A stretch of 64,000 bases of DNA. It comes from Eukaryota sp. GEM-RC1. Its lineage: Eukaryota. The DNA is taken from the NCBI GenBank assembly GCA_040285855.1, contig JAUFOQ010000006.1, positions 1,984,001-2,048,000 on the forward strand. The letters run 5' to 3'. Within the stretch, counting starts at the first letter, position 1, and each line of letters begins with the position of its first letter. Positions 1-64,000 of the stretch are shown here, one piece after another. The position numbers and the translations under genes are program-made. The notes beneath the pieces were generated by a model. That model did no database searches. It had not been told where the DNA came from and saw only the letters and a program-made list of their open reading frames with translations.

Positions 1-3000
1 CAATTTTTTTGGAACTGTGATGGCTGATTTTTTCTTGGTTTCCATCTAGATTTGTTAATATCTGCCTTTCTCTCCCCAGCAGTGTATCGGAACACCTTCC
101 ATTTGTCACGCCTTTTCCACTTTACAGGTTGTGGGTTAGTGTCTTGCTTCCAATCATTTAATTGTTTTTTCATTTTTTCAAACTTCCCCTTTTCTTAGAA
201 GATAATGGAGCAATCTTTCTTTTTCTAACTAGGGTAACTGGCTTGGGCTCAATTTCCTTCTCACTTGAGGAATCATCCTTCTCAACTGAGGAATCAATAG
301 ATTGTTCATTGGAAGTAAGATCAATTTCTGTAACACAAGCATTGGCCATTCCATTTTCTATCAATTGTTTTGTTTCATCGACTTCAAATTTCTCACACGC
401 CTCTTCCTCATCAGTTTTTAAACTGGCACAATACATGAGATCATGTTGGTTGGGGTCAACAGCAACAATTCTCTTAGATTTTAAATTCAGCTCTTCAATT
501 TCATCTTCACTTAAGGAATCAATATAACGCTCATTTGAAGCAAGATTAACTGCTATAACATTTTCACGGGCATTTCCATTTTCATCAAGTAAATCTTTCC
601 TCATCATCAACAAACTACAACTTAAACCGTCTGACAAAATTGAAGTGTATTTAAAGTCATAGGATAATGACTCTGGAATAGCCTGAGGTTTTAATACTGA
701 ATTCCAAATAGGTTTCCGTACATCATTATAGTTATAGGGAAGATCCCTACAAAATATTTCGTGAAACCATTGCGTATCGAACCTGATATGATTTGGAATT
801 AAAGATTTAGACAACGGGAAAGGATTGTTTGCTCTTACACCAGGACAATAGTCTTCAATGAGACGGTTCAAATATAATGCATGACTTAAAAAGTATAACG
901 GATCACTCTTTTCGGCATAGTAGATCGTTTTCTCCATCTTTCCTTCAAAATAATTAAACAAATAATTGAAGAATAATATACTCAAGTGAGATTCCGGATT
1001 GGTAAAAACTTGCTTGTCATCAAAATTAATTTTGGAAATTTCACCATTAATGATCAATTCTCTAACTTCATTAATCCTTTGACAGAGTTCTTGTCTTTGG
1101 GTTTTGTCAGTAAGAGCTTCCATTCTCTCTTTCTTTTGAGTAACCAAGTTAAAGACTTGAAAAACATACTCATGAAAGTGTTGGCTCATGTTGTTCTTAT
1201 AATTAGTAATAATTTCGGTTGCAACGTAACCGAGAGGGTTAGACAAATATAGTCCACTTGGAAACACGATCCTATCTCTGCCAACCATTTCACCAGCAGT
1301 TTCTAACAGAGGGATGTAGTTTGATAGGAAGTGTTGGGCGAACTCCTTCTTTGTAGTTGTTGTTTTTGCATTAGAAATGATGTTTTGTAAAGAGTTTTCC
1401 ACAGTTTTAATATGATCAGTACTGTTGAAAAATTGGTGATTTGGAATCCACATCATGGCCAACAGTTGTGACATTGGAGTCAACTTAAAGTAAGCTCCCC
1501 AGTCTGGTAATTCAAATTTGGTAGTTTGAATTTTAGTAAAAAGGTCAAGTTCAGGTTCACCAGTTTCATTTTCATCACCGTCTTCTTCTAAAATATGGCT
1601 GTCTTCTTCTGAAATTTCGGATTCAATTGTACGATCCAAACCAAAATCAGGGTCTGAAGTCACAGGCAATTCAGTTTCTTCTTCTAATTGTTGAGGCACA
1701 AACTCTTCACTTAAAACTTCTGTTTGTTCAGTGTCTGAAACTTCTGTGTCTGTTTCAATTTCTTCTTTAACAGTGAAAATGTAGTCAGATGGAGGTAGTA
1801 TCTCTTTGACCTTGTCGAAAATTAGAGAGTTGTGAAACTTAGTTACGAAAAAATGTTTCAACATATGAGTACCACGAACTCTGACTTGATGAGCTCTCTT
1901 AGCACAAGACTCCATCCAATTGGCTTTAGTCTTTGATACAACATTATCTAATCGTTTCTTCACTGTCTTCAATGGTGGTCGTTCTCTTAATTTTTGCTTC
2001 TTTTCATCGAGAAGATCAAAGAGAATGTATTGTATTAGAAACAACTTATTGATTGAGTTCAATAACAAAGTGGCTCTCGAAGTGTCTCTCGAAGTTTTAG
2101 ATTCCCAAAGTTCATTAAGTTTTGTTAATTCTGCTAACAATCGAATCTCCATTTCAGCTTTGGGTTTTAGTTTTACAGATGGAGCTGTGTTTTGACGTTC
2201 GTCAGTTTTAACCTTAATTTCTTCATCTGACACTAGAGGATTGTCTAAAGAGTGAAATATTCTCTTAAGGAAGATATCTTCATTGTCAAAACTTTCAAAT
2301 GTTCTTGAATGATTATTCATGTCCATCATAATTGTTGTCACGTTTTCCAAAAACCGATCTCTTCTAAAGACATACAACTTCTTCAATACTGAATTCAAGT
2401 CAAGGGAATAAAAAGGACCAATTTCCGTTGGTTTGCACCATCTATGGAACCAAGATGGAAGAGAAGAAATGTAATCATCAATTGTATAATCAATGTCAAT
2501 TTCTAATTTTTTACATCGTGATACTAAGAACGGAAAAGTATCTAAATGCCAATCATAACTTATTAACAAACTGGGCTTGTTAAGATTTAAAAATGTAATG
2601 AAATTTGTTAACATTGATTTTTCAGTTGTAAACGTGTGAACTACACAATTAGGAAGTGAAATTTCTGAAACATTATGGGTGAATAGGTGAGTTTCATTTG
2701 CAAATTTATCATGGGTAAACTGAAGAGAGATTGACACAATTGGGTCTAAATCTGGATCACGTTGAATTTCAAAAGTAGTATCCTGAATTTGTGGAATACC
2801 TTCTGAAGTTGATTCAATCTCTTCGTCTACTTCTGGAACCTGTTTAACTCGAACGACTTTAAGATTCAAGCGTTCAGGATCTGAGATCACACTTTTTACC
2901 TCAATTACACAGAACTTTTGTGGTTGTTTGGGTTCTTGTTCTGGCTGCACTTTAGGTATTGACGGAGGTGACTGAGATGGCATTGTCTGTTTACTTTCAG

Positions 3001-4630
3001 AAACAATTCTTTGTTTTCGTGTTTGAGGAGTAAGACCTGATTGACTGAGTGGATCTCTGGTCCTGATTTTTTTGGAGACACGGATAGGTGTGACAGGAAC
3101 GGGTTTTAATACTGTAGGTGGTAATGGACTGGCTGGACTGATTTTTGATTTTCGTTTTGCAGGAGTAGCACCAGATGGCTCTCTTGGTTTGGACTTACGT
3201 GACTCAGGATGATCAACAGTCGTTACCGTTGGTGGTACAAAATAATTAATAATAGTCTCTCGAACTGAACCAGCATCAATGTCCTTGTTAGCGTTCTGTA
3301 ATTCATCTTTTACAGCTGAAACGTTAACTATATTGCGATAGTTCAAAGCATGTACAAATATTCTGATATACTCAAGGACATAGACTCCTCAGTCATTAGG
3401 TGTTTGTTTCTGGGTAACAGGTACAATGATAGGCCTATACTCAAGCACACTAAGTGCTGAATTCACTGTTGATAAGAACACATTGAAGCTACCAGATGGA
3501 CATTCTACGTTTTCTTCATCTAGATAAAAATCATTAGTGTCGTAATTTGGATCAATGAACAACCACTTTCTGTGTCGACAGTCGATAATCAACAACCCCC
3601 AGTGATAACCTCTGGTACCTGTATTATTAATAACAGGAGCAATGAAATATCGGCAATAACCATTATTTGTCAATTGTTGTATGATAAACTTCGTGAGTAA
3701 AACAACATCAAATTGTTGAGTGGTTGTATCCACAGCATTGTGCAACATTAGAATCGGAGAAATAAAGCATTCAACAGGATAATTATGTAATTTTAAGAGA
3801 TACAGACAATACTGATCAATAACTTCATCATCGATCCACTCATCAGGCAACAAAGTCTGTAAGGCTGATTCAGAAATCGGTCCTGGATTGGACTCAATAT
3901 CACCATCAGCGGTGAGGTCTTCTTTGAATGGATGACGGGAGGAGAAAACTATACGTAATATGAGACACAAAGCAGAAATAGATGATGAAACAACACAAAG
4001 GATCATCTGAGGAATATTACGAGACGAAGTCGGGGGTATGATGGAAAGCACATGAACACAATTCACATAGGCTGTTTCACTAGCGGAAACGAAAATAATT
4101 CTCCAACATCTCATTATACTACCTTGGTCTTGAGGAGCGTGTGAGAGTGAAGTAGTAAGGCGGCAGGCGGAAGAGTAACTCCAACATCTCATTATACTAC
4201 CTTGGTCTTGAGGAGCGTGTGAGAGTGAAGTAGTAAGGCGGCAGGCGGAAGAGTAACTCCAACATCTCATTATACTACCTTGGTCTTGAGGAGCGTGTGA
4301 GAGTGAAGTAGTAAGGCGGCAGGCGGAAGAGTAACTCCAACATCTCATTATACTACCTTGGTCTTGAGGAGCGTGTGAGAGTGAAGTAGTAAGGCGGCAG
4401 GCGGAAGAGTAACTCCAACATCTCATTATACTACCTTGGTCTTGAGGAGCGTGTGAGAGTGAAGTAGTAAGGCGGCAGGCGGAAGAGTAACTCCAACATC
4501 TCATTATACTACCTTGGTCTTGAGGAGCGTGTGAGAGTGAAGTAGTAAGGCGGCAGGCGGAAGAGTAACTCCAACATCTCATTATACTACCTTGGTCTTG
4601 GAGAGCGTGTGAGAGAATTGATGTCGACAT
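1..4630 (-). CDS. Putative polyprotein: repeat leader / 2A / Ulp1-like protease / PolB exonuclease-like domain / Fanzor (TnpB-like); one in-frame TGA, one frameshift, truncated by the window edge
   Basis: ORFs 3389..4654 and 170..3346 are in the same frame, separated only by TGA at 3389-3391 (..QKQTPND*GVYVLEYIRIFVHALNY..). Motifs: DIESNPGP; WIDDEVID..HWGLLIID..FID; DPIVSIS..TEKSMLTNF..PSLLISYD; YVATEIITNYKNN, PFPLSKSLIPNHIRFDT, ILSDGLSCSLL, IVAVDPN. Adding one A to the A-run at ~173-178 restores KKQLNDWK..KWKVFRYTAGER, matching the second Fanzor. First ATG is at 4630. Confidence 0.75.
3878..3928 (-). other. 2A-like ribosomal skipping (StopGo) peptide
   Basis: Translates FKEDLTADGDIESNPG|P, matching the D(V/I)ExNPG-P consensus, after a hydrophobic stretch. 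Confidence 0.8.
4101..4616. repeat. 78-bp tandem repeat, ~6.6 copies (26-aa unit SHAPQDQGSIMRCWSYSSACRLTTSL on the minus strand)
   Basis: Unit starts ctccaacatc at 4101, 4179, 4257, 4335, 4413, 4491 and 4569. Confidence 0.97.
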
Positions 4631-5141
4631 TGAAAGTAAATGATTGTTTGGCAAAGATTTCTTCCATCTATAGTAGGATATCTTACAAGTCAGTCACATT
4701 TCATATAATTCCAAACGTAAGAGCTACTAGCTATCTCCTACTTACTAGCTACTAGCTATTCACCCATCCCTCCTGACGACTAAGAACTTATGTCCACTTC
4801 AGATTTTCTGTTTCATACAAGTGTCTCATATAGATTCAGGGTTACTCTAGTGTGGACATTAATAAACATAAATCTCTCTACATAAAACTTTATCTCTCAT
4901 AAGGTCTAAAAGTAATAACATGTATATTATCTTTTAAAAGCAAACTAGTATGCCTATGTAATTTGTTTGTTGATGTTTTCTATAGTATGTTTTAAAAGTA
5001 TATGTGATAAGTTATTTTATATTGTAATTCAACGTATCTATATTCAGATTAAAGCAAAGAGAAGTTATTAATTGATGACAAATGATTTATTCATACTGCT
5101 AGTAGCTACATGTACATATCCATTGTTTATCCATAACATCA

Positions 5142-7050
5142 TCAATCTACAAAAGTTCTGATTTCATCAGGTACATAAATATCATCGCGAAAGTACTCAA
5201 TAAACTTTTTCGACAAATTCTTAAAGGAAAAAAGATCGTCGTCATGTGCCAAAAGAATCTTCAACTTGTAAACTTTTTCATGCAGAGTTCGAAGTAGTAG
5301 CATGTCAGAGGGAATGTCATATACGATGCACATGAGATTGTTTCCAATGCTACAGTCTGGATTGTTACAGATCATGTTAAATGTCACTTGTGTGGCTGCA
5401 ACAAGAAGTGCTTTGCTTTTTTCTTGCAAAAATAACTTGAATGTATTTGTTTTCTGGGGAGTTTTTGCAAGATTGCATAAGGAGAATACGGTACATGGTA
5501 ACTTTTGTTTAAACTGTCTTACGAGATCTCTACCAGTTTCAATGTTTCCAACCGTGATAATGATTTTATCTTGTGTGTTCAAGTAGTTGTTGCAAACTAT
5601 CCAATTTGAGGTGTGATACAATTAACTGTGATTTTTCCGAGCACGTGGGAATTGATGAAGATATACTTGATGAGGGAGTTGGATGAGGGAGTTCTTCGAC
5701 AGATTCTTCATCATGTGAACCCAATAAATTCACGTAGTCAGAATCCGTGTCATAATTCGGAGCTATCACATCACTTTCAGTTCTTACTTTTTTTTCTGGT
5801 TTAGTCACTTTCATAGCGTCTGATCTTCGTTTGCGGATATCTGGGAGATCTTTGTCTTCAGATATTTCGTCTTCAGAAATTTCGTGTTGGAAAAAGCCGG
5901 CCAATAGTGATTTGGAATGCTTAGAAAAAGTCCAGTCCGGTGGTGGGTTCGTAGATATTTCGGAAGAGAAGGAAGATGCAGTATCTGCCCAGCGTAGAGT
6001 CACAATACTTCCTGTGTCAACAACACAATAGATTTCGGGCTTTACGAGTGATGGGAAAATTTTAATAAGTTTGGAAAACTTCGCATTAGCAGAGACAAAA
6101 CGATTATCAGTTTCCAACGTATTCTCTTCAACATGGTGAATACATATTTCTAATCGTTCAGAAACGTATATGATATACTCGGGGTGGCCAAATAATCCAC
6201 AAGCATCAATAATGACCTCGTGTGTTCCCGTTCGAAAAATACATTCTGCAGTGGCATTAGTCTGTGTGACAGAAAACAATATACAAGGAATTATCTCCGA
6301 TAATAATTTTTTTGTGACTAATATCAGGAATCACTCCAAATTTTTTAAAGTTTACACCATTTGGAGTGGAAATGATGACATCATTGAAGTCAACACTGTT
6401 TTTGGCATAAAAAATTGATTTAGCAGTCAACAGCAGATGCATATAGAACATCTCAAATTCGATAAAGGTCGAATCAATCACACTTTCTGCTTTTGGAAGA
6501 TCATGTCTTTTAACATATTTACTTGAATCCTTGATTGCTGGAATATGGGTTAAAACACCATCTTTTCACCAATATATACATCTTTACGCCTTACACTTAC
6601 ACTACTACATTCAGTCATCACTCCAACTTCAGAAGTAAAAAAGATTTCAGTACTAAAAATCCGTGTCGCGAAATTTAATACAATGACACTACATTGATTT
6701 TTAATGGGTAAGAACACCCACATTGAAGAGGGATGAGTTGGAATGGTGCCTTGTACTGCTATTGAACTATAATCAAAATTGGGAAGATCAATTCGATTCC
6801 ATAAACAGTCATCACCAACTGTCCATATCAATACTTCTTGAGAAGCTGTCAAAACAATAAGATACAAGCCACATCTAGTAATTACTGCATTTTTAATTTC
6901 AGATGCACATGATTGTGTAGAAACAGCTGTGAAATTTAATGGATCAAATGGAGTTGATGACAACAAGACATTGGCAAGAGCAGGCTGAGGTATAGGTGGT
7001 TGCTGGACAAATAATGGTTGAAGGTCAGTTGTATCTGTCTGTAATTCCAC
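5142..7050 (-). pseudogene. Fragmented cargo ORF(s): beta-propeller-like segment followed by a degenerate helicase C-terminal (RecA2)-like segment
   Basis: Chain of ORFs 6550..7050, 6257..6481, 5566..6279 and 5142..5621. The last has QDKIIIT..FLQEKSKALLVAAT..IVYDIP, resembling HELICc. ORF 6550..7050 is in frame with the helicase across TAA 7093-7095. Confidence 0.4.
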
Positions 7051-7092
7051 AGATGAATTCTCAACATGGGATAGGGGTTCAGTTTCAGAAAA

Positions 7093-10000
7093 TTAGTATT
7101 TTCCTGAGGCAGAGTAGGTACGCATATATTCAATCAGTTCAGTTAAAACATCGCATTTGACACAATTTGGACATTCAACATTGTTGCAAAATTTAAAGGT
7201 ATCAACATATTGGTCGATTGAAAACGGCTTGAGACCACCAATGTCATAAGATATGTGCTGTAGATCAATAACTGATCCAGGTTGTACATTTGTAACAAAT
7301 GTGAGTTTCTGTTGAAGTATCGCGATCTGTTCAAATAGTGATGATGGAGAGATTCTTAATCTTTCAGCCAGATATAGAATAAATCGACATCGATTAAGAC
7401 AACCAATGACATTGATCAATTGAGATAATACATCTGCATCATAATCATAGTCAAGTTGATCACCGTCAACATTAAGAATTGCAATCTTTTGTTGTTCAAT
7501 AGATCCCTTCGTAAAATTGAGAAACATTAGTTGGGTGAATAAATTTAATAGTGTAGGCTGAAAGTAGCAACATAATAGGGGAAACTGTTTTTGTGATGAC
7601 ACAAAAACACCAGAGTAATTGTAGCAACAAGAGGCAGGTAAACGAGTGAAAAGTGAATTGTCAAATTTGAAATCAATGCCGTCTACAGAACCATTCAGTG
7701 TAGTACACTTCAAGGGTTTTTGATAATAATTGTTTTCAAACATCGGTACCATATTAAGTTCTAGTTTTCCATTACGATCACAAACAAGATGTTTATTTAA
7801 CAAATTGGCAATCTTTTGATTAGTAAGACGCTTTTGTTTATCCATATCATGAAGTGGTTTATAATTACCAGAATCCAGACCGACCGAACAATGCACGTCA
7901 TTGATGAACGGCAATATGCGTTTATGAAATTTTGAAGCAACCTCATTTTCGAACATTTTGGCAAAGACGAGAGGTGTTACAGTGTTGTTGGATTTGTAAA
8001 GGGTTAGAAACAAACGCTTTGGATGATCTTTAGGTAGCAAGTGTAAATGAACACTGTTTTTCAGGTATTTTGAAAAACATAGAACATCATTCAAATCATT
8101 GAGGTCGAGTGGTAGTAAATCCCGCATCATTTGTTGAAAGATACATTCAATAGGAACTTCAGTTGGAGATGTGAGGACTGTTGACCTTCGTGGACTACGG
8201 AACAAAATTGTATTGTTAGGATAAGATGAAATAAACAACTGGGTCAATTTTTCTGATTCTGTTAAGTAGCAAAGTTGTTGATAGAATTGCTGATTCTGGA
8301 AAGCAGACCATTCATTATTATTCTTATCGATAAAAGTACGGTTGAGATTAAAGTTTCGAAATTTGAAGCGATTAGTGAGTAACACCTTAACACGATCTGC
8401 ATTATTAAGCATAGTTTCAAAAATGAATTCCAAGGAGTCAATATGGCCTTTAAATGAATCATCGACTTGTTGTTTCCACTTGATGATCTGATTAATTTTT
8501 CTAATTAGTGTATCACAGAAAAACTTGAGAGATTGGATATTTAAATAGTCCAGAACTTCAACATTGATTGTACCAGATAGTAATCGGAACAAAAATTTTA
8601 ACATAACATTTAAATCTGAATATCCATGATCAGCGTCATCAGCAAGATACAATTTCAAAAAGTTCCCAAATTTAGCAACTTGATTTACACTATCTGTATG
8701 AAACTTGAAGTTGAACAATTGTGTATCAAATGCACATAATAGGACCAATCCCGGAATAACTTGTTTTCCAAAAAAACAATTAAAAACAAAATGAAAATGT
8801 TCATGAGAGTCACAAAACAAAATTCCCATTCGACCCAATGGTGTTAGTCCATCTACGATATATTCACTTTCCATGATGTTTCGAAGATATAATGAATGCA
8901 TTGCTACATCCAAGAGATCATCCTTTGGTGGATCAGGCATTGACTTGATAAATTTTCGTGGTGTGTTTGAAATCCTTTTGACTGTTAAAAGAAAATCTTC
9001 CAAGGGAGAATTAAGAATTTGGGGCAATTTAGTTTGATGCCTGAATTCGTTGCCGATATATTCAAAGTCAAATAATCTGATACATATACCAGGCATGGTT
9101 CGACCAACTCTCCCAGCACGTTGAATTGCTGAGGACTTTGAAACATGGTGGAGAATCAATTCCTTTTTATAATTTGGAATTCTTTCAAGTCCAGTGTCCA
9201 AAGCGATCACTGCATTGTCAATTGTGAGGGAAGACTCTGCAATGTTCGTAGAAGCAACTATTTTAAATTCTTTGTTTTGAGGTTTACTTGTTGCCTTCTG
9301 TTGATCATCTCCACTCATGTCAGAATCTTTCATTACACGATTTCACTAGAGCATCAGCCTCAAAAGCACCAGGTAAAAATACAATGACTGTTACACCTCT
9401 CATATCGATTGAAACGTTCCAATAATCAAGGATAATATCATAAATGGAACAAAGTATTTCTGTCAGTGCTCGTGTATTAATGATTGAAGGTTTTACAAAT
9501 TTGGAGCACATTTTCTCGAAGTTATTTCTATATGTCCGTACAGCTGCACGTAAATCATTTTGATGACTCAAAACAGCAACACCAAATTCGGATGGAAACC
9601 CAAGCGTCAGCTCGTCAGTCCACTGACACGTATCAAAATTGTTAAAGTCAAGAACATTCAGTGTTCTTGTGAAGAAACCTGTATCAAATGAATACATAGC
9701 TTGTTGATCAATGATGTCAAAGTCACATGAATTTTTTGAATCAAAATATGAGAATATTGAATTCACTTCACCTGATTTTGAACCCAATGTAGCTGAGGCA
9801 AATCCACGTACAACCGAAGAGTCTTGCAAATTCAATTTCATTGACGTTAAAAGCAGATCAACATCCATCGACCTTTCATGAAATTCATGGATGATGACAA
9901 CTTTGAATTTTGATTGAAACATTTTGGGATTTGCCATCAGATTGACAGTAAGCCCAGTTGTCTGATAATGAATCAGTGTACTGGCAGTGATATTATTGTC

Positions 10001-10849
10001 ACCTCCACCAAGTTGGAAAGCGGCAATCGGTAGATCAGACGTGAATTGACTACCTTCTCGTGTACCAGATGATTTATTTAAAAATTGGGCAAGAGCTCTG
10101 CAAGACATTCGGGTTGGTTGCGACACAATAACATTTGAGAGAAAAGCCATTGCAAAAATGATTGGGGAAATTGTGGATTTTCCTGAGCCAGTTGAGCCAG
10201 TAATTACGTATGGAAAATCCGATGGCTGTTCTTTATAGCAGGAAATGCAATGGTTAAGTAATGTCACAAAAGACTCTTGACCATCTGCAGTTGATACAAA
10301 AGATAGCTTGTGTTTAGTCTTAGCTTTGTAAAGAATGTTCATCATGCAAGATAAATGAACAATACTGATAAGGTTATGGTTCTTGACATTTTCTATCCAG
10401 TGCGGAAAAATTAAATCGCAAACCTTTGAAAGAAAGATATCGCCCAATTCGGTAAACTCTTTCTTCAGAACGTTGTATTCAGAGGGTGGAGTTGGATGAA
10501 ATATTTCGGGGAAACTACTTTTCGAAGTTACATGACATACTTACTTCTGCCATACGATCTTCTTCCATAAGAGATTCTTCCATACGATCTTCTTCCATAA
10601 GAGATGAAACATGGTAGAACGAAAACCACTTTGTACAATACTGCCTTGGTCTTGAGGAGCAGAGTACAAAGAAGCGACGACAGCGGAGGAAACAGAGTGT
10701 AAAGAACTTTGGACAATACTGCCTTGGTCTTGAGGAGCAGAGTCCGCAGTTGTTACGATGAAAGGATTCATGTAAACGAAAGAATTGTATCTACATGAAG
10801 ATATCTCACCACACTTCTTTCTGATAGTTCTTTCCCACAGACTTTTCAC
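7093..10849 (-). CDS. DEAH/RHA-family helicase-like protein (frameshift at ~9330; probable 27-30 nt intron near 10515-10544)
   Basis: GSTGSGKST (Walker A), VSQPTRMS, IIHEFHERS (degenerate DExH), SAT, VFLPG, STNIAESSLTID, QRAGRVGR. ORF 10541..10849 is in frame with 9320..10447, and the intervening TAA lies within GTAAGT...AG. Confidence 0.75.
10635..10743. repeat. Two copies of a 31-bp motif, 78 bp apart, related to the 4101-4616 repeat
   Basis: acaatactgccttggtcttgaggagcagagt at ~10635 and ~10713; its core differs from atactaccttggtcttgaggagc in the 78-bp array by one base. Confidence 0.9.
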
Positions 10850-10999
10850 AACAAAATGCCTTCAGACTGACTGGTCATTCTAGTGTCTATGCAGTTATGT
10901 GCCCAAACTCATAATCCTTGACTCTCCTGACTCCTTCAAACTATGATCAATGACAAATATTACAGGCCAGTCTTGTTTATTACTATGCTTTATAGGAAT

Positions 11000-11674
11000 C
11001 TAAAGTTCAAAAGGATTCTTCGTAAAATTGGATTTTTTGACAAGAGACTTAAGAGGAGGGAGTGGAGTCGACGTAATCTCAGTTGTTCCAGTTGATTCTG
11101 ACTCTAACTCATTGCTTGAGTTACTTGATTCTTCTTCATCATTCAATAATTTTTCTTCTCTAACTGTCTTTGGAGATTTAACTTTCTTCATCTTAGCAAG
11201 TCTTGCAGAACATGAAACTTTTTGATGTTGTTCATGTTCTGCAAGATCAGACAAGTCTATTGCTGAGTCAGTTTGATCTTGAATCAAAACAGTATATAAA
11301 TTTTGAGATGACAAGGAATTAGTGGTACCATTCTTTTCTTCAAGAATATGAGTTTCTTTGTTAATAAAGAATTCAATGTTTTCCTTAAGATTATCACCAA
11401 CAACATTTTTAAACCATGTTGTATTGTTGGTGGACACTGCGATATGAGAAGTACTATCAGCAGCTCGGGTGATTAAGATAAAATCTCCATTGATTCCGAG
11501 ATTGTAAGATGAAGTTGAAGGAGTTGATTTTGTCTCAGTAAAAGAAAAGACATTGTATACATCTTGATGTTTAGATGCATACTTCCTCTGATAGGCAGAA
11601 AGACGATGTTTCCGAGACAAAACGTTTGTTGATGAGTTCATGCAAATTTTGCCGGTAAACAAATTTTCCTTCAT
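11000..11674 (-). CDS. Hypothetical protein (element cargo)
   Basis: 224-aa ORF with no recognised motif. Confidence 0.4.
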   Translation of the reverse strand: MKENLFTGKICMNSSTNVLSRKHRLSAYQRKYASKHQDVYNVFSFTETKSTPSTSSYNLGINGDFILITRAADSTSHIAVSTNNTTWFKNVVGDNLKENIEFFINKETHILEEKNGTTNSLSSQNLYTVLIQDQTDSAIDLSDLAEHEQHQKVSCSARLAKMKKVKSPKTVREEKLLNDEEESSNSSNELESESTGTTEITSTPLPPLKSLVKKSNFTKNPFEL

Positions 11675-12464
11675 CGTAATCTCAATGTCTTTGAACGAAC
11701 CTTCTCTTGAAGTGATGTCAAGTCTGTTAGCACAGTTTCATGAACAATGCAACAGAAGTTTGATAACCTTATGCAATTGTTGTCATTGTACTTCGTTAGG
11801 AGATAATTATGTGACCACATCTATATCAACTTCCTTAAAAGATCTTGTGTCAACTCTGTTCTACCCTTCATCAGAAACTTCTAATGTTGAGGAAGTCTTG
11901 ATCAGAGTATCTCATCTTTGGCAGTTCACGCCTCTACTCAACAGTTTTCTCAACTGGACATGTTTAATTGATATTCTTCTTCATTGTTGTCTCAATGATG
12001 ATACTTGTTTGTTTTTGAAGCATTTGCATTTGCTGATCAATAGTTTTGCTTGTTTAGTTGGTATATTATTTTGTCACAGTTCTCGATCTTCTACAACTTT
12101 ATTAATTCCTGCACTCCTCCAAAGTTCACTTCATGATGATGGTCATTTAAGACTTGTTTATTTTAAAAAGATTGAGGATAAACTGTTGTTATTACTTGAG
12201 GACAATGATTATTGTTTGTCTGTTTCAAAGTTTGTTTTGATTTTTGTTAACATTGTTTTAGCAAAAGGTAATAGTAATGATTATACTGGAGTTGTCAATT
12301 TGTTTAGTTTTATTTTAGAACGAAGTGATTTTGTTGATTTGAAACATGTTTTGACTTGGAAAATGTCAGGTAATGATGAGATTGATGTGGATAATTTATG
12401 TGATGAGTTGTTGCAGTTTATTGATAGTGTAGTGAAGTATGTTTGTAAGTATCTGTGTAACTAG
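11640..12464 (+). CDS. Hypothetical helical protein (element cargo, antisense to Fanzor)
   Basis: 274-aa ORF ending immediately before the 14-bp array. Confidence 0.45.
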   Translation: MQILPVNKFSFIVISMSLNEPSLEVMSSLLAQFHEQCNRSLITLCNCCHCTSLGDNYVTTSISTSLKDLVSTLFYPSSETSNVEEVLIRVSHLWQFTPLLNSFLNWTCLIDILLHCCLNDDTCLFLKHLHLLINSFACLVGILFCHSSRSSTTLLIPALLQSSLHDDGHLRLVYFKKIEDKLLLLLEDNDYCLSVSKFVLIFVNIVLAKGNSNDYTGVVNLFSFILERSDFVDLKHVLTWKMSGNDEIDVDNLCDELLQFIDSVVKYVCKYLCN

Positions 12465-12473
12465 ATAAATATT

Positions 12474-12660
12474 GTTACACATCTTGTATTACAGATCTTG
12501 TAAAACATATATTGTATTACTGATCTTGTGTTACAGATCTTGTATTACAAATGTTGTGTTACAAATGTTGTGTTACACATCTTGTATTACACATCTTGTA
12601 TTACGAATCTTGTGTTACAAATCTTGTAAAACACATTTTGTGTTACAAAAAGCACTTGTA
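12474..12660. repeat. 14-bp tandem array (TTACACATCTTGTA-like), ~13 copies
   Basis: atcttg and variants at 14-bp period: 12481, 12495, 12523, 12537, 12579, 12593, 12607, 12621. Confidence 0.92.
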
Positions 12661-12760
12661 GTTTTGTAAATTCAAATATAAAATAGTCAACAATTCAAAA
12701 GATCGAAGGTGAAAAAAATATCAATGTCAACAATTCATTACACATACGACACTTTCATTT

Positions 12761-12920
12761 CAAATGTTGTCATTACAAATGTTATATCACCAAATGTTGT
12801 CATTACAAATGTTGTCATTACAAATGTTATATCACCAAATGTTGTCATTACAAATGTTATATCACCAAATGTTATCATTACAAATATTGTCATTACAAAT
12901 GTTATCATTACAAATATTGT
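12761..12920. repeat. 15-bp tandem array (CAAATGTTGTCATTA / CAAATGTTATATCAC), ~10.5 copies
   Basis: Direct reading of the 15-bp period; shares the TTACAnATnTTGT core with the 14-bp array. Confidence 0.92.
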
Positions 12921-12923
12921 ATT

Positions 12924-13067
12924 TCAGAAGATCCTGGCAGTATCTTCTTGACTAAGTCCTAAGAACAAATACCTCCATACAGCACGTGCTTTTAAGTCTT
13001 CTGAGGGTTTTAGGGGAAGAGATCGAAAATCTTCGTGTGAATGAAGAAGATCCCAAGTCAAACACAT
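12924..13067 (-). pseudogene. Tc1/IS630 transposase N-terminal HTH remnant 1
   Basis: MCLTWDLL..PSEDLKARAVWRYLFLGLSQEDTARIF aligns by eye with MGYTYDML..ASEDTIVRAVWTYYWLGKTQAQIAEYY of the transposase at 55014. Confidence 0.7.
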
Positions 13068-13159
13068 TGTGATGTAAAAGAAGTCTTCAAGAACGGAAGA
13101 GAAGGCGAGGAAGATGAGGGAAAATGTTAGGTCTAAAATGTGAAGATCTAAAATGCGGA

Positions 13160-13309
13160 TCAGACCTTTATGCATCTCGCAACTGCATCTTGGCTTTCAC
13201 CTAAGATGAGGTGAGTGTAGACGGCCCTGGTCTTCGTATCTTCAGATGGACGTCGACTGAGTTGTTTTAAGTCAATTCCTTGTAATAGCATCTCAAAAGT
13301 AAGTCCCAT
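13160..13309 (-). pseudogene. Tc1/IS630 transposase N-terminal HTH remnant 2
   Basis: MGLTFEMLLQGIDLKQLSRRPSEDTKTRAVYTHLILGESQDAVA aligns with MGYTYDMLFDANIDIRQLCCNASEDTIVRAVWTYYWLGKTQAQIA. Confidence 0.75.
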
Positions 13310-13434
13310 TGATGGATAACCAAGGAAATTTGGGTTGGTGAAAGATGTGCTGGTGAGAAAAATTTTACCACCAACTAGAACTAGAATATGCAACCAAAGT
13401 GAAAACCACTGACCGACTTTCAACTTTCAACCCA

Positions 13435-15547
13435 ATGGATGACGATGCTAGCTTTTTCGACCAGTTAGTGGATGTTGAGTCCACTCCGTCTCCACCTACT
13501 GTTCCTAGTCAATCTCCGAACCAAACCTCTCTTCCTATAACTCAGATTCCGTCTTCTTCGGTGCAAATTCCTTGTGTTACCTCAACAACATCTCATGTTT
13601 CGTCACCTACTCCTACGCCTTCTAAATTATTTACTTCTAGCCCACCAACGTCCTTTTCTGGGCCTCCCTCAAGGCGACATTCTGTCTCGAGAAGGGTGTT
13701 TTCACCACCTCCATCTACCACTTCTCTTCCCCAGTCTAGAAGGTCTTCTCTTTGTCCTTCTGCACTCCCATCACCATGTTGTGTTGCAATTGGGCCTAAT
13801 GGTAGAATATTCGTAGCTTCCTCTGTTCTCCAGGAATACTCACTACCAACCATCCTCTCTAGAACCCCAATTTCTCCTCTGCTCCAATCCCTCCACATGC
13901 CCTCGTCTTCCCTCTCCAAATCTCATCTCTTCCGCTATATAGAATCTCGCCTTCCTTCTGACGTTGAATCTCCCTCTGTCTCTTCCAGTGACCTTCTCTG
14001 GCTCTTCCTAATCCAACTCGTTTCTTCTCAAGGGGAAATCACTGAAGAAGTCATCTCTAAAGTCTCCCAGTACCTCAAAACCAACCACGTCTCCCTAAAT
14101 CCCTCCCCCAATCAATCAGCAACAAATGCTGATGTCTCCATGATTGAAAAGTCCCTACTTGATGGCAATCATTTAGAAGCTATCAATCGCGCGTGTGATG
14201 GGGGTCTATGGTCCCACGCCCTTCTACTTTCCTTCCACTCACGTGACTCTGAGCTCTACAAGACTGTCCTCCAACGGTTTGTCTCCACCTCTTTACTCCC
14301 TGGTCAACCTCTTCGTACACTCTACTCAATGTTTATTAATGAGAAGTCAGAGTTCATGTTTGGTCAGGATGGGGCTACTGTCTTGGCTGAACGTTGGAGA
14401 GAGAATCTATTGATAACTGTAAATAACAAGGCTCCTAATACCAGTCAAGTTTTGTCAAGGATTGGTGATGGACTTTTGAAGACTTTTGAACATACAAACA
14501 GCTTTTCTCACTTGTATGCCAGTCACTTATCATTTTTGATGGCTGACGTTGTTCCTAGTCCGGAGGCTGTGTCTGGAGTATTAAATTCTAGAAAAGGATC
14601 TGTTGTCTCGGTCAAAAATTTAAATTTTGATAAATTAGGACTAATTGGGGTGCCCAACGATTTTGTTTTTTGTTGGTCAGAGTTGATTGAAGGAATTCTC
14701 TTGACTGATCTTTTTGAATATTCTAAAATTTTAGGAAATTCTCAATATTCTCTGTCGTCGTTGCTACCTTTTAAAGCTGCAATGGTTTCAATTCTAGCTG
14801 ATTTTGGCCTGGACAAGGGTTCAATCAAGTGGCTGACCGTTGTTTGTAATTATAGTAAACAACTGAATCAAGCAAATTATGAAAGTTTGAAGATTCCCCC
14901 GAATTTTAAAAATTATGTTGACTTTTTGAGTCGTTCCGTTTCCAACAATGCGATTGAATCGGCACAAATTTTCAAAAATGTGTTTTCCTTCTTCAAAAGC
15001 AAAGATAAACCTAAAAAGGAATCTAAACAGGTTGAATCACCTTCATCTGAAACTTCAAAGTACTCACCACAAGAAAACACCTCTGACAGACAATCCCACC
15101 GAAAGTCTGCATCTTTCTTAGGTAGAATCAAGTCTCTGGTAGTAAAAGAAGATGAGTTTACCCCCATGTGTCTCGATAGCAATCAAAAAATGATTTATAC
15201 TGAAGGTGTTGGGTGGCATCGGCCTGGGGAAGATCCTAAAGCTAAACCCTCTCTCCCACCTCCTCCAAAGAGTGCACCTTCGAGACTTCCCCATGGACAA
15301 CAGCCTCAGGTACAGCAACCTCGTGGACAGCAGCCCTTAGTAAGTAATATTCCCCCACCTCCAACTAGAATGGATCCACCTCCTAGTACAATGGCTCCAC
15401 CTCCAACAACCATAGCTCCACCTCCTACAGCCTTTGGAGATCTGTCGGCGTCTCTGGGTGGAATGACACTAGCACCACCTCCTAGAAGGACTACTGCTAG
15501 AAGTGGAAGGGAAGAAGGAGAGGAAAATGTATGTTGATGTTATTTAG
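13435..15547 (+). CDS. SEC16: COPII scaffold Sec16-like protein
   Basis: IEKSLLDGNHLEAINRACDGGLWSHALLLS..PLRTLY..WRENL matches the Sec16 conserved domain; Pro-rich tail; a shifted frame gives terminal YVDVI* at 15547. Confidence 0.8.
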
Positions 15548-15996
15548 TGTAGTTATGTAGTGATAATACGGATCCAATGCATTATTCAAGTTTCTTCTTG
15601 ACAATCGTAGAATAGATGTGATTTAATTATTTCTAGGATGCATCCTGGTAAAATATAAACTTCTTCTACGTTGTTTTAACAAATGCAAACGTGATCAATT
15701 ATTAATTCATGGTACTGCTTTGCTGCAGAACAAAACTGTTAAACAAGTTCCAGCATGAGGAACTTTGTTGTTCCTACATGATGTAAAAAACGTCTCTAAT
15801 TTACATCAATATTAACAAAGGAGATGCCAAAAACGATGTTTATGATCAATACAATGAAATACTGTAATAATAATTTTCAAATATTGAAATCTTACTTGGA
15901 AATGTGTGCCCAAACTCCTCAAGATTACAAATATTTATAAACAATGAGATAAACTCGACAAGAAGCTACAGTGCATAAACACTCTAAAAACAAAAA

Positions 15997-17073
15997 CTAT
16001 CGATTACCAGCATATGCCACATAATCAGAAACGTTTCTCTTCAACACATCTTCACACGGTCCAATAATCAAATCAAACAAAGACCTATCTAACTTTAAAC
16101 AACCAACAGTTCCAATTGCTCTAACAGTAGCTGCTCTAGGTTGATTAAACATCAACGCCAGCTCACCAAAGAAATTAGCCCGGGTTAAGGTACCCATTTC
16201 AACTTGTTTCCCCTCCATTTCCTTCAGAACTTTACATTCGCCCTCTTTAATTACATAGAAAGAATCACCGTCATCGCCTTCAGTCACAACGTTACAGTCG
16301 GTATATTCAACATATTCAAGAGCGTCAGCAAGCTGTGATCGTTCCCATGGTGTTAAATTAGCAAGAATAGGAACTTGAAGCAGAAACTCTTCATACTCCT
16401 GTCTTTTGCGAATAGAAGTCTCCATTAGAATTGATCTGTACAGACCTCCCTCCAAAGCAAAGAGTTTAACTGGGGTTCTAGCTATTACAGTAGCTGCTCT
16501 AGGGACGCCATACATCAAAGCTAGTTCCCCAAAGGAGCCTCCTGGGTGAATGGTGGAGACCTTTGAGCTTTGTCCGCGTTCTTCCTTGTAGACATCACAG
16601 ATTCCTTCATATACAACATAAAAGTAGTCTCCAGAAGCTCCTTGCTGTATAATGACAGAGTCAGGAGAGTATGTTTGGAGCTCAGTGTACTGGTAGAGTA
16701 AGCTTCTGGCTTCCTTGTCAATGTGTTGGAATAAAGTGTTTCGATCGATAGCTTGTTCAAGCATTGCTAGTTCTTCATCAGTCTTAGGATGAGGCACACA
16801 TTTGATCATTGAGTCATCAGCTACAGGAGCAGATACTGCGAACCTACGAGCCCTTGGAGTAGGACTCTCGGCCATTTCCGAAAGATCTGAAGTACTAGTT
16901 TGATGGGAATCCCGGCGATCTTCTCGGAAAGCTTCAAGATGCTGGACAAGGAATCCGGGAATGTCATCAGGTTGCTCGGAGCAGATTGCATTGAACATTG
17001 AGCTTAAGAGAGAAGATACATCACGCTCATGAAAGTATTCTAGGGCTTGTTGTTCATGCTGGTAACGTTTCAT
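15997..17073 (-). CDS. cAMP-dependent protein kinase regulatory subunit
   Basis: N-terminal dimerisation/docking-like segment, RRFAVSA inhibitor site, two cNMP-binding domains (FGELAL..PRAATV). Confidence 0.93.
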   Translation of the reverse strand: MKRYQHEQQALEYFHERDVSSLLSSMFNAICSEQPDDIPGFLVQHLEAFREDRRDSHQTSTSDLSEMAESPTPRARRFAVSAPVADDSMIKCVPHPKTDEELAMLEQAIDRNTLFQHIDKEARSLLYQYTELQTYSPDSVIIQQGASGDYFYVVYEGICDVYKEERGQSSKVSTIHPGGSFGELALMYGVPRAATVIARTPVKLFALEGGLYRSILMETSIRKRQEYEEFLLQVPILANLTPWERSQLADALEYVEYTDCNVVTEGDDGDSFYVIKEGECKVLKEMEGKQVEMGTLTRANFFGELALMFNQPRAATVRAIGTVGCLKLDRSLFDLIIGPCEDVLKRNVSDYVAYAGNR

Positions 17074-18381
17074 TGGAGAAGAACCAGAAGGAAGATTGAG
17101 TCTAATAATTGGATTCGGTTTTTTTGTCCCAGCCGTACAAGGACAACTGAAGCTCACTGGAAATCAGTTGCACCTTTTTGATCATATGTATGTGGTTCAC
17201 TTCTGTCTTATTATGCCTGTTCAACTTATGAACATAAGTTCATTGTTTTCGTTGTGCAAAAGACATTCATACCAATCAAACATTTGTGTCCACGATTCAC
17301 ACGGCCTAACAATCAACAACTGATTCGTTACATTAACCTACAATAGTACCAATTAAATAATTTCTGCATTTTCAGATTTCACCATTTTGCAGTATAGCGT
17401 TCCGAAATAGAATAGTGAGACAGCGTCAGAAGTTTATTTAAGTTGAATTACTCGATTGTCAAATTCTGAGAGGTGTCGGTAAGTACTTTTCGAATCAAAC
17501 GCCAGCTGAATATTGATCTGTTTGCCTCTAGTTTTAGAGTATTTTACTCGATGATGGCTACTGTATATGTTAGGAACTTCATGCAGGCTAAGTATAAGTT
17601 GTACCAGGAATGATAAATTGACAACAACAAAAATTATTACCGTGTATTTACAAATTTAGAAAGAATTTTCAAATTTTGTTACAGCCAAAATAGAAAACGC
17701 TCTAGTCAAGCTATCACAACTCCAGAAAGGGAAAGGTGACGTGTTAAACCCAGGAAAATCTGGTTCCTTGGGAAACCCAAAGTAACTTTCCTTCAACATC
17801 TTCGCATACTGTTCAGCAGAGACCGTTCCCATCATTCCAAAATCAACTTCGCCATTTCACCTTCAAAGGGCTTCGAAGCATTAATGGCCATCTATAGTAC
17901 TTCTCTGTTCCAATCTACGTCTTACTTAATTGAGTCAAATACCCAAGCGGTACCAGAACTGTGTAGTTGTTGATCAGTGCCTATCAAATACAACAAAATC
18001 GAGAACATTGATGACAGTATTTTAGAAAAGCAAAACAGAACACTGGTAAAGTTATGGTACGAAACTAAAAATCCAGAAGTCTCTAGGAAAATTAACACCA
18101 GAAGGAACGAATATGAACTGTTAGAAAACAAACACTAAAACAACAAAAAAGACTACAAGGACCTAACTACTAGTAGACTGTGAAACCAAATTCTATTTAT
18201 ATAATGAGTGTAATCTTGTTAGTGCTTAGACATACAGTATTGAATTTATATTTAATGTTTTGACACAAGGTGACAATCATTAAGTGAATATATTTACTTG
18301 ATTTTACATTGCTGCTATGACGTAGTCCTTAACAAAACAGTATTTAAATGTCTGTCCTCACCTCAAATAAGTTTAACCAGA

Positions 18382-20686
18382 TCAAGATGACCTCCTCAAA
18401 AAATCAATAACATTATTCTTTAGCTTCACTGCAACACTTTCACTGACACAAAGAATTTCCATAAGTACAGGAAGATCAACAGACTCTAACTGTTCCAGGT
18501 TTACAATCTTATGTTTAATTAAGGCTCGAGCCCTACGTACTCCAATTGCATTAATCCGAAGTAGCGGAGAGTCAATAATATCAGCTTTCCCTCCATGTTT
18601 AAGTCGTTGGCCAAGTAACTTGAAGCAGATACTAACAAAATCCCAGCCCGAAGTTCGACAGAATTGGGCTAATAAGTTAGCTTTCATGGATGAGAGTGAC
18701 TGTAGTTCCTCAAGAACACCTTTAGACACTGAACTTCTTGACGACAGTGATGAAAGCGTTTCTTCATTAACAATCTTGGATAACATAATTGACACTGCAA
18801 CTCTAAAACTTAATAAATGTTCATCATTGGCAAATGAAATAGGTCTACCATTGGCAAACCTCTTCAATACTTCAACTTTCCACCCCAAATTATCAAGAAA
18901 CTGTCTCTTCGAAAGTGGCAGAAGCGAACATTCCTCCATTATCGTAAACCAAAAGGTGCCTGGATCATCAATTACAAAATGATTCAACAGCTCTCTATCA
19001 GAGGTTATGTGAAAGCAAAACTGAAACTCATCTAGAAGACATACAGACTGTAAACTAGTCGTGAGTTCAACATGGATCGACAACGCATCACGTGGAATAT
19101 AACGCGATGCACACGTTGCACTTCCGAGTGAAGTCGGATAAAACGATTGTGTTGCCAGGTCGTAATCTATCATTGAAAGACTGTCTTGTAGTGACAAGAG
19201 AGTTTGTTTGAACAAACGGCCACTTTCAAGTCGTCCTTTACAGTAGTAGAAGAACGTATTTCGGTAGAAATGTCGAAGAGACGTTGGTGACGTGGCAATT
19301 CCTTCGACTATGATAGATAAAATCAATCGCTCAAAAAGACGATCGTTACTTGCTAAATTTGATTGAGCAGGATCTACCTCTCCATTAATCAAATGCAGAC
19401 AATCACTAAGTGAAGCGTCATTTGCAAGAACGAAGCAATCACCTCTAGCATCCTGTCCTTTTCTACCACATCTACCCCCCATTTGCGAGAGCTCACTGGA
19501 CGTTAACTTCCTGATTCCAACAAAAGGAGACGTGACGATAACAGCTCTACAAGGGAGATCTACTCCAGCACTTAAACTAGTTGTAGCCACGATAACACGG
19601 ATCTTCTTTTCTAGGAATAGCTTCTCAACAATTGACCTATGTTCAGAAGTAAGGCCACCATGATGATATCCAACACCACGACTTAAACATGTAAAGAGGC
19701 GAGATTTTCCAATTATTGAATTAACATCATGATCCAAATTTGATGATTGATCTTCATGATAAGAAGAAATACCATGTGCCAAAGATTCAGCTTGAGTCTT
19801 GGTTGCACAAAACACCAACACTGATTCCCATGGTTCAAACTTGAGAACTATCTCCTTAATCTGAGCTTCTATTGAAGGAGAATCAACAGAAAGCTTCCGA
19901 ACCAGTGTTCCATCCTTATTTAACATACGATCTTTATGAACAACGTGAAAGAACAGAGGAACAGCACGGGTAGAGTGATGAAAGATCTCAGCGTTTAACC
20001 ACTGACCAACAAGGCTATAGTTGGAAATTGTAGCTGAAAATCCATAAATTCGACAATCTGGAAACGTGTACAAAACCTTGGAAATCAAAGTTTCCAGCAA
20101 AGATCCACTAAGGTAAAATACAGAACAAACAACTTACCGATCTTGACCATCACTAACTACTTGAAGTTCATCAACACAGATACTGCCTAGAACTTGGTTG
20201 TTAGTTTTAAGGTAGACTTCTGCAGCATTCGTAATGATGTTGTTGGCCTTTTCAATAGTAGCGACTATAATACCAGGAGTATTGGGTAACGGAAGGTTGC
20301 CATAAGACCCAAAAAAAGGGTAACAGGGGTATATCAAAGTGGGAGCAGAATTCATGAAGAATTTTGAACCTCTGTTCACACAAAGCAATGAAGGGAACTA
20401 CAAGAAGGGAGAATTTGTTATAGAGTAGAACTGTACGAATCATAAGAAGGTCCCCAACTAGAGTCTGAGGTCAACAAGTAAGGACGAATCATACTTTTCC
20501 TGTTCCAGTTGGGAAGGATATTAGACAGTTCTTGGAATTCGAGATGACGGAAGGAGAAGTGAGGACGTGTGTTTGAGGATCTAGTAGCTGTTGAATGCCG
20601 GTGGATCTAAGATATTCTTCAACAGATCTGATGCCAAGATTGTCTAACACATCAGTGAGAGAAGTACTAGTGTCATATTGTGGCAT
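18382..20686 (-). CDS. HelQ/Pol-theta-like Ski2-family helicase (introns 20465-20494 and 20108-20137, plus a frameshift)
   Basis: PTGTGK|T, VATIEKAN, VDELQ, SAT, VGYHHGGL, ATTSLSAGVDLP, QMGGRCGRKG, C-terminal HhH. Confidence 0.88.
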
Positions 20687-20872
20687 AATGACATTTGGTC
20701 AACAACTTATGGAAGTCTGAGAAGTGCAGGGAAAAATTGCTTCTCCCTTAGATCTTCTAATAGGTGTCTGTTCTGGAAGGCTACTTCTCGAATGTTCGTC
20801 GCTACTTGCTGGTTATTATTGATCTGAGAACATCCAGATCAAGGATATCTTTGAACTTATGATTTCGCTATT

Positions 20873-21789
20873 ATGACTTCACCTATATCTCCTTGGGAAT
20901 CGGTACAGAATCCTTCGTTTGTCCAAGTTCTCTCAACCATGTTTGGTCTTGCTATTCTTGCACCTATTAGAGTAGTTCTCCTAGTACCTCTATGTGTATC
21001 ATGTGCAATGAGTATGAAGATGATCTGCTTATCCCGATTTGTTAACAGTAAGCATTTCTCAAAGTTGCAGAAACTAACTGAACTTGTTACTCACTTCTAT
21101 GTCCGCTGTATACTCTTCATCGCTGGCTTCTATTCCATTACGGTGAAGGGAAGTCCAACCACTGATCAGAATGTACGAGGTATCGTTGCTAATCACTCGT
21201 CATGGATTGATACCATCATCATGGCTTCTCTTGTCTTTCCTTCCTTCATTGCCAAGAGTGATACTAAGAGGATCCCTCTAGCTGGTTCTACAGCCAAATC
21301 CTGGCTATCTCTATTCATTGACCGTAGTTCGAATGAAGATAGACAACGGGCATTAGTTTTAATTACTGAAAGAATGAGAAATACTAAGCTACCACCTCTA
21401 ATAGCTTTCCCTGAAGGAGGGACTAGCAACGGGAAGTATCTGACTAAGTTTCAACGGGGGCCTTCAATGCAGGGCTACCTGTTCAACCAGTTGTTATTAC
21501 ATACACATCTTCATTTAAACCTTCAGCTGAGGGATCGCCTTTTTGGTATGCTGTCTTGATGCTGTTGGCTCAGCCCATTGTTAAGGCCGAGGTAAGCTTC
21601 CTCCCACCTTATTATCCTAATGAACAAGAAGCTGGTGATCCTGTGTTGTTTGCATCTAATGTTCGTAAGGCAATGAGTGAGTGGAGTGGAATTCCTCTAG
21701 TTGAAGAAGGTTTTAGGGAAAAGATGGCGTTTGTAGAGAAAGTTTATGGAAACAAGTTGTACGGGCCGGTTAGAAAGAGGTGTTATTAA
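20873..21789 (+). CDS. Lysophospholipid acyltransferase (LPCAT/AGPAT family), frameshifted at ~21460
   Basis: NHSSWID, FIDRS and FPEGGTSNG motifs; C-terminal FASNVRKAMS. Confidence 0.88.
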
Positions 21790-21876
21790 CACCGTTAAAT
21801 AAAAATACAAAAATACAGTCAAAAAATAAATTAGAATATCGAAATGTTGGTCAATCAAAAAGATAGATATACAAAA

Positions 21877-23585
21877 TCACCGAGCTGTTCTCAGAATCCT
21901 ACTCTTAACAGAATTCCTTCTATTAGTCATGCTACGATTCTGAACAGTTCCAAAATGATCAAGAGCCGAACTAATCCTGGAGAAAGACCTAGTAGAGGAT
22001 CTTGAAGAAGGTCTAGACTCTGAAAAGGAAAGGTTAACCATTGACTTTGCTGAGCTTGGTCTCGAAGGAACGTCATTGATTGAGGCCTGAGACATCCTCC
22101 TAGACTGGCTTTCTGTAGAGCGATAGTCGATAGTTCTTGTCCCAGTGTTGAGTTCATCAGTTTCACACACTTTATCCAGCATTAGAGGCGGTTGAAAGTT
22201 CTTTACTTGAGCTAGTTCATTCTCAAGATCAGAAACGTAACTACTAAGGGTTTTAACCTGAGACAATAACGAATCACGATCATTTTCGACCACCGACAAC
22301 TGAAATCGAAGAATTCCATTGACTTCCAGAAGAGATCGAACTGCCGCTTTGGGATTAACTGGCTCAGGACCCTTGCTCACGTTACCTTCTGAAACCAACT
22401 TATTCTGAATGATGTTCAGCTGTCGTTTTAAACCGGAGTTCTCTTGATCCAATAGTCTACAGCCACTACATTCGAACTTCCTTTCAACACCACTCTCAAT
22501 CACTTGACGATGTTCTAGTGTAATCTTCTTAGCTTTAGATGCCAGAACCAGACTCTGAAGAGAAGATGACCAGTCATTAACTCCAGGAGAGAGAGTTATC
22601 AACAGAACGTTGGTAGGATGAGGTGAAAGAGATGAGGAAGCTATAGAAGGCCATAGAAGCTTGGTTAGGGCAGACTCCCGCCAGCAAGGAGTGTTTCCTG
22701 TGGAGAGAGAGTGAATAAGTTTACTAAAAGCCAAGTTAGAATAATTGATTGATCTAGTCTCATCCATAGTCTCTGGAGAACAACGTTCTGACCCAGCTAA
22801 ATCAGCAAACGTGACTGACCCAATTACTTCTGATTGATTGGCGTTTTTGATATGCACAGTAAGAAGACAATGTGAACGTGAGCTCGGTATATAGTCAGAG
22901 TCAAGAGGAGAGAAGGATTGACGATCTCTGACCAATCTATTCTCACAACCAACTCCAGTAAGGAAAAGGGCATCAGAGAAAGACTTGCAATCAATTTGCA
23001 GGCAATTGTCCACTTCGAATTTAGTTGAGTTCCAGACGAGTTCAAGGGCCTTTAGATGAGAGGGATTGGCATCAGAGGAAGTGCAGAGTAGGTCTGTAAT
23101 GATTTCCTTGCCTGCATAACAGTAAATCTGAATAAAAGAAATGGATATTGTTTGGTGAGAGCCTAAATGACGATAGAGGAGAGACAGAGACCGTGGGATT
23201 AGCCCAGAGTCTTGATCTATGGAATAACTGAGAGAATTAAGAGATTGATGGTCTTTGCCGAAAAGAGTCCAAGTCTAGAGGTAAGAAAGATATCAAGCCA
23301 TACTTTACCAGAAGCAGTGCTACCGTAGGCTACAATGGATGTGTTTGAGCCAGTGAGTGAAGAAATGAGCGTTTCTTGAACTGAAGAACTGAAGATGTCA
23401 GATTGAGGTGAGTCAGAGCCATGTACTTCACTGAAAGAATAATGACGAGATACTCCACGAAGCTGTCCCTGTCCTGACAAAATAACAGCGGGTTCTCCAT
23501 GAGTAGTAGGTGAAAGTATGGAAACAGATGAGTCTTCTTCAGAAAGAAAAGGCCTGATGCGTGCTATAGTGTGGACTGATCGCAT
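21877..23585 (-). CDS. Kinesin motor protein (intron 23275-23303, frameshift)
   Basis: ARIRP, YGSTASGK|T, SSRSH, DLAGSER, WRESALTKLL; coiled-coil tail. Confidence 0.88.
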
Positions 23586-23705
23586 AACAACATTAGCTTT
23601 CAGAATCGATTCAAGAAGTAGGAATTTTGTAGGCCAAAAGATTTCGACATTCCTCAAATACTGAATGAACTAACAGCCACGTACAATCTGTATTGATTAA
23701 TCGGG

Positions 23706-24350
23706 TTACGTTTGCGCTTTACAAAAGCTTTCATAAATACCTAAGTTACATTTACACGAATTGGGGTTAATAAGTGAAACATCATCAGGAAATCGATTAA
23801 CAAATTCAAAAATGAAAGGTATTCCGCCCCTAAAAAAGCAGATTTGCAATGAATTGACGATTTGGTAAAACCAAGTCACCAAAATGAGCAGAAGTCTAAA
23901 GTGACGTTGAATCAACTTCTAACAGTGAAGCAAAAAATGATTAATCCTCAACTCGTTAAAAGATCTACAAAAATTCAGATCGATTGAAGGAGCTGTAGAT
24001 CTCAAAAGATAAGTCATTTTTCCGGAGTAGCAAATTTTTAAAATTAAAAACTTAATACTAGTCAGTTTTTCAATATCATTTGAAGAAATTGTGTTGAGTT
24101 CTGAACCACTTCTTTCCAAATAATTAGATAATTCTTGAGAAATTTTAGGAACATTCCCAAGCCAACGTCCTAGAAAACGAAAAGCGTCTTCAATATAATT
24201 GATAAATGGAATCTGAACTCCATTAATAAATACTAGTAATTCTATATCACAGTTTGATGTACAAACCGTTCTGACATCGAGTGATAATACTTTTAGCAAA
24301 TTCAAATATTGTATAAACTTTTTAATCCTTTTTAGCGTGATGCATGCCAC
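23706..24350 (-). pseudogene. Non-LTR retrotransposon RT/thumb remnant
   Basis: FRFLGRWLG..LILKICY..TYLLRSTAP pattern; SFNELRIN is shared with the copy at ~43240. Confidence 0.65.
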
Positions 24351-24791
24351 AATGAAATTTTGGACTGCAATTCATCCCACACTCGTATGGTCGTGTGGCT
24401 GATGGCCTGTCTGGCGGGTTTTTGAAGTGATATTATGAGGTACGTGTCAACCCAACAGGAATTATACTTTTACTTTGATTCAGTATCTCAGTATGTTATT
24501 TATTGAAAAATTCGAGTTTTTTGTTGAAAATGTCATCAATGTACTTAATCAATTGTGTTGTTCTAACCAAATTACAACATCTTCAGATCTTTGCTACAGT
24601 ACTATATTATTTGAATGAATGATATCGACAGATTGGATTACATTTGTATGGATGTAGTTGTAACTTCTGAAGATAGACATATCACAGACAATTAACCAAC
24701 TTTATGGCAGAAAATACCATTGGTCGTAGAGCATTATGGCCTTTTATCATATTTAAGCTTTTGTTTGGGTTTCAGCTGATTTCCTAATTCA

Positions 24792-26367
24792 ATGAAGACC
24801 TCTGTTGATAACACGGATCTACACTCCTTAAACCAATCTAGTCTTCCTTCAGGCTTTACTGCCAGTGACTATCTTCACTTGACGACAAAACATCGAAATG
24901 TGCTCAATTCCAGATCACAACAACGTCCTCCTTCTCAGGCTAGCTCTCAAAGAAGTATCACATCAGCTCACTCTAAACAGGATGAACATGAAACTGCTTT
25001 AAGAAAACAAACCATTCAACATGAGGTAGATCGTCTAAGGCAAAGCATGTCTTCTATTCGATCTATGCGTACTAACAACACCCCTCCTTTATCCAGTGTA
25101 AGCCTTAACGCATTTTTCTTCTTCTGTTAGACCACCACCTTCTCCCAGGCTAGCTGCTCTTAATGCATCTGAAGCTGCTCAAAACGCAAAGTCTAACATT
25201 CACTACTCTAACCCCCCAGCTCCTCACTCAATCACCTTTTCAAAGAAAGAAGATCCATCTTCTGCTAATCCTCATAATGATCTTCATGCTGAATCTCTAT
25301 CGTCTTCCTCCCATGATGTCTACTCTAGTCGTACCCCATCACCATCTCCTATCTCATCCAATGCTCCTCCACCTCTCTCTCCACAGCAATTCCCAATGCA
25401 ATCTTCTACTATACCCAAACCGTCTGAGGTCCAACCTTTACCACCTCCACCTCAGAACTTTGCTTTCACTAACCTCTTCAAACGAAAGCCATCAGCTGCT
25501 CCATCAGCTCGTTTCACCAATGCTCTCGCTTCCAGAAAGGGTTCTAGAAGTGCTCCCCTCTTTAATGCTTCAAGCCGTGCTTCTCAACGAAAGCTAGTTT
25601 TTGACAAGAGTGGATCAATGACTCCCACCTCACTAGAATCTACTTCAAAAACTCCTTTATTATCAGATTCTTCAGCAACTAGAGGATTTAATATGGTAAC
25701 TTCTATATTAAGAAACAAACCTTCAGCAGATGGACCAGCTTACACGAAATCAAAATTTAAAAATTTAAAAACTTTGTCGAAAACAGTAATTCCTCAAGAA
25801 TCAGGTAGACGAAGAACTGTCACTGAAGCCAGGGAGTGGCTCTCCGAATCTGTTAAAGACTATGAATCGAGGGTGTTTCAGTCACTGTCGTCTCACGTAC
25901 ACGCTGGAGCTAGGAAAGCTGTTGACCAGGCACGACTTTCCAGGACGACTGAAGGAAATTTGTTGACTTCTGGAGACAGTGACTCTGATTTTGTAGATTC
26001 AGATACAGATAATTTAACTTTGGTACAAACTGTGCCATTAGTGTCATTTCCTAAAGAAGACGAAGCCCCCAAGTATCAAGAAGATCATCCACGTGATCGT
26101 GGTGACGTCATCAACGTTAATAAGGGTCAATCTCAAAAGTTTTTGACTGCTTCAATGGTTGCTTCCCGAAATTACGGTTATACTCTACCACAATCAACTC
26201 TTGTCGATGACGAATCTGATGTTGAAATCGATAATCAGGTCAATAATCATAATCAAGATGAATCAGAAGATCTTGTTGTAAGTGATGGTGAGAAAGTTGC
26301 ATTGTCGGGGTCACACGTGTTCGATTTCCTAATGAAACAACGACTGGACTCTAGTGATAGTGATTAG
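24792..26367 (+). CDS. Hypothetical Ser/Pro-rich protein (intron 25098-25130, probable frameshift)
   Basis: Consecutive ORFs joined by a 33-nt GTAAGC..TAG intron. Confidence 0.55.
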
Positions 26368-26646
26368 TTTAGCTTGTTGATGTAGAGTTGTACTGATTTT
26401 TATTTGTATCAGTTCAATGTTTGCAGTTGTTGTTGGTGTCTTTCTTTTTATTCAAAGAAGTTCATTGTATAGTATTTTAGGAATGATTGGTCATGTATTT
26501 TTAGTCTGTAATTTAGATAAATTATATTATTTGTTCCTGATGCTGTAATCTGTTTTTGCCCATCATTTTGTTTGTGATGCGTAAGAGCCAGATAGGAGTT
26601 ATCGATTAATTCCACCCAGAACGACACAGACAAGACACAAAAAGTA

Positions 26647-26719
26647 CTCCCGCGTAGGGACTCGAACCCTAAATCGTTCGATTAAAAGTCGAACGCGCTA
26701 CCAGTTACGCCACGCGGGA
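26647..26719 (-). tRNA. tRNA-Lys (anticodon UUU)
   Basis: Reverse complement TCCCGCG-TGGCGTAACTGGTAGCGCG-TTCGA CT TTT AA TCGAA-CGATT-TAGGG TTCGAGT CCCTA-CGCGGGA-G folds as a cloverleaf. Confidence 0.95.
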
Positions 26720-27269
26720 ATTGAATTTCTCAGTGCGACCAAAGCAGAAGATGATCAAGACAAATATTCTATTTTCCCGTTACTGAAGAAAAGTTCAACA
26801 TTGTTGACTCAACAACGGTTCTAGAAGAGATCCTGGTCGCAAGATTTCAAATATGATGTATGTATGAATTCTTTGTCTTCAGAAAACAATGACGGTTTTA
26901 CATCATGTTGCTACTACAAGTAACATATTGCCAGTATTGTTTTGAAGTCATCATGCTGATGGACCTGGACCGGCTATTAATTGAGACAGTATCCAACATT
27001 GAGAGTATTTTATGTCCTTCAATTTATTATTCATGGGTTACTGCAATTATGAACAGTTGTAGTTAGATGCAAAGTACCATAACCACCCTTTACACTTTTG
27101 CTTACTGATTTGATGGCAATTCTTTACTTTTCAATGTATATACCTTGTTTTTACTGCTGTAAGTATATACATTGTAGATGTTCATCATACAATCAATCAA
27201 TTTGACTGTGTTCTATTACTAAATTTCAAATTACGAATTGCTTAAACCAATTCCCCTGTTGGTATATCA

Positions 27270-29400
27270 ATGCCCTTATGGCCTCGTAAACGCCCCAAGG
27301 ACTTTCATCGAGATGACAATGTACTTTCCATACCACCTTCCCGTTCTTCCTCTTTCCATACATCTCCACTACGGTCTTCTTCTAGTTCTGCTCTACCTGT
27401 TCCTGTATCCCGTAGTTCATCATTTCACGATTTTTCTCCCGAGTTACTACAAGTCCCTGAACCAGACATGGAAGTTCTATGTCGTATTTGCGAGGATTAT
27501 GTTCCCATCTCTCTTCTTGAAGACCATTCCCGGTATTGCTCTGTTGTTACCCGAGCTGACATGCGTATCTCCTCCTGTGACGAACGTTTAGATAAAATCA
27601 TTGCAGCTATAAACAGAAGAGTCCGAAACCAAAGGCAAACCACCAGTAAACTCCACTCCAGTAGTAGTGATGATCAGTTCCTAGAACGACTTGAAGATGA
27701 CGATGTTGAACTTCTTGAGCAACTATCAGCAACAGCCCTACGAGCTCGCAACCTTTCCGACGACTCTTACTCCTACACCCAACTTCTTGTCTTCAGGGAT
27801 TCCTTCTTAGACCAACTTAAACATTTCCAGACTCGATTCATTAGTAAAAAGACCAGATCATCCCTAACTCTATTCAGTTCAATAGATAGCGATATAGGTG
27901 CTTCAGAATCCACGGCATCTGTCCTCCACTATATTAATCGAGTTGAACGGCTTATTGTTGAAAAACTAGCTGCCGCTGAAACCTCTTCGTCCGTCTCCCC
28001 TATTCTCTCCCCTGCTTCCTCCCGTGGTATTATCTCCCCCATCCCTCGTCATGAACACGTCTCTCCTCTTAGAAAGGACATGTCCAGACTCTCTTCTCCT
28101 GGTACTGACTTCCTTGGCTTTAACCGCGAAGGCTCTCTCACTCAACGATCTCGACCATCTTCTGCTGGCTCTACTTCCTCTCCCCATCGTCTCCCCCTCC
28201 ATCTCAGACTTTGAGATCATTAAACCTATTTCTAGAGGAGCCTTTGGTAGGGTTTTCCTGGCTGTTAAGAAGAGAACTGGGGATACCTATGCTATTAAAG
28301 TACTGAAGAAGGATGATATGGTCAGAAAGAATCAGGTTAATCGGATCAAAACTGAACGTAACATTCTGACCTCTACTGATTGTCCTTTCCTAATCAAGTG
28401 TTACTGGACATTTCAATCATCAAAACACCTCTATATCGTGATGGAATACGTCTCTGGTGGTGATCTCTACTCCCTACTAAACAACGTGGGTCGATTGCCA
28501 GAGGATACAGCAAAGTATTATGTTGCGGAGGTGATTCTTTCCTTGGAGTATCTTCATGCTGTAGGAATTGTTCATCGTGATGTAAAACCTGATAACCTGC
28601 TTGTTTCGGAGGACGGTCACATCAAAATGATTGATTTCGGTCTTTCCCATTACGGAATTGAGACACGGTCGGAACAGAAACCTTCCTTTTCTGACAGTGA
28701 TTCTGATATAGAGATCTCTCAAGCGTCCACTCACAGCAAAGCAAGTGATACCTGTAAAGCAAAACAACGTCGTTTTTCTGTGATTGGAACGCCAGAATAC
28801 CTAGCGCCTGAAATCATTCAAGGATCTGGTCACGATCACTTGGTTGATTGGTGGTCGCTGGGAGTCTTGTGTTTTGAGCTGATATCAGGACTTCCTCCTT
28901 TCGAAGGAGATTCAAAAGAAGAGATCTTTGAGAATATATGCAATCGTAACATCTCTTGGCCTGATGACGTTTCCTTCTCAACTCACGCTGTTTCCTTTGT
29001 CACCTCCCTAATGCAATTAGACACAAGTAAACGTCTGGGTTATAACGGTATTAGTGAGATCAAAGCTCATCCCTTTCTTGCTTCAATTGACTGGGGCACT
29101 CTTCTAACTGAACCTGGTCCTTTCATACCTGTTCTATCTGAAGAACACGATACTTCGTACTTTGATTCGAGGTCACCTCCCCCTGATAGTGAGCCATTTG
29201 GAAGTCCGCAATCACCTCCTTTAGATTGTGGTTCTCCTACTTATGACGATCCGAGGTTTCCGAACTTTGCTTATAAGAATATTCATCATTTGGAGCAAAT
29301 GAATTTAGCTGTGAGTGATGAGTATAGGCGGCGAAAGAGTTTTGTACAGGTGATCTCTTCTGAGGATGATTATGATGATTGTGAATATTACGATATATAG
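27270..29400 (+). CDS. AGC kinase, IRE/Rim15/Greatwall-like (frameshift at ~28195)
   Basis: CRICE..HSRYC zinc finger, then KPISRGAFGRV, HRDVKPDN, DFGLS, GTPEYLAPE and an AGC tail (DTSYF). Confidence 0.88.
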
Positions 29401-30021
29401 TATTTCTTTTAGGAATGCATTTGCGGGTTTTTTTTGAAAAGTGTATTTTTGTTAATTTATTATGATTGTTTGTGTTAATTTATTTCTTTTGCATGTTTAG
29501 TTTATGTATCTTTGTATAAATTTTGTTCATGTTTTTATTTAACTCTTTTCACGTGTTCAATGGTACTTAATGATGACTTCTCCAAAGCTTGACTACCAGA
29601 TCCTTCCATAGGTAAGATTTGATGGTGATAAATGTTGTTTTAATGATATCAAATTTTTGGTTTTGTAATTCATTACCTTATTTAACAGAATGAAATACCA
29701 CAGATAATTCAAGTGATGATTTACTGACGATATTGAAAATATTTAATTTGTTTCAGCTAATTGTTTTGAACTTACACTAACATTGAGCAACAGATTAGTC
29801 ATGCTACAGATAATACTCCATAGAAAACGTCACATTGAGCTGTAAAAATGTACCATAGTTTCTGAGATTCACTGTGTAATTAAGATTAGCTACCGTTTGT
29901 GGTAATAAAACTATAAATTATTTCATTTTAGTAGAATATAAACCATTTCAAAAAATACCATTAAGCTACTAATTAAACCACACCTCTCACAATATTTGAT
30001 TAAACACCTTACTTTTAGTTA

Positions 30022-30939
30022 CTAATACATTGATCTTTGAGGTGGTGGTTGAAGTATCGGAGCTGGTGTCTTTACTTGAATTCCATCTAATTCTGAATTA
30101 CATGTCCATTCACCATTAAAACGTGACCAAACAGATATTCCATCAGAAGTAATAAACAGACTAACACCAGACTGTGACCAACTGACACGTGTCACTGGCG
30201 AAGGCATCGTAACCACCGGAGAACCATCAAACTGACTATCAGAACCACTCCACACGAATACGGAACCATCCTCACTACAAGAAGCCATGAGACGAATGCC
30301 AGGGATGGAATGGGAAGGAGCAAACGACACATCAGTGACAGTGGAGGTATGTTTACATAGTGGTGGGAAGATATTCTTCCAGGAATCGTCGTCTTCCATC
30401 CAAATGTTTATCTTATTGTCCTGACCACCTGTAGCGATGAGAGGAAGTTCATCGTGGAAGGAGAGACATGTACAAGCAGCAGAATGAGCGTAGTACTTTG
30501 AGTGACTAAAGTCTTCCCCAGCTTGCTTAAAAACATGTAAGTAGCCATCTTCTGTAGCTGTGGCGACAATACAAGGATCACTGAGTGACGGAGAATTGAA
30601 AAAACAAACATCGTTTACTATAGAGTCGTGTGAGAATTTAAAGATTGGTTCATAAACTGCAGGGCTGTCTGGTTGTTCTTGAAATATAATAAGGAACCCA
30701 GATTCACCGACAGTGGCAAGATAACCGGACATTGACCATGAAATGCGACGCACTGAAGCAGCATGTCCAGCAAGAGAAGCCAAATGTTGCGGAGGGTTTA
30801 CTGTGATATCTTGAACAAAGACATATCCGTCAGAAGAACATGTAGCGAGTCGAGTTCCAAGTTTATTGACTTGAATATCATTAATCACATCTTTGTGAAG
30901 TGAAGGAAAGTTGTGTAGAGGTCGGTCTGTGTGAGCCAT
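30022..30939 (-). CDS. SEC13: Sec13/Seh1-like WD40 protein
   Basis: HKDVINDIQVNKLGTRLATCSSD, VTDVSFAPS..MASCSEDG, VTRVSWSQSG. Confidence 0.75.
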   Translation of the reverse strand: MAHTDRPLHNFPSLHKDVINDIQVNKLGTRLATCSSDGYVFVQDITVNPPQHLASLAGHAASVRRISWSMSGYLATVGESGFLIIFQEQPDSPAVYEPIFKFSHDSIVNDVCFFNSPSLSDPCIVATATEDGYLHVFKQAGEDFSHSKYYAHSAACTCLSFHDELPLIATGGQDNKINIWMEDDDSWKNIFPPLCKHTSTVTDVSFAPSHSIPGIRLMASCSEDGSVFVWSGSDSQFDGSPVVTMPSPVTRVSWSQSGVSLFITSDGISVWSRFNGEWTCNSELDGIQVKTPAPILQPPPQRSMY

Positions 30940-31013
30940 GTGGTAACAAATGAAATATGTGGTTTTGAAGTTGAGTGTTGGTCAACAAGAAGATCCAATT
31001 CAAAAGAAACAAA

Positions 31014-31459
31014 ATGTCTCGCTCCTATGATACTGCCACACAAGAAGAAGCTCTCTTCTACTCTAGGAAACATCATCTTACTTTTTTAATGCAACATCTT
31101 CTCTCTCGAGTTCTGTTAGAACAACCTGCCAATCCTCGTCAATTTCTTGTCGAAGAACTTGATCGACTTCAGTCTGGTGTTGGTTATTTTTACTGCTCAC
31201 CTTAGACTGGTTATCTTTTCAACATCGACTCCTCGGATTTGGAAACTCTCTACAAGACTTTGGTTCAGACACACACCCCACCAAAAAATCTGCTTTCTGT
31301 AGCTATGAGAGAGCTTGGTTTCTCAAATGCTGATATTGAAGAACATCAGAGTCAGTCCATCCAATCTTGTGAGGAATTTGTCTCTTTTCTGTTTGTTTTG
31401 CTTGTTTTTCGCTAATTACAGTCTCAAATTGATAACTGGAAAGTGGTCTTCGGCATAAT
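31014..31459 (+). CDS. Small RIIa/Dpy-30-like docking-domain protein (short introns)
   Basis: YSRKHHLTFLMQHLLSRVLLEQPANPRQFL; short GT..AG introns downstream. Confidence 0.55.
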
Positions 31460-31835
31460 TCTGTTTATACTACTAACAAATGTTTATTTTTTATTTGTAC
31501 TATATTGATATCGAATTTTACCTCTTTTTTATAAAACACACGGATTAAATTATCTCTACATCAGGTGTTCTATGTATAATATTTGACTTGTGGTAAGATA
31601 ATTTGTTATGTAGGATTACCAACATTGTCGGACTGCGTGAGTCTTCAGTGCGAGACTTTTTTACTTTCCACTGGTTTTCATGATAGAAGCACAGTGGTTT
31701 CTGTTCTTTCAATACCAGAAGAAAGTGTAGGATCATGATGCTGTAAAATATTCGTGATTCACAGGATCTCTTCTCTACAGTAGATACATCAAGATGCTCA
31801 GCCACTCTCTGTAACATACAATTACATACTCCACA

Positions 31836-32378
31836 ATGGTACAGAGTAGACTGAAGAATCGTTTTAGATCCTATGTGCCAACGCCACCATTATCACCAGT
31901 CAATGTGCCTTCCCCTCATCCACACACACCCACGGTTACGTCAGTGAACTTGACCACTCAAAGTCTGGACACTTCTCGACAAAGTGTTGATGTCTTGAAG
32001 AAAACTGAGATGTGCAATTCCTTCATGGAATCGGGACATTGTGTCTTTGGAAATAGTTGTACATTTGCACATCACGCCAGTGAGCTCAGAATGAAAACCT
32101 TCCATAAAAAATACAAGACAACATTATGTCGGGGATTTCATTCCAAAAGTTCGGGATACATTTGCTTATATGGCAAACGGTGCTGCTTCAAACACACAGA
32201 TTACGACGATCGATTAGCAGGAACACCTCATGGAAGGCATTCTGATGTGGCTGTCTTCAGAGCGAAGGACACTATTGTATTGCTTCCAGTGTGTAATGGT
32301 GAGTACAGCGTCCAACCCCTTCAAAAGAAGTCAAATGATCAGCGTCTTCCTATTTTTCAAACACTAACATCAGTGTAG
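31836..32378 (+). CDS. Tandem CCCH zinc-finger (TIS11/tristetraprolin-like) protein
   Basis: KTEMC..C.FGNSC.FAH and YKTTLC..CLYGKRCCFKH. Confidence 0.9.
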   Translation: MVQSRLKNRFRSYVPTPPLSPVNVPSPHPHTPTVTSVNLTTQSLDTSRQSVDVLKKTEMCNSFMESGHCVFGNSCTFAHHASELRMKTFHKKYKTTLCRGFHSKSSGYICLYGKRCCFKHTDYDDRLAGTPHGRHSDVAVFRAKDTIVLLPVCNGEYSVQPLQKKSNDQRLPIFQTLTSV

Positions 32379-32516
32379 TTAGTTATGTACGTATTCCAGA
32401 ATCCAAATAGAATTCAAAAATAAATTGAGCGAATGTAACAGACAATCGGAAGTCATTAGAAGTCATCTAAATTCGTGACACACCAAATCTATCATACCAG
32501 TCATTCATCTCCGATC

Positions 32517-34010
32517 ATGCGCCTAGTAGATTCAACGGATATCAATCCCAGACTCGTCAAAGCAAAGTACGCTGTTAGAGGTGCTGTTCCCATTAGAGCG
32601 GGTGAGATCGAGGCTGATTTAAGAGATCCGGAAAAGGCTAAGAACTATCCCTTTGACAAAGTTATTCACTGCAATATTGGTTCAGTTGCTTCATGTAGCT
32701 TACTTCAGGAAATCCACAGGCGCTGTTACAAGCACCATTAACTTTTCCACGCCAAGTTCTCTCATTAATACTTAACCCCGAACTTGCTGAAACTTGCCCC
32801 GATGCTTTTCCATCCGATGTTGTTGACCGAGCTGGAGATATTCTTGATTCTTTTCCTGGTTACTCTGGTTTGTTAGCTTAGCTTTTTACTTACATAAGGT
32901 GCTTACACTCACTCCCAAGGCTCTTCCACTGTTCGTGAGAGTATCAGAAAGTTCATCAAAGAGCGTGATGGAATTGACGTGTCTGTTAACACCATCTTCT
33001 TAACCAACGGAGCATCTCATGGTGTTGATATGTTGCTTAAGCTCTTGATCCGCTCATCCAACGATGGTATCATGATTCCAATTCCCCAATATCCTTTATA
33101 CTCCGCCACAATTGTCCTTGATGGTGGACATATCATTCCTTATCACCTCAATGAGAAAGCTGGCTGGGGTCTTTGTCTCAAGGAATTACAGAACAACTAT
33201 GATTCATCCGTTGCTGAGGGAATTGATATTCGTGCTATCTGCTGTATCTCTCCTGGAAATCCCACTGGTAACTGCTTACCCAGAGATCAAATTCTTGGTT
33301 TGTTGAAATTCGCTAAGGAACATAATCTTGTTGTCCTCGCTGACGAAGTTTATCAACATAACATTTATGGCGATATTCCATTCCATTCCTTCTTCAGTGT
33401 TGCCGTTGAAGAGAACATTGAAGTTGAACTTGTATCTTTCCACAGTGCCTCTAAAGGTTTCTATGCTGAATGTGGATTGAGATCAGGCTATATGCATCTC
33501 CACAACTTCTCTGATGTGGCCTTCAGCAATCTGTACAAATTAGCTTCCATTGGATTGTGTCCTAACATTTGTGGTCAAATTATCATGGAAACTATTGTAA
33601 ATCCTCCTAAAGAAGGCGATCCATCATACGAGACTTGGATGGAAGAGAAACAAACTCGTTTGATGTCTCTTAAAAGACGAGCCAACAGGATTTCCTCATT
33701 GCTTAATGAACTCCCGGGAATCTCCTGTCAACCCGTATCAGGAGCTTTGTACGCTTTCCCTGCCATTACTCTCCCTGAGAAAGCTGTCCACCACGCTGAG
33801 AAGCTTGGTAGAAGTGCGGATCTTCATTATTGCCTTGAGCTTGTTGAAAAAGCTGGAATTTGTGTTATTCCTGGATCTGGATTCGGCCAGCCTTCTAAAA
33901 ATGGGGTTTATTACTTTAGGACTACTATTCTGCCTCCTGAAGAGTCTTTTGGTGAAGTTATTGACCGTTTTGCCGCATTTCATCAAGATTTCTTGGATCG
34001 ATACCAGTAA
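32517..34010 (+). CDS. Alanine aminotransferase (introns ~32680-32708 and ~32868-32898)
   Basis: YAVRG, CNIG|NP, GAYTHSQG, PIPQYPLYSA, PGNPTG, ADEVYQ, SFHSASKG..ECGLR, PGSGFGQ, FRTTILP. Confidence 0.93.
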
Positions 34011-34174
34011 TTATGTAAGTGTAGAGTTGTTTTATTGAAAATATATTGTTTTATCGTAAATACAAAAGTGTGTTTAAACTGTGCCCAGTCTCTCAAATAG
34101 ACCATTGATTGAGAAAATTGCATTTCTCACTAGAAGAGAGAGTTGTCGTTGGAAAGTCTCAGAAAGGAAACCAA

Positions 34175-36719
34175 TTACTCTGGATTCTCAGAATTTTGTT
34201 CATGTATAGGATTTACAGTTGCCAATACAGGCGATACTCCTTCTAACTTTTGTCTAAACATATTAAGCTTATAGTCGAGTTCTTTTCTTGGAATTTCTCC
34301 TGTAACAACTCCACTCTTAGACTGAGGTCGGAGCCATCGTCCAAAAAGAGTGAGTAAAACAGGGAGGAACAAAAAGGAGACCACAGTGCAAATAGTCATA
34401 ATACACAAAGTGATTTGGAAGAATACCGAAAACAATTGACTTTGAAATGACACACTTATAACTGAAATCAAAGTAGTTGAAGCTCCATGAATAACTCCAG
34501 AGTGTTGGGATACTGAAGCAATAACTCGTTCACGGACAGAATTACCATTAGTCTGAGAGAAGGTGTAGACAATATAAGAAACAAAGTCTACTGCAAAAGA
34601 AATATTAAGTGCAACGAACAAAAAAGTAACAGAATTCAAAGGAATATTAACTAGATAAATGTACAATGAGAACATTCCCTGCACAACTATCAAAGTAAAG
34701 GTAATAGCTAAAGAACCTTTAACAGAACCAAGGACAAAGATAGACAACACGAAACCTGGAAACCATGGCGGCGGCAATATTGATGAAGATGTGGAATTTG
34801 AGAGTTTTGTATTGCTCAAATAATTGAAATTTCTCTGAATACAGCACCCCTTCCAGTCCAGTTTCTTCCAACTTACTCGAGAACTTATCACGCAAGTCAT
34901 TCAGTTGTTGTCCTTTCTCCTCGGTATCTTGAGCTCCTGTTAGCAAGACTCCAAGACGAAGACCAACTAGAGAGGAATCCGAAAGGAGAACATCAACAGC
35001 AAAGTGAGCACCATCAGTAGCCAAGAAGTCTGTGAAAAGTGTGTTAAAGTATTCTGGTTTAGGGAATCCATGAGAATCTAAATACGTCTTGAACTCGTCC
35101 TTCCTCAGGAAATTTAAAAAGGAGTAAACAAGATTAATAGAAGAACTGTTGTCTAGAGTAATACTGGAATCGAGCTCAAGTAGTATCTGGTGAATTGAGT
35201 AGAAAGTATCAGTTGTACCAAGATCGTCACCTGAAAAGACCAACATACCGTTAAACAAATCGTTTTCAAAGTAATCTTGTTCAAACTTCATGAAACTACT
35301 CAAATGACGATCTTCTGATACAAAAATTCGTTGGTCAAGAAAAGTGGAAATTTGGGAATATTTGAAATATCCTACACCAGCTCCAACAAGGAACAATAAA
35401 AAGACGACAACAACGACAAAGGGCAAAGTTATCAACTTTTCAGTAAATATTTCAATAATCCTACCGATTCCCATTCCCCGTTTCTTCTTTCCAGATTCGG
35501 AAGGTTTTGACGTGTACTTTAACATGAACATTAAATCAGCATAACATGACAAAGGGAAAATAGTTACTTGGAGGATGAAGTTAATCAGTAGTGCAGATCC
35601 AGTTACGAAACAGAAAGCTTTAATACCAGGAAGTGGTGAGAGAATAAAAGCAAATAGAAAGGCAAACACCGTGGTGAAAGTAGAAAGAACAATACTACCA
35701 GCTGACGTAAACATGGCTGCGGAGAGTCTTGAACAAGGAGAAGCAAAGGGTGAGGACCTAGCAAGAGCAGAAGAGAACGTAAAGGAATCATCTGAGCCCA
35801 TAGCCAAGACAAGAAGTGGGGAGAAGCCAAGAAGAGAAGTTGTAGTGAAAGAAAGATAATGAGCGAGACCTAGAGCAGCGGTTGATGATGCAGTGATGGA
35901 GAGAAGACATGAAATGGTGGGTACGAAACGGAATCGCAGGGAGACGTCCTTGGAACGACCCATGAAGAAAGCAATGTAGATAGCGAGGAAGACATAGCCT
36001 ATGAGATGATAGTCAGGTCGTAGATAAGATTCAGAAACCTTTTGAGAGATGAATACAGAAGGAGAGGAGATACCAATGGTAAGACCAGAAACTCGTAAGG
36101 AGTCAGATACTAGAGTACTGGAAGAGATGTGGGAGAACAGAGAGTGTTCAAAGGAGGAGACTTGGGGATGGGTGGAGTTAAGGTGGAACTCCATGCGGAG
36201 AGTATGCGCAGATGAAGTGGGTGGTCGTAGGAGTAAGTGAAGAGAAGGGAGAAAGTCTTTGGCTGTTGATACAGGGTCGGGGTCTTCTTCAAAGTCATCT
36301 AAACTGTCCCAAATGGAGGAGAACGAAACAGAGGAGAGAACAGAGATATTACTGAAGGATAGTCCTAAGTCGTGATCAATGAAAGAGGTAATCAATTGTT
36401 GTATTAGTACAGCAGAAGAAAGACGTTGGATTTCAAAACAAGATGATTGGTCAGAGGTGGACAATAGTACTACAAAGTGACGGTGATGAGGGAAAACATC
36501 TTCAATGGATTGGCGATCTGATCTTGTTTGACTATTGAGAGGTAAGAACTCATCAGCAATAGAGGAATTATCTCGTTCTTCAAAGAAGAAGCCGGACCAA
36601 CATGCACATAAGAGAGCAAGAATAAGAAGGCAAGTAAGAAGATAGCGACGGGTCGTAAAGAGCACTAAGCGACTTAAGGCGTTGCTGAGAGCAGTATTGG
36701 GTCTCTCTATCAATCTCAT
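34175..36719 (-). CDS. Patched/NPC1-like sterol-sensing multipass membrane protein (frameshift at ~34760)
   Basis: PLLVLAMGSDDSF, GSIVLSTFT, PGIKAFC, second TM bundle (SFAVDF..GASTT). Confidence 0.8.
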
Positions 36720-38476
36720 GGAAGATGAAGTTTATCGGAATCTTCAAAAAAGCAAATATATGTACCTAGACCAGACTGTATTAACGACTCAATAACATCT
36801 GTTTTGTTTGACAAGATGTCATGTGGTCAGATTAGGCATTTACACAATTCCTTATTGATTGTGATCTACCTATCGAAACTGGATCGTGTGATCTTCTTTT
36901 TTATAACTTTAACAGAGGTCAATCAGTTGGTCTATTAAAAGAATTAAAACGACGTCTTCATCATACATTTTTTAACATCCTTTACCAATTGGCTGGTTTG
37001 TCAAAACCCTCAGGCTGTTGAAAATTGTTCCATTAAAAACAAACACAGTTTACTGTACTAATCTTACAGTTACTTTCAGAAAAGTAGACTTACATCGATA
37101 AGTATAGTTCTGTCCACCATTGTTACTCATACATCTTCTTTGAAATCTATTGCATATCACGTTGAATTAGAGTTATTGTTTAAATATTATACTGCACTGG
37201 CTCACAGGAATTGAATCGTAAAGTTTTTACTGTGGTATGTAACACTGTCACTCTATCATACAACTTTGACACACCATGTGTAGCAATTTTGGCGGTTTTG
37301 TGTGACTTTTACAAAGGGTTCTCTGACAACACGTGTTAACACGCATTTAAATGAATTAGCTGTCAGTTGTGGAGTGTGACCTTATTAATGATAAATAAAT
37401 TTATCACAAAAATGTTGTGAATTTACAAAATTTACTGTGTGTTTACGTTCCCTGGGTTTTACTGTTTTTAAAACAATTCCCCTAATCATCTCCAATGCTA
37501 TACCAGGAGTGAGTTTCGTCTATGAGGATAAAGCTGTATTTAGATTTGGCAGCGATGTGGGTTATTGTACTGATATCAAATTCTACAAGTAGTATGTTAC
37601 ATTTACTAGTAGTTCATTTTTTATAAAATGGTATAATAAGATAAACTAAGATAGGTCTATACCTGAGCATTGTTTTACTATAGTTAAGGAAACGTTTGGA
37701 ATCAATTGTAAACAAAAGACGTTTTTTTATGAACAACTCTCCTAGCATTACCTCCCACTGACTCGTTGAATTCCTGCTGAAATTAATTTTGTTCATGTGG
37801 TTGTTTTTGAAAAGATTCTAGTGATGGCTTGAATTCAAATGATACATTCCTTTAAGTTCGAATGCAACGAGACCGAATCCATACTTAGAACAATTCAAAT
37901 GGATCCTGGACTTTAAGAAAACCTGTATAATTAGATTGGGAATTCTTCTCCTGATCAAAGTGTTATTTATACTCTATTGGAGGCTTAGAATCGGCCCAGC
38001 AGTGTTTTACCTTGTAATCGAACCAAACTGGATCGTTTAACATGCTTAGTTTCTATGTAGAAAAATGCGAATTTAAATACATCCCAAGTTGTAAAACAAC
38101 TACTATGTAAATAATTAAATGTTGATCGGTTAACTGTATTTTCGATATTCTCCCGTGTTCTTTGACTATTACCATGTTAAAAGTGTATTTCGAACATGTA
38201 GGCAAATTCAGAGATATTTTGATGAATAACAATTAATAATCCTAACTTACTCATAAACAGTGTAAATAAAAAATGATCTTAGTGTGACGAAACATGTGTC
38301 ATACGGTGTAAGTCTGTTAAAATAGATATTTAAATGTACTTTATTTTCATTAAGTGTAAGAGATGAAAGCATTCATTCGCACACTGGTAAAGAAAAAACT
38401 TTGTGCCAGTTTGCTTGAAGGAGAACCAAATTCATAGTTTGTTCCTCCATGTAAGCTTTGTGCTGCCACCTGGCGT

Positions 38477-39300
38477 TTGGTGACCAAGACTTGTCTGGCT
38501 TGGTCAAATAAAGTCCATGTTGCTTTTGACATTGTGATTTTACCTCATAATGCCCCACCTAAGAAGGCCAAAGTCCAAAACAAAGTCTATCGAAGAGGCT
38601 CTTATCATCCAACCAATGGTATCCCTTTAGATAATGAGCAAATTTCAATTAGGTACATTTTGGACCGCTTGGTACCATTTTCAATTAAGAGAAGTTGTGT
38701 TATAGCTATTCATCTTCCGTTTGATCTCTTTCGCTTTAACACTGATGGTACATCTCATGATATTACTTTGGAAAGTCCAATCAAAGAAATTTCTAACAAT
38801 TATCTTGAAGAACTGTTATTACTTTACAATTCTAATTGCCAATCCAATTCTTATACCAATCCTAATTCTATTGTTTCTGAAGTTGTCCAAGAAAACTCTT
38901 CTATCGATCCTTTTTTCTTGGAATACGACTGTAATGTTAATCTTTTTCTCAAAACTAAAAAATTCATGTTGAATCGTGATGAATTAAGACAAATTGTTGA
39001 ATCAGACACTAACATTGATGACCATGCTTAAAGAAATGGTCGATTTACTTATTATTCAAACTCTTAAGAACTGTGAATCGAACTATGTTTTACTACCAAT
39101 GAATTCAAGGCGTACACTTTTGCTTGATATGTTGTCTTATCGAATCAAAATGAGGTCAAAGTTTATGGGTGTTCTTTCAAAGTCTAAAATCTTAATCCCT
39201 AATGGGACTCAGACAGAGAAAACGTGGAAGACTTGAGGACATTAACACATCTCATTAAAAGAAACAACTCAATTATTATAATTTAATATTCTCTGTAGTA
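38477..39300 (+). pseudogene. Fragmented paralog of a lineage-specific LRR-type gene
   Basis: Broken ORFs 38477..39031 and 38994..39236 next to the LRR gene; weak support. Confidence 0.3.
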
Positions 39301-39803
39301 TCGAAATGATGCGTTTTTGATCAATTGTTTTGGATTTTTTCATTCATGATTGTTCACACTCACCACAGTTTCAGTGAGTTTTTTTGAGAGATTTCAGTTG
39401 ATAATGTTAAAACTGATGACAATTGACCAAGAGAAGGTTAATGTCGATGTTCGAATTCTGTCTGTACCAATGTCTGGTGAACAATGATGGGAATTACTCC
39501 TGCCATAGACAAGAGATCTCTTTAGAGATCTCAAAGGTGAAGAACAAAAAGATTGAAAAGGCAAGTTCCCATTCTAACGAATCTCATCAGAAACAGTTTC
39601 CTTATCCATCTTTAAGAAAGTCAGAGTCACATCAAGAGTAACAGTGGCAGCAACAAGTAAAACCTGACACTGAATAAAGTGAAAGTAGCGTTGAAAAGGA
39701 ATTGCTTCTCTTTAAGGGTTTAGGTCAAAAGTCTAACAATCGTCTGGAGAATTCCAAAGACTGCTTCTTGCTTCTTGTAGAACTCTAGGTCTCCTCTTTC
39801 TCA

Positions 39804-42689
39804 ATGTCCCTCGCAACTTCCTCAGTTTGTCCATCATTAGACTCTTCCACCTGTCTTGTCATTCCTTCTCTTAGAACCATTTCTTTGTCAGAATCTCAAT
39901 TGGTCTTGATCAATTTCTACTTACTTAGACGACGATTCTCTTTTCCACAAAAAGAAAGACGGGGGTCTTTTCAAACATCAAACTCAAACGCATTCACTCC
40001 ATCGTTTGCATAAAGTGATATCCTTCTTCTTTGATACTGTTGGATATGTCAGTCAGCGTTTTTTTCGTTGCACCTTTCCTGCAGTGAAGATCTTTCTCGA
40101 AGCAACCACGATCCCTACTTCAACTGAGCTTCCCAAACTCTCTGCTTTTGCTGCTTTCTTTGGTAGTCAGATCAATTCAGTCTCTTTAGTGTTATCTCGA
40201 AAGTCTCAACCCAGTAACTTCACTAAGTATTCTTCTATTATTACTCTCTTGGAACTTTCTCTTTTCGATGCTAAGTGGAAAAGTCTGCTTGATCATTCAT
40301 CTCCTCATTTCTTGCCACGTGTAACACGTGTTCACTGCTTTCATTTTTCTATGGAGAGCGTCCGTTTGATGTGTAAGTCTTTAAAGTCAAATACTGTTGT
40401 GACAGATTTGTATTTTGAAATGGATTCTTTTAGTTCAACTGAAGCAACTTCTCTTGCAGAAATGTTTTATTCAAATACCACTTTAACAAATGTTAAGCTA
40501 AGTCTTCATTCTCGTTATGCCTTGCGAGATGAAGATGTTTCGATTTTGTTTAATTCTCTTGGAGCTAATTGTTCAGTTCAACAACTTGATCTATCTAATC
40601 TTCGTCTACAATCTTTCAATTCTCTTTTACCACTTCTAAATAATTCTAGTATTAAAACTATCTTGTTTCCTCGATGTGATGTCTCTCATTCTTCTTTCTT
40701 TGACGGTCTTATGGACAACTCGTGTCTTCAAGAACTCAGCTTCAATCATTCTAATTTTTGTCTTGAAGGACTTGCAGAGGTCATAAAGTTCAACAAAACT
40801 TTAAAAAAGTTGACAATGTTGTCAAATTCTTGTCTATCACCAATTTTTAAAAGTCTTGAATCCAACAATGCTCTACTAGAACTTGATCTTCGCTGTTCTG
40901 GTTTTGATTCTACATGTCTCGAGTCTTTAGTCGGAATGTTACTTAGAAACAGAACATTACTTGTCTTGACAATTGATTGTAGTTTTGCTCCAGCAAACTT
41001 TGACTCCGTATTAGAAGCTCTGGCAACCAATCCAGTACTTAAGAAAGTCAGTTTTCCTTCACTAAATCTGGGTTGTTTAATCTTGATCTTCAAAGCCAAA
41101 TCGACTCAAAATTCAATTTCAAATATCCATGTTGATGTTGCTCCTCATTCAATTGATGTTTCACGTGGAATTATTCATTATGACCGAATGGTTTACAACT
41201 ATGAGCTGTCGGCACTTTTGAAAGCTTTGAAATCCAACTTTCCTATTAACAGTGTTGAATGTCGTGGTCTGGGAGATCTCAATTTAGAATCAATTCTAGT
41301 ATTATTTGAAATTTTGTCTATTAACAAATCAGTCATTGATGTCAATTCATCTCCACATTTTATTGATATTTCTTCTGGAACTATTCATTATCAAAAAGTT
41401 GTTCGTACTGATGAGTTTTCCTTACTTTTAAGAGCTCTAAAATCAGGAATTCCCCTTAATCGTATTGAATGTCCCGTCGTGAGATGTGGAAATGTGAAAG
41501 GTCTTGTAACGTTATTTGAAATTCTGTCCATCAACAAATCATTGATTGATGTCGATTTTGCTCCTCATTTCGTTGATGTTGAACGTGGAATCTTTTGTTA
41601 TTCACCAGTAAAACGTACCATCATAACTAGTCAAATGGTTTTAAATTTGAAACATCTTCTGAGTTCCTTTGATGTGAAGGAGTTGATTTTTAAAAATGTC
41701 GCTTTGCCAACAGTGTCATCTCTATTTTGAGTGATTTGTTGAGCAAGACATGTTCGTTGACTGTGATTGACTTTAGTGAATCTATCCTAATTGATGAAGA
41801 TTTTCTGATTAGTAGAGCTCAATTCATTCCTGAATCGAAATATGTCAATCTTTGTACAAGTATTATTGGAGTTAAAAGTCTTTTAACTGTGTTTGAGCAA
41901 TTCTACACTCACCAATCACTTAAAATTGTACGAATTTCAGATCATTCAATTGATTTTGGTTCTAATTTAATTAGTTACAACCAATGTATTACAAATGATG
42001 ATTTAGTTCAATTTTTAAAAGTTTTAAAGTTCAATATTCCTGTTAAACGACTTGATTGTACTGGATTGAAAAGCCCAAATTTAGAAGGTCTAATTAATTT
42101 GTTTCAAATTCTTTCCATTAACAAGTCAGTTATCAATTTAGATATTTCCCCTCATTTAGTTGATGTTGAAAATGACGTTCTTTGTTTTTCTCCAAAAAGG
42201 TCCACCAAGATATCAGCTGTTGTTGTCTCATCATTAGAGACTTTTTTAAATAAGTTCAATGTCCAGGGACTTTTACTTAAAAAGTGTCGCTTTGATGAAG
42301 ATGCCATGACTGCTTTGTCTGTTTTACTTAGGAACAACAATTCATTGACTTCTCTTGTCCTCAGTCACTGTAAACTTTCTGATGAAAATTTCAAACAAAT
42401 TGTGAGTGCACTTCAGCTTAATTCATCGAGGCTTGACAAACTTAGTTTAGGTGGAAATTGTATTGGAAATGAAGGTGCTATTGCATTGGCGGATACATTG
42501 AAAGAGAATTTGTCTATTAAAACGATTTCTTTGGGATCAAACTCCATTGGAAATGAAGGGGCAGAATCAATTAGTCAAGCATTGTTAATGAATACCAATG
42601 TTACTTTGATTAAATTATTCTCAAACCCAATCGATTCTAAAACGAAAGAATATGTTTGTAGAATTTCCAATGATCGGGTAATCTGTTAA
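39804..42689 (+). CDS. RNI-like leucine-rich repeat protein (two frameshifts)
   Basis: LSLGGNCIGNEGAIALADTLKEN repeats and internal ~58-aa repeats (LFEILSINKS..D..PH.ID). Confidence 0.75.
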
Positions 42690-43199
42690 TGTTTTCTTTT
42701 GTCAGATTTCTAATTTGATTTCTTCATTAGTTGTGCAGATTTCATCAGTCAGATGACCTTTTCCTTCCAAAGTTGGTAGTTGTACCGGAAAAAGAAACCT
42801 TTCATATTTTGCAATATTGTTACATATTACCGATTGACAATTAATTCTCAGGTGACCCAGCTGCTGACAATAGATAAATATCAAAAATATTTTTCAACAT
42901 CCCTGTGTAGAACTATTAGAAAAACTATGCTTCAAATCTTATATGGCTCTGAACCACATGAGCAGATTTGTTTCATTATTTATTATTTGGTCATATACTA
43001 TAAAGACCAACCTTTCTCTCTATATTCACATGAATATGACATTAGACCGCCGCAGCATGAATTCTAATTCTTCCAGCTATACCACTGCAAAACGTACGTT
43101 CATAAACATCACCTTCCTTAAAAAACGCGTGTTTATTCAAACCATTAGAACGGTTCTCTAAACATTTCACACGCTGTATGATATGTAACATCAGTTGTA

Positions 43200-45015
43200 T
43201 TCTAAAGTATGCCTTGATCGTTGTACAGATCAATTTGATTCATTTAACGAGTTGAGGATTAATTCTGTTGTATCATTGATAAAAGTTGATTCAACGTTAC
43301 TTAGAAGTCACATGTTTACTTCTGCTCGGTTTGGTTGTATTGTTTTTTCCAAATCGTCAATTCTTTGCTTTTTATAGATGGCGGAAAAAGTTTCATTTTT
43401 GATGATATCACTTATTAATAATAAACATTAGGAAATACGTTATTAACCCCAATTCATGTAAATTTTTATATGACTTAAACGAAACGCTGGTAAAACTACT
43501 TTTTGAAGTTTGGTTTCAATGTGTCCCAGAATCTGTGTCTGAAATACCTGCAAGATGTTTGACTAATCTTCAGTTTTGTCTGAAAAAATTGCAACAAATA
43601 CTAACATAGATATTTCAAAGCATGGATTATAATGTTCGACTTGGCATGGCCAAAGAAAATTGGCTTTGGACTGCTTTTGCAAATTTCTTAATGAATGTTT
43701 CAAATAGCTCTGCTTCATGTATGATTACTCAAATCCCTCAAGTTCACGGTCGTTTTCTTGATGATAACTCTTGGTCATTAAACATCCGTTTACAGTCATT
43801 TATTTGGCCTGATAACCTTCCACACAATTTGAAATGCTAAGGTGGGCAATCTGTAACACCTACACATATATTGAATTGTAACCGTTATATTTCTTTTAAA
43901 AGTGAGGTTCATGATTCTGTAAGGGATCAACTATATTTTATGTGTAAATCTTAGAGTTGCACAGGACGTATTTTACGTACACGTCCGTCTTGAGACGTAA
44001 CTTCAGATAAAGAGACGTTAGTGTCTGTTCAATATTGGGGTTATAATTATCAGCAAATCCCGTCACTTATCGACATCTACAGTGCCACTATTATGTACTA
44101 AAGTGAATTGACCAGGAATTTATTGTTTCTTTAGTGTCATAAATTATATTTGTTTGCCCTTTTCGTGTATATCACATCAAATCATCTAAGAAGAGTGGCC
44201 AAAACAAATTACTGAAGTCAATTACTGGATTCAGAAACTCTTCTGTCCTCACAATGAACCACATCATCTTCACCATCACCCACTTGGTCTTGATCAATGG
44301 TTCCTGTCATCAGGATTCACTTCAAAAGCAATGTTATAGTGACCAATTTATGATCATGATGAAAATGGAGAGATGATGAGGGGAGGAGGAAAAATGTTGC
44401 GTCTACCGAATTTCACGTATTGGAACGAATTAGACGTGGACGCGTATTAATTCGTATTTTGACGTGCCAAGGTGACGTATTGTGCAATCCTAGTAAATCT
44501 TATGGAATAGTCTCCTTTTTAGAACCAGTTCTGGCTGGTTTGTTTGATGATACAGATGTTGAAAAATAGTTTGGAAATAGCCGTGGTGATGTCATATTTC
44601 CTGGTCTCGATGGATCATTCATTATTGCTGATGTTATGTCTATCGACGTTTGTAATGGTTCCAACAATAAACTTGATAAATTTAATGCTAAAAACACTCT
44701 GTTGATTGGTGAAAAATGTAAAATGGAACAGTATTGTGCTAAACTGAAATTATTGAATTCGGTTTCACACTCTCATTACTTGTTGTACCCTTTTGTATTT
44801 TCATTGTACGGTTCTTAAGGTGAATCTGCAACATCATTACTTGAAATCTTTGTGAAGATTGTATAAGAAAAACATCTAGGACTTTTGATCTGGTATAGAA
44901 GGTATGGGGACTGCTGTAACTAGCGCTTTGTTATCTCTTGGCAGACAATATGAGGATAAGGTAGGTGAGAATTTCCAGATAGGCAATCTGGACTTTGAGG
45001 ATATTGATTATTAGA
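43200..45015 (+). mobile_element. Degraded non-LTR retrotransposon 3' half (CCHC knuckle + restriction-like endonuclease), interrupted by a MITE
   Basis: SFNELRIN; HILNC..HDSVRDQLYFMCKS|YGIVSFLEPVL is restored when 43952-44500 is removed; SRGDVIFPG..IIADV..YPFVFSLYG. Confidence 0.7.
43952..44492. mobile_element. hAT-type MITE (541 bp)
   Basis: Imperfect TIRs TAGAGTTGCACA / TGTGCAATCCTA; 8-bp TSD GTAAATCT at 43944-43951 and 44493-44500; ACGT-rich subterminal motifs. Confidence 0.85.
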
Positions 45016-45355
45016 TGTGTGTACACTGTAGTGTTATTGTCAATATTGAAGCTTTCTTGTTGGACAGAAGGATCATAGTTTAGATACTTTAGTTAGTGTC
45101 TGTTAGTTATTAACTTCTGCAAATGCATTTATTTCACTGACTCATCATAAACCCCGTTTTTTTTCTTGTATTTTTGAAGTATAAAAAGATTCATTAAATT
45201 GCTGAGAAGAAACCGTAGCTCAAGACAAGCCGTTAGTATTAATTAAATATCATTGACACCAATTGGAAGCAGCACAAATTTGACACAGTCAGTAACTGTG
45301 GTCTGGAACGTTCGATTCGAAATTTGGTTCATTAAAGATTTGTTTTCAGCCCAAA

Positions 45356-45889
45356 ATGACTTCCTTCTCGGAGTTTTCTCTTGATCATCTACTCCAATTC
45401 TCTGCAGTCAATGTTGATCCGTTCACTGAAACGTTTGGGATGTCGTTTTATCAAAACTATCTTTCAAAATACCCTGACTATTGTTTAACAGCATCCTCTT
45501 CTCTGGGCAACATTTCTGGATACATGATTGGTAAAGCAGAGGGAGAGGGCGAGCTGTGGCATGGTCATATCAGCGCAGTCACAGTTTCTCCCAGCTATCG
45601 TAGAATGGGTTTGGCTAAACATCTCATACAATGGATCGAAGATCAGTCTGACAACCAACGCTGTTACTTCGTTGATCTCTTTGTGAGAGACACAAACATC
45701 AACGCCATTGAGATGTATAAGGTCTTAGGGTATGTTATTTATAGAACAGTTCTAGGATACTATATGGATCCCAATGGGAAACAGAGCAATGCATATGACA
45801 TGAGGAAGTCACTCAAGCAAGACTCTGAGAAGAAGTCCATGATACCACTGCCATATCCTATTACCCCTGACGAACTAGAGTGGAGGTAG
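45356..45889 (+). CDS. NAA20: N-terminal acetyltransferase NatB catalytic subunit
   Basis: NVDPFTETF, GKAEGEGELWHGHISAVTVSPSYRRMGLA, FVDLFVR, AYDMRK. Confidence 0.93.
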   Translation: MTSFSEFSLDHLLQFSAVNVDPFTETFGMSFYQNYLSKYPDYCLTASSSLGNISGYMIGKAEGEGELWHGHISAVTVSPSYRRMGLAKHLIQWIEDQSDNQRCYFVDLFVRDTNINAIEMYKVLGYVIYRTVLGYYMDPNGKQSNAYDMRKSLKQDSEKKSMIPLPYPITPDELEWR

Positions 45890-45945
45890 GTGGTGTGAGT
45901 GTTATAAAAATTATATATATGCAAAATAAATCATTTTTATACATC

Positions 45946-48699
45946 TTAACGACGCTTTCCCTTACCCTTTCTCTTCTTTCTACTTCCCTTTGATCCTCCC
46001 CCATTGTTTCCTGTTCGTTTGGGCGTAGGATCCGGAACCGAAACTTCTGGAATGTTGGATTTTTCAGGCAAGTCATCCACTGAATTGCCTGCATTCTCAG
46101 TCTCGTTCTCGCTTTCAGAATATTCGGATTCAGAAGCATCAGATTCTTGTTGGTCACTTTCAACTTGTTTAGCTTCAGCTTCAACAGGTTTTGACTCAAC
46201 AACTTCTTGATCTATTTGTTCTTCAACAACTTCAGCTTCAACAGGTTTTGATTCAACAACTTCTTGTTCGCCAACTTCAGGTGTAACTTCAGCTTCAACA
46301 GGTTTTGACTCAACAACTTCTTGATCTATTTGTTCTTCAACAACTTCAGCTTCAACAGGTTTTGATTCAACAACTTCTTGTTCGTCAACTTCAGGTGTAA
46401 CTTCAGCTTCAACAGGTTTTGACTCAACAACTTCTTGATCTATTTGTTCTTCAACAACTTCAGCTTCAACAGGTTTTGATTCAACAACTTCTTGTTCGTC
46501 AACTTCAGGTGTAACTTCAGCTTCAACAGGTTTCGACTCAACAACTTCTTGATCTATTTGTTCGTCAACTTCAGGTGTAACTTCAGCTTCAACAGGTTTT
46601 GATTCAACAACTTCTTGTTCGTCAACTTCAGGTGTAACTTCAGCTTCAACAGGTTTTGACTCAACAACTTCTTGATCTATTTGTTCTTCAACAACTTCAG
46701 CTTCAACAGGTTTTGATTCAACAACTTCTTGTTCGTCAACTTCAGGTGTAACTTCAGCTTCAACAGGTTTTGACTCAACAACTTCTTGATCTATTTGTTC
46801 TTCAACAACTTCAGCTTCAACAGGTTTTGATTCAACAACTTCTTGTTCGTCAACTTCAGGTGTAACTTCAGCTTCAACAGGTTTTGACTCAACAACTTCT
46901 TGATCTATTTGTTCTTCAACAACTTCAGCTTCAACAGGTTTTGATTCAACAACTTCTTGTTCGTCAACTTCAGGTGTAACTTCAGCTTCAACAGGTTTTG
47001 AGTCAACAACTTCTTGATCTATTTGTTCTTCAACAACTTCAGCTTCAACAGGTTTTGAGTCAACAACTTCTTGATCTATTTGTTCTTCAACAACTTCAGC
47101 TTCAACAACTTCTTGTTCGTCAACTTCAGGTGTAACTTCAGCTTCAACAATCTCTTGATCTATTTGTTCTTCAACAACTTCAGCTTCAACGGGTTTTGAC
47201 TCAACAACTTCTTCACTAGCCTCACCCTGATTATGAGCAATAAACTCTTGCTTAATCTCAGCAAAAGACAACTGTTCATTTCCAGATCCAGACCAAGACT
47301 TATTCCTCCTAATAGAGATAACCTCTTCCCCTTGACTTCCAAACTCCGAAGCTCTCTGTACAGTTTCCTGGTTGTCTTCTGAATATCCTTGTTCAATCTC
47401 CAAAGGAACTTCATCAATACTCAAGTCCCTAATCCAACGCCATCATCACGTGTTGATGGCGTCGTGATTGACTGTTCGACTGTATTGACCTTAACTAAGA
47501 ACTGAGAATCAAGCACGGCAACCTGCACATTCAGTAGCTGTAGAAGCTCGGAATGATTGGTGAGGAGAAGCAGAACAACATCCTTAGCCTGCATTGCGTG
47601 GGTTTTAGTTAGTTTAACTCCAGGGAATGGAGGGATTATCAAGGATGCAACACAGAAAGCCAAATCATTAAACGTCATTTGATTGAAGTCCTTAAACCTC
47701 TCAACTTCCGCTAGAACCACCAGGAAAGAACACAGAGTGCCCACAGCTTGAGGCTGCACTAGACTAGCTATACGAGACAGGAAATCAGTGGTAGAGATCG
47801 ATTCAATCTCCTTAGAAAGTTCAGTGAGCTCAATATCAGACTGGAGAGTGATTAGAGAGAAAGGAAGTGAAGATACGATCTTCTTGGCAACTGAAGCAAC
47901 GATGGCTGGAGAGAACCTTGCTGGAATAGGTTCATTGTAGTGGAGGGAAAGCCATAGAATGACAGAGTCGATGACGTCAGGAGCATGTGAGGAGCGGAAG
48001 AGATATTCTGTACGGAGAGATTCTGCTCTTACTATTCGTTCGAAGCAAGCAAGGAGAGGAGGGGGGACTGTGGAGGATTCGTCAAAATGACCAAGGACTG
48101 GCATTTCTGGGACAAGGGCTAGCCTTTCAGGGGGGATATCATCAGGGAGAGCGAAAAAGACAGATGATGGCGTATCACCAGCAACAATTTGAAGAGTAGA
48201 GAGAGGCAGTTGTAGCCTGACTGGAGCAAAGAAGCCATCTAAGTCAGAAAGACGAGAGACGGGGTGATACTTGGCGGTAAACTTCGAGGAGATGAAGGGG
48301 CGAAGAACGAAGAACACAAAGTTAGTCCAGAGACTGGGACGGAGAAGGAAGAGGTTTACAATGTGCTTTCGAACCGAGCGAGGGAGGGAGTGGTAGAAAT
48401 GCTTGAGCTGGGAATGCGACAACCTCACTCCGTCACTTCCCTGGCTGTTAATCAGGATGACTGCGTATTCCTTGTGAGAAATTGCGCTTAACTGACGGAG
48501 AAGATACAGAAATAAATCATCCGCAGAGCAATCGCAGCGATTAAGATCAACTACAAGGACAGGATGTCCTTGAACATCTTCTCCTGCTATGTATACAGGG
48601 TAATATTCTTGGACATGTGCCAATGAAGTGGCAAAAGACTGGTCAACTAACTCGGTGAAGCGAGCCTCCTGTTGTATCTCTTGTTCGGAATTAGACATT
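45946..48699 (-). CDS. BCH/CRAL-TRIO + RhoGAP protein, probably continuous (frameshift at ~47425) with an acidic repeat tail
   Basis: [20 protein letters not shown] (BCH-like), [19 protein letters not shown] (RhoGAP-like); ORFs 47421..48755 and 45946..47424 overlap by 4 nt. Confidence 0.7.
46170..47215. repeat. Coding tandem repeat: alternating 57-bp units (114-bp dimer)
   Basis: [19 protein letters not shown] / [19 protein letters not shown]. Confidence 0.93.
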
Positions 48700-49192
48700 C
48701 TATTGCAGATGCAGATGGAACAAATGCTTTTCATTTTTGGAGGTCGAAATTGCATTTCCTCCTAACGTGCTGGAGTAGTTTTCATTTTGGGTGAATACTA
48801 CTAGTAGTATCCCCATTTTACCAATTCCCCCACACACCCAATTCCCACAAACTCTTTTTACTTATAGGATACACTTTTGAGATGCTCTGGGACTCAAGAC
48901 TCGACTTAACGAGCATGTCTATCCACGCTTCGGAAGGCACCAAAGTGACGGCTGTTTGGTCCTATCTCTGGACGGGGAGAACCATCTTTCTTTCTTCCTT
49001 TTCTCGCAAAGTATGATCTCTCGCTGGATAAACAGTGCATATTCTCCTTCTTATGATAATCTTTCATCTTCTCATTCTGACCGTCACAAGCTGAAAGCAT
49101 ATGTTGACTTGGAAATCTTGATTCATTATGTTTTTCTTTTGTTCATAAAGTTAAGCCATATATGCCAGTCTATTATCACTATCTATTGTCTT

Positions 49193-50376
49193 TTAGTTGT
49201 CACAAGATGTGTAATACAAGATTTGTAACACAAGATGTGTAATACAAGATGTGTAATACAAGATGTGTAATACAAGATGTGTTTTACAAGATGTGTAATA
49301 CAAGATGAAACTATCAAAATTACCTATATTGTCCAATCTTTTCAAAATTAAATATAATTCAAATAAAACACACATACCAGTCTTTTCATCATTTTTCAAA
49401 TACTCTTTCAAAACATGAAACAATTCCACAAGCACATCACTACAATAACGTTCATCAACATTATCCTTATTAATCACATCGGTAATGTAACAGTTCCTTA
49501 TTGTTTTCACTTCCATACTTGATGCAGATTCAGATCCAATACAATCTAGTACATTATCGACAATTGACTGAATTCCAATAGTTAAGTCCACTCTCAATTG
49601 TTTGTAAGTAGCAACACGATTATACTCCAAAATAGGAGACAATGATATTGTTTCATAAGTCACATTGTCAGTTTGTTGATATTCACATATGGAATCACAT
49701 TTTTCATTTTCAAAGCTTTCAGTCTGAACTTCCTTGAGACAAAATCGTTTTTCATCATCAATAAGAGGAAACACTTGGGAACTTTTTCTTTCTATACCAG
49801 CACTGACATTCTTATTTAATAATAAATTCTTCGTTGGTAAAGGGGTTTTCTTCAAACGGGGAAGCGATGGTAGAGTAATGTTGCCTCGTGGTAATTGAGG
49901 AAGTTTAGACTTATTGACACAAATCTCAGCAGAATTTTTGTTAAAAATTGAGTCACAATTAATAAATTTGGGAGGAATATTAGTTTCATCTTCTTCAAGT
50001 TCATCATTTACAACAAAATCATCTAAACTTGTTGAAATTGTATCATTATCAGATTCATCACCAGAATCGGATCCTGATAGTACAGCTTCTGTTTCAAATA
50101 AATTTGATTTTTCGAAATGGTTTAAACGATTTTTTCCAAGTCAATAATTTTTTCATCAACATTATCAACAATAACTTCATCAACACAATGAACATCTTCA
50201 GGAACAACAACATCATCCGTAATTGGTTCACTCGATTCTGCACAAAAGTTTGCAAACAATGAATTAAAATGATTGAAATCTCGTTGAAGACAATGTTGAT
50301 TTCCCAAAACATACAAATCAATAGTTGATGGCTTAACAGGATGAAAAGTTGAATAATACCATTGATACAATTCCAA
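49193..50376 (-). CDS. Hypothetical protein antisense to Fanzor (probably one frameshifted gene)
   Basis: ORFs 50122..50376 and 49193..49855; ends within the 14-bp array. Confidence 0.4.
49201..49307. repeat. 14-bp tandem array, ~8 copies; reverse complement of the 12474-12660 array
   Basis: caagat at 49203, 49217, 49231, 49245, 49259, 49273, 49287 and 49301. Confidence 0.93.
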
Positions 50377-50401
50377 ATTTGGTACTGGATAACTTCTTAC
50401 A

Positions 50402-53350
50402 ATGCTTAAAATCTTTAAACTCCTCCAAGACCGTCTCAGTGTTATCCGAAATCAAAGAGCAACAGTAAGGGGTTCTAATTTTTGAAACATCTCCTTATTT
50501 GTGAGTTTGAAACACGTGGATGTGAATTAAATTTGATGAATCGTCATTACTTTCGGCAATATCTCTTAGAATCTTCTGTTTCGGAATCAAAAGAACGAGA
50601 TTTAATGTACGAACATGATTTTTTGGAGAAACGACTTCGTGAAATGGAGTTAATGTATGAACATGATCTTTTTGAGAAACGACTTCGTGAAATGGAGTTA
50701 ATGTATGAACATGATTTTGATTCGTATCCATCAGAACTTTCTGATTTGTTGGCATTAAATGAACGTAAATTAATGAAGAGCCATGATACAATGCCTGATT
50801 CTGATGATGCATCTGTTTCTGATCCGTTAGAACCTTCTGATTTACCCCTCTACACTAAGTTTTCAGTAGTCTTACCAGATTTGAAAAAACTGCTTAAACA
50901 CGATTCTATTAGACAAGTATTGAGACGGATGTATGTGAAGAAATCAACTGGTTCTTCAATTACAGAGTCAGAACTAGAAATGTCAAGAGCAGAGGCTCAA
51001 AAAGTGATTGACGATTTCCAAAAATCTTCAAGACTAGAAATGATCGAAAAAGAAAAAATTGCATTTCACTACTTGAACAACTTTTCTCCACTTCTACAAC
51101 AGTTGTCTGATGAAATTGGAACAAATCAAATTTCATTTCCTGATTCTACGTCAATGTCTCCCATATTTCATTACACTGCCAAACAAATTTCTACAAATTA
51201 TGCCAACAATATGGTCAAAAATTTTCATGATTATGTATTCAGATTCTTTAATCTGGTAACAAGAAAGAAAGTAAGACTTGAACAGATAAATGATCAAGTT
51301 GATAAGAAAGAATTGATTTCGAAATTGAATTCAGTCAGAGATTCGATTATCGATGGAAATTTTGATGACATTCCAATTGCAGATCACGAGATTTTCCCTA
51401 ATCCACGTGAAGAACTAACGTTGAGGTTTTTTTGCGTATTTGAAATTTTCATTGTTTCCAATGTTTTCAAAAAGAACATTTACTATTTACAGAAAGCAAA
51501 GCCGACAGAGTTAATTTCTCATGCTCTGTACATCAACCGAACTATACAATCTTTGTGTTTGGTTGATGGAAAACCAATCAGTGTAAACAACCCTTTTCCA
51601 ATGACGAAGACATTGATTCCTCAGCATATTCGTTTGGACACAGGTTGGATGAATGATAGATTTGTTCATATACGTGGCAAAAATGCAGATGAAATAAGAA
51701 AAAAGGTCTTTGATCAGGTCCTTACTGACAAAGCTGTGGCACCAACAAAATCATTTGTCTTTAGATATTCTTCAATTCTGACAGATGGAATTTCTTGTTG
51801 TTTGGTTTTAATGAGGAAAGATTTGGTTGATGAAGATGGAAATACTTTCAAAGATTTTACTGCTAAATCTCTCGGAACTGCGGAAAGATACATTCACTCT
51901 TTATCAAATGAGAATATTCACGAATTACAATTGAAAGAAAAAAAGAATTGTCGGTGTCGATCCCAATGAATATGATTTAATGTATTGTGTTTCAGAAAAG
52001 ACAGTCGATGAGCTTAAAGATGAAGATATTTCAGAAAATAATCCACTCAAAAAACGATTACCCTCAGAAATCAGAAGTAAGAAAAGAGGAGGAATTAAGA
52101 AAAGAAAGAAACAATTACAAGATTGGAAAAATTCGAATAATGATGTAAAATCAAAGAAAAAGGCTAAGCACAAATGGAAAAAGTTTAATTATACAGCTGG
52201 AGAAAGAGCTTACGATAGGAAATCTAAAAAATATCGTAAATCTGAAAATAGAAAACTGAAAGAATTTTCTATCGAATCACCAGACGAAACTGTCACTGAA
52301 AGACAACTTAAAGATTTTTTGGTTCTCCACTCTGATAGAATTCTTGTAACAGGAAGAGATGTCACTAACCAATTCTCCAATGCTGTATCAAACGGGGAAA
52401 GAAAGTCGTGTTTCAGTGACACATTTGGAACATATATTAAAGAAGCTGAAAGATATAACGTATATTTGAGTTCTTTCTACGAAGATGACTGGTTTAGAAA
52501 GAGGAAATTCCAAATTTATTCTAATAACCAACGTTCGGAGAAAAACATGCTGGAACGCTTCAATTTAACATATGGACCTCCAGAAGATGTCGTCATTGGG
52601 TATGGGGATTGGAGCTCAAAAGGTAAAACAAGAAAGGGCAAAACCTCTACTGTTAGAGGAGTGGAAATCCGTAAAATGTTAAGAAGATATGGATACCAAA
52701 TATTTCTTGTTGATGAATACAGAACAAGCAAGTGTTGTTCCAAATGTGCTAAGGAAAAATCAACTTTCGTAGAATGTGAAAATGTTTCGGAACTAAAGGT
52801 TCTTGGTCCCAAAGGTAAGAGACAGCTAAGAAGGAAGAAGAGAAAGTTAAGAAGAGAAATTTTGCTCAAAAACAAACAAGATCCTCTAAACCAGCGGGAT
52901 TTTTGGAAGCAGAGTGGGAGGTGAAGCAGAAGTCATTGGAAGAAGAAGCTAAATCCACACCCTGGGGACTGGTAAAGTGCTCAGATGCTGATTGTGGTAC
53001 TTATTGGAATAGAGACCTAAATTCTGCCATTAATATCTATTCCATCATTGAAGCAACGATCAATGGTCAAGGTAGGCCATCCGCTCTCGAGAGATCTAAA
53101 ACTCAAACAACAGATCTCAAGAGTGGTAAGGATACTTTGGCGAGAGACCAGAAGAAGAAGAAGACTGCGACCAAAAAGAAGAAAAACTTCAACAGGAAAG
53201 AACAAAACTTCGACAGGAAAGAAGAATACATGTGGAAATTGTGGCCAAGAAGGTCATAACAAAAGGTCATGCCAGAATCCACCAAAAGAAATGAGTTCGC
53301 CTAAAAGAAGAAGCGTAAAGTCAGTCAAGAAGAAGAAGGTCTCTCGTTAA
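50402..53350 (+). CDS. Fanzor1-type (TnpB-derived) RNA-guided nuclease with C-terminal CCHC knuckle; four homopolymer frameshifts
   Basis: VRGSNF(L)KH; YTAKQISTNYANN; PFPMTKTLIPQHIRLDT; ILTDGISC; IVGVDPN (RuvC-I, shifted frame at ~51950); IGYGDWS; VDEYRTSKCCSKC; CSDADCGTYWNRDLNSAINI (RuvC-III); CGNCGQEGHNKRSC. Confidence 0.85.
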
Positions 53351-53445
53351 TAACTTTAGTGTACTTTTAACGGTACACAGCGCAGTGGGCTTAGCTCACT
53401 GAGTGTCTGTGGTTTCGATACTCTAATCAAAATGAAAATTAACAA
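53351..53445 (+). ncRNA. Candidate Fanzor omegaRNA 3' scaffold / element end
   Basis: Hairpins GTGTAC..GTACAC, CAGTGGGC-TTA-GCTCACTG and GAGTGTC..GATACTC immediately after the Fanzor stop codon. Confidence 0.5.
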
Positions 53446-53504
53446 AGTTGTGTACTTTGGGAATACTTGTATCCATTTGAGTTGAGAACCACAGTGGATA
53501 TCAT

Positions 53505-54264
53505 CAGGAGTTGGAAAAATTGCATTGCCAATTAATTGTTCTCAGTTTTTCAGAGACAATGAATTATTGCAATTATCACATGTGCTACAATTAATTGGGC
53601 AATTAATTGGTCTGTGATAAATTGACCATTTGCACTTAAAAGAAAGTTCAAAAGTTTGTTCTTTATGATAACAAAACTAGTTTTTCAGTGTACAATCAGT
53701 GTTCATTAACGTCTTGCAGGATATTGTGCGCTTAATACCGGAAAATTACCTATTGAGTTCGTTTTCTACAAAGTTGAACGGTCTGAGGCCTTTAATAACC
53801 AACTTCATTCATTTAAAGTATTCTGAGTATTTGTCTTCAATTACAAATGTGCCAAGAGTGCTCATTTGCCTTTCATCAAGTCATTGTGCTCCTGTTGAAA
53901 ATTAACATGCTTTGTTCTCAGATGGTTGGAAAGATTTGTTCACACGTTACCTTTCAATATCATTGCTTTGCACTTACAAGTGTAGTGTTGCCCTTTGACG
54001 TGAGCACTTTTTCCAGAATCGGACGGAGAAAAGAAAGTCAAGCACAGAGTACGATTGTATGTAGGTAAAGGAAGGAAAGTGTTTTATTGTACATCTGCAT
54101 TCTGTTATCTGTTTGTAATTTCTATTCATTTCGTGCATTTGAAACCCCCGTGATAATTGCAATTAATTGCCCAATTAATTGTCGTCCTATTTTGGGGCCA
54201 ATTACTTATTGCAATTAATTAATTGGCAATAATTTAATTGGCAATGCAATTTTTCCAACTCCTG
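53505..54264. mobile_element. hAT-type MITE (760 bp)
   Basis: 31-bp perfect TIR CAGGAGTTGGAAAAATTGCATTGCCAATTAA; 8-bp TSD GATATCAT at 53497-53504 and 54265-54272; subterminal CAATTAATTG motifs. Confidence 0.92.
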
Positions 54265-55013
54265 GATATCATATCAAAGTTAGTAATTCTTCTACTGTGG
54301 AATTCTTTTGGTGTGAATAATCCTGGAATTTGGACCTTTTAATTTGGAGACTTCCCCCTTTTCTGTTTTCCCCCCTTTTTGGAGGATCAGTTTCTGTCTC
54401 TTCTCCGTGTCTTTTAGTCTGTGTCTGTCACCTGAGATGTCGTGTTCGGTATAGTGTATATATCAGGGAAACTTGAACTGATTTCTTTCATACAGATTTC
54501 CATCTTCTATGAGCTAGGGCGTCGTTTCACATCTATGTTATCGCTTTGATACTTAATGAGTACATATTGGTTCTACATCTTCGATATCTTGAGGAAGTTC
54601 CTTCTCTTTCAACAACAACACTCTCTGCTGCAACATTACATTGACAACACTTATCAACCGGTGAATGTTCTGGTAAGTAGAGAAGGTACAATTCTTATGT
54701 GAGACATCTCAAATCCACGTCAGTCATAGCTTTTATTTCAAAAAACAATAAAGATCCATCAGCATCTGTTTACACGGTATGGAACAAACCCTAGATTTAG
54801 TGCTGACCTCGATTTAGTGCCGGTCCAAACAGTGGCACTATAGATCTTCAATAAACTATCCCTTTTATTCATTCGTTACTTAATGGAAGTTGTTGTTTCA
54901 ACACTACAAAATAGCATCTAACAGTGTATTAGTGACATCTGACTGATAACCGGAAACAGAACGTCTTGATTGATAATCTTAAATCTAGATTTGCCTGCGT
55001 TTTCTGTTTCTTT

Positions 55014-56102
55014 ATGGGGTATACTTATGACATGCTCTTCGATGCCAACATCGACATTCGTCAACTGTGCTGTAACGCCAGTGAAGACACAATTGTCCGA
55101 GCTGTTTGGACCTACTATTGGTTGGGTAAAACACAAGCTCAAATTGCTGAATACTATTGTGTGTCTCAGCCTACAATTAGCCGTTGGATAGCTTCAGCTT
55201 TTGAAAACAAGAAACCAAATGAGGAAGAACTTGATCCTCGTCTTAAACTTGATGCTGCTGATTTGTCCTTCATTCAAAACACGCTACATCTTCATCCGCT
55301 TCTGTATCTTAGAGAAATTGCATCCCTTGTTCACAAAGAGCGTGGCAAAAAAGTATCTGTATCCACTATTCAGAGAGCCCTGGTCAGAATGGGTTACACT
55401 CATAAACGTTGCAGAGCACTTGTTCGCAGAGCCAAGTTAGAACTAATTTTATCATTTGAAAACAGAATAAACCACCGATGTATTGTACTTATTAACCAAC
55501 TGGTTTTCATTGATGAAGTTTCATTTAGAGCATCAGACTTTCAAAGGTCTTCAGGTTGGTCACTGAAGGGTAACGAGATTGTTGTTGAACAAGTTGATCT
55601 CGCTTATCACAACATTTCTGCATGTGTAGCAATTACACAACACGGCTTTTTAAGTGCATTTATCCAATATGGGCATTTCTCTCGATTGCAATTTGTGAAG
55701 TTTATTCAAAATCTCTTATTTCATGGATATTTGGGAACAAGTGGTTTTGCTCGAAGCTGTATTATTTTGGACGGTTGTAAAATCCATGTAGATTTGAATA
55801 TTTCTCAGGCCCTGAGAAAAGCAGGAGTTGAGTATTTTGTGTTGCCTCCCTATTGTCCCGAAAGCAACCCTACTGAGGTATTTTTCAAAGTGTTTAAGTC
55901 AAAAGTACTAGACTTTTTTGAACATAACCCACGAGGAAACGAACTAGTAGATTTGTTTCGAGTTCTTGATACAGATATGCGGTTCTCTTGTCACAAAATA
56001 TTTGCACACTGTGGGTGGTCAAATGAAACCTTCTTCAAGTCAACTTACAGGACCAATTCAATGCTTGCTGCCAATTTAGCAGAAAAGACCACTAATAAAT
56101 AA
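55014..56102 (+). CDS. IS630/Tc1/mariner-superfamily DDE transposase
   Basis: HTH VSQPTISRW; LYLREIA..VSVSTIQRAL; catalytic VFIDE, IILDG, LPPYCPESNPTE. TIRs not found. Confidence 0.9.
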   Translation: MGYTYDMLFDANIDIRQLCCNASEDTIVRAVWTYYWLGKTQAQIAEYYCVSQPTISRWIASAFENKKPNEEELDPRLKLDAADLSFIQNTLHLHPLLYLREIASLVHKERGKKVSVSTIQRALVRMGYTHKRCRALVRRAKLELILSFENRINHRCIVLINQLVFIDEVSFRASDFQRSSGWSLKGNEIVVEQVDLAYHNISACVAITQHGFLSAFIQYGHFSRLQFVKFIQNLLFHGYLGTSGFARSCIILDGCKIHVDLNISQALRKAGVEYFVLPPYCPESNPTEVFFKVFKSKVLDFFEHNPRGNELVDLFRVLDTDMRFSCHKIFAHCGWSNETFFKSTYRTNSMLAANLAEKTTNK

Positions 56103-56440
56103 GTTATTTTTTATTTTCCTTGAATTACTAATCAGTGGTAGATGGGTTTTGATAACCAAAGAAAGCATGAGGATCAGGAACTTCGGAGGAACACTTTCAG
56201 CCTGTTGCATGGAAGAGGAAACCGAGAAAATTAATTAATGCATTCAATGATGAATTCAATTGGAAATTTAAAGATGGTGAAGGTTACACTTATAAAAATG
56301 ATATGGGTTGTATTTTAAGTGTATCATTCATGATATCACATCTAACTAAACCTAATAATAACTGTTTCTTTGACAAGCTTTCTATATTCGTATCCGAAAT
56401 TGATATTCTTCTAAATTCAAAAGTTAGTAATTCTTCTGCT

Positions 56441-58446
56441 ATGAACTTCCAAAGTTCCTTTGAAGAATGGCTTGCAGTGGATCCTAAAGGCCAAATCATC
56501 AGCAATCATCTTCAGTATTTTTTTCTCTATTTCCAAAGAACGCGGTTTTTGTAATTGGGTGACTCGCAATGTGTTGATGCTCTTTCTCCATCTCTTCAAT
56601 GGATTCTTTCTCTTCTTTCTAATTGTTGTAGTCAATTGGCCGGCTCTTTTCCATTGCCATTCACCCGCTGATTGCGCTGCAGTTGCTCTTCATTCAAAGC
56701 CTCTCTCCAATCTTAGTTTCTTCTCTGTCATTCTCCTTACCAGTTTCCTCGTTTACTTCTCCCATTCTATTTGGAACTTCATCAAAGACTTCCCTCACAT
56801 GCGTCTCATGAAATCTTTCTACACTGAAACTCTAGAAATCTCCAACGACGAACTCCAACTCATCCCCTTCCACTCCATCGTTGGCATTCTATCACGTGAT
56901 GACATTAGTGGAGAATCCATTGGAACAATTGCTTTAAAGCTCTGTCAAACTCTATGTCTTGAGGATAACACCATGCTTGCTCTCTTCCACTCCGAGATCC
57001 TCCCCCTAGATCAAAAGATCTTCAGTCTAGGACCTCTAAGAGTAGACTACTTTTCCAAGTCATTGGAATGGTTTCTGCGCAAGATCATTGTGAACCAATG
57101 CTGGGCCTTTCAAACAGTAGACGATGTTAAGTTCAACGTTCGATTCAAATTGTCTCTAGATGAGAGCAGACGGCGGGGGCTCAAGTGGACCTTGGTTTCT
57201 CTAATAACCGCTCCCTTTTCAGCCGTCTTTATCCTTGTTCATACCTTCTTTACTTATACTGAAGCCTTCTATGATTCAACTTCTCATGCTTCAATAAAGT
57301 CTTGGTCTAACAGGGCCAGGTGGACTTTTCGACATTTAAATGAACTTCCTCATGACTTTGATGAGAAATTACGAGGATCTTATAAGCCTGCTTCTCAGTA
57401 TCTTGGCTTATTTAAAAGTAGATTGTCTATTATTATATCTAGGTTTGTCATGTATATCTGTTCAGCGTTTGCTGCAGTTTTAATAGTGATGTTGTACATG
57501 TATGGGGAGAACGTCATCAACATTGAAATCTTTGGAAGTAATGGCAGAACATTACTTTGGATCTTGTTATCAGTACTGGTTCCAACCATAGCAATGACCC
57601 GGGGTTCACTCCCCGGTCCAGACTTTACTTTCCATACAAATGAAGCTCTAAAGCAGTTATTTGGAAGCCACGAGGTTCATTCCAGACAGTTGGAGGGGTA
57701 AAGCAAGCTCGTTGTCGACTAAGAAAGCGATCTCCTCAATGTTTTCACTACGAGTTCTTCAGCTTTTGTCTGAAGTTCTTTCGGTGTTTCTAACTCCTTT
57801 CATACTATTCTTTGTCGTTGTTCCACGTCTTGGTACTATGGTCCATTACCTTGATTCAATTGTGGACCATTATGTTGAGTCTTCTGATGGTTCTGATGAG
57901 TTGAAATGGGCTCAGTTTAAGCTAACAGATGATGGGAAGTTGGATACTAGAGTTGCTGTACATAAAGGACCAGAAAATGAAGTAGTTGTGAGAAACAAGA
58001 TTGTTTCTTCAATACTCCAGTTTGTAGCAGCCTGGCCTGAAGCAAGTTCTGAGATTGAGCATTTCCCTGCGTTTTTAGCTACTTTTCCCTCTCGAAAACC
58101 TGACGCTGTTGCTCAGGCTTTTGACGTAATGAGGTCTCAAAACATTAATATTCCGATTGCTGATCAGGATCATTGTCTGAATCCTCTTGCAAGTATGTCC
58201 TTTGTTCAGAGGTCTACTTATTACTCAACTTTGCATGATACTGCTATTCAGCAAATGAATCATGATCAAGGTTTAAAAGATATTGAAAATCCAATATCTC
58301 ATTCGGTTATTGGCGGTGTTTCTTTGACCAACACTGATTTGTCTAGGTCTCATGTACCTGAAAACGTGACGGAGAGAAGAAATTCGAAGAAACATGCGTC
58401 AATAGCTGTGGAAAAGTTGGGTCTTCTTGATAATGATAGTGATTGA
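56441..58446 (+). CDS. ATG9: Autophagy protein ATG9 (frameshifts at ~56520 and ~57660)
   Basis: WSNRARWTFRHLNELPHDFDEKLRGSYKPASQYLGLF; IPDSWRGKA..F..R...LLSE.LSVFLTPFILFF. Confidence 0.88.
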
Positions 58447-59267
58447 TCCATTTGATTGATCTTCTGTAGATCATTATCTCATTTTTAGTTTGTGTGATAA
58501 TTGTGACCGCTCTTTAATTCACCTTAATTGAGTCTGTAAATCCAAGTCCAAAGTCTGTGTTTGTTTTGTTGGATCTCAACTGACTTTCCTCTGTCATTCA
58601 AATAAACGATTGTATAGCAGCATTGCTTATTTTTAATTTGGAGGTGTATTCTAATTACTCCAAAATCTAAACATGAACGGAATCTTTTAACTCATCTACC
58701 CTCTAGTATTCTAACTAGTATTCTTGTTTTCAACCTACAATATTGATCAGTTCAAAATGGATTAAAAAACACATAAATTCAATTAGGATAGGTTGAGAAT
58801 TTTTGAACATATTTCAGTGATTGGACATTCCAGTAACAGATTTGATACTACAGAGATAAATCAACTGTGTTTTCTTTACTTACTAGTAAGAGAAAAATAG
58901 GGGCCATTTAAACAAACGAGACTTAAGAACAAGAAATTATTTTTTTATTCAAGACACCAAATCTGAAACAAGCTTTGTTATCTGAAAGAAATATCATCAT
59001 TTTTTCAATATCTAGAGTTGTAATTCTTTTAGTCTACCTCATCTTCTTTCGTGTGATCTACAAATTCAGAATCTCTTTTTAATAAAACTGACGCTGGAAG
59101 TTGGGGAATAGCGGCAGTGTCTTCAGTTATAGGATCTCCAAAAGATATCTTATGTGGAGTGACTATAATCTGCTTCTCATCATCAGATTCGTCCATTTTA
59201 GAAGGAGAGAGGTTCGTAGACATCAGTTCAAAATCAAAATAGATCTGCTAATTTTTGAACTTTTGCA

Positions 59268-60135
59268 ATGGCATTGCGATTCTTTGAAATTTGTACTGAT
59301 TGTCGGAGTGACGACGCAAGCTTGGTAGACGACTACAGAAACGGGAACAGAGTTTGTCAGAAGTGTGGATTAGTTTCTCCAGAAAGAATTGTTGACACAC
59401 AGCTAGAAACCAGAAGTTTTGATGTCGAATCTAGAGTGGGTGCACCAGTTGATGAGTTTTTAACGACACTGAGTACTACTATAGGAGATGACAGCAATGT
59501 TGCCAGAAGACTACAACAACGGGGTATACTAACCTCTAAAGAGCAGCGAATGGTGAAAGCTCACAAGGAGATGAAAAGGATCTCCATTAGACTGTCTCTA
59601 AACGATCCTATTGTCAGCAGAGGTTTAGAATTGTTGAGAACTGTATTGGATACAACGTCATTGCGAGGGAAAAGCTTTGATAGTGTGATTGTTGCTTGCT
59701 TGTACATCGCTTGTAGAGAAGCAGGAGTCAACAGAACCCTGAAAGAGATGGAGGCCCACACCTACACAACAAAGAAACAACTTGGAAGAGCTTACAAGTT
59801 TGTTATTGAAACAGCCAAATTGATCATTGATCAACATACTAATCCTGAACGTCTAATTGATCGGTTTGTGAATGCTGCTAGACTGGATGTCAAGATAGCG
59901 TATACAGCCAGGCAAATAGCCCGAAACGCCACACTGGAGAAGATTTCAATGGGGAGGCAGCCTGAGAGTATAGTTGCGGGATGTATATTTTACGCAGGGA
60001 TACTAAACAAACAGCCAATCCCAGCAACAACAATAGTTGCAGTAACTGGAGTATCTGGAAACAACAATGATGTTGGTGTATAACGAATTGAAGTCTAGAA
60101 AAGACGTCGTTCCGCAAGAATTTCGAATACAATAA
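59268..60135 (+). CDS. Transcription initiation factor TFIIB (frameshift at ~60060)
   Basis: CTDC..CQKCGLV zinc ribbon, ETRSF, ACLYIACR..RTLKE cyclin folds, GRQPESIVAG. Confidence 0.88.
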
Positions 60136-60879
60136 CGTAACAATTAAAAATTTGTTGTTCGAAACTGTCAAACATTTTGCTTACTCTTCTATTTGATTCT
60201 TCTCTTCAGAACTCTCTCAGAATAGTGATTGAACAGGACAGTTGGCTGAACAATTTCCGAAATTAATTTAGAACAATTTTATTTGACTCTTAATGATCAT
60301 GAGCAGAAATAACAATCGATTACATGTTTATGCAGAGCTAAAAGTATTGAATTGCCAATACAATAATGCAAATACATATATACCGATATTGATTGTTTGG
60401 CGAAAAACCGATACGAATATAATGCCATACAACATTTGCTAGACCTGTATATACGGTTTGAGCTAAGACCAACTCTAATCTTAGTTCGAGTATGCCAAGA
60501 CAGTCAAATAAAACAACAACAATGTAACAGTGTGTCAATCAAATATACGTTTTTAGAAGAAACCTGGTACCAAATTCATATTGTAAGAATTGCTTTTGTA
60601 CGGTTCTGAAGAATACGGATATTCAAATTTGACTAACGTTAAAAATTGTTGAGCTACTGATACAATTTCAAGAGCACCAAGACATTGAAAGAGACTTCTG
60701 CAATTAACAAGAACACATAGACCGATACATAGTTTTACGAATTTAACAAGAGAGTGATATTGAAAGAATAAAAAAGACACTTTGAAATTGAAAAGACTTA
60801 CCCGTCCAAGTTTGAATTATATAATACAATGCCACAACTTCCTCTAAAACAACCTCACAAGACTCAGAGTTACAGTTCT

Positions 60880-62430
60880 TTATGGAAACAAATTGCTTCC
60901 AGTAAGAACAACCGGAGCTTGCTTGACTTTCTTAACTTTCTTCTTTGGCGGACTCTGAGATGCTCGGAGGATATAATTCTCCATAGCACGTGACCCTGCG
61001 TGCATGGAGGGAGGAGAACCGACACCCATGTCAGAAGAAGAAGGTTTAGAGGATCTAATGGGATCAGAACGACGCGGTTCAAAGACAAACTTCTCACCAT
61101 AAGACCGGAGAAGTTTTTGAAGGGCAAACCCAGCAGCATCCACATTAGCAGCTTCCTTGACAAATAGTTGGATGTGCCGTTCATAGAAAGATAGAGGACC
61201 CATTTTAGTAACAGTTTCTAAAGGAATTGTCTTCATGTCAACACCTTCCCGATCTGTAAACATCACGTGATTAAAGGGATTGTCACCATCAGGGGCGTAG
61301 GTGAGCTTGAAATCAGACACAATCACGTCATTTTCAGTAAGTTTCCCATCAGAATGAGTTGATACATCAATTGCCTGCAGTTTTGGCATCTGCAAATTCG
61401 TAATTAAGGAGTCACAAACAAAAGGGTAAAGATTCCTCCTCCTAATGTTATTAACAATAGTCCTTGCTTCCTCCAAAGCAGGATCTTTACTAAACTCTAT
61501 TGTATATAGAAGGGAGTCTGTCAATCTACAAAAGTCTTCTGGATCTTCAACTGCTGCTGATATACCTAGAACAGGATCTGCAGATACAAAGGCATCACAA
61601 ATCATCAACTCAACAGCTTTAGGAACGCGATGAGAGTAAGCTTGTCTGAATAAACGAAACCGAGTCGTGAAAAGATTGTGAATATCGAGTTGAACCTTCT
61701 GGTGAAAGGCAATACGATTGTTGATGACAGTCGAAGTCTCCAGTAGTCTTGATGTAGAAAAGGCAGTTCCAGAGAGTCCGAGAGCTCTTGAATCTCGAAG
61801 TAAATAGTCAAACTTATCCACGTCTATACCATTCTGTTTGTTTGCAACAATCTCTCTAGTCCAATGCACGCCTGAACTAATACGGCCATTGTCAGTATAG
61901 CTATCCCCATTAATAATGGACTGGATTTGCTGCCTAGCTTCCTTGTTGTACTCCAACTCGTCGTAGAAGGTGAGTTGGTACTTGTCAACCATGTGCTCAA
62001 ACAATTTGATTGAAGCATCCTCGTGAGACCAGTGGAGGTCAGGTCTGATTCTCTTTAGAAACAAGTTTTCAAAAGAATGTGAGAAGCAAGCGTGGCCAAG
62101 GTCGTGAACTAAGCCAGCAACAGTGATGAGTGAGATTTGGTGGTAAGTTTCGCCATCGTAGAGGTTGGGGTTCCCGATGGCCAGTTTCTGGGCCCATTGT
62201 CTGGATAAGAAGGCTGTACCTATAGAGTGCTCAAAGCGGGTGTGAGTAGCGCAAGGAAAGGCAAAAACCCCTGTAGAAAGTTGTTTAATGTCACGAAGAC
62301 GCTGAAATTCCGGTGTGTCAATGATATTAAAACAATAAGCAGGTAGTGAGATAGACTCATGTATAGAGTCATTGATGACACGATCAAACGGGGGCATGAT
62401 AGAATAAGTGACAAGAGGGTTTTGCAGCAT
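60880..62430 (-). CDS. SAMHD1-like HD-domain dNTP triphosphohydrolase
   Basis: IIDTPEFQRLRDIKQL, ATHTRFEHSIG, HDLGH..FSH, DVDKFDYLLRD. Confidence 0.92.
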   Translation of the reverse strand: MLQNPLVTYSIMPPFDRVINDSIHESISLPAYCFNIIDTPEFQRLRDIKQLSTGVFAFPCATHTRFEHSIGTAFLSRQWAQKLAIGNPNLYDGETYHQISLITVAGLVHDLGHACFSHSFENLFLKRIRPDLHWSHEDASIKLFEHMVDKYQLTFYDELEYNKEARQQIQSIINGDSYTDNGRISSGVHWTREIVANKQNGIDVDKFDYLLRDSRALGLSGTAFSTSRLLETSTVINNRIAFHQKVQLDIHNLFTTRFRLFRQAYSHRVPKAVELMICDAFVSADPVLGISAAVEDPEDFCRLTDSLLYTIEFSKDPALEEARTIVNNIRRRNLYPFVCDSLITNLQMPKLQAIDVSTHSDGKLTENDVIVSDFKLTYAPDGDNPFNHVMFTDREGVDMKTIPLETVTKMGPLSFYERHIQLFVKEAANVDAAGFALQKLLRSYGEKFVFEPRRSDPIRSSKPSSSDMGVGSPPSMHAGSRAMENYILRASQSPPKKKVKKVKQAPVVLTGSNLFP

Positions 62431-62465
62431 GAGGGGACGATTTTGTGTCTACAATTCTTGTTTTT

Positions 62466-63041
62466 ATGACCACTTTGTCGTGCTGTTTAATTGTCTTTAC
62501 AGGTTGCGAACCCATTGAAGCATTCACAGCGGTCGATGTTCTTTCTCGTGCGGGTGTTGATGTAACTATTGCCAGTTTGGAGGAGTCATCATCTGTTACA
62601 ACTGCTCATGGAATTGAGATCAGGCCTAAAACTTCCTTGTCATTAGTCAATGAAGTGTTGTTTGACTGTGTCATCGTACCAGGTGGTCCGGGGGCAACAA
62701 AACCAGATTTTTATCATAATTCTCTTCTCCATAGTTTTCTCAAAAAGCATGAATCAAATAATCGCTTAATTGGCGCTATCTGTGCTGCTCCTATAACTCT
62801 TGCTGAAGCTGGTTTGTTGGAAGACAGGAGAGCTACATGCTATCCTGCAATTAGGGACAAAGTAGAACCCAAATGTAGGGCTTATGCGGAGGATAAGGTC
62901 GTTATCTGTAATAATGTTGTCACTTCGAGAGGACCAGGAACAGCGTTGCTCTTTGCTCTCAGTATTGCTAGGCTTTTAGTGACATCCGATAAGGCCAACA
63001 AAATTGCTGCTGATATGTTGTGTGAGGAATTTCTACAGTAG
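62466..63041 (+). CDS. DJ-1/PfpI (ThiJ) family protein
   Basis: GCEPIEA..VDVLSRAG, VPGG, GAICAAP, TSRGPGTA. Confidence 0.92.
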   Translation: MTTLSCCLIVFTGCEPIEAFTAVDVLSRAGVDVTIASLEESSSVTTAHGIEIRPKTSLSLVNEVLFDCVIVPGGPGATKPDFYHNSLLHSFLKKHESNNRLIGAICAAPITLAEAGLLEDRRATCYPAIRDKVEPKCRAYAEDKVVICNNVVTSRGPGTALLFALSIARLLVTSDKANKIAADMLCEEFLQ

Positions 63042-63539
63042 TTTTTTTTTGAAAGTTTCTTAAATGATCTTTTCATGTATTTTTTATCAAGGCAATTGTT
63101 ATATTATGGAACAATTTAAATGTACATACTAGTAGTTAACTGAACTGATTTTACCGATTGATTTTCGGTTGTTTAATAACAGAAGCAAAAGTGTAAATTG
63201 GCAACCATATGGAGGATGACCTTCCACATCTCCCTTAATTTGTTCTCTTCTTTCCTTAACTGAATTTGATTGATAATATTCAGCATCAATTCTAGCACTT
63301 TAATTAAATCAAGACCGACTTACTCAATTAGGGTTCAACTATGGCATGAAATCCATGGGCTTTCAATTTTTCAAATGTCAGATCTCTGAATGTGTTATAT
63401 ATTTAAGATACTAGTAATATGAAGAGCAGAACGAAATTGAATAAATTTGGAACAATATATTACATGTTTAAAAATGAAGTATTATTTTGTGTTCAATTTT
63501 TACTACTGTAACCGCTATACAATAATGATCGTAAAATAA

Positions 63540-64000
63540 ATGTTTATTATTCTTCTTTTTCTTCTTTTACTGTTTCGAGTTTTAAAAACACCATCAGGTG
63601 TTCAGGATGCGTTCACAGGAGTTTATCCTAAGGACGTATTTCCTTTTTTCTTCTTTTTTCTTCTTTCACTGTTTCGAGTTTTAAAAACACCATCAGGTGT
63701 TCAGAATCCTTCTTTCGTCTTTTCTTATAACGTCGTTATTTTTACAGTAGTTTCTGTATCAACAATAAATAGCATTTGTCCATACAAAGAGGATTTGACT
63801 TTGTGTGGAGATGTTGAAAATAATCCAGGGCCTGATGACAGAAAGTCTAAGCCAGGAATTTATGTTGTTGTTGAAGATAGTAAATTTTGGCGAAAATTTG
63901 AGTCTCCAAAGTCTTGGAAGCAATACATAGAAAATCTAGAAAAACGACCCGTTTACAAAAAGTGTTATTCCGATGCTGAAGTTGAAGCTTTTGCCAAAGC
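63540..64000 (+). CDS. 5' part of an ORF absent from the ORF track: duplicated hydrophobic leader, 2A motif, RNase H1 hybrid-binding (Cauli_VI)-like domain; runs off the window
   Basis: ATG at 63540, open to the end: MFIILLFLLLLFRVLKTPSGVQ..LFRVLKTPSGVQ..CPYKEDLTLCGDVENNPG|PDDRKSKPGIYVVV..VYKKCYSDAEVEAFAK. Confidence 0.75.
   Translation, partial: MFIILLFLLLLFRVLKTPSGVQDAFTGVYPKDVFPFFFFFLLSLFRVLKTPSGVQNPSFVFSYNVVIFTVVSVSTINSICPYKEDLTLCGDVENNPGPDDRKSKPGIYVVVEDSKFWRKFESPKSWKQYIENLEKRPVYKKCYSDAEVEAFAK

Follow-up and report, generated by a model that had tools for sequence, protein, structure and literature searches.

Background

Fanzors described so far are 400-700 aa long, most Fanzor1 proteins having 600-700 aa (Saito 2023, PMC10432273; Xu 2024, PMC11423790), and their biological role is stated to be unknown (PMC10432273). 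Fanzor1 occurs in the TA-flanked Mariner elements PGv-1, PUl-1 and PUl-4 (Bao and Jurka 2013, PMC3627910), and a copy-back by recombination that is driven by the nuclease is described for TnpB (PMC10690162). ULP domains occur in DNA transposons (PMC2528002), and the 3'-5' exonuclease of the T4 polymerase (43Exo) affects intron homing (PMC2988022). In the ORFs of some non-LTR retrotransposons (L1Tc, Ingi, APE-type), a 2A is proposed to control the output (PMC3894237, PMC3708506), and eukaryotic 2As generally lie mostly near the ORF start, with unclear function (PMC12338488). Engineered fusions with TREX1, TREX2 or T5 exonuclease lowered the editing of a Fanzor2 (PMC12923547).

In the following sections, we describe a gene of Eukaryota sp. 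GEM-RC1 in which a Fanzor1 is preceded in frame by several such domains. The DNA analysed, referred to as the window, is a stretch of 64,000 nucleotides, and the gene is referred to as the window copy (Table 1). We found no published description of such an architecture; supplementary lists and preprints could contain long Fanzors.

Table 1. Positions of the features in the window
Feature	Position	Strand	Details
Fanzor continuation past a one-base slip in an A run	3..176	-	RuvC-II, zinc finger, RuvC-III and right end off window
Fanzor1 N-terminal half	173..1972	-	WED/REC with acidic insertion at about 1750-1540, to RuvC-I VAVDPNQHD (466-440)
PolB-type (DEDDy) 3'-5' exonuclease-fold domain	2110..2914	-	ExoI and ExoIII acids absent, ExoII altered
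Ser/Pro/Lys-rich linker	2920..3235	-	two [ST]GxTP motifs (motif scan)
Ulp1/C48 protease domain	3236..3880	-	retains His343, Asp360 and oxyanion Gln409; TGA in place of the catalytic Cys codon
In-frame TGA at the catalytic Cys position	3389..3391	-	nonsense change or base error
2A/StopGo core DIESNPG-P	3878..3901	-	predicted skip before Pro 3880-3878
Leader peptide	3902..4630	-	ATG 4630 up to the 2A
78-nt tandem array, read as a 26-aa repeat	4101..4615	-	6.6 copies, 99% matches (repeat analysis)
DEAH-type helicase frame	5142..10771	-	broken by stops and slips (domain match)
14-nt and 15-nt subterminal arrays	12475..12922	.	14-nt array recurs at 49202-49307
5' remnant of Tc1/mariner-type (DDE_3 family) transposase	13178..13309	-	also at 48858-48983
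Left terminal repeat of the fusion element	13395..13408	-	preceded by TG, not TA
Sister element	48776..53441	+	TA-flanked, TIRs at both ends, transposase remnant, 14-nt array, Fanzor1 ~50410-53259

Reading frame and domains of the window copy

The minus-strand frame from ATG 4630 to TGA 172-170 comprises 1,486 codons with a single internal stop, TGA 3391-3389; the remaining two frames contain 91 and 164 stops, and shuffled sequences at least 70. This one frame begins with a leader of 78-nt repeats, continues with a canonical 2A motif and a C48/Ulp1 domain, and leads over a linker to a PolB-type exonuclease domain, which is followed by the N-terminal half of a Fanzor1. A sequence-only reading of the same DNA had proposed this order, and the frame count, Pfam and the homology matches bear it out. 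The reading had also spoken of a fusion of more than 1500 aa, which is real; we estimate the protein at about 1,850 aa. It had named a lack of in-frame continuity in other copies as a refutation; we see this continuity recur, piecewise, in other copies.

Close relatives obtained by phmmer are NCBI proteins of two protists, Eukaryota sp. GEM-RC1 and TZLM3-RCL (hereafter RCL); these are known as gene models alone, in which predicted introns are possible. The Fanzor match that the earlier reading needed below ~1950 is present: the region below 1954 matches SpuFz1 (8gkh) by phmmer with an E-value of 7.8e-11, through the DPN motif, and a family profile matches the window copy with an E-value of 7e-116. 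A second Fanzor at 50.4 kb, previously called stand-alone, is indeed collinear with the window copy (37% identity over 393 aa), but it is split by slips and reaches upstream to about 50,410. The C-terminal motif of Bao and Jurka (D...[TS][TS]xx-C4 zinc finger...RD) is found in 8/10 RCL members (spacing about 280 residues) and, once slips are bridged, also in the 50.4-kb copy; for the window copy it lies off the window. So does the right end, where an omega-RNA would be expected. The corresponding region 3' of the 50.4-kb Fanzor contains a hairpin, whose fold is no better than that of shuffled sequences (z -0.30). Taken together, the sequences describe a Fanzor1 with extra N-terminal domains, for which RNA-guided cleavage is a prediction. 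Neither the exonuclease nor the protease domain was found in any of 41 other Fanzor-like matches scanned.

The one-base slip at ~175, also noted earlier, is confirmed, and frame 176-3 carries the Fanzor on after it with 60% identity to the relative P0171. The slip may be a programmed frameshift, as P0003 terminates at the same place; however, five relatives continue in frame through the site, and the break is similar to indel errors in host genes, ATG9 showing the same type of one-base break.

The exonuclease domain scores 30.4 bits against DNA_pol_B_exo1 in Pfam (cut-off 23), and Pol delta is the top match when its model is searched with Foldseek (E 3e-9). The model core has pLDDT values of 64-92 over most of residues 61-180 and is poor past residue 187 (mean pLDDT 51). 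Thus, the fold proposed for this domain stands, with the correction that the catalytic acids are missing from the window copy: ExoI DxE, ExoII N...FD and ExoIII YxxxD are absent or altered there and in the GEM-RC1 paralogues. All three motifs are present in 7/10 RCL members. Since the exonuclease is catalytically degenerate in the window lineage, trimming cannot be what retains the domain there.

The protease region matches Peptidase_C48 (PF02902) with 26 bits (cut-off 20.7, E 9.7e-6) when X is placed at the TGA; the ORF ended at the TGA and scanned alone gives no Pfam match. The TGA had been recognised as the only break besides the slip; it falls, in addition, exactly on the codon of the catalytic Cys. 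As a result, the His-Asp-Cys triad with oxyanion Gln, complete in 15 paralogues, lacks its Cys in the window copy. As it stands, translation of this copy would halt at codon 414 and no Fanzor would be made. The copy is a mosaic whose modules have different closest paralogues and, judged from its sequence, is a damaged member of a multicopy gene family, not an accident.

The window copy conforms to the D(V/I)ExNPG-P core of 2A/StopGo elements, and a 2A-type motif was found in 19 further relatives (one DTESNPGP, one NLGP). Pairs of relatives with 87-100% identity in the 150 residues that follow the 2A often carry leaders unrelated to each other; on these sequences, leaders are demonstrably interchangeable between family members. 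Such near-identical bodies with unrelated leaders form a natural data set on the purpose of N-terminal 2As. The 78-nt array is likely a cis element whose encoded peptide is disposable. A ribozyme or other known RNA in the leader was rejected on the Rfam scores and the repeat fold (z 0.08); Rfam over 3900-13400 gave two weak matches, both far below the gathering score and outside the leader.

Relatives in two protists

Six of the ten RCL members are single proteins of 1,394-1,494 aa that contain a 2A and the ExoI/II/III, RuvC-I/II/III and zinc-finger motifs; the full-length RCL relatives contain no protease domain. Among 20 proteins scanned, C48 and PolB-exo occur together in five, and PolB-exo and the Fanzor TNB domain in two. 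Four relatives (P0156, P0161, P0169 and P0007) show an unbroken alignment with the window that leads from a protease domain through the exonuclease to the Fanzor start, and the paralogues linking 2A-Ulp1-exo to the Fanzor start keep the catalytic Cys. One 2A-Ulp1-exo paralogue with an intact Cys is KAL0237921.1. None of the relatives examined unites protease, exonuclease and complete RuvC in one protein; the full form is pieced together from overlapping paralogues.

In a quick tree (59 of 102 qualifying rows, namely 14 skoliomonad and window sequences and the first 45 others by id), the exonuclease-less 50.4-kb copy adjoins the window copy within a clade with the RCL fusions (support 98). Because this copy groups inside that clade, the fusion looks ancestral to the family, as far as these sequences tell.

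Searching a word index with the Fanzor half (817-2,601 aa) gave no match; since P0014 exists, this is a false negative. Longer forms with a protease were sought by a profile search confined to proteins of 1,923-5,000 aa, which returned one unrelated viral polyprotein and is uninformative, and pattern scans of metagenome contigs confirmed 0/114 and 0/79 matches.

The surrounding element

The fusion gene likely lies within an element of more than 13 kb, which by its sequence is probably a large Tc1/mariner-type transposon of the non-autonomous kind, carried by a metamonad protist. Over 45 aa, the transposase remnant shares 47% identity with the DDE_3 ORF at 54.9 kb, and a remnant alone is consistent with a non-autonomous element; that intact-looking transposase is without the terminal motif. 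The terminal motif occurs three times in the 64 kb (0.21 expected for this short and partly post hoc motif), namely at the left end of each element and 182 nt beyond the stop of the second Fanzor. TA stands on both sides of the sister element; of the fusion element, the window covers just the left repeat. The second 14-nt array precedes the second Fanzor, upstream of it, and is oriented relative to it as in the fusion element; that Fanzor1 has no 2A, protease or exonuclease. The DEAH-type helicase frame is likely a second cargo gene; its leader and the Fanzor leader have in common a 23-nt motif at 78-nt spacing. The flanks consist of host genes (Sec16, ATG9, TFIIB, a kinase and RhoGAP).

Proposed function and alternatives

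We consider it rather probable that Fanzor1 and the PolB-type exonuclease, here together with an Ulp1-type protease behind a 2A, act as one multi-domain protein in a large Tc1/mariner-type element. Ribosomal skipping would shed the leader before the 2A, which would give a fixed N-terminus and probably damp the output; it is more likely that the 2A removes a disposable leader, with the remainder kept as a single chain. The Fanzor, guided by an omega-RNA from the right end, would cut the empty site after excision, and repair would then copy the element back from the sister chromatid. The exonuclease, active-looking in TZLM3-RCL, would trim non-matching 3' ends so that synthesis can start, and in the window lineage it would persist as a non-catalytic DNA-binding appendage. 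The protease would not cut its own chain; as an optional extra, it would strip SUMO, or some other ubiquitin-like tag, from host proteins located at the element or close to it.

That Fanzor and exonuclease are fused in two species suggests that DNA-end processing and copy-back are the selected function, and bears on the standing question of what Fanzors do in their own genomes (PMC10432273). The copy-back role is testable: NCBI already lists, under the name hypothetical protein, intact members of 1,400-1,500 aa that carry all catalytic motifs, such as KAL0225525.1. The fusion may also be of use in editor design, where hand-made exonuclease fusions harmed a Fanzor2 (PMC12923547). A broader form of the proposal is possible but more doubtful: an all-in-one homing machine with the largest Fanzors yet, combining RNA-guided cutting, trimming by a proofreading domain and SUMO removal, in which the 2A would serve as a universal joint for swapping promoters or leaders and modules.

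In another reading, the fusion is real and its exonuclease acts on RNA: it would trim the omega-RNA precursor, which extends beyond the element end, from its 3' side to yield the mature guide. DEDD-fold enzymes include RNA trimmers, and the place of the domain, immediately N-terminal to the Fanzor, is constant in the two species. We nevertheless regard this as unlikely: the proofreading domains of DNA polymerase delta and archaeal PolB rank first in both the profile and the fold searches, the window lineage persists despite its degenerate active site, and TnpB is reported to process its own precursor (PMC10690162).

The sequence-only reading had suggested a virus-style polyprotein, in which 2A skipping and self-proteolysis release separate protease, exonuclease and Fanzor. 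A clan-CE protease domain with a canonical 2A just ahead of it and a flexible linker behind it would suit this arrangement, and [ST]GxTP, a motif picked post hoc that is present in 12/12 linkers examined, could be a cut site. This motif is, however, also kept by RCL members without a protease. Moreover, the 1,486 residues contain neither a Gly-Gly nor an adenain-type site (the two site types scanned), tandem second protease domains in paralogues have Ser instead of Cys, and full-length relatives do without the protease altogether, all of which speaks against self-proteolysis. The single 2A lies near the N-terminus, the gene resides in a probable DNA transposon with terminal repeats among host genes, and a narrow pattern scan of viral contigs confirmed 0/24 matches; we therefore find the polyprotein improbable and do not retain the viral comparison.

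We give little credence to the view that the accessory domains are counter-silencing or host-manipulating cargo, which would use the expression and nuclear targeting of the Fanzor so that the complex brings a de-SUMOylase to the element, with no role in copy-back. As this view would have it, protease domains have been multiplied and exchanged among the paralogues, some of them being dead, ULP domains recur in transposons (PMC2528002), and the exonuclease of the window lineage is dead; yet RCL members without a protease keep all RuvC and exonuclease catalytic motifs, and the RuvC-I Asp is intact even in the window copy.

Recoding of the TGA as selenocysteine or Cys, to give a selenoprotease or regulated read-through, deserves mention since the sole in-frame stop of 1,486 codons sits exactly on the catalytic nucleophile. 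A stop codon at this position is a known pattern in selenoproteins. It is very improbable here and was rejected on the Cys of the paralogues and the use of TGA as a host terminator: all 16 matching catalytic motifs in 15 other proteins carry Cys, including P0004, the closest paralogue of the protease region (188/213 identical, 88%); 0/200 proteins terminate at the protease Cys motif; host-type ORFs (PolQ-like helicase, kinesin) end with TGA; and the adjoining helicase frame has in-frame stops too. Finally, a chance in-frame juxtaposition of nested, unrelated insertions would fit a mosaic copy in a region full of decayed mobile pieces, but it is hardly credible and largely refuted by the recurrence of the same domain order in many copies and two species at about 30% identity.

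Comparison with known systems

The preferred reading, one multi-domain Fanzor1 protein, has partial counterparts in several systems. The window copy is homologous to Fanzor1 proteins (SpuFz1, PDB 8gkh; GtFz1; PpFz1) in the WED/REC region and RuvC-I, and its relatives and the 50.4-kb copy have the full RuvC and zinc-finger motifs in common with them. In contrast to described Fanzor1, the members here have 1,400-1,500 aa (about 1,850 estimated for the window copy), because 2A, exonuclease and protease domains are added on the N-terminal side.

Like the L1Tc, Ingi and APE-type ORFs, the gene is a mobile-element ORF with one N-terminal 2A (PMC3894237, PMC3708506); unlike in these non-LTR retrotransposons, the host is a probable DNA transposon, to which 2A recoding would thereby extend, a Fanzor lies downstream, and the leaders are interchangeable. 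ULP1-carrying MULE/CACTA transposons such as Kaonashi likewise hold a captured C48 domain in a DNA transposon; there, ULP1 is attached to or beside the transposase (PMC2528002), whereas here it is in frame with an RNA-guided nuclease. In phage T4 intron homing, a break made by an element-encoded endonuclease is processed, as proposed here, with the help of a PolB 3'-5' exonuclease; there, according to the same source (PMC2988022), the exonuclease is that of the phage's own polymerase, acting in trans and without a guide RNA, unlike the fusion here.

A similar setting is that of PGv-1, PUl-1 and PUl-4, which, like the sister element, have a TA duplication and TIRs, and which also have a 5' transposase or its remnant and variable 3' cargo that includes a second nuclease gene. 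In these elements, the extra nuclease is a separate gene (PMC3627910), whereas here it is fused, and the fusion element exceeds 13 kb and also spans a helicase frame.

Architecture of the fusion

On the minus strand, the frame opening at ATG 4630 extends over 1,486 codons to TGA 172-170 and is interrupted only once, by TGA 3391-3389. The other two frames contain 91 and 164 stops, and each of 1,000 shuffles at least 70. Profile searching gives 26 bits for Peptidase_C48 (cut-off 20.7; stop read as X) and 30.4 bits for DNA_pol_B_exo1 (cut-off 23). From about 1972, the N-terminal half of a Fanzor1 follows, which matches SpuFz1 (E 7.8e-11) up to the DPN motif of RuvC-I, and the Fanzor carries on in frame 176-3. 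The second Fanzor1 in the window (50.4-kb copy) is 37% identical to the window copy over 393 residues, and its C-terminal half matches three solved Fanzor1 proteins. The order proposed in the sequence-only reading is confirmed: repeat leader, 2A, Ulp1/C48 protease, linker, PolB exonuclease and Fanzor in one frame.

For the exonuclease domain, DNA polymerase delta ranked first both in the profile search (E 1.4e-9) and in a fold search (E 3e-9) using a structure model that is reliable in its core only. Members from TZLM3-RCL (RCL) retain the motifs SFDVE, GYNCDKFD and YxxND. In the window copy and in its paralogues from GEM-RC1, the ExoI and ExoIII acids are absent and ExoII is altered, which makes the domain of this lineage, by its motifs, a pseudo-exonuclease.

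The linkers of both species are otherwise unalike, and [ST]GxTP, a motif picked post hoc, occurs in 12 of 12 linkers. It resembles a CDK site next to basic, NLS-like stretches and could couple nuclear entry with the cell cycle.

Interruptions of the frame

TGA 3391-3389 falls on the codon of the catalytic Cys of the protease. Because Cys stands at this position in 16/16 motifs from 15 other proteins, none of the 200 related proteins collected ends at this motif, and host-type ORFs in the window terminate in TGA, the stop is, judged by its context, a nonsense change or a base error and not a recoded codon. One relative with the Cys, P0004 (P numbers denote related NCBI hypothetical proteins), is identical to the window copy at 188 of 213 protease residues.

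The slip at ~175 sits in an A run and more probably reflects an assembly error than a genuine or programmed slip. In P0003 the protein also ends here; in five relatives the frame continues through this point. Comparable breaks affect host genes: ATG9 switches frame at profile position 395/395, and short homopolymers mark the frame changes of the kinase and LRR genes. Since these host genes change frame with no obvious intron (see table), indel errors in the assembly are indicated.

Host and family

The host genes of the window (ATG9, Sec16, TFIIB, kinase, Patched, RhoGAP, PolQ-like helicase) are eukaryotic. Among the matches listed, the closest come from Eukaryota sp. GEM-RC1 (best 90-94% identity) and from TZLM3-RCL, which the taxonomy gives only as an unclassified eukaryote; in NCBI they stand as hypothetical proteins. 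From likeness to the name 'Skoliomonas sp. GEMRC', we presume that both are skoliomonad metamonads. That name appears in the accessible text of PMC11316075.

The relatives, all gene models known as protein predictions, were drawn from the best 150 of 205 matches at E <= 0.001. P0014 (1,473 aa) is a single protein that runs from a leader and 2A over linker and exonuclease to a complete Fanzor1; 2A, ExoI/II/III, RuvC-I/II/III and zinc-finger motifs occur together in six of the ten members of its two clusters, the remaining four being partial. In the profile scan, a protease match was absent from four RCL-cluster members and from P0178, and C48 and PolB-exo were both matched in 5/20 proteins, all from GEM-RC1. 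P0156, P0161, P0169 and P0007 each align with the window in a single stretch from a protease domain through the exonuclease to the Fanzor start, and P0156 has a repeat leader, 2A and Cys-intact protease and extends to window residue 1049. No protein among those collected combines protease, exonuclease and complete RuvC. Separately, in P0005, P0021, P0161 and P0169 (GEM-RC1) the protease domain is repeated in tandem, and its second copy has Ser for the catalytic Cys.

Neither C48 nor PolB-exo was matched in 41 other Fanzor-like proteins scanned, 26 of which have a TNB domain. A search with the RCL exonuclease region, covering proteins of 810-2,578 aa, returned only two RCL clusters and one PolB. 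In a quick tree built from the N-terminal half of the Fanzor and taking in 59 of 102 qualifying rows, window, GEM-RC1 and RCL rows grouped with one long unnamed row (support 98), and the 50.4-kb copy, which lacks the exonuclease, paired with the window copy (support 98). Because the 50.4-kb copy thus groups inside the fusion clade, the fusion is probably ancestral, and this copy would have lost it.

Leader and 2A motif

A 2A-type motif occurs in 19 other related proteins, always inside the first 217 residues. Pairs that are 87-100% identical over 150 residues past 2A often have unrelated leaders, a difference to which the choice of gene-model start may contribute, and several leaders are tandem repeats differing in sequence. 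The window copy is itself a mosaic, with its nearest relatives being P0011 before 2A, P0004 for protease and linker, P0005 for the exonuclease and P0003 for the Fanzor. Given these unrelated leaders on near-identical bodies and this mosaic, the leader peptide is unlikely to be a functional protein, and 2A likely frees the protein body of this peptide. One 23-nt motif from the leader array is found again, at 78-nt spacing, in the leader of the upstream helicase frame, suggesting a role in cis, for example as a promoter; no 2A was found in that frame. An Rfam search and a fold test found no ribozyme or Rfam family in the leader.

A second 2A cassette (see table) has an upstream segment like that of the fusion gene, followed by a different ORF, which continues beyond the window and gave no Pfam match. 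In the GEM-RC1 genome, 2A leaders seem to be reused before unrelated ORFs.

Carrying element

Ahead of both Fanzor genes, in the same orientation, lie the remaining 5' part of a transposase of the DDE_3 type and a 14-nt array. The left ends of the two loci share a motif that occurs three times in 64 kb (0.21 expected); because the pattern was derived from these ends, the third match alone is independent. With two mismatches allowed the count is still three, which 5/100 shuffles reach. The sister element (48776-53441) is flanked by TA on both sides. Because of the shared remnant, array and terminal motif, we place the fusion in a putative non-autonomous element of >13.4 kb that also spans the broken helicase frame, possibly with nested insertions; its right end lies off the window. 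The unassigned ORFs antisense toward the arrays have no mutual homology outside the 14-nt array. Elsewhere, a short ORF presumably resembles a reverse-transcriptase tail and, with two inverted-repeat pairs, is probably a remnant of another mobile family.

Features of the window
Feature	Position	Strand	Remarks
26-residue repeat leader	4101-4615	-	78-nt array
2A motif DIESNPGP	3901-3878	-
Ser/Pro/Lys-rich linker	between protease and exonuclease domains	-
[ST]GxTP	3175-3161, 3040-3026	-	in linker; usually basic residue next
DEAH-type helicase frame	5142-10771	-	~1,850 codons; several stops and slips; same element as fusion
ORFs antisense toward 14-nt array	11595-12464, 49193-50140	+, -	one in each element
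Left-end motif	13408, 48776, 53441 (inverted)		53441 is 182 nt beyond stop of second Fanzor
Diverged inverted-repeat pairs	23846-23933, 43268-43368
Short ORF	23919-24371	-
Host-gene frame changes	27970-28214, 34719-34900, 41694-41730, 57652-57701		kinase, Patched, LRR protein, ATG9
MITE-like 760-bp element	53505-54264		perfect 31-bp terminal inverted repeats; just beyond second Fanzor element
Intact-looking DDE_3 transposase	54936-56102	+	related to remnants at 13.3 and 48.9 kb; without their terminal motif
Second 2A cassette	63540-63998	+	DVENNPGP at ~63810-63833 behind 99-nt repeat leader

Proposed mechanism

Architecture, family, catalytic states and interchangeable leaders are observed; the steps below are inferred. 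Skipping at 2A would give a chain of about 1,600 residues that begins with Pro; together with a right-end RNA, the Fanzor would cut the vacated site, and repair would copy the element back. Copy-back is demonstrated for bacterial TnpB (PMC10690162); for Fanzors it is a proposal, and PMC10432273 describes their role as unknown. The break would carry 3' ends mismatching the template, so that trimming would be needed, and the T4 polymerase exonuclease affects intron homing via such trimming (PMC2988022, accessible text). However, a simple trimming benefit is opposed by the dead exonuclease of the window lineage and by three engineered exonuclease fusions that impaired MmeFz2 (PMC12923547, accessible text).

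The protease is, on the present sequences, optional, because RCL members lack it; transposons often carry ULP domains as cargo (PMC2528002, accessible text). The sequence-only interpretation is supported in part; self-cleavage is unsupported, the 1,486 residues containing neither Gly-Gly nor an adenain-type site.

Comparison with known systems

No description of this fusion architecture was found in the literature searched, which includes few subscription papers. The word 'exonuclease' is absent from the accessible main texts of PMC10432273, PMC10711439 and PMC11423790, and that of PMC3627910 contains neither 'protease' nor 'exonuclease'; fusion passages of PMC10530073 concern GFP and tags, and its supplementary files lack the four domain terms. 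Fanzor is unmentioned in the accessible parts of PMC11316075, PMC12338488 and PMC13405545. Each part of the fusion is a known module around a Fanzor1 core; what stands out is its unusually large size and its conservation, and it is directly testable. The transposase remnants, the terminal motif and, at the second Fanzor element, the TA flanks match the Mariners with Fanzor1 genes that Bao and Jurka described (PMC3627910).

Follow-up and report, generated by a model that had tools for sequence, protein, structure and literature searches.

Fanzor1 proteins are often captured by DNA transposons and have variable N-termini (Bao and Jurka, 2013; PMC3627910); the main text of that paper contains none of the words "protease", "peptidase" and "fused". 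A C48/Ulp1 domain fused to a mobile-element protein is known from Ulp1-bearing Ginger1 and Mutator-like elements, where it lies C-terminal to the DDE transposase (PMC2836005). In the L1Tc, Ingi and CR1/L2/Rex1 retrotransposons, a GD(V/I)ExNPGP motif follows a short leader near the N-terminus of a long ORF, and the 2A motif by itself lacks activity, an appropriate upstream context being required (PMC3708506). The range stated for StopGo/2A comprises RNA viruses and retroelements (bioRxiv 10.64898/2026.09.24.754024). The Naiad retroelements carry in-frame UGA at conserved Cys positions of a transposon ORF, with three to four such codons in the family consensus and a predicted SECIS (PMC8557442).

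We analyzed a stretch of 64,000 nucleotides (hereafter the window) from Eukaryota sp. GEM-RC1; GEM-RC has been placed among the skoliomonad metamonads (PMC11316075). One element in the window resembles the Fanzor1 DNA transposons of PMC3627910 in being a multi-copy Fanzor1-like element with a variable N-terminal half, and differs from those described there in that Fanzor is C-terminal to a 2A-like motif, a C48 domain and a PolB-exonuclease-like domain, and in that no transposase was identified in the window element. It shares with the Ginger1 and Mutator-like elements of PMC2836005 the fusion of C48/Ulp1 to a mobile-element protein, whereas here the protease is N-terminal, after the 2A-like motif, and joined to Fanzor; some GEM-RC1 family members, unlike Ginger1 and Mutator-like elements, carry a second, Ser-substituted C48 domain. 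The motif near the N-terminus of the long ORF and the short leader before it are as in the retrotransposons of PMC3708506, but a protease follows the motif here and no reverse transcriptase was seen in the window. Finally, an in-frame UGA at a conserved Cys recalls the Naiads; unlike the Naiads, the window element has a single UGA in a single copy, its sisters have Cys, and a SECIS was not found in the window. No description of a protease-Fanzor-2A arrangement was found in the literature searched, whose scope excluded most subscription papers. The element family is a new combination of known parts, and its novelty lies in the element, not in the TGA codon. The features of the locus are summarized in Table 1.

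Table 1. Features of the protease-Fanzor locus and of related sequences in the 64,000-nt window
Feature	Positions	Strand	Remarks
Frame break in A-runs after RuvC-I, leading to TGA 170-172; Fanzor-like sequence resumes in another frame	161..180	-	
Fanzor1-like region up to RuvC-I	173..1600	-	Upper end approximate; remaining nuclease beyond window start
DNA polymerase B exonuclease-like domain, in the protease frame	2498..2908	-	Pfam PF03104, E 3.5e-7
C48/Ulp1-like cysteine protease domain	3245..3877	-	Pfam PF02902 and family profile against Ulp1/SENP structures
TGA on the catalytic Cys position, private to the window copy	3389..3391	-	Cys in P0002, P0003, P0005
2A-like (StopGo) motif DIESNPGP, preceded by G, directly N-terminal to the protease domain	3878..3901	-	
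In-frame array of tandem 78-bp units within the leader, before the 2A motif	4101..4600	-	Ends approximate
DExH helicase-like gene in two frames	7093..10540	-	Break near 9330; ends at TAA 7093-7095
14-bp tandem array	12473..12649		Inverted match at 49201-49307, upstream of the second Fanzor copy
Second Fanzor1-like copy, divergent and lacking a protease	50479..52924	+	A-run frame break near 51945

An earlier, sequence-only reading of this DNA had placed an in-frame TGA exactly on the catalytic cysteine of an Ulp1-type protease, with the His and Asp present upstream and with a frame that stays open for more than 1000 codons. The sequence bears this out: the codon lies within CCT AAT GAC TGA GGA GTC TAT GTC (translated Q-K-Q-T-P-N-D-*-G-V-Y-V), and 434 open codons precede it and 1072 follow. 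When the stop is read as X, residues 351-464 match Pfam Peptidase_C48 at E 4.3e-4 and 20.6 bits (cutoff 20.7), and sister copies score 30.4 and 29 bits. A profile built from 22 family sequences matched yeast Ulp1 and human SENPs at E values of 1e-12 to 1e-8; in the match to yeast Ulp1 1euv (E 1.3e-12) the D-C-G is aligned, and the TGA is thus, by alignment, the catalytic Cys position of the C48/Ulp1-like domain. The assignment to C48 is supported by both the Pfam match and the profile match to the Ulp1 structure. In the window copy the His (3602-3604), the Asp (3551-3553) and the oxyanion Gln (3404-3406) are intact; the complete His-Asp-Gln-Cys set is found in the sister copies and is incomplete here, the Cys being lost to TGA.

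We compared this position across copies at the protein level. A search among longer proteins matched three of 686 candidates: P0002, P0003 and P0004, the last being the gene model annotated for the window copy itself; P0005 was added from the cluster of P0004. The sisters P0002, P0003 and P0005, all NCBI-named Eukaryota sp. GEM-RC1 proteins, share 88, 94.5 and 97% identity, respectively, with the window frame, and all three read Q-K-Q-T-P-N-D-C-G-V-Y-V. The last residues of P0004 are T-P-N-D, which shows that the annotation takes TGA for a stop; as the sisters were compared as proteins only, their Cys codons are taken to be TGT or TGC on the ground of this treatment of TGA. Shorter close models cut at the TGA numbered 0 in 136 candidates, a count that speaks for close copies only (the search by near length missed distant short members that a later exhaustive search found). 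The exhaustive homologue search yielded 18 representatives; the 10 examined, with their cluster members, are all GEM-RC1 proteins. When 43 proteins were searched, 30 gave 37 C48 domain alignments: 24 with Cys, seven with Ser and six that do not cover the site, and among the latter only P0004 ends at the TGA site. A UGA common to close copies was therefore found in none of the three sisters, and no other of the 30 C48-aligned proteins ends there. Outside the annotated proteins, a metagenome scan gave one locus (L001, 28% identity) from 73 stretches, and the single viral contig searched did not match.

The seven Ser domains are of one degenerate type, H-T-L-T-D-S-G, with Ser for Cys and His for Gln, and belong to the subfamily of P0007, P0013, P0014, P0020, P0027, P0028 and P0036. 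In P0013, P0014, P0028 and P0036 the degenerate domain stands in tandem behind an intact first domain. Judged by its sequence, this Ser-substituted C48-like domain is a conserved pseudo-protease.

We favor, with a probability of about three in four, the reading that the TGA arose by nonsense mutation and is private to a single copy of a mobile element that exists in multiple copies and carries Fanzor. A TGY codon would have become TGA by one transversion after the window copy had split from its sisters; the ribosome would stop there, giving a protease fragment that lacks its nucleophile and no downstream Fanzor, and the window copy would be dead for both the protease and the Fanzor products. 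Besides the stop, 18 amino-acid changes are private to the window copy across the 1218 columns in which two or more sisters are aligned, and the sisters have 5-20 private changes each over the parts covered ("private" being judged against two to four sisters per column). From the ratio of nonsense to missense paths (580/8099), 1.29 nonsense changes are expected, with a probability of 0.72 for at least one; the figure of 1.29 is an upper-side estimate, because some of the "private" changes may be subfamily differences that have passed selection. In order of magnitude, the mutation load fits one stop. Against mutation stands the exact codon. Counting the single-base paths to a stop, a single random nonsense change hits the TGA codon with p of only 0.0013-0.0017 when all 1235 codons between the protease start and the frame end are considered, and a transversion is needed; within the C48 domain, the catalytic Cys codon is hit with p of 0.007-0.010. 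The coincidence of about 1 in 600 per stop is notable for one locus and is within chance over many copies and windows, given at least 19 named Cys-bearing domains and a scan of many windows. Two further explanations were discarded: CpG-driven decay (CpG observed/expected is 0.58 for the element and 0.62 for host genes, with no excess loss, and deamination does not turn TGY into TGA) and an intron that removes the TGA (the sisters are colinear across the region).

A base-call or consensus error would mean that the DNA has TGT or TGC and that the window copy is more intact than it appears. The GEM-RC1 sister records come from a nanopore assembly with short-read correction, and fragmented BUSCOs amount to 8.9% for the genome and 3.0% for the transcriptome (PMC11316075). 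The element, the second Fanzor copy and host genes all show single-base breaks in homopolymer-like runs, and several sister models have shared end points (P0010 with the window; P0027, P0028, P0035 and P0037 together; P0015 with P0029), a pattern expected of systematic run-length errors; the A/T run ratio drops from 0.33 at length 6 to 0.22 at length 7, a weak indication. The suspected errors are indels, however, whereas the TGA results from a substitution and does not lie in a homopolymer; sister-copy reads, if used in polishing, would be apt to draw the codon toward TGY, and the 18 other private substitutions indicate that a real substitution process suffices. We consider an error at this codon rather unlikely. 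The two mundane options that the sequence-only reading had listed, a TGY to TGA nonsense mutation and a base-call error, stand, and its headline of recoding fails the comparison of the codon across copies, all three close sisters having Cys and no other model ending there.

Recoding of the UGA as selenocysteine (or Cys) would make the window copy a seleno-protease with gated Fanzor synthesis. The UGA aligns with Cys in homologues, as is expected of a eukaryotic selenoprotein, and the exact coincidence with the nucleophile (p of about 1/600) is the sole argument for recoding in chance terms. Selenoprotein transposons have a precedent in the Naiads (PMC8557442), and selenocysteine is used, and its machinery present, in some metamonads (PMC6759080), so that the lineage in itself would not preclude it. 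The UGA is nevertheless found in one copy only, with Cys in a sister that is 97% identical, and the 1072 open codons after it are explained by the sisters, in which the downstream frame is continuous with the protease. In the window, none of five Rfam matches at E ≤ 5 is a SECIS family (the 3' UTR lies past the window start), and none of 10 matches to a crude SECIS-like pattern lies downstream on the minus strand, where the ORF runs off the window start. Sequence 3' of the TGA folds no better than shuffles (z 0.91, -0.53 and 0.79). C after a stop codon favors readthrough; the base that follows this TGA is G. The only tRNA in the window is a tRNA-Lys. The string "seleno" is absent from the text and from six of the seven supplements of PMC11316075, an absence of the word and not the outcome of a targeted search by the authors. 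Taken with the sister copies, this makes recoding very improbable. A selenocysteine here would amount to a natural seleno-nucleophile protease. To our knowledge, none has been described.

A changed or context-dependent host code, with TGA decoded as Cys within genes, has in its favor the position of this single codon alone, and we regard it as having almost no likelihood. The earlier view that TGA is an ordinary host stop, with no general code change, agrees with the ends of 17 host ORFs: five in TGA, seven in TAG and five in TAA (these are ORF ends, with gene ends unverified). Cys is encoded in the same ORFs by TGT (94) and TGC (29); the acyltransferase fragment and the element ORFs were left out of the count. 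All 24 Cys-bearing family domains are annotated through the site, whereas the window model stops. As originally posed, the TGA finding is an ordinary stop in one copy, caused most probably by nonsense mutation. By itself such a codon has little weight: scanning many repeat copies yields one-copy stops at catalytic residues, and comparison of sister copies weeds them out.

A second in-frame stop had been taken to show that the element may be decaying. The stop exists (TAA 7093-7095) and lies in the helicase frame, with an AT-rich gap between that frame and the protease frame; as evidence for decay it is weaker than it seems, since host genes break frame too. One-base frame breaks in the element are found at 161-180, near 9330 and near 6550, with short introns possible at some of them, and host genes break near 28200 (kinase), near 57670 (ATG9-like) and near 41700 (LRR gene). 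Because host genes have frame breaks as well, the sequence may contain errors; frameshifts in the element therefore do not prove decay, and the family may have suffered less damage than it seems. The host genes split by frame changes in the window are a kinase (28190-28214), an ATG9-like gene (57650-57700), an LRR gene (41694-41730) and a Patched-like gene (34720-34900), named by eye unless Pfam-tested; these splits may reflect short introns or indels in the assembly.

Sister P0010 terminates at the residue where the window has its TGA 170-172. That TGA was rejected as a second nonsense mutation, at an Arg, because it follows from the one-base frame break and is common to P0010. Each Fanzor copy requires a -1 shift within an A-run close to RuvC-I, the two sites being different (161-180 on the minus strand and 51935-51960 on the plus strand). 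Both shifts are probably run-length errors and, less likely, sites of programmed frameshifting. No RNA structure was detected downstream of the 161-180 break (z 0.03).

The G-D-I-E-S-N-P-G-P of the window copy fits the GD(V/I)ExNPGP of PMC3708506. D[IVT]ExNPGP occurs at most 30 aa upstream of the first C48 domain in 16 of the 18 members that could be assessed (N-terminus present), and is missing before C48 in P0023 and P0026, which are distant, unnamed proteins. The motif is kept in members only 25-36% identical to the window and the leaders differ; its persistence in divergent members with varying leaders suggests that it is under selection. In intact copies, the predicted 2A site would free the protease-Fanzor chain from the short variable leader, and the protease, going by its predicted activity, would likely strip SUMO or ubiquitin-like tags or cut the chain further. 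The annotated start ATG is at 4628-4630 (minus strand), and the 78-bp array of the leader has about six units in the window copy and about three in sister P0005.

The core of the 78-bp unit is also found in two copies at 10616-10758. By eye, the unit resembles short transposase HTH-like fragments at 12924-13426 and the start of an IS630/Tc1-like ORF at 54936-56102, the latter matching Pfam DDE_3 at E 5e-21. A second 2A-like motif, GDVENNPGP, occurs at 63810-63833 (+) in an unrelated ORF (63540-63998) that runs off the window end and has no Pfam match. The residues after this motif resemble an RNase H1 N-terminal domain. Use of 2A in the GEM-RC1 genome may extend beyond a single element family.

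Read through the stop, one frame encodes the leader, the 2A-like motif, the C48 domain, a Pro/Ser-rich linker, the PolB-exonuclease-like domain and the Fanzor1-like region to RuvC-I. Overlapping sister models tile the full frame (P0003 over residues 316-912, P0007 over 585-1056, P0006 over 760-1494 and P0010 over 761-1507, with P0041 covering the 2A motif to window position 1484), and no single model spans all of it. The exonuclease-like domain (Pfam DNA_pol_B_exo1, residues 596-732) is found as well in P0003, P0007, P0014, P0015, P0027, P0028, P0036, P0039 and P0041. The RuvC-I Asp motif of the Fanzor1-like region is VAVDPNQHDLMYC, with the Asp codon at 455-457. Sisters P0006 and P0010 are 92-94% identical to this region and 37% identical to the second Fanzor copy, which in turn matches Spizellomyces Fanzor1 (E 1.2e-8); through this link the first copy is Fanzor1-like, and the earlier assignment to Fanzor holds. 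The second copy matches the Spizellomyces, Parasitella and Guillardia Fanzor1 structures, has DEYRTSKCCSKC where Fanzor1 has [TS][TS]xx-C4 zinc finger, and ends before the terminal RD motif.

We infer that the helicase-like gene belongs to the protease-Fanzor element, and the 14-bp array is a possible shared element end; together with the protease-Fanzor frame they would form one element of more than 12 kb. Neither a transposase nor a reverse transcriptase of the element was identified within the window. Shortly past the second Fanzor copy, perfect 31-bp inverted repeats 698 nt apart (53505-54264) are likely a MITE. Dispersed inverted matches at 23750-23933 and 43268-43463 are likely remnants of another repeat family. 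An acidic protein of 498 aa built of 57-bp-based repeats is encoded at 45946-47442 (-).

The locus is consistent with an undescribed Fanzor1 element that produces its RNA-guided nuclease in the form of a virus-style polyprotein, in which a working 2A would free the C48/exonuclease-like/Fanzor chain from its leader, in a metamonad and with no reverse transcriptase seen; from its sequence, we hold the chances of this to be evenly balanced. If the 2A site works, StopGo recoding would extend to a Fanzor-carrying element, beyond RNA viruses and retroelements, and the metamonad ribosome would support StopGo. The family would then provide a Fanzor with a built-in processing or deSUMOylating activity, as predicted from its protease domain.

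Follow-up and report, generated by a model that had tools for sequence, protein, structure and literature searches.

A real and conserved 2A (StopGo) peptide, which on comparative grounds is probably functional, separates a repetitive leader from the enzymatic part of a Fanzor1 element in the window (the whole 64,000-nt stretch of Eukaryota sp. GEM-RC1 DNA that was analysed), where it is seen in a broken copy. In the reading preferred here, to which a probability of about 0.68 is assigned, translation would start at an ATG of the leader, the Gly-Pro bond of the 2A would be skipped, and the enzyme part would begin at Pro whatever leader precedes it; the 2A, in short, likely releases a disposable leader.

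The open frame that contains the peptide (3389-4693, minus strand) proceeds from 26-aa repeat units through a unique hydrophobic stretch to RHPFKEDLTADGDIESNPG/P, which ends at 3878 (the slash marks the predicted skip). The 2A itself, FKEDLTADGDIESNPG/P (3878..3925, minus strand), belongs to the DLTxDG class and has an aromatic residue three positions before the first Asp; the predicted skip would separate Gly (3883-3881) from Pro (3880-3878). Read as PFKEDLTADGDIESNPG/P, the same segment (3878-3925) is in frame with a Ulp1-type domain that starts three residues downstream; the longer peptide LILRIVFSSRHPFKEDLTADGDIESNPGP is encoded at 3964-3878 of the minus strand, with its DIESNPGP core at 3901-3878. 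Across the window's six frames, D[VI]ExNPGP was observed twice, against 3.6e-5 occurrences expected by chance. DIESNPGP, which is in frame and part of a longer ORF, agrees with (D/G/C/N)(V/I)ExNPGP, the core of class A 2As; the upstream DLTADG, with its aromatic residue at D-3, corresponds to motif 4 as defined in the accessible text of PMC12846837; and conservation at the peptide level, as expected of class A 2As, is found among relatives. The aromatic residue at D-3 recurs in all of the 13 tabulated sequences of skoliomonad type; of the distinct viral DLTxxGD peptides, 39/68 have it, against at most 5/68 with an aromatic residue at neighbouring positions.

Likeness to viral motif 4 extends to the hexapeptide itself, to p12 = D and p15 = S and to the aromatic residue at D-3, and the nearest viral 20-mers have 15/20 residues in common with the window's 2A; the differences from the viral motif, as it is presented in the accessible text of PMC12846837, are that Phe replaces the commoner Trp at D-3 and that the peptide follows a leader in a mobile gene on a protist chromosome instead of lying between two viral proteins. 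On one 39-kb viral contig (L068, 8001-9139), three DLTxxGD-class 2A motifs were observed within a single 1,307-codon frame. A viral example of motif 4 (DLTxDG) gave almost 100% StopGo in reticulocyte lysate, and changing its characteristic residues abolished activity (accessible text of PMC12846837). Among non-viral 20-mers with DLTxxGD[VI]ExNPGP in a published screen, counted over all 46 'DLT' rows of supplementary file 3, two of four skipped and two did not, and one of the two non-skipping peptides has Phe at D-3, like the window's 2A (PMC13405545). The window's own peptide is absent from the published screen files searched, and other supplements of PMC13405545 may list such peptides; a 14-mer identical to part of it is entered in file 3 of PMC12338488 as untested and of unclassified origin.

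In an unlikely alternative, the 2A would be mainly a brake: stalling or drop-off, or a reduction in mRNA or product, would limit a toxic nuclease, and clean two-product skipping would be minor. Such a role would be in keeping with the report, in the accessible part of a preprint, that retrotransposon-associated 2A-like peptides mostly lowered protein abundance (ORF1p in 70% and ORF2p in 59% of cases; bioRxiv 2026.06.17.732966), and with the scoring of several DGD[IV]E peptides as 'fall-off only'. It is opposed by the retention of the full motif-4 signature and by the position of the skip proline exactly at the start of the protease domain, consistent with a requirement for a defined N-terminus.

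The leader consists largely of a 78-nt x 6.6 tandem array (4101..4615, minus strand, by tandem-repeat detection), and its variable length, already proposed from the sequence alone, is borne out by comparison of the window copy (~6.6-6.7 units of 26 aa) with the paralogue P0014 (3.7 units). The first in-frame ATG (4630; feature 4616..4630, minus strand) opens a leader of 250 aa, and the last in-frame Met (4006), which together with the hydrophobic pre-2A stretch occupies 3926..4006 (minus strand), would leave a minimal leader of 42 aa; the paralogue P0011 is annotated as starting at the equivalent of this Met. Only the 2A-aligned frame of the six is open in the 78-nt unit, although openness of the unit alone is a weak signal, being found in 33% of shuffles as well. 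Each unit carries one in-frame ATG and, 5 nt further on, an out-of-frame ATG. Folding of the whole unit gave no hairpin support (z -0.35), and a by-eye comparison of the repeat with the cores of twister, hammerhead and HDV ribozymes produced no full fit.

The hydrophobic stretch invites a further reading, which we consider improbable, that it constitutes a signal sequence which, together with the 2A, leads to dual targeting or to docking of translation at the ER. The best 15-residue hydropathy is 2.5 in the window's leader type, 2.1 at 63.7 kb and 1.75 in leader type B, the peaks end 19-26 residues before the skip, and 2A-like signal sequences of the sea urchin provide a precedent (accessible text of PMC4981915); nevertheless, the other leaders are weak in this respect (hydropathy 0.69-1.5), the stretch is without sequence conservation, U-rich DNA yields such residues by itself, and secretion would be of little use to a nuclear nuclease. 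Both the brake and the signal sequence can be reconciled with skipping as the main event.

Release of a disposable leader agrees with the mosaic structure of the family. The leader types, whose tandem units span 26, 32, 33 or 38 aa and are present in 2.7 to 6.7 copies, are mutually unrelated (13-35% identity between types over the 30 residues before the 2A), and residues 1-50 after the 2A fall into three protease subfamilies that are 22-36% identical to each other. The leader/enzyme pairings seen are A-U1, A-U2, B-U2, B-U3, C-U3 and D-U1; the window's leader type precedes two protease subfamilies, a second leader type likewise precedes two, and two leader types are found on the window's own protease subfamily. 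The paralogues are gene-model proteins without DNA, and for that reason open frames may be over-represented in the leader models and repeat periods. The point at which leader and enzyme switch is the 2A itself, and, because the stretch that encodes it is the only homology common to all leader types, the 2A is likely also the crossover point for swaps of 5' modules.

The window contains a second 2A. At 63540..63833 (plus strand), a leader with a 99-nt spaced repeat is open for about 87-98 codons (an open frame of 87 codons is found in only 0.7% of shuffles) and represents a fifth leader type; it terminates in YKEDLTLCGDVENNPG/P (63807-63833, plus strand), ahead of a different ORF that is cut by the window end. 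This 2A, YKEDLTLCGDVENNPGP in the region 63540-63998 (+), heads an ORF whose 56 visible residues are unrelated to Ulp1; this ORF matched no Pfam family and gave one weak Atlas lead, and it may resemble the hybrid-binding domain of RNase H1. Between the first and last Pro, the window's two 2As have 13 identical residues, encoded by eight synonymous and five identical codons, and the residue changes between them are F/Y, I/V and those at variable positions; the regions upstream of the two loci have no similarity beyond the 2A. The 2A is thus conserved as a peptide, not as DNA, and, because it persists without Ulp1 (see the TZLM3-RCL relatives below) and precedes another ORF at 63.8 kb, it is tied to the leader and not to the protease.

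All close relatives are records of Eukaryota sp. GEM-RC1 and TZLM3-RCL, which are skoliomonad metamonads from soda lakes (accessible text of PMC11316075). Fragments of the element lie on at least 12 different contigs of GEM-RC1, so the element is dispersed and hence mobile. The 22 paralogue-search proteins (P0008-P0029) comprise the window's own protein, 12 that begin downstream of the junction and nine that cover it; DLT[AM]DGD[IV]ESNPGP is kept in 7/9 of the latter, across three protease subfamilies, in a search whose region included the 2A and so favours 2A-bearing matches. In the remaining two, P0009 has an I-to-T change in the 2A core and P0013 leaves the frame inside the motif. A search with the Fanzor part alone retrieved P0039, a TZLM3-RCL protein of 1,473 aa in which WRRNLVLDGDVEANPGP lies near residue 110. 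P0039 lacks Ulp1 and has every RuvC motif as well as an exonuclease that retains the acidic motifs. The 2A motif is also kept in the full-length sister of P0039, P0180 (1,479 aa), has decayed to ANLGP in the truncated relative P0182, and falls outside P0181, which is without its N-terminus; a canonical 2A is therefore present in two of the three N-terminally complete TZLM3-RCL relatives, both of them full-length ORFs, and in P0039 and P0180 it occupies the same N-terminal place as in the window copy, without the protease. Lack of conservation among copies, which the sequence-only reading had named as grounds for abandoning the idea, is accordingly not what was encountered (7/9 paralogues and 2/3 second-species relatives keep the motif).

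The same comparison leaves very little room for the view that the 2A is a functionless relic of a captured retroelement or viral 5' end. The window copy and many paralogues are indeed fragmented, and the motif is damaged in 2/9 paralogues, but the peptide is conserved through synonymous divergence between the window's two 2As and is retained in intact ORFs, across two species and across Fanzors that are 36% identical.

Directly after the skip proline, ISESALQTLLPDEWIDDEVI forms the start of a Ulp1/C48-type cysteine protease domain (HWG, FIDP, Q..ND-stop-G; 3300..3877, minus strand, lower boundary approximate), as the sequence-only reading had placed it: the alignment of a paralogue to a solved CE-clan protease begins at residue 51, three residues after the skip proline (residue 48). 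With the in-frame stop read as X, Pfam Peptidase_C48 scored 21.3 bits (cut-off 20.7); as a query among long proteins, the protease region gave no match. One paralogue subfamily (P0012, P0020) has a tandem pair of Ulp1-like domains; in the second, Ser takes the nucleophile position and DLTADG lies just ahead of the His motif. The His-Asp-Cys triad with its oxyanion Gln, complete in the paralogues, is incomplete in the window copy, where a TGA (3389-3391, minus strand) occupies the position of the catalytic Cys. As Cys is found at the nucleophile in 11/11 paralogous proteins that cover the protease motif, and as TGA ends host-like ORFs in the window (3/11), the TGA is a copy-specific nonsense change or a base error; since it replaces the catalytic Cys, no full polyprotein would arise from the window copy, barring sequencing error, and the post-skip product would be a truncated protease of 163 aa. 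The placement of the stop exactly at the nucleophile and the continuation of the frame beyond it might suggest an intact copy with TGA recoded as selenocysteine or Cys, but this is scarcely credible, and a selenocysteine or reassigned codon is rejected on account of the same 11/11 Cys residues and TGA-terminated host-like ORFs, with no Rfam match at gathering level in 1-13000.

Beyond the Ulp1 domain, a low-complexity linker leads to a DNA polymerase B-type 3'-5' exonuclease domain (2498..2911, minus strand, by Pfam), whose first and last acidic motifs are degenerate in the window's family and intact in TZLM3-RCL relatives; in the intact Fanzor1 proteins P0039 and P0180, this domain is apparently active by sequence. 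The N-terminal half of the Fanzor1 nuclease follows (1..1600, minus strand), up to RuvC-I (VAVDPN), and the gene continues beyond the start of the window, leaving its 3' end outside the window and RuvC-I as the only RuvC motif of this copy inside it; P0039 and P0180 have all RuvC motifs and the zinc finger. In the window copy, the Fanzor frame is broken by a frameshift within an A run (about 170-180), which rules out a point mutation as the origin of the stop at 170-172, and the paralogues P0007 and P0030 end at the same place, either through a shared lesion or through a systematic homopolymer error. Within the window, neither a transposase nor termini could be assigned to this element. A search of sequencing runs listed none for 1-4100, a result that does not bear on expression. 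A profile of six relatives matched three solved Fanzor1 structures (E 5e-78 to 9e-46) and no Fanzor2, in agreement with the earlier assignment to a Fanzor element.

Several neighbouring features deserve mention. The 23-nt core of the 78-nt leader repeat has two further copies, 78 nt apart, at 10.6-10.7 kb, before a helicase gene without a 2A; since the core precedes such a gene, the repeat and the 2A are not obligately coupled, and its presence both in the Fanzor leader and before the helicase suggests a shared 5' regulatory element. No match to the core was found in viral contigs. The two copies (10616-10758) have different spacers and are flanked by stems that differ yet pair (GTAC/GTAC, GGAC/GTCC, CTCA/TGAG); their minus-strand folds have z -4.2 and -2.9, the core-adjacent differences are also synonymous in the peptide APQDQGSI, and the pair might act as a promoter or as an RNA element. 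The gene itself (5142-10540, minus strand) is a split DEAH-type helicase gene, accompanied by additional unannotated ORFs and lying behind the shared repeat; the stop between leader and helicase frame sits in GTAAGT and could open a 30-nt intron, and this gene and the Fanzor may belong to one mobile unit. A second Fanzor1 (50479-53500, plus strand) is frameshifted, has a CCHC knuckle-like tail, no 2A, Ulp1 or exonuclease in view, and, over 50.5-53.3 kb, 37% identity to the window's first Fanzor; its structured 3' region (z -2.9) may be its omega-RNA. Downstream lie a MITE-like insert (53505-54264) with perfect 31-bp terminal inverted repeats and a flanking 8-bp direct repeat, GATATCAT, and an intact-looking IS630/Tc1-type DDE_3 transposase ORF (54936-56102, plus strand). 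The same 14-nt tandem repeat occurs at 12475-12649 and 49202-49307, in opposite orientation and 36.6 kb apart.

In the APE-type non-LTR retrotransposons L1Tc, Ingi, CR1, L2 and Rex1, a canonical GD[VI]ExNPGP likewise occurs close to the start of one long mobile-element ORF, and it often immediately precedes the first enzyme domain, as here (Odon et al. 2013, accessible text of PMC3708506). In contrast to the elements described there, the ORF here encodes a Fanzor1 polyprotein, and its subfamilies exchange leaders that consist of long tandem arrays. In the ORFs scanned, Pfam detected neither a reverse transcriptase nor an APE domain, and the full-length P0039 has exonuclease and Fanzor domains only; because neither APE nor reverse transcriptase follows the 2A, the window element stands outside the APE-type non-LTR class. 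With the Fanzor1 proteins SpuFz1, PpFz1 and GtFz1 (Bao and Jurka 2013, PMC3627910; Yoon 2023, PMC10711439; Jiang 2023, PMC10530073), it shares the profile match and, in intact relatives, the RuvC and zinc-finger motifs, whereas its length is more than twice the usual (1,473 aa for P0039, against mostly 600-700 aa) and the skoliomonad family adds an N-terminal 2A, an exonuclease of polB type and from none to two Ulp1 domains. Capture of a Ulp1/C48 domain by a mobile-element protein is also described for the DNA transposons Ginger1 and Mutator in the accessible text of PMC2836005; here, however, the domain is fused to a Fanzor instead of a transposase and is N-terminal, behind a 2A.

That a 2A would be unusual for a Fanzor, as the sequence-only reading had supposed, agrees with the surveys. 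None of 160 Fanzor loci (the best 80 of 397 viral and the best 80 of at least 499 metagenomic matches; 1.73 Mb) carries one, and their ORFs are mostly stand-alone and 600-700 aa long; among 150 protein representatives, the one 2A is that of the skoliomonad relative P0039, the other 149 being without a 2A-like motif. The family-specific 2A DNA pattern had no match in metagenome contigs. Among the papers listed by term searches of the literature, none was seen to describe Fanzors with a 2A or fused to a Ulp1 or exonuclease domain, and none joins '2A-like', 'DNA transposon' and 'ribosome skipping'; the terms 'Ulp1' and 'exonuclease' are absent from the main text of PMC3627910, PMC10711439 and PMC10530073. 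N-terminal StopGo, known for LINEs and not found in print for Fanzors, would here appear to be a known recoding device in a new setting.

Under the preferred reading of leader release, translation would start at the leader ATG, and possibly at the ATG of any repeat unit; at the 2A, the ribosome would release the disposable leader and continue into a protease-exonuclease-Fanzor1 product with a fixed N-terminal proline. Skipping would render the enzyme indifferent to the leader or start used, while the tandem repeats would act mainly as nucleic acid, namely as 5' promoter or UTR monomers with one ATG each. Fall-off at the skip site may also ration the DNA-cutting protein. A broader and more tentative proposal is that a portable cassette of repeat promoter and 2A is common to skoliomonad mobile elements, its 2A codons serving both as a recombination hub, through which 5' modules would pass among Fanzor subfamilies and to unrelated genes, and as a translational switch that erases the leader, such that the longest known Fanzor1 proteins, which unite a nuclease, a SUMO-type protease and a proofreading-type exonuclease, might be expressed like viral polyproteins. 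If true, StopGo recoding, known from RNA viruses and retrotransposons, would extend to the RNA-guided Fanzor nucleases. The intact relatives of about 1,470 aa represent a natural Fanzor-exonuclease fusion, in which altered cutting or repair outcomes would be of interest. A possible answer would also emerge to the question of why mobile elements keep an N-terminal 2A: the 5' end would be free to change promoters and repeat numbers while the enzyme is left untouched.

Follow-up and report, generated by a model that had tools for sequence, protein, structure and literature searches.

A Fanzor1 gene whose first part appears replaced by a reversed helicase tail, likely within a deleted derivative of a Helitron-like element

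Full-length Fanzor1 proteins bind an omega RNA that is transcribed across the right end of their element, with approximately 15 nt of flank acting as the guide; they read the TAM with the REC/WED part and cut empty donor sites, and repair restores the element. As to the described systems, SpuFz1 is represented by a single ORF between inverted repeats (according to the accessible text of PMC10432273), and thus a stand-alone Fanzor would not be new; members of the Fanzor1/Helitron2 families of Chlamydomonas often lack their 5' part and internal segments but keep an intact 3' end (PMC3627910, section 8). The gene considered here (copy B, positions 50402-53350, plus strand) is found in a 64-kb window, the whole stretch of DNA that was analysed, along with a paralogous Fanzor element at the window start (element A, carrying copy A); our sources were this window, public protein collections and loci that were retrieved. 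The reading we favor, with a probability of roughly 0.7, is that the first part of copy B has been replaced by the reversed tail of a PIF1-type helicase gene, that the gene likely yields no working nuclease, and that the locus is likely a deleted derivative of a Helitron-like element. The features of the locus are as follows.

48873-48886, minus strand: 14-nt motif, matching exactly element A 13287-13300 (plus strand); likely the left terminus
49193-50433, minus strand: remnant of a multicopy PIF1-type helicase gene: the 3' tail, beginning just past the last helicase motif, with an acidic extension
49202-49307, no strand: 14-bp satellite, 7.6 copies, also present in element A at 12475-12649
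50434-50446, no strand: junction of the helicase tail (minus) and the Fanzor gene (plus), both cut at the 5' side
50447-51939, plus strand: Fanzor1 REC/WED part, beginning inside the first helix; break near 50480, TDG at 51781
50602-50715, plus strand: tandem repeat of 48 nt (16 aa), 2.4 copies, within an acidic insertion
51940-52903, plus strand: RuvC-I DPN, GDW, RuvC-II glutamate, first CxxC and basic insert; breaks near 51940 and 52903
52904-53184, plus strand: second cysteine pair (52978), RuvC-III NRD (53008), RP motif (53074) and onset of a Lys-rich tail; break near 53185, at its end
53060-53135, plus strand: strong predicted hairpin pair inside the ORF, past RuvC-III; candidate first stem-loop of the omega RNA
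53137-53350, plus strand: predicted long-range stem, 13 bp, pairing 53137-53149 to 53338-53350; the stretch that encodes the knuckle lies within it
53231-53272, plus strand: CCHC zinc knuckle; in sister P0178, as in related families, it shares a frame with RuvC-III
53355-53425, plus strand: additional hairpins are predicted; the right end may lie near 53377, 53406 or 53425
53505-54264, no strand: separate insertion, a presumably hAT-like MITE of 760 bp; its 31-bp inverted repeats are perfect, further inverted repeats lie inside them, and 8 bp of target are duplicated

Copy B is a genuine Fanzor1, as the preliminary description had it, by the criteria laid out in the accessible part of PMC10711439 (a DPG-type RuvC-I motif and related features), since the RuvC motifs, the TDG motif and the C4 zinc finger are all present and since a model of the RuvC piece matches solved structures. 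The four ORF pieces (50479-51969, 51935-52924, 52819-53259 and 53021-53350), when read through from ATG 50536 with X at the breaks, give 937 aa with zero in-frame stops, aligning with relatives. The TDG motif of the WED domain, a Fanzor1 criterion, is found at 51781, and the DPN at 51959 aligns to the IDPN of SpuFz1, thus supplying the RuvC-I aspartate; GDW follows at 52604. The glutamate of DEYRTSKCC (52712) lies six residues before the zinc finger and is invariant across 60 aligned rows, in agreement with its earlier assignment to the rearranged RuvC site; it supplies the RuvC-II glutamate. The C4 finger, whose cysteines are split by a basic insert as had been noted (CxxC at 52736, CxxxxC at 52978), is followed by the RD of NRD (53008), one frame break being spanned, and CxxCxxxxHxxxxC occupies 53231-53272. 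The middle piece matches PDB entries of SpuFz1 (E 1.2e-8), PpFz1 (E 2.1e-8) and GtFz1 (E 0.003), and, with the first two of these matches, the motif set is far beyond chance. Absence of a RuvC fold had been named as grounds for rejecting the gene. The fold, with extended helices as in solved Fanzor1, is predicted for the RuvC piece of copy B, which was folded without RuvC-III: the model from 60 rows (pLDDT 79, pTM 0.67) supersedes an earlier one from 6 rows (pLDDT 50), all seven of its Foldseek hits with E<=0.001 are Fanzor1, and it superposes on the solved Fanzor1 group (SpuFz1 8gkh/9cey, PpFz1, GtFz1) with Z 11.2 and rmsd 4.7 over 197 residues. The C-terminal knuckle, also reported before, is, judging by reading frames, a true family feature, since sister P0178 and two related families have it in frame. 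The N-terminal repeat exists as well, its unit being 48 nt (16 aa) and not 15 aa.

The start of the gene is a different matter. The earlier proposal was for a protein of approximately 980 aa from ATG 50402. However, the minus-strand ORF to the left of copy B has nine sister proteins, six of which extend upstream of the junction into PIF1 motifs, the family matching PIF1 (E 1.8e-9) and the Helitron transposase 7lcc (E 1.3e-6). In each of the three sisters that were tested, the match to the window (87-92%) ends at 50433, and thus ATG 50402 and the first 15 codons are helicase DNA of the opposite strand, as is everything else left of approximately 50446. A one-base break in this tail, near 50132, is read through by sister P0018. 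The similarity of copy B to paralog A begins at 50447. The upstream part of the helicase is absent elsewhere in the 64-kb window, no target duplication of at least 8 nt was found at the junction, and the ESM Atlas gave no usable match for the tail. Two other arrangements were considered and dropped: N-terminal extensions in other frames (50270-50400), as the DNA there is helicase, and a simple insertion of a Fanzor into a helicase gene, for which there is neither an upstream helicase remnant nor a duplication.

What has been lost can be estimated from the relatives. On a 46-position profile of the N-terminal strand and helix that includes A and P0010, the ATG 50402 model is placed on positions 31-45 only. 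With a profile from the 55 other relatives, A scores 9.5 bits and P0010 16.3 bits over positions 3-45, versus -3.6 bits for the ATG 50402 model, this profile being a weak one that gives even the true match of A only E 4.5 in six frames of the whole window. A search for sisters with the N-terminal piece, among longer proteins, found none. The missing segment maps, via P0004, to approximately residues 18-49 of SpuFz1, and the place of the N-terminal strand in a complete WED assembly is held by antisense helicase DNA. In SpuFz1, the WED residues H21, T22 and K25 contact the first guide-target pair and the RNA backbone (accessible text of PMC10432273). Copy B would therefore be short of approximately 30 core residues (the first WED strand and part of the first helix) and of its native start, and probably of an exonuclease domain as well, if the parent had one. 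With the equivalent of SpuFz1 18-49 lost, H21, T22 and K25 included, a working enzyme is unlikely; copy B is, from these alignments, likely truncated. The suggestion of a possibly intact, active nuclease is thus not supported, even when all the indels are discounted.

Nor does copy B stand alone, as it had been said to, because it has a satellite and an end motif in common with the larger Fanzor element A. The two elements share the 14-bp satellite, a collinear stretch of 380 bp, a small hairpin with a TTAAGT loop that precedes the 14-nt motif, and the exact 14-mer itself, all in the same orientation to the Fanzors. The collinearity score of the ends is 74 versus 42+/-7 in mononucleotide shuffles (0/1000 as high; 8/1000 under stricter scoring), and the Fanzors themselves are only 37% identical. 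Most simply, these would be large elements of one family, each bearing the satellite at one end and, at the other, a Fanzor that points outward, copy B likely being an internally deleted, non-autonomous derivative of such a Helitron-like element. The Helitron identity is suggested by the PIF1 helicase gene in a multicopy element (the nine sister proteins above) and by the precedent in section 8 of PMC3627910. The hairpin and the 14-mer that A and B have in common are candidates for the conserved end of a Helitron, a kind of element that makes no fixed target duplication; no Rep/HUH domain was found in the sister helicase models, all of which start inside the helicase. Against our reading, the helicase scores better versus cellular PIF1 than versus Helitron. 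Mechanistically, one deletion would have removed most of the helicase gene, the Fanzor start, the core residues and probably a polB-type exonuclease domain.

Element A extends from window position 1 to approximately 13300 on the minus strand, with a DEAH-type helicase in pieces, a 78-bp tandem array, a motif (3878-3901) that we take to be 2A-like from its pattern, and a polB-exonuclease-fused Fanzor1 that runs off the window start. The exonuclease motifs of this protein have degenerated, whereas P0010 and P0031 have kept theirs. Element A also encodes a weak Ulp1-like domain (E 0.15). A second satellite, of 15 bp (12755-12922), lies beyond the 14-bp one in element A only, and the gene of A beside the satellite has no detectable relation to the helicase tail of copy B, which also counts against our reading. 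In the gene models P0021 and P0024, the tail of the helicase family is spliced into host genes, one coding for a ubiquitin/UBA-domain protein and one for an FGGY kinase, which suggests that the element ends soon after the satellite. The host of the window is eukaryotic, its genes having short introns (kinesin and ATG9, for example).

Copy B is also interrupted: its pieces join near 50480, 51940, 52903 and 53185, where the frame shifts by one base in runs of T5, A7, T5 and A5, respectively, which bears out the earlier account of single-base changes in A/T runs (here of at least 5 bases). The explanation that fares best after our own is an old pseudogene, in which truncation was accompanied by four real slippage frameshifts; it is compatible with the truncation, differs on the indels only, and we consider it a possible but clearly less favored reading. 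The density of breaks speaks for it, with 4 in 2,949 bp versus 0.84 expected at the host rate (P 0.011), or versus 1.69 when adjusted for runs (P 0.09), as does the fact that all four sisters are fragmentary, with one broken site in common, and as does the stop codon of element A at 3389-3391, presumably the position of the protease cysteine of its Ulp1-like domain. Against it, copy B contains no nonsense codon, 247 of 257 residues are identical to sister P0179, and the common broken site has the 9-mer of a break in the host gene ATG9. At this site (52903) all four sisters fail: three exit in another frame, and in one a predicted intron spans the site. An inherited lesion would explain this as well as a systematic miscall would; at 53185, sister P0178 passes unbroken into the knuckle.

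We consider it probable, though by no means settled, that the four breaks are mostly assembly errors, because the host genes break likewise and because the 9-mer at 52902-52903 occurs twice in the window, the other occurrence being at the ATG9 break. That host genes show the same pattern had been stated before, and we count eight apparent frameshifts (21447, 28170, 34727, 41705, 47422, 56530, 57660 and 60060) in 28,009 bp of host coding DNA. Two of the eight are firm: at 57660, in ATG9, consecutive profile positions fall on adjacent bases, leaving no room for an intron, and at 21447, in what is presumably an acyltransferase, there are 0 possible introns. The other six are our reading, with formal intron alternatives. 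Four of the five single-base gains examined in the host breaks fall at one pentamer, TGGAA/TTCCA (post hoc P 2e-5 to 1e-3); this clustering suggests a context-specific miscall that would split gene models across the assembly. Introns were also considered for the breaks in copy B itself, with 1, 2, 12 and 6 candidates at 50480, 51940, 52903 and 53185, respectively. Those at the first two sites were rejected, as they would delete or corrupt conserved residues, including the RuvC-I motif, and those listed for the other two are mostly pyrimidine-poor or cut out conserved segments; an intron may nevertheless skip the basic insert, as in the gene model of P0178. The sister Fanzors P0178 and P0028 differ from the window at 52300 by an in-frame length of 29 aa inside the RuvC insertion.

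Another explanation, improbable in our view, is that the junction near 50440 is a mis-assembly of two repeat families, the true locus being full-length. Both sides are indeed multicopy, at about 90-97%, and the assembly is error-prone; the left part, however, carries the satellite and the end motif of A in the same orientation, which is not expected of a random chimera. Very unlikely is an intact, active Fanzor1 (approximately 940-980 aa, from ATG 50402 or 50536) in which every break is an assembly error. In its favor, no catalytic or zinc residue is missing, the RuvC fold is predicted, the read-through has no stops and host genes break in the same way; against it, ATG 50402 is within antisense helicase DNA, nothing corresponds to the first WED strand or to part of the first helix, and a start at ATG 50536 would cost the remainder of the first helix too. 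The weakest explanation makes the Fanzor a cargo of the neighboring IS630/Tc1 transposase or of the hAT-like MITE, and it is very unlikely: Mariner/Tc1 and hAT elements are known as Fanzor carriers (accessible text of PMC10530073) and an unbroken DDE_3 gene is at hand, but the MITE is closed by ends and a target duplication of its own, which leave the Fanzor outside, and the sole link on the Tc1 side is an imperfect 18-nt match that leaves the transposase outside. Inverted repeats with a target duplication enclosing the Fanzor, as expected of a Tc1/mariner or hAT carrier, were not found, and both the MITE and the Tc1-type transposase are separate from the Fanzor element. The transposase gene (55014-56102, plus strand) has a near-identical sister, P0027, and only imperfect end repeats (54915-54933 and approximately 56127-56144).

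To return to the truncated copy, its 3' end looks intact and likely overlaps a structured RNA, as predicted by folding. The stretch at 53060-53135 is the strongest local fold (z -4.3, 0/200 shuffles); it was chosen once a scan had been made, the lowest z among 138 background windows being -2.9, and it occupies nearly the same place as the stem-loop of viral relatives. In 26 of the latter, the RP motif is followed by a covarying stem-loop, and a fixed motif with variable flanks marks where the element ends. More broadly, the compact viral Fanzor1 elements of L001-L117 have in common, approximately 120-170 nt past the RP motif, a covarying omega-RNA structure and a fixed right end with variable flanks (81 loci parsed, 29 distinct), making them ready candidates for guide and TAM prediction. 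A covariance model from the 26 viral right ends had no match near copy B among its 17 matches at E<=10, and a scan of Rfam gave five matches, all with E>3 and rejected. With no match to the viral model and with several candidate right ends, the omega RNA of copy B stays a prediction. A guide RNA from this end might, at somewhat less than even odds, serve full-length members of the family in trans.

The family itself is far from small. A search of 1.84 billion representatives yielded 1,185 matches at E<=0.001, the closest relatives being unannotated (hypothetical) proteins that are recorded under three NCBI isolate names. When the RuvC-II region was used for a midpoint-rooted tree, ten rows of this kind grouped together (support 100/99), apart from the 46 remaining Fanzor1 rows. 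One Fanzor1 family has at least 26 near-identical proteins; in this cluster, 12 of the 15 listed members possess the knuckle, as do P0178 and P0030, and 3 of the 15 are unbroken over 644 aa. Elsewhere, the knuckle is found in 1/67 representatives that have RuvC-III. Relatives with a full N-terminus carry a polB-type exonuclease (PF03104, E 8e-16 to 5e-13) with the acidic motifs kept, and a 2A-like motif is located upstream in four of the five checked. Our literature searches gave no description of Fanzor fusions of this kind (with an exonuclease, a knuckle or a 2A), and the supplementary Fanzor lists of four survey papers may contain them. These clade-level features mark an unusual branch of Fanzor1. 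Quite tentatively, we picture a Fanzor1 clade specific to protists and residing on giant Helitron-like elements, its protein released by 2A and joining an RNA-guided cut to a fused 3'-5' exonuclease of the proofreading type (a natural cut-and-resect editor), with, in some families, a knuckle encoded within an expanded loop of the family's own omega RNA, and with truncated copies as guide donors.

Copy B is thus unsuited to further work as a nuclease; its value is as a sign of a large Fanzor1 radiation that lacks annotation, and the interest is in the clade (the exonuclease fusion, the 2A-like peptide, the knuckle), not in copy B. If active, its relatives would show how Fanzors acquire accessory domains, would test whether a Fanzor aids the homing of rolling-circle elements, and would offer a natural nuclease-exonuclease fusion for making deletions.

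As to the known systems, copy B belongs to one clade (100/99) with the families recorded under Eukaryota sp. TZLM3-RCL (P0010/P0013/P0015 and P0031/P0180), GEM-RC1 and TZLM1-RC. All of these have the basic insert between the cysteine pairs; however, the TZLM3-RCL members possess the polB exonuclease and no knuckle, whereas copy B possesses the knuckle and no exonuclease. A knuckle like that of copy B is found in the P0035 cluster (Eukaryota sp. GEM-RC1) and in P0030 (TZLM1-RC). Among the compact viral and metagenome Fanzor1 proteins (L001-L118, approximately 650 aa), most of the best hits have 22-26% identity over approximately 700 aligned columns, and in these proteins' loci an omega-RNA-like structure starts just past the RP motif; their 89 distinct ORFs, from 114 of the 118 loci, contain no knuckle, and these loci had no match to the exonuclease query. 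The structurally solved SpuFz1 (Spizellomyces punctatus, PDB 8gkh/9cey), PpFz1 and GtFz1 resemble copy B in DPN/DExxTS/RD, the C4 finger and TDG, while copy B is a longer protein that has acidic as well as basic insertions and carries a CCHC knuckle at its C-terminus; it is devoid of the N-terminal WED segment, and no terminal inverted repeats were found for it. Finally, the Chlamydomonas CRe-1/2/3 Fanzor1-Helitron2 elements likewise present Fanzor1 in non-autonomous elements of the rolling-circle type, often deleted (PMC3627910, section 8). Copy B differs from them in that no target duplication was found and that its element is a putative Helitron, and in the helicase remnant that lies head-to-head with the Fanzor.

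Follow-up and report, generated by a model that had tools for sequence, protein, structure and literature searches.

The window, a 64,000-nt stretch of contig JAUFOQ010000006.1 of Eukaryota sp. GEM-RC1, carries on its + strand a Fanzor1 gene (50482..53350), which lies in four frame pieces and encodes the TDG, DPN, DEYRTSKCC and RDLN motifs followed by a C-terminal CCHC zinc knuckle. Excerpts of PMC10711439 and PMC13565253 define Fanzor1 by a RuvC D-E-D triad, a DP(G/N) motif and a glutamate six residues before the zinc finger. In the frame pieces the triad was found as VDPN, DEYRTSKCC and RDLN, with all three acidic residues kept, and the WED TDG motif as ILTDG within 50482-51969. A family profile of 22 relatives matched SpuFz1 (1e-93), PpFz1 (1e-91) and GtFz1 (4e-53) with no other strong match, and the paralog P0286 matched the SpuFz1 structure 8gkh (E 6e-15). 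Skoliomonad metamonad isolates are the source of the named proteins closest to it: P0141 (90%) and P0142 (97%), their cluster mates P0286 and P0287, and sister clusters of 26, 12, 5, 4 and 4 members. Used as single queries against viral contigs, the window Fanzor fragment and the window transposase retrieved no relatives.

The frame breaks fall at homopolymers (A7 at 51938, T5 at 52900, A5 at 53182). The T-run is also where three paralogs break, with another run length and a shift into another frame, a similar kind of break is seen in the host ATG9 gene, and the assemblies of the named relatives were built from nanopore reads with Illumina correction, according to a portion of PMC11316075; the three breaks are therefore likely assembly errors. 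In P0286 the CCHC knuckle is in frame and the protein ends in KVSRK*, which fixes the natural stop of the window gene at 53348-53, in agreement with the original prediction, which had placed it at 53348-50 (KVSR* here). A later stop reached through an NLS-like frame was ruled out, as P0286 keeps the frame that ends at 53350. Within the coding region, just after RuvC-III, a strong hairpin (53070-53140, z −3.11) occupies the site where the omegaRNA of relatives begins, possibly as a vestige or a 5′ extension.

An IS630/Tc1-type element around the gene

Upstream of the gene, a left end was located at 48771..48799 (+ strand), consisting of a TG flank (48771-72) and a TIR-like motif from 48773, with a rival boundary at TA 48776-77. 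The motif is identical in 21/27 positions to the left end of a second Fanzor element at 13411 on the − strand and in 18/27 to a third copy at 54295, which is preceded by TA, and similarity falls off outside it. It is followed by a decayed N-terminal fragment of an IS630/Tc1 transposase (48864..49150, +), detected by tblastn with the intact transposase of the window (47% over 40 aa, one frame break), and by a 14-bp tandem repeat (49188..49321, +) that recurs at 12475-12647, on the opposite strand and within the second Fanzor element, matching at up to 90% over 106 nt. The order of terminal motif, decayed IS630/Tc1 transposase start and 14-bp tandem repeat is common to both elements, and their transposase-start remnants matched the intact transposase with E values of 4e-10 (48773 element) and 6e-6 (13411 element). 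An IS630 DDE transposase, the mark of Tc1/mariner-IS630 elements, is accordingly present as a fragment in the element and as an intact homolog at 55014-56102 (362 aa, passing the NF033545 cut-off), the latter being a candidate mobiliser of the Fanzor elements. Such a layout is that of Mariner-borne Fanzor1 elements as described in part of PMC3627910. The alternative of a Helitron 3′ end at CTAA 53422-25 was rejected, as no Rep/Pif1 helicase was seen and the transposase remnant is of IS630 type.

The intact transposase has a near-identical named paralog, P0140, and a search for a right TIR of its own element found none. The 2.1-kb segment that contains it is flanked by a 20-bp direct repeat (54274-54293 and 56417-56437; one A-run difference, 87% over 30 nt), the second copy of which lies just before the ATG9 start. 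A divergent host ORF starts no more than about 30 bp from each Fanzor left end (RhoGAP at 48755 for 48773, and an ORF at 13399 for 13411).

Hairpins downstream of the stop codon

The original prediction had proposed an omegaRNA scaffold of three stems in 53351..53460, with the element ending near 53425 and the next 15-20 nt serving as the guide. All three stems were recovered on the + strand by sequence check and folding: stem 1 (GTGTAC 53359-64 with GTACAC 53373-78), stem 2 (CAGTGGGC-TTA-GCTCACTG, 53383-53401, one G-U) and stem 3 (GAGTGTC 53401-07 with GATACTC 53417-23, one G-U), the last sharing G53401 with stem 2. The region 53351-53430 was predicted to fold at −24.3 kcal/mol (z −3.06), a stability reached by 0/200 shuffles, by none of 746 GC-matched 80-nt + strand windows and by 7/1598 windows of any GC. 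The patch described as GC-rich is so only mildly (44% in 53351-53425 and 38% in the whole of 53351-53460, against 37.6% in the window), and the suggested CACAG/CTGTG extension of stem 2 is present in the sequence but incompatible with stem 1, with a pairing probability of at most 0.02. Rfam searching gave six matches, all far under the gathering scores and none of them on 53351..53460, and the exact 26-mer of stems 2-3 had no match in metagenome contigs.

In longer contexts stems 1 and 2 persist, as the SL1 candidate (53356..53378, +; a TTA lead, a 6-7 bp stem and a loop ending in CG, pairing probability 1.0) and SL2 (53380..53404, +; an 8-bp GC-rich hairpin whose probability was 0.98-1.0 whatever the context folded). 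Folds have to end before about 53490 for stem 3 to be stable; once the sequence reaches 53494, its probability is 0.0.

SL1 in related Fanzor1 loci

A set of 160 related loci (L001-L160) from giant-virus and metagenome contigs was compared, all at 28-44% identity and none close. Of these, 105 had a recognised RuvC-III motif, and in 87 of the 105 an end motif could be detected. Removing redundancy left 38, and the alignment comprised 36 of them, without L060, whose tail is a near-duplicate, and L160, whose end was mis-called. The aligned relatives share a TCA lead, a 7-bp SL1, a loop ending in CG and an A-rich linker, and their helices pair the right TIR back onto the RNA as far as the TA. Their SL1 covaries at 7/7 pairs, with 95% of cells paired in 26 distinct rows. 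Many relatives have matching left TIRs, many have TA-flanked TIRs, and 18/160 loci carry an IS630-like transposase. One or two extra hairpins are inserted after SL1 in L002, L083 and L144. In these contigs, IS630-type Fanzor1 elements end in an omegaRNA family that covaries well and has both short forms (L008, L086) and hairpin-expanded ones (L002, L083, L144).

With redundant loci counted, 122 relatives had sufficient DNA downstream; a descriptor of SL1 (Y-C/T-A lead, 6-7 bp, a 6-8 nt loop running from T to CG) detected 95 of them, with four off-site matches. In 128 kb it gave a single match, at 53356, with a descriptor relaxed after the site had been seen: the fit needs the invariant C to be a T and the loop widened to 8 nt, and the window SL1 folds with 7 bp including a wobble. 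With the strict lead there was no match in the window, and without any lead there were 13. Two covariance models built from giant-virus relatives, R1 (6-nt loops) and R2 (7-nt loops), gave no match at 53356; R1 also missed the insertion-bearing relatives, and R2 found one of ten six-class loci from the R1 training set. A mixed-class alignment was discarded with its CG out of register. Because the descriptor was relaxed post hoc and the models, although negative, are insensitive across loop classes, homology of stem 1 to the SL1 of relatives is no more than suggestive. A further hint from peptide sequence is that VLDDT, the C-terminal peptide of one skoliomonad family, is the SL1-encoded peptide of L071, as if skoliomonad Fanzors used the same SL1.

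The probable right end and the predicted full-length fold

Beyond SL1, which starts 6 nt past the stop, TIR-like motifs ending at 53441 and 53494 were found. The inner one, a 14-nt inverted copy of the left-end core (53428..53441, −) that ends in TA, could be either an inner right-end repeat or a rival right boundary. It agrees with 48776-89 in 13/14 positions and was the top non-training match among about 128,000 positions to a 14-nt matrix from two left ends; the 14-nt pattern matched three times in the window against 0.09 expected, having been written from those same three. The outer one, our preferred right TIR (53468..53496, −), runs to 53494 with a 2-bp TG flank at 53495-96 and agrees with the three left-type ends in 15/27, 16/27 and 14/27 positions. 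With a 26-nt matrix over about 128,000 positions, the 53494 end ranked 17 and the rival end (53441/53444) ranked 160. The first six bases at 53494 are the same as those of the TA-flanked end at 54295, and the TG flank is as at 48773.

When the sequence was extended to this outer end, 53352-53496 was predicted to fold as SL1, SL2 and one long terminal stem (53407..53494, +), in which 53407-15 pairs with 53486-94 and 53420-23 with about 53479-82, capped by a hairpin at 53443-59, all with probabilities near 1. The fold had a z of −4.26 (0/200 shuffles) and was better on the + strand than on the − strand (z −3.41). Its energy fell from −35.0 to −43.6 as the end was moved from 53490 to 53494 and was flat beyond, and the stability of the 145 nt was equalled in 2/1444 GC-matched and 16/3178 of all windows. 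An exact 8-nt complement upstream of the end was found for 34/9115 random ends, and an internal inverted copy of equal quality for 33/3000. At the 53494 end, 9.0 of the last 12 nt are paired and the distance from lead to end is 141 nt; among the relatives, at least five of the last 12 nt pair back in 35/36 (range 2.9-11.6), with lead-to-end distances of 102-139 nt. A terminal helix with the TIR adjoining the guide is predicted for an end at 53494-96 and is absent for one at 53441.

Several features weigh against the outer end. It was picked post hoc among five candidates tried, and the 60-shuffle z values are noisy, from −3.2 to −4.3 for ends 53492-53504 and −3.2 at 53467. The left and right TIRs agree in 15/27 positions, whereas family copies are 90-97% identical, and the flanks are TG, unpaired in the fold, versus the TA expected of Tc1/IS630. 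If the element ends at 53494, the TA-flanked 13/14 motif would, by analogy, be an inner repeat. Such an IR/DR arrangement occurs in other Tc1 families; at the left end, no inner repeat was seen. On balance, repeats and modelled folds together suggest that the boundary probably lies at 53494-96, some 70 nt further on than first proposed, and not at 53425.

The chief rival places the ends at the inner motif, giving an element from 48778 to 53439 that ends at TA 53440-41 (TA duplicated), with a scaffold of about 90 nt made of the three original stems and a guide at 53442-56. Here the 13/14 match has an in-register TA at either side, as is canonical for a Tc1/IS630 duplication, and each stem has a probability of at least 0.9 in the span. 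Such an RNA would nevertheless lack a terminal helix, since 0.9 of its last 12 nt are paired, under all 36 relatives (minimum 2.9); a 10-bp pairing between its guide and SL1 would open that hairpin, as happens with 5/1000 control flanks; and the 9-bp helix to 53486-94 would be left as chance, besides the lower matrix rank. We consider this end unlikely, if the best of the alternatives.

Less probable still is the end first proposed, at TA 53424-25, with a 74-nt SpuFz1-like scaffold and a guide at 53426-40. The TA lies directly past stem 3, the five terminal bases match the left end, stem 3, with 7.0 of the last 12 nt paired, would act as a terminal helix, and the length fits the 75-nt SpuFz1 scaffold given in part of PMC10432273. 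But the match to the left end is 6/27 by hand count, the lead-to-end distance of 70 nt is below that of all 36 nearer relatives, and chance would have to explain why the flank holds a 9-bp complement to loop 3 as well as two copies of TIR-like sequence. The stretch proposed as guide contains the 13/14 match to the left inverted repeat, and the predicted structure runs on to 53494; this part of the original prediction is disfavoured. A pseudoknot of loop 3 with 53434-41 was rejected with a duplex of just −1.1 kcal/mol, as was a TAM of AGTR, the shared AG falling within the longer TIR.

Giant-virus relatives end in GTGTA, and the same letters at 53450-54 could mark the end here, in which case TACAC (53374-78) would close off a junction that holds stems 2 and 3. 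Although the TACAC/GTGTA letters are those of the relatives and a 10-bp helix (53372-81 with 53447-56) can be extended to about 21 bp with G-U pairs, this pairing consumes the 3′ arm of SL1, so that the hairpin is lost; upstream, the coding region gives a z of −0.47 and varies in the paralog, and the end has no left-end match and a z of −1.85. It is the most improbable of the ends weighed. The imperfect helix of about 21 bp (53358-53381 with 53447-53467), along with a 9-nt direct repeat, would compete with SL1 in an RNA that stops before 53490, and in the folding model it is a possible folding intermediate.

A reading of a different kind, about as doubtful as an end at 53425, is that the stems are non-functional, being DNA-level by-products of duplicated transposon-end motifs or the 3′ UTR of a decayed element. 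It would account for a gene broken at three places, a decayed left TIR and transposase, overlapping repeats that include the 9-nt direct repeat GTGTACTTT (53359-67 and 53450-58), a − strand that folds as well, and the lack of a covariance-model or Rfam match; yet the breaks sit at homopolymer runs, as do those of the paralogs and of ATG9, the catalytic residues are intact, and the SL1-like hairpin is placed as in the 95/122 related loci.

Because the stems follow the natural Fanzor1 stop inside a Tc1/IS630-type element, an omegaRNA is likely; position, a genuine Fanzor1 gene, the surrounding TIR element, folding and an SL1-like first hairpin all support this part of the original prediction. 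Summed over all candidate ends, the region very probably encodes an omegaRNA. The stems probably form the 5′ half of a Fanzor1 omegaRNA scaffold of about 145 nt (~53352-53496), belonging to a 4.7-kb Tc1/IS630-type transposon at 48773-53494.

Predicted guide, MITE and proposed action

Immediately downstream lies a non-coding MITE of 760 bp (53505..54264), which we take to be hAT-like, with 31-bp perfect TIRs starting with CAGG and an 8-bp target duplication, GATATCAT. Given the preferred end and the 14-15 nt Fanzor1 guide length stated in an excerpt of PMC10432273, the guide is predicted at 53497..53511 (+), its first 8 nt being the target-site duplication of the MITE and its last 7 nt MITE sequence. 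An RNA crossing the MITE through pairing of 53489-98 with 54290-99 was rejected: two element ends lying back to back explain this pairing better, and the fold of 54273-54420 has a z of +1.24.

We propose that a scaffold of about 145 nt would be transcribed from the right end of the 4.7-kb element, an omegaRNA whose expression, boundary and activity we infer. The docking site of SL1 would be the protein's RuvC/zinc-finger face, and SL2 would be an insertion that can be dispensed with. The long stem would join an internal inverted-repeat copy (53407-27) to the right inverted repeat, the helix thereby stopping at the edge of the element and the next 14-15 nt of the flank, from about 53497, becoming the guide. 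In the solved Fz1 complexes, according to sections of PMC11423790, the RuvC/TNB face is where SL1 is bound, what comes after SL1 can vary freely, and at the WED domain the scaffold is followed by the guide; for Fanzor1, a TIR with its target duplication within the scaffold and an RNA reaching some 15 nt further are described in parts of PMC10711439 and PMC10432273, the former also describing a scaffold of three stems that includes the TIR. The guide could direct the nuclease to the empty insertion site, where repair would restore the element, a homing that cleavage of the empty site promotes for TnpB (as reported in part of PMC13565253) and that is inferred for Fanzor1. The MITE would have inserted 2 nt past the element, keeping guide positions 1-8 through the target duplication and replacing 9-15, which would have left this copy without a full match to its own empty site.

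Comparison with known systems

SpuFz1, in the Spu-1 element of Spizellomyces punctatus, belongs to the same Fanzor1 protein family and, in the portions of PMC10432273 and PMC11423790 describing it, likewise has its RNA in the interval from the stop codon to the right inverted repeat, a CG in the loop of the first hairpin and a terminal stem built on the inverted repeat. Compared with those descriptions, the scaffold predicted here is about twice as long with one extra hairpin, the SL1 lead has T for C, its stem is 6 bp plus a wobble, the TIRs are imperfect with TG flanks, and the protein carries the C-terminal CCHC knuckle. The Mariner/IS630 Fanzor1 elements of giant viruses (PGv-1 type, part of PMC3627910; L001-L160) also hold a transposase upstream of Fanzor inside the TIRs. 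Their proteins show 30-44% identity, the SL1 candidate here resembles their SL1 type, and some of the loci carry extra hairpins after it, whereas their TIR sequence and the order of A-rich linker and TACAC/GTGTA closure are unmatched here. GtFz1, with a 150-nt omegaRNA, and the three-stem SfAV Fanzor1 reRNA are similar in predicted length or stem count when compared by description, and excerpts of PMC11423790 and PMC10711439 present the region beyond SL1 as unconstrained, but they belong to another host element and another lineage.

Fanzor1 omegaRNAs in Mariner-type elements are already known, so with a known mechanism the locus is useful to specialists and not surprising. If the assignment is true, these RNAs extend to an anaerobic free-living protist lineage, and a family present in many copies, with unusual extra domains, gains a scaffold that can be tested. 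The boundary matters in practice, as a construct ending at 53425 or 53441 would be without the predicted terminal helix. A literature search found no paper joining Fanzor with a metamonad, with the qualification that the supplement catalogues of PMC10432273, PMC10530073 and PMC10711439 could list such loci, and none joining Fanzor with a zinc knuckle; among the matches listed, and as far as their summaries go, work on Fanzor-exonuclease fusions appears to concern engineering.

A second Fanzor element and skoliomonad fusions

The second Fanzor (170-3346, − strand) is 37% identical to the first and runs off the window. Its element (170-13411, −) spans over 13 kb and includes remnants of two transposase starts, tandem repeats of 14 and 15 bp and a split DEAH-type helicase (7093-10447). 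The second element's Fanzor carries an N-terminal DNA_pol_B_exo1 domain (E 3e-7). An ORF of this element has a DIESNPGP motif, which we take to be 2A-like, and a tail that we take to resemble a protease; a Pfam search with that ORF gave no match.

It is conceivable, as a speculation, that skoliomonad-type metamonads harbour active, high-copy Fanzor1 polyproteins with a 2A-like skipping peptide and a DNA-polymerase-B 3′-5′ exonuclease in front and a CCHC knuckle behind, in which the knuckle would grip the extra hairpin of the long omegaRNA, the exonuclease would trim cut ends in favour of homing, and a MITE would have rewritten the distal half of the guide at the present locus. The skoliomonad Fanzors P0001, P0132, P0147 and P0288, 1200-1480 aa long, have a 2A-like NPGP motif and a PolB exonuclease domain fused ahead of the nuclease (E 2e-15 for the domain of P0132); in other Fanzors, namely P0143, the P0148 cluster and P0286, a CCHC knuckle is found at the C terminus.

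Follow-up and report, generated by a model that had tools for sequence, protein, structure and literature searches.

The window analysed here, a stretch of 64,000 nt, carries at its right-hand edge the 5′ part of an open reading frame, hereafter ORF-X, in which a tandem-repeat leader is followed by a 2A/StopGo motif and a small predicted domain. Near the left-hand edge, on the opposite strand, lies a partner ORF, in which a repeat leader and a 2A head an Ulp1 domain, a PolB-type exonuclease and a Fanzor-like region. The features are given below in window coordinates, together with the observation that defines each.

63540..64000, plus strand: 5′ part of ORF-X (full product P0001, 235 aa), shorter than its homologues
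63547..63707, plus strand: repeat leader of ORF-X, 99-nt period, ∼1.6 units; of the frames of the unit, that of the 2A alone is stop-free
63607..63684, plus strand: 25-codon out-of-frame ORF opened by an ATG inside the repeat; its peptide starts P0002, where it is in frame with the P0002 2A
63780..63833, plus strand: 2A/StopGo motif, canonical core with a DLTxxG-type upstream hexapeptide, found by core search and profile
63855..63998, plus strand: small domain, predicted beta-beta-alpha-beta-alpha, weakly like the C-terminal half of the RNase H1 hybrid-binding domain
4101..4615, minus strand: leader of the partner ORF, 6.6 copies of a 78-nt unit; only the 2A frame is open; seven unit motifs, four in P0024
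3878..3931, minus strand: 2A motif of the partner ORF, found by core search and profile
3200..3880, minus strand: Ulp1 (Peptidase_C48) domain, with a TGA at 3389-3391 where the copy P0024 has a cysteine
173..3388, minus strand: PolB-type exonuclease and N-terminal half of a Fanzor-like protein, ending at RuvC-I; its cluster has seven members at ≥90%

The frame of ORF-X is opened by an ATG at 63540, directly preceded by TAA, has no stop ahead of the 2A motif and stays open for 153 codons to the window edge. A search with residues 81-153, in which 2 of 25 candidates matched (P0001 and P0002), recovered its full product as P0001. Since P0001 is 235 aa long, the frame closes 82 codons past the window, with an expected end at ∼64247 if the gene is unspliced. 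The sequence-only reading had supposed that ORF-X heads a different protein, perhaps a retroelement or another Fanzor polyprotein, and this finds no support: the product stops at 235 aa, which is at odds with a long polyprotein, and no RT, RNase H or Fanzor domain was seen in any copy. None of 84 candidates of >413 aa matched post-2A residues 98-233. Pfam revealed no APE or RT domain in P0001, P0002, P0033 or P0034, the four copies described below, and the RuvC/zinc-finger signature of Fanzor is absent from all four, being found only in the partner gene type and in a further copy at 50-53 kb. Rfam gave no match at 63-64 kb of the window.

The residues beyond a conserved PFW motif number 19 in P0001 and 44, 70 and 127 in the other copies (127 in P0034), and an E-L-L motif of the other three falls exactly at the P0001 stop. 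Thus, with its homologues longer, the window copy has been cut short, either by mutation or by assembly error. The same reading had named an early end of the frame, together with a 2A neither conserved nor active, as evidence against itself; ORF-X does end soon after 64000, but its 2A is kept in other copies.

The 2A motif and the repeat leader

The core DVENNPGP was confirmed at 63810-63833 on the plus strand, and the sole other core in the six frames of the window lies at 3878-3901 on the minus strand. By chance, 1.6 × 10−4 cores are expected per window, and 2 × 10−10 with the upstream DLTxxG; ORF-X, its 99-bp repeat and its 2A motif are real, far beyond chance. Searched against the 2575 fragments of the window, a profile of 100 viral 2As found two sites with E-values of 7 × 10−10 and 6 × 10−9, with a large gap to the next match (0.64); these scores lean high, since a DLT..G pattern derived from this very motif had served to gather most of the viral 2As. 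The core fits the definition (D/G/C/N)(V/I)ExNPGP of 2A/StopGo (PMC12846837), and the hexapeptide DLTLCG resembles the DLTxDG group (motif 4), of which a tested example is described in a passage of that paper as skipping almost 100%. The core is kept in P0002, P0023 and P0024, and P0033 has NRGP in place of NPGP.

The likeness to the 2A at 3.9 kb, which had been pointed out before, holds up, with 13/18 aa and 35/54 nt common to both; 8 of the 13 shared residues use different codons. Due to the fact that 2As from viral contigs match each of the two at up to 15/18 aa, common descent of the window 2As is not established. No close analogue of them occurs among the tested peptides in supplement 3 of PMC13405545, and both peptides are absent from two 2A catalogues. 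Canonical 2A motifs in retrotransposons are often weak or inactive, according to a section of PMC3708506; judged from its motif, the 2A discussed here is probably active in the intact element. Within the viral material, one ORF at 3001-4139 of a 39-kb viral contig (L078) has three identical 2A motifs, and since 39 kb is long for an RNA virus, this contig may belong to a DNA virus that employs 2A.

Two 53-nt copies, 96% identical and 99 nt apart (63556-63608 and 63655-63707), make up the repetition ahead of the 2A in ORF-X. The duplicated 99-bp leader of the sequence-only reading is therefore a real repeat, but one of ∼1.6 units and not two full leaders. In P0002 the leader is repeat DNA read in three successive frames and yet open to its 2A: the first 18 residues equal the out-of-frame repeat ORF of the window, the next 33 the in-frame unit, and the next 17 the third frame. 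Accordingly, the unit must be one base off 99 there, and a second change ahead of the 2A must compensate for it. In P0033 the NRGP 2A follows six repeats of another 33-aa unit, of which at most 7 of 33 residues match the ORF-X unit in any frame. The number of units also varies between copies, with seven unit motifs in P0023 against four in P0024. Each of the three unit lengths is divisible by three in one copy or more. Where the DNA of the unit is available, as it is for two of them, no frame but that of the 2A is free of stops; when these units are shuffled, a given frame stays open in 20% and 35% of cases.

Five proteins, P0001/P0002, P0023/P0024 and P0033, have the layout of repeat leader and 2A, and between them they use three distinct leader peptides. 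The idea of a reusable cassette stands in so far as the layout recurs; one copied module is unsupported, as no DNA similarity was found between the two window leaders and their 2As are no closer to each other than to viral ones. Because P0002 reads its repeat in three frames yet stays open, what is conserved is not the sequence of the leader peptide, and we infer from these sequences that the leader must stay open while its peptide sequence matters little, a comparison in which the frame changes sit in T-runs, error-prone in long-read assembly, and in which only open-frame copies get called as proteins. A 2A would allow just this, an open frame with an unimportant leader peptide. The assemblies that carry the relatives' label were made from Nanopore reads with Illumina correction, as given in part of PMC11316075, and the frame changes in T- and A-runs, as well as the early stop, could be assembly errors.

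Two further properties of the leader were observed. The leader RNA at 63540-63780 (+) folds better than its shuffled versions (z = −3.3, 1 of 200 as good), with one hairpin per unit. ORF-X and P0002 differ at 4/107 residues in leader and 2A and at 16/136 after the 2A (P = 0.03, noticed after the fact).

Copies of ORF-X and the domain behind the 2A

P0002, of 271 aa, is 83% identical to ORF-X and is labelled Eukaryota sp. GEM-RC1. A profile search of 1.84 billion representatives gave four matches, P0001, P0032, P0033 and P0034; P0032 was rejected as a relative, since it matches only through its four 2As. P0033 and P0034 are distant copies under the same species label, and P0033 aligns across the post-2A region at 32-37% identity (about 32%). 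Four copies were thus found, and no relative of the post-2A protein was detected outside them. Searches of metagenomes, viral contigs and prokaryote genomes with P0001 or A1 gave no related locus, and two metagenome matches of alignment A3 (L227 and L228) were rejected because they overlap a bacterial gene on the opposite strand. In phages and plasmids the sole tblastn match is a sigma factor (E = 9), NCBIfam and PHROGs gave nothing better than E = 0.01, PDB sequence searches gave no match, ESM Atlas look-ups were practically empty, and among 1463 ORFs of viral loci that bear a 2A, there was none with a likeness to the post-2A part (best E = 0.26). When ten proteins of the window were looked up for cluster membership, eight were found: all five host proteins were single members, and the three element proteins had 2, 2 and 7 members. 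The host genes of the window include DJ-1 and HD. Taken together, ORF-X is very probably a mobile multi-copy gene.

As to the protein itself, Pfam showed no domain at its cut-off in P0001 or P0002. The tail of P0001 may bear some likeness to the N-termini of CRE-type retrotransposons. The match of the post-2A part to the RNA:DNA hybrid-binding (Cauli_VI) domain, proposed from the sequence alone, was not borne out by Pfam, neither for the 56-aa part nor for the full proteins. The post-2A domain lies below the 21-bit Pfam cut-off of PF01693, which all 50 control domains pass; these controls were aligned from 118 domains picked by motif in 119 viral loci, of which 72 remained after removal of near-duplicates, and their profile recovers 1QHK and 3BSU.

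Direct comparison with the control profiles gave the following picture. The 72-domain profile scored 7.8 bits against the 56-aa stretch (6 of 2000 shuffles as good), 5.1 bits against P0002 (36/2000) and 4.6 bits against P0033 (21/2000), the family having been chosen after the fact in each case. Ranked by the hybrid-binding profile, whole ORF-X came 10th of the 2575 window fragments (E = 6.6). HHalign returned probabilities of 10.9% and 30.5% over 29-30 of 48 columns, in the C-terminal half only; the N-terminal YAV..G...G half was not aligned, and as the controls were picked by that very motif, the whole-domain test is the stricter for it. An AlphaFold single-sequence model of the domain (pLDDT 73.6) has beta-beta-alpha-beta-alpha, the order in the RNase H1 hybrid-binding domain; the full-length P0001 model is unusable (pLDDT 36.7) and has the same order of secondary structure. 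Structure searches gave no clear family match (Foldseek none at E ≤ 0.001, VIA best Z 3.9), and 1QHK and 3BSU are absent among the Foldseek and VIA matches listed, with the fold still compatible. The binding residues of human RNase H1 are given as W43, K59 and K60 in a passage of PMC6846478; in P0001 the aligned residues, once a gap of two residues is allowed, are W126, K140 and K141, and P0033 is without them in alignment A3. The domain is like the RNase H1 hybrid-binding domain (PF01693 Cauli_VI; 1QHK, 3BSU) in size, in predicted order and in a W...YKK...AE.EAF pattern of the C-terminal half, and unlike it in the unaligned N-terminal half, in scores far under the cut-off and in the loss of W and KK from P0033. 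A true hybrid-binding fold is therefore possible but doubtful.

The partner ORF and the origin of ORF-X

The TGA at 3389-3391 of the partner ORF sits exactly at the catalytic cysteine of Ulp1. Since P0024 has the cysteine there, this is a nonsense change in the window copy. Recoding of TGA was rejected: TGA closes 6 of the 19 ORFs checked, four of them apparent host genes. P0024 is a copy of the ORF at 3.9 kb in which the Ulp1 domain is intact (Peptidase_C48, E = 1.4 × 10−7) and which runs on into the next frame, and therefore leader, 2A, Ulp1, exonuclease and Fanzor form one ORF in intact copies. The seven cluster members of the Fanzor ORF lie on at least five contigs, so that they are dispersed near-identical copies. 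Its Fanzor part contains the RuvC-I motif and is 36-43% identical to the copy at 50.5-53.3 kb, which shows the D...TS-C4-RD signature described in part of PMC3627910. The Fanzor frame is interrupted at 170-180 (−), in an A-run that has an overlapping ATGA, and P0027 and P0029 are interrupted at the same place; the break may be inherited, may stem from an assembly error made repeatedly, or may be a programmed frameshift or restart.

The two gene types meet at another locus, in the genome of the window or in that of a close relative, where P0024 (locus tag 012876) adjoins P0002 (012877), as shown by their consecutive tags and by contigs of equal listed length. In the window, ORF-X and the Fanzor ORF are 59 kb apart with single-copy host genes between. 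Adjacency at one locus together with such a distance at the other makes a shared element or a shared history likely. The upstream flanks of the two window genes have no terminal sequence in common and no transposase of the ORF-X/Fanzor element was seen, in a window from which both elements run off. That ORF-X and the Fanzor ORF belong to the same element family seems to us slightly better supported than the contrary.

Several other elements and remnants are present in the window. A second Fanzor-like gene at 50479-53259 (+) spans three frames with the full signature; an in-frame repeat of 48 nt lies close to its start, and it lacks a 2A. An intact-looking DDE_3 (Tc1/IS630-type) transposase lies 1.7 kb from it at 54936-56102 (+), with a 98% copy elsewhere, and between the two is an inverted pair (53497-53609 and 54160-54270, 75% over 114 nt) that is possibly a small non-autonomous element. 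Remnants related to the DDE_3 transposase occur at 13.2 and 48.9 kb, and the same 14-nt tandem repeat stands in opposite orientation beside Tc1-like remnants at 12475-12920 and 49202-49307, possibly as subterminal repeats of one element. Two decayed non-LTR remnants, at 23600-24900 (−) and 43200-44900 (+), are 73% alike over 172 nt and are related to the RT proteins P0003-P0015; the latter carries what we take to be zinc-knuckle and endonuclease-like motifs. At 10620-10760 (−), two copies of a 78-nt-period repeat, with 22/23 nt as in the Fanzor-gene leader, stand before a broken DExH helicase chain (10540 to 5145), with no 2A after them.

In the reading that we favour, with a probability of about 0.58, ORF-X represents a multi-copy gene in truncated form. 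This gene likely belongs to a mobile element that is linked to the Ulp1-exonuclease-Fanzor gene, and its 2A would free a small basic protein from the repeat leader. Other origins can be proposed for the same locus. ORF-X would be the 5′ end of a non-LTR retrotransposon, either an ORF1-like gene or the N-terminus of a broken ORF, if its 5′ repeats, N-terminal 2A and hybrid-binding domain were followed by an RT behind a frameshift. N-terminal 2As are indeed established in APE-type elements, some of them behind a tract of 90-115 aa without known function before APE (sections of PMC3708506), and are also reported in ORF1p-like proteins in part of PMC13405545. Moreover, the four copies of ORF-X end at different points, like decayed long ORFs, and RT elements are abundant among the relatives' proteins, with RT and endonuclease remnants at 23.9 and 43-45 kb of the window. 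However, 0 of 13 RT relatives, all of which start inside or just before the RT, has a 2A or any likeness to the post-2A part, the longest copy (P0034) extends 127 residues past the conserved motif without a Pfam match, and the one known neighbour is the Ulp1-Fanzor gene, which makes this origin unlikely.

It is quite improbable that ORF-X, the partner ORF and the broken helicase chain at 5.1-10.8 kb were all left behind by one larger element, either an endogenous DNA virus or something virus-like. The repeat common to the Fanzor-gene leader and the helicase frames would fit it, as would the viral origin of the best 2A matches and the occurrence of Fanzor1 in large DNA viruses (part of PMC3627910), but no relative of P0001 is found in viral contigs or phages, the ORFs scanned contain no capsid or polymerase domain, and no 2A precedes the helicase. 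A small host gene family, in which hydrophobic leader and 2A either form a signal sequence controlled by skipping or dampen protein output, and next to which the Fanzor gene inserted by chance, we consider very improbable. The first 12 residues of ORF-X are strongly hydrophobic (Kyte-Doolittle 3.6), 2A-like signal sequences have been described (part of PMC4981915), and many eukaryotic 2A-like peptides lower output (part of PMC13405545); the hydrophobic stretch, however, stems from TTC/T runs for which P0002 uses other frames, the ends of the copies are ragged, and the same layout heads a clear mobile-element ORF.

Proposed use of the 2A and comparison with known systems

In the favoured reading, a ribosome would start at whichever upstream AUG is in frame, read through the repeats, skip the Gly-Pro bond and continue with P-D-D-R-K. 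The released protein would be small and basic with a constant N-terminus, released from a leader whose length and reading frame vary. The peptide made from this leader could be dispensed with, and its repeat DNA may serve as promoter or 5′ region. Both genes would be part of one element family, in which the released protein may bind nucleic acid as an accessory factor. An extended version of this scheme, which we hold to be unlikely, would see a metamonad family of DNA elements with at least two genes, each of variable repeat leader, active 2A and payload, namely the Ulp1-exonuclease-Fanzor polyprotein and a diverged RNA:DNA-hybrid-binding protein that helps the RNA-guided nuclease at the R-loop; 2A would shield both proteins from the unstable leader, and these would be the first Fanzor-bearing DNA transposons to employ StopGo.

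The copy at 63.5 kb is itself broken; the wider point is that, in an anaerobic protist lineage, a 2A stands at the head both of a Fanzor polyprotein and of a second gene linked to it. 2A recoding is on record from RNA viruses, from retrotransposons and from a small number of cellular gene families, as stated in passages of PMC12846837, PMC3708506 and PMC13405545. As the same layout heads the Fanzor polyprotein, DNA transposons likely make use of 2A peptides too. Our literature search found no report of 2A with Fanzor or, by title, of Fanzor with Ulp1 or of 2A-like peptides with DNA transposons. If skipping is true, the range of elements that use 2A becomes wider, and a new purpose is suggested for the 2A, the buffering of the payload against repeat expansion and frame drift in the leader. 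Skipping would also set the true N-terminus of these Fanzor proteins, and the case would offer a direct test of 2A on metamonad ribosomes.

Compared with the 2A/StopGo sequences of RNA viruses (DLTxDG group, motif 4, part of PMC12846837), the ORF-X motif has the same core, D at p12 and G at p11, and up to 15/18 residues in common. It differs in being chromosomal in a protist and in following a repeat leader rather than standing between two functional proteins; its hexapeptide has L-C for x-D, and N replaces the usual S at p15. The 2As of APE-type non-LTR elements (L1Tc, Ingi, CR1, L2 and Rex1; part of PMC3708506) likewise follow a short leader close to the start of an ORF that belongs to a mobile element, and they too have decayed variants among the copies. 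In contrast to these, ORF-X copies are without APE and RT, the partner is Ulp1 with exonuclease and Fanzor, and the leader is an in-frame repeat of variable unit number. With the Fanzor1-carrying DNA transposons of PMC3627910, in whose text a word search found no Ulp1, protease or exonuclease, the partner ORF shares RuvC-I, a multi-copy state and its likeness to the copy at 50.5-53.3 kb with the full signature, whereas its Fanzor part is fused behind a leader, a 2A, Ulp1 and a PolB-type exonuclease.
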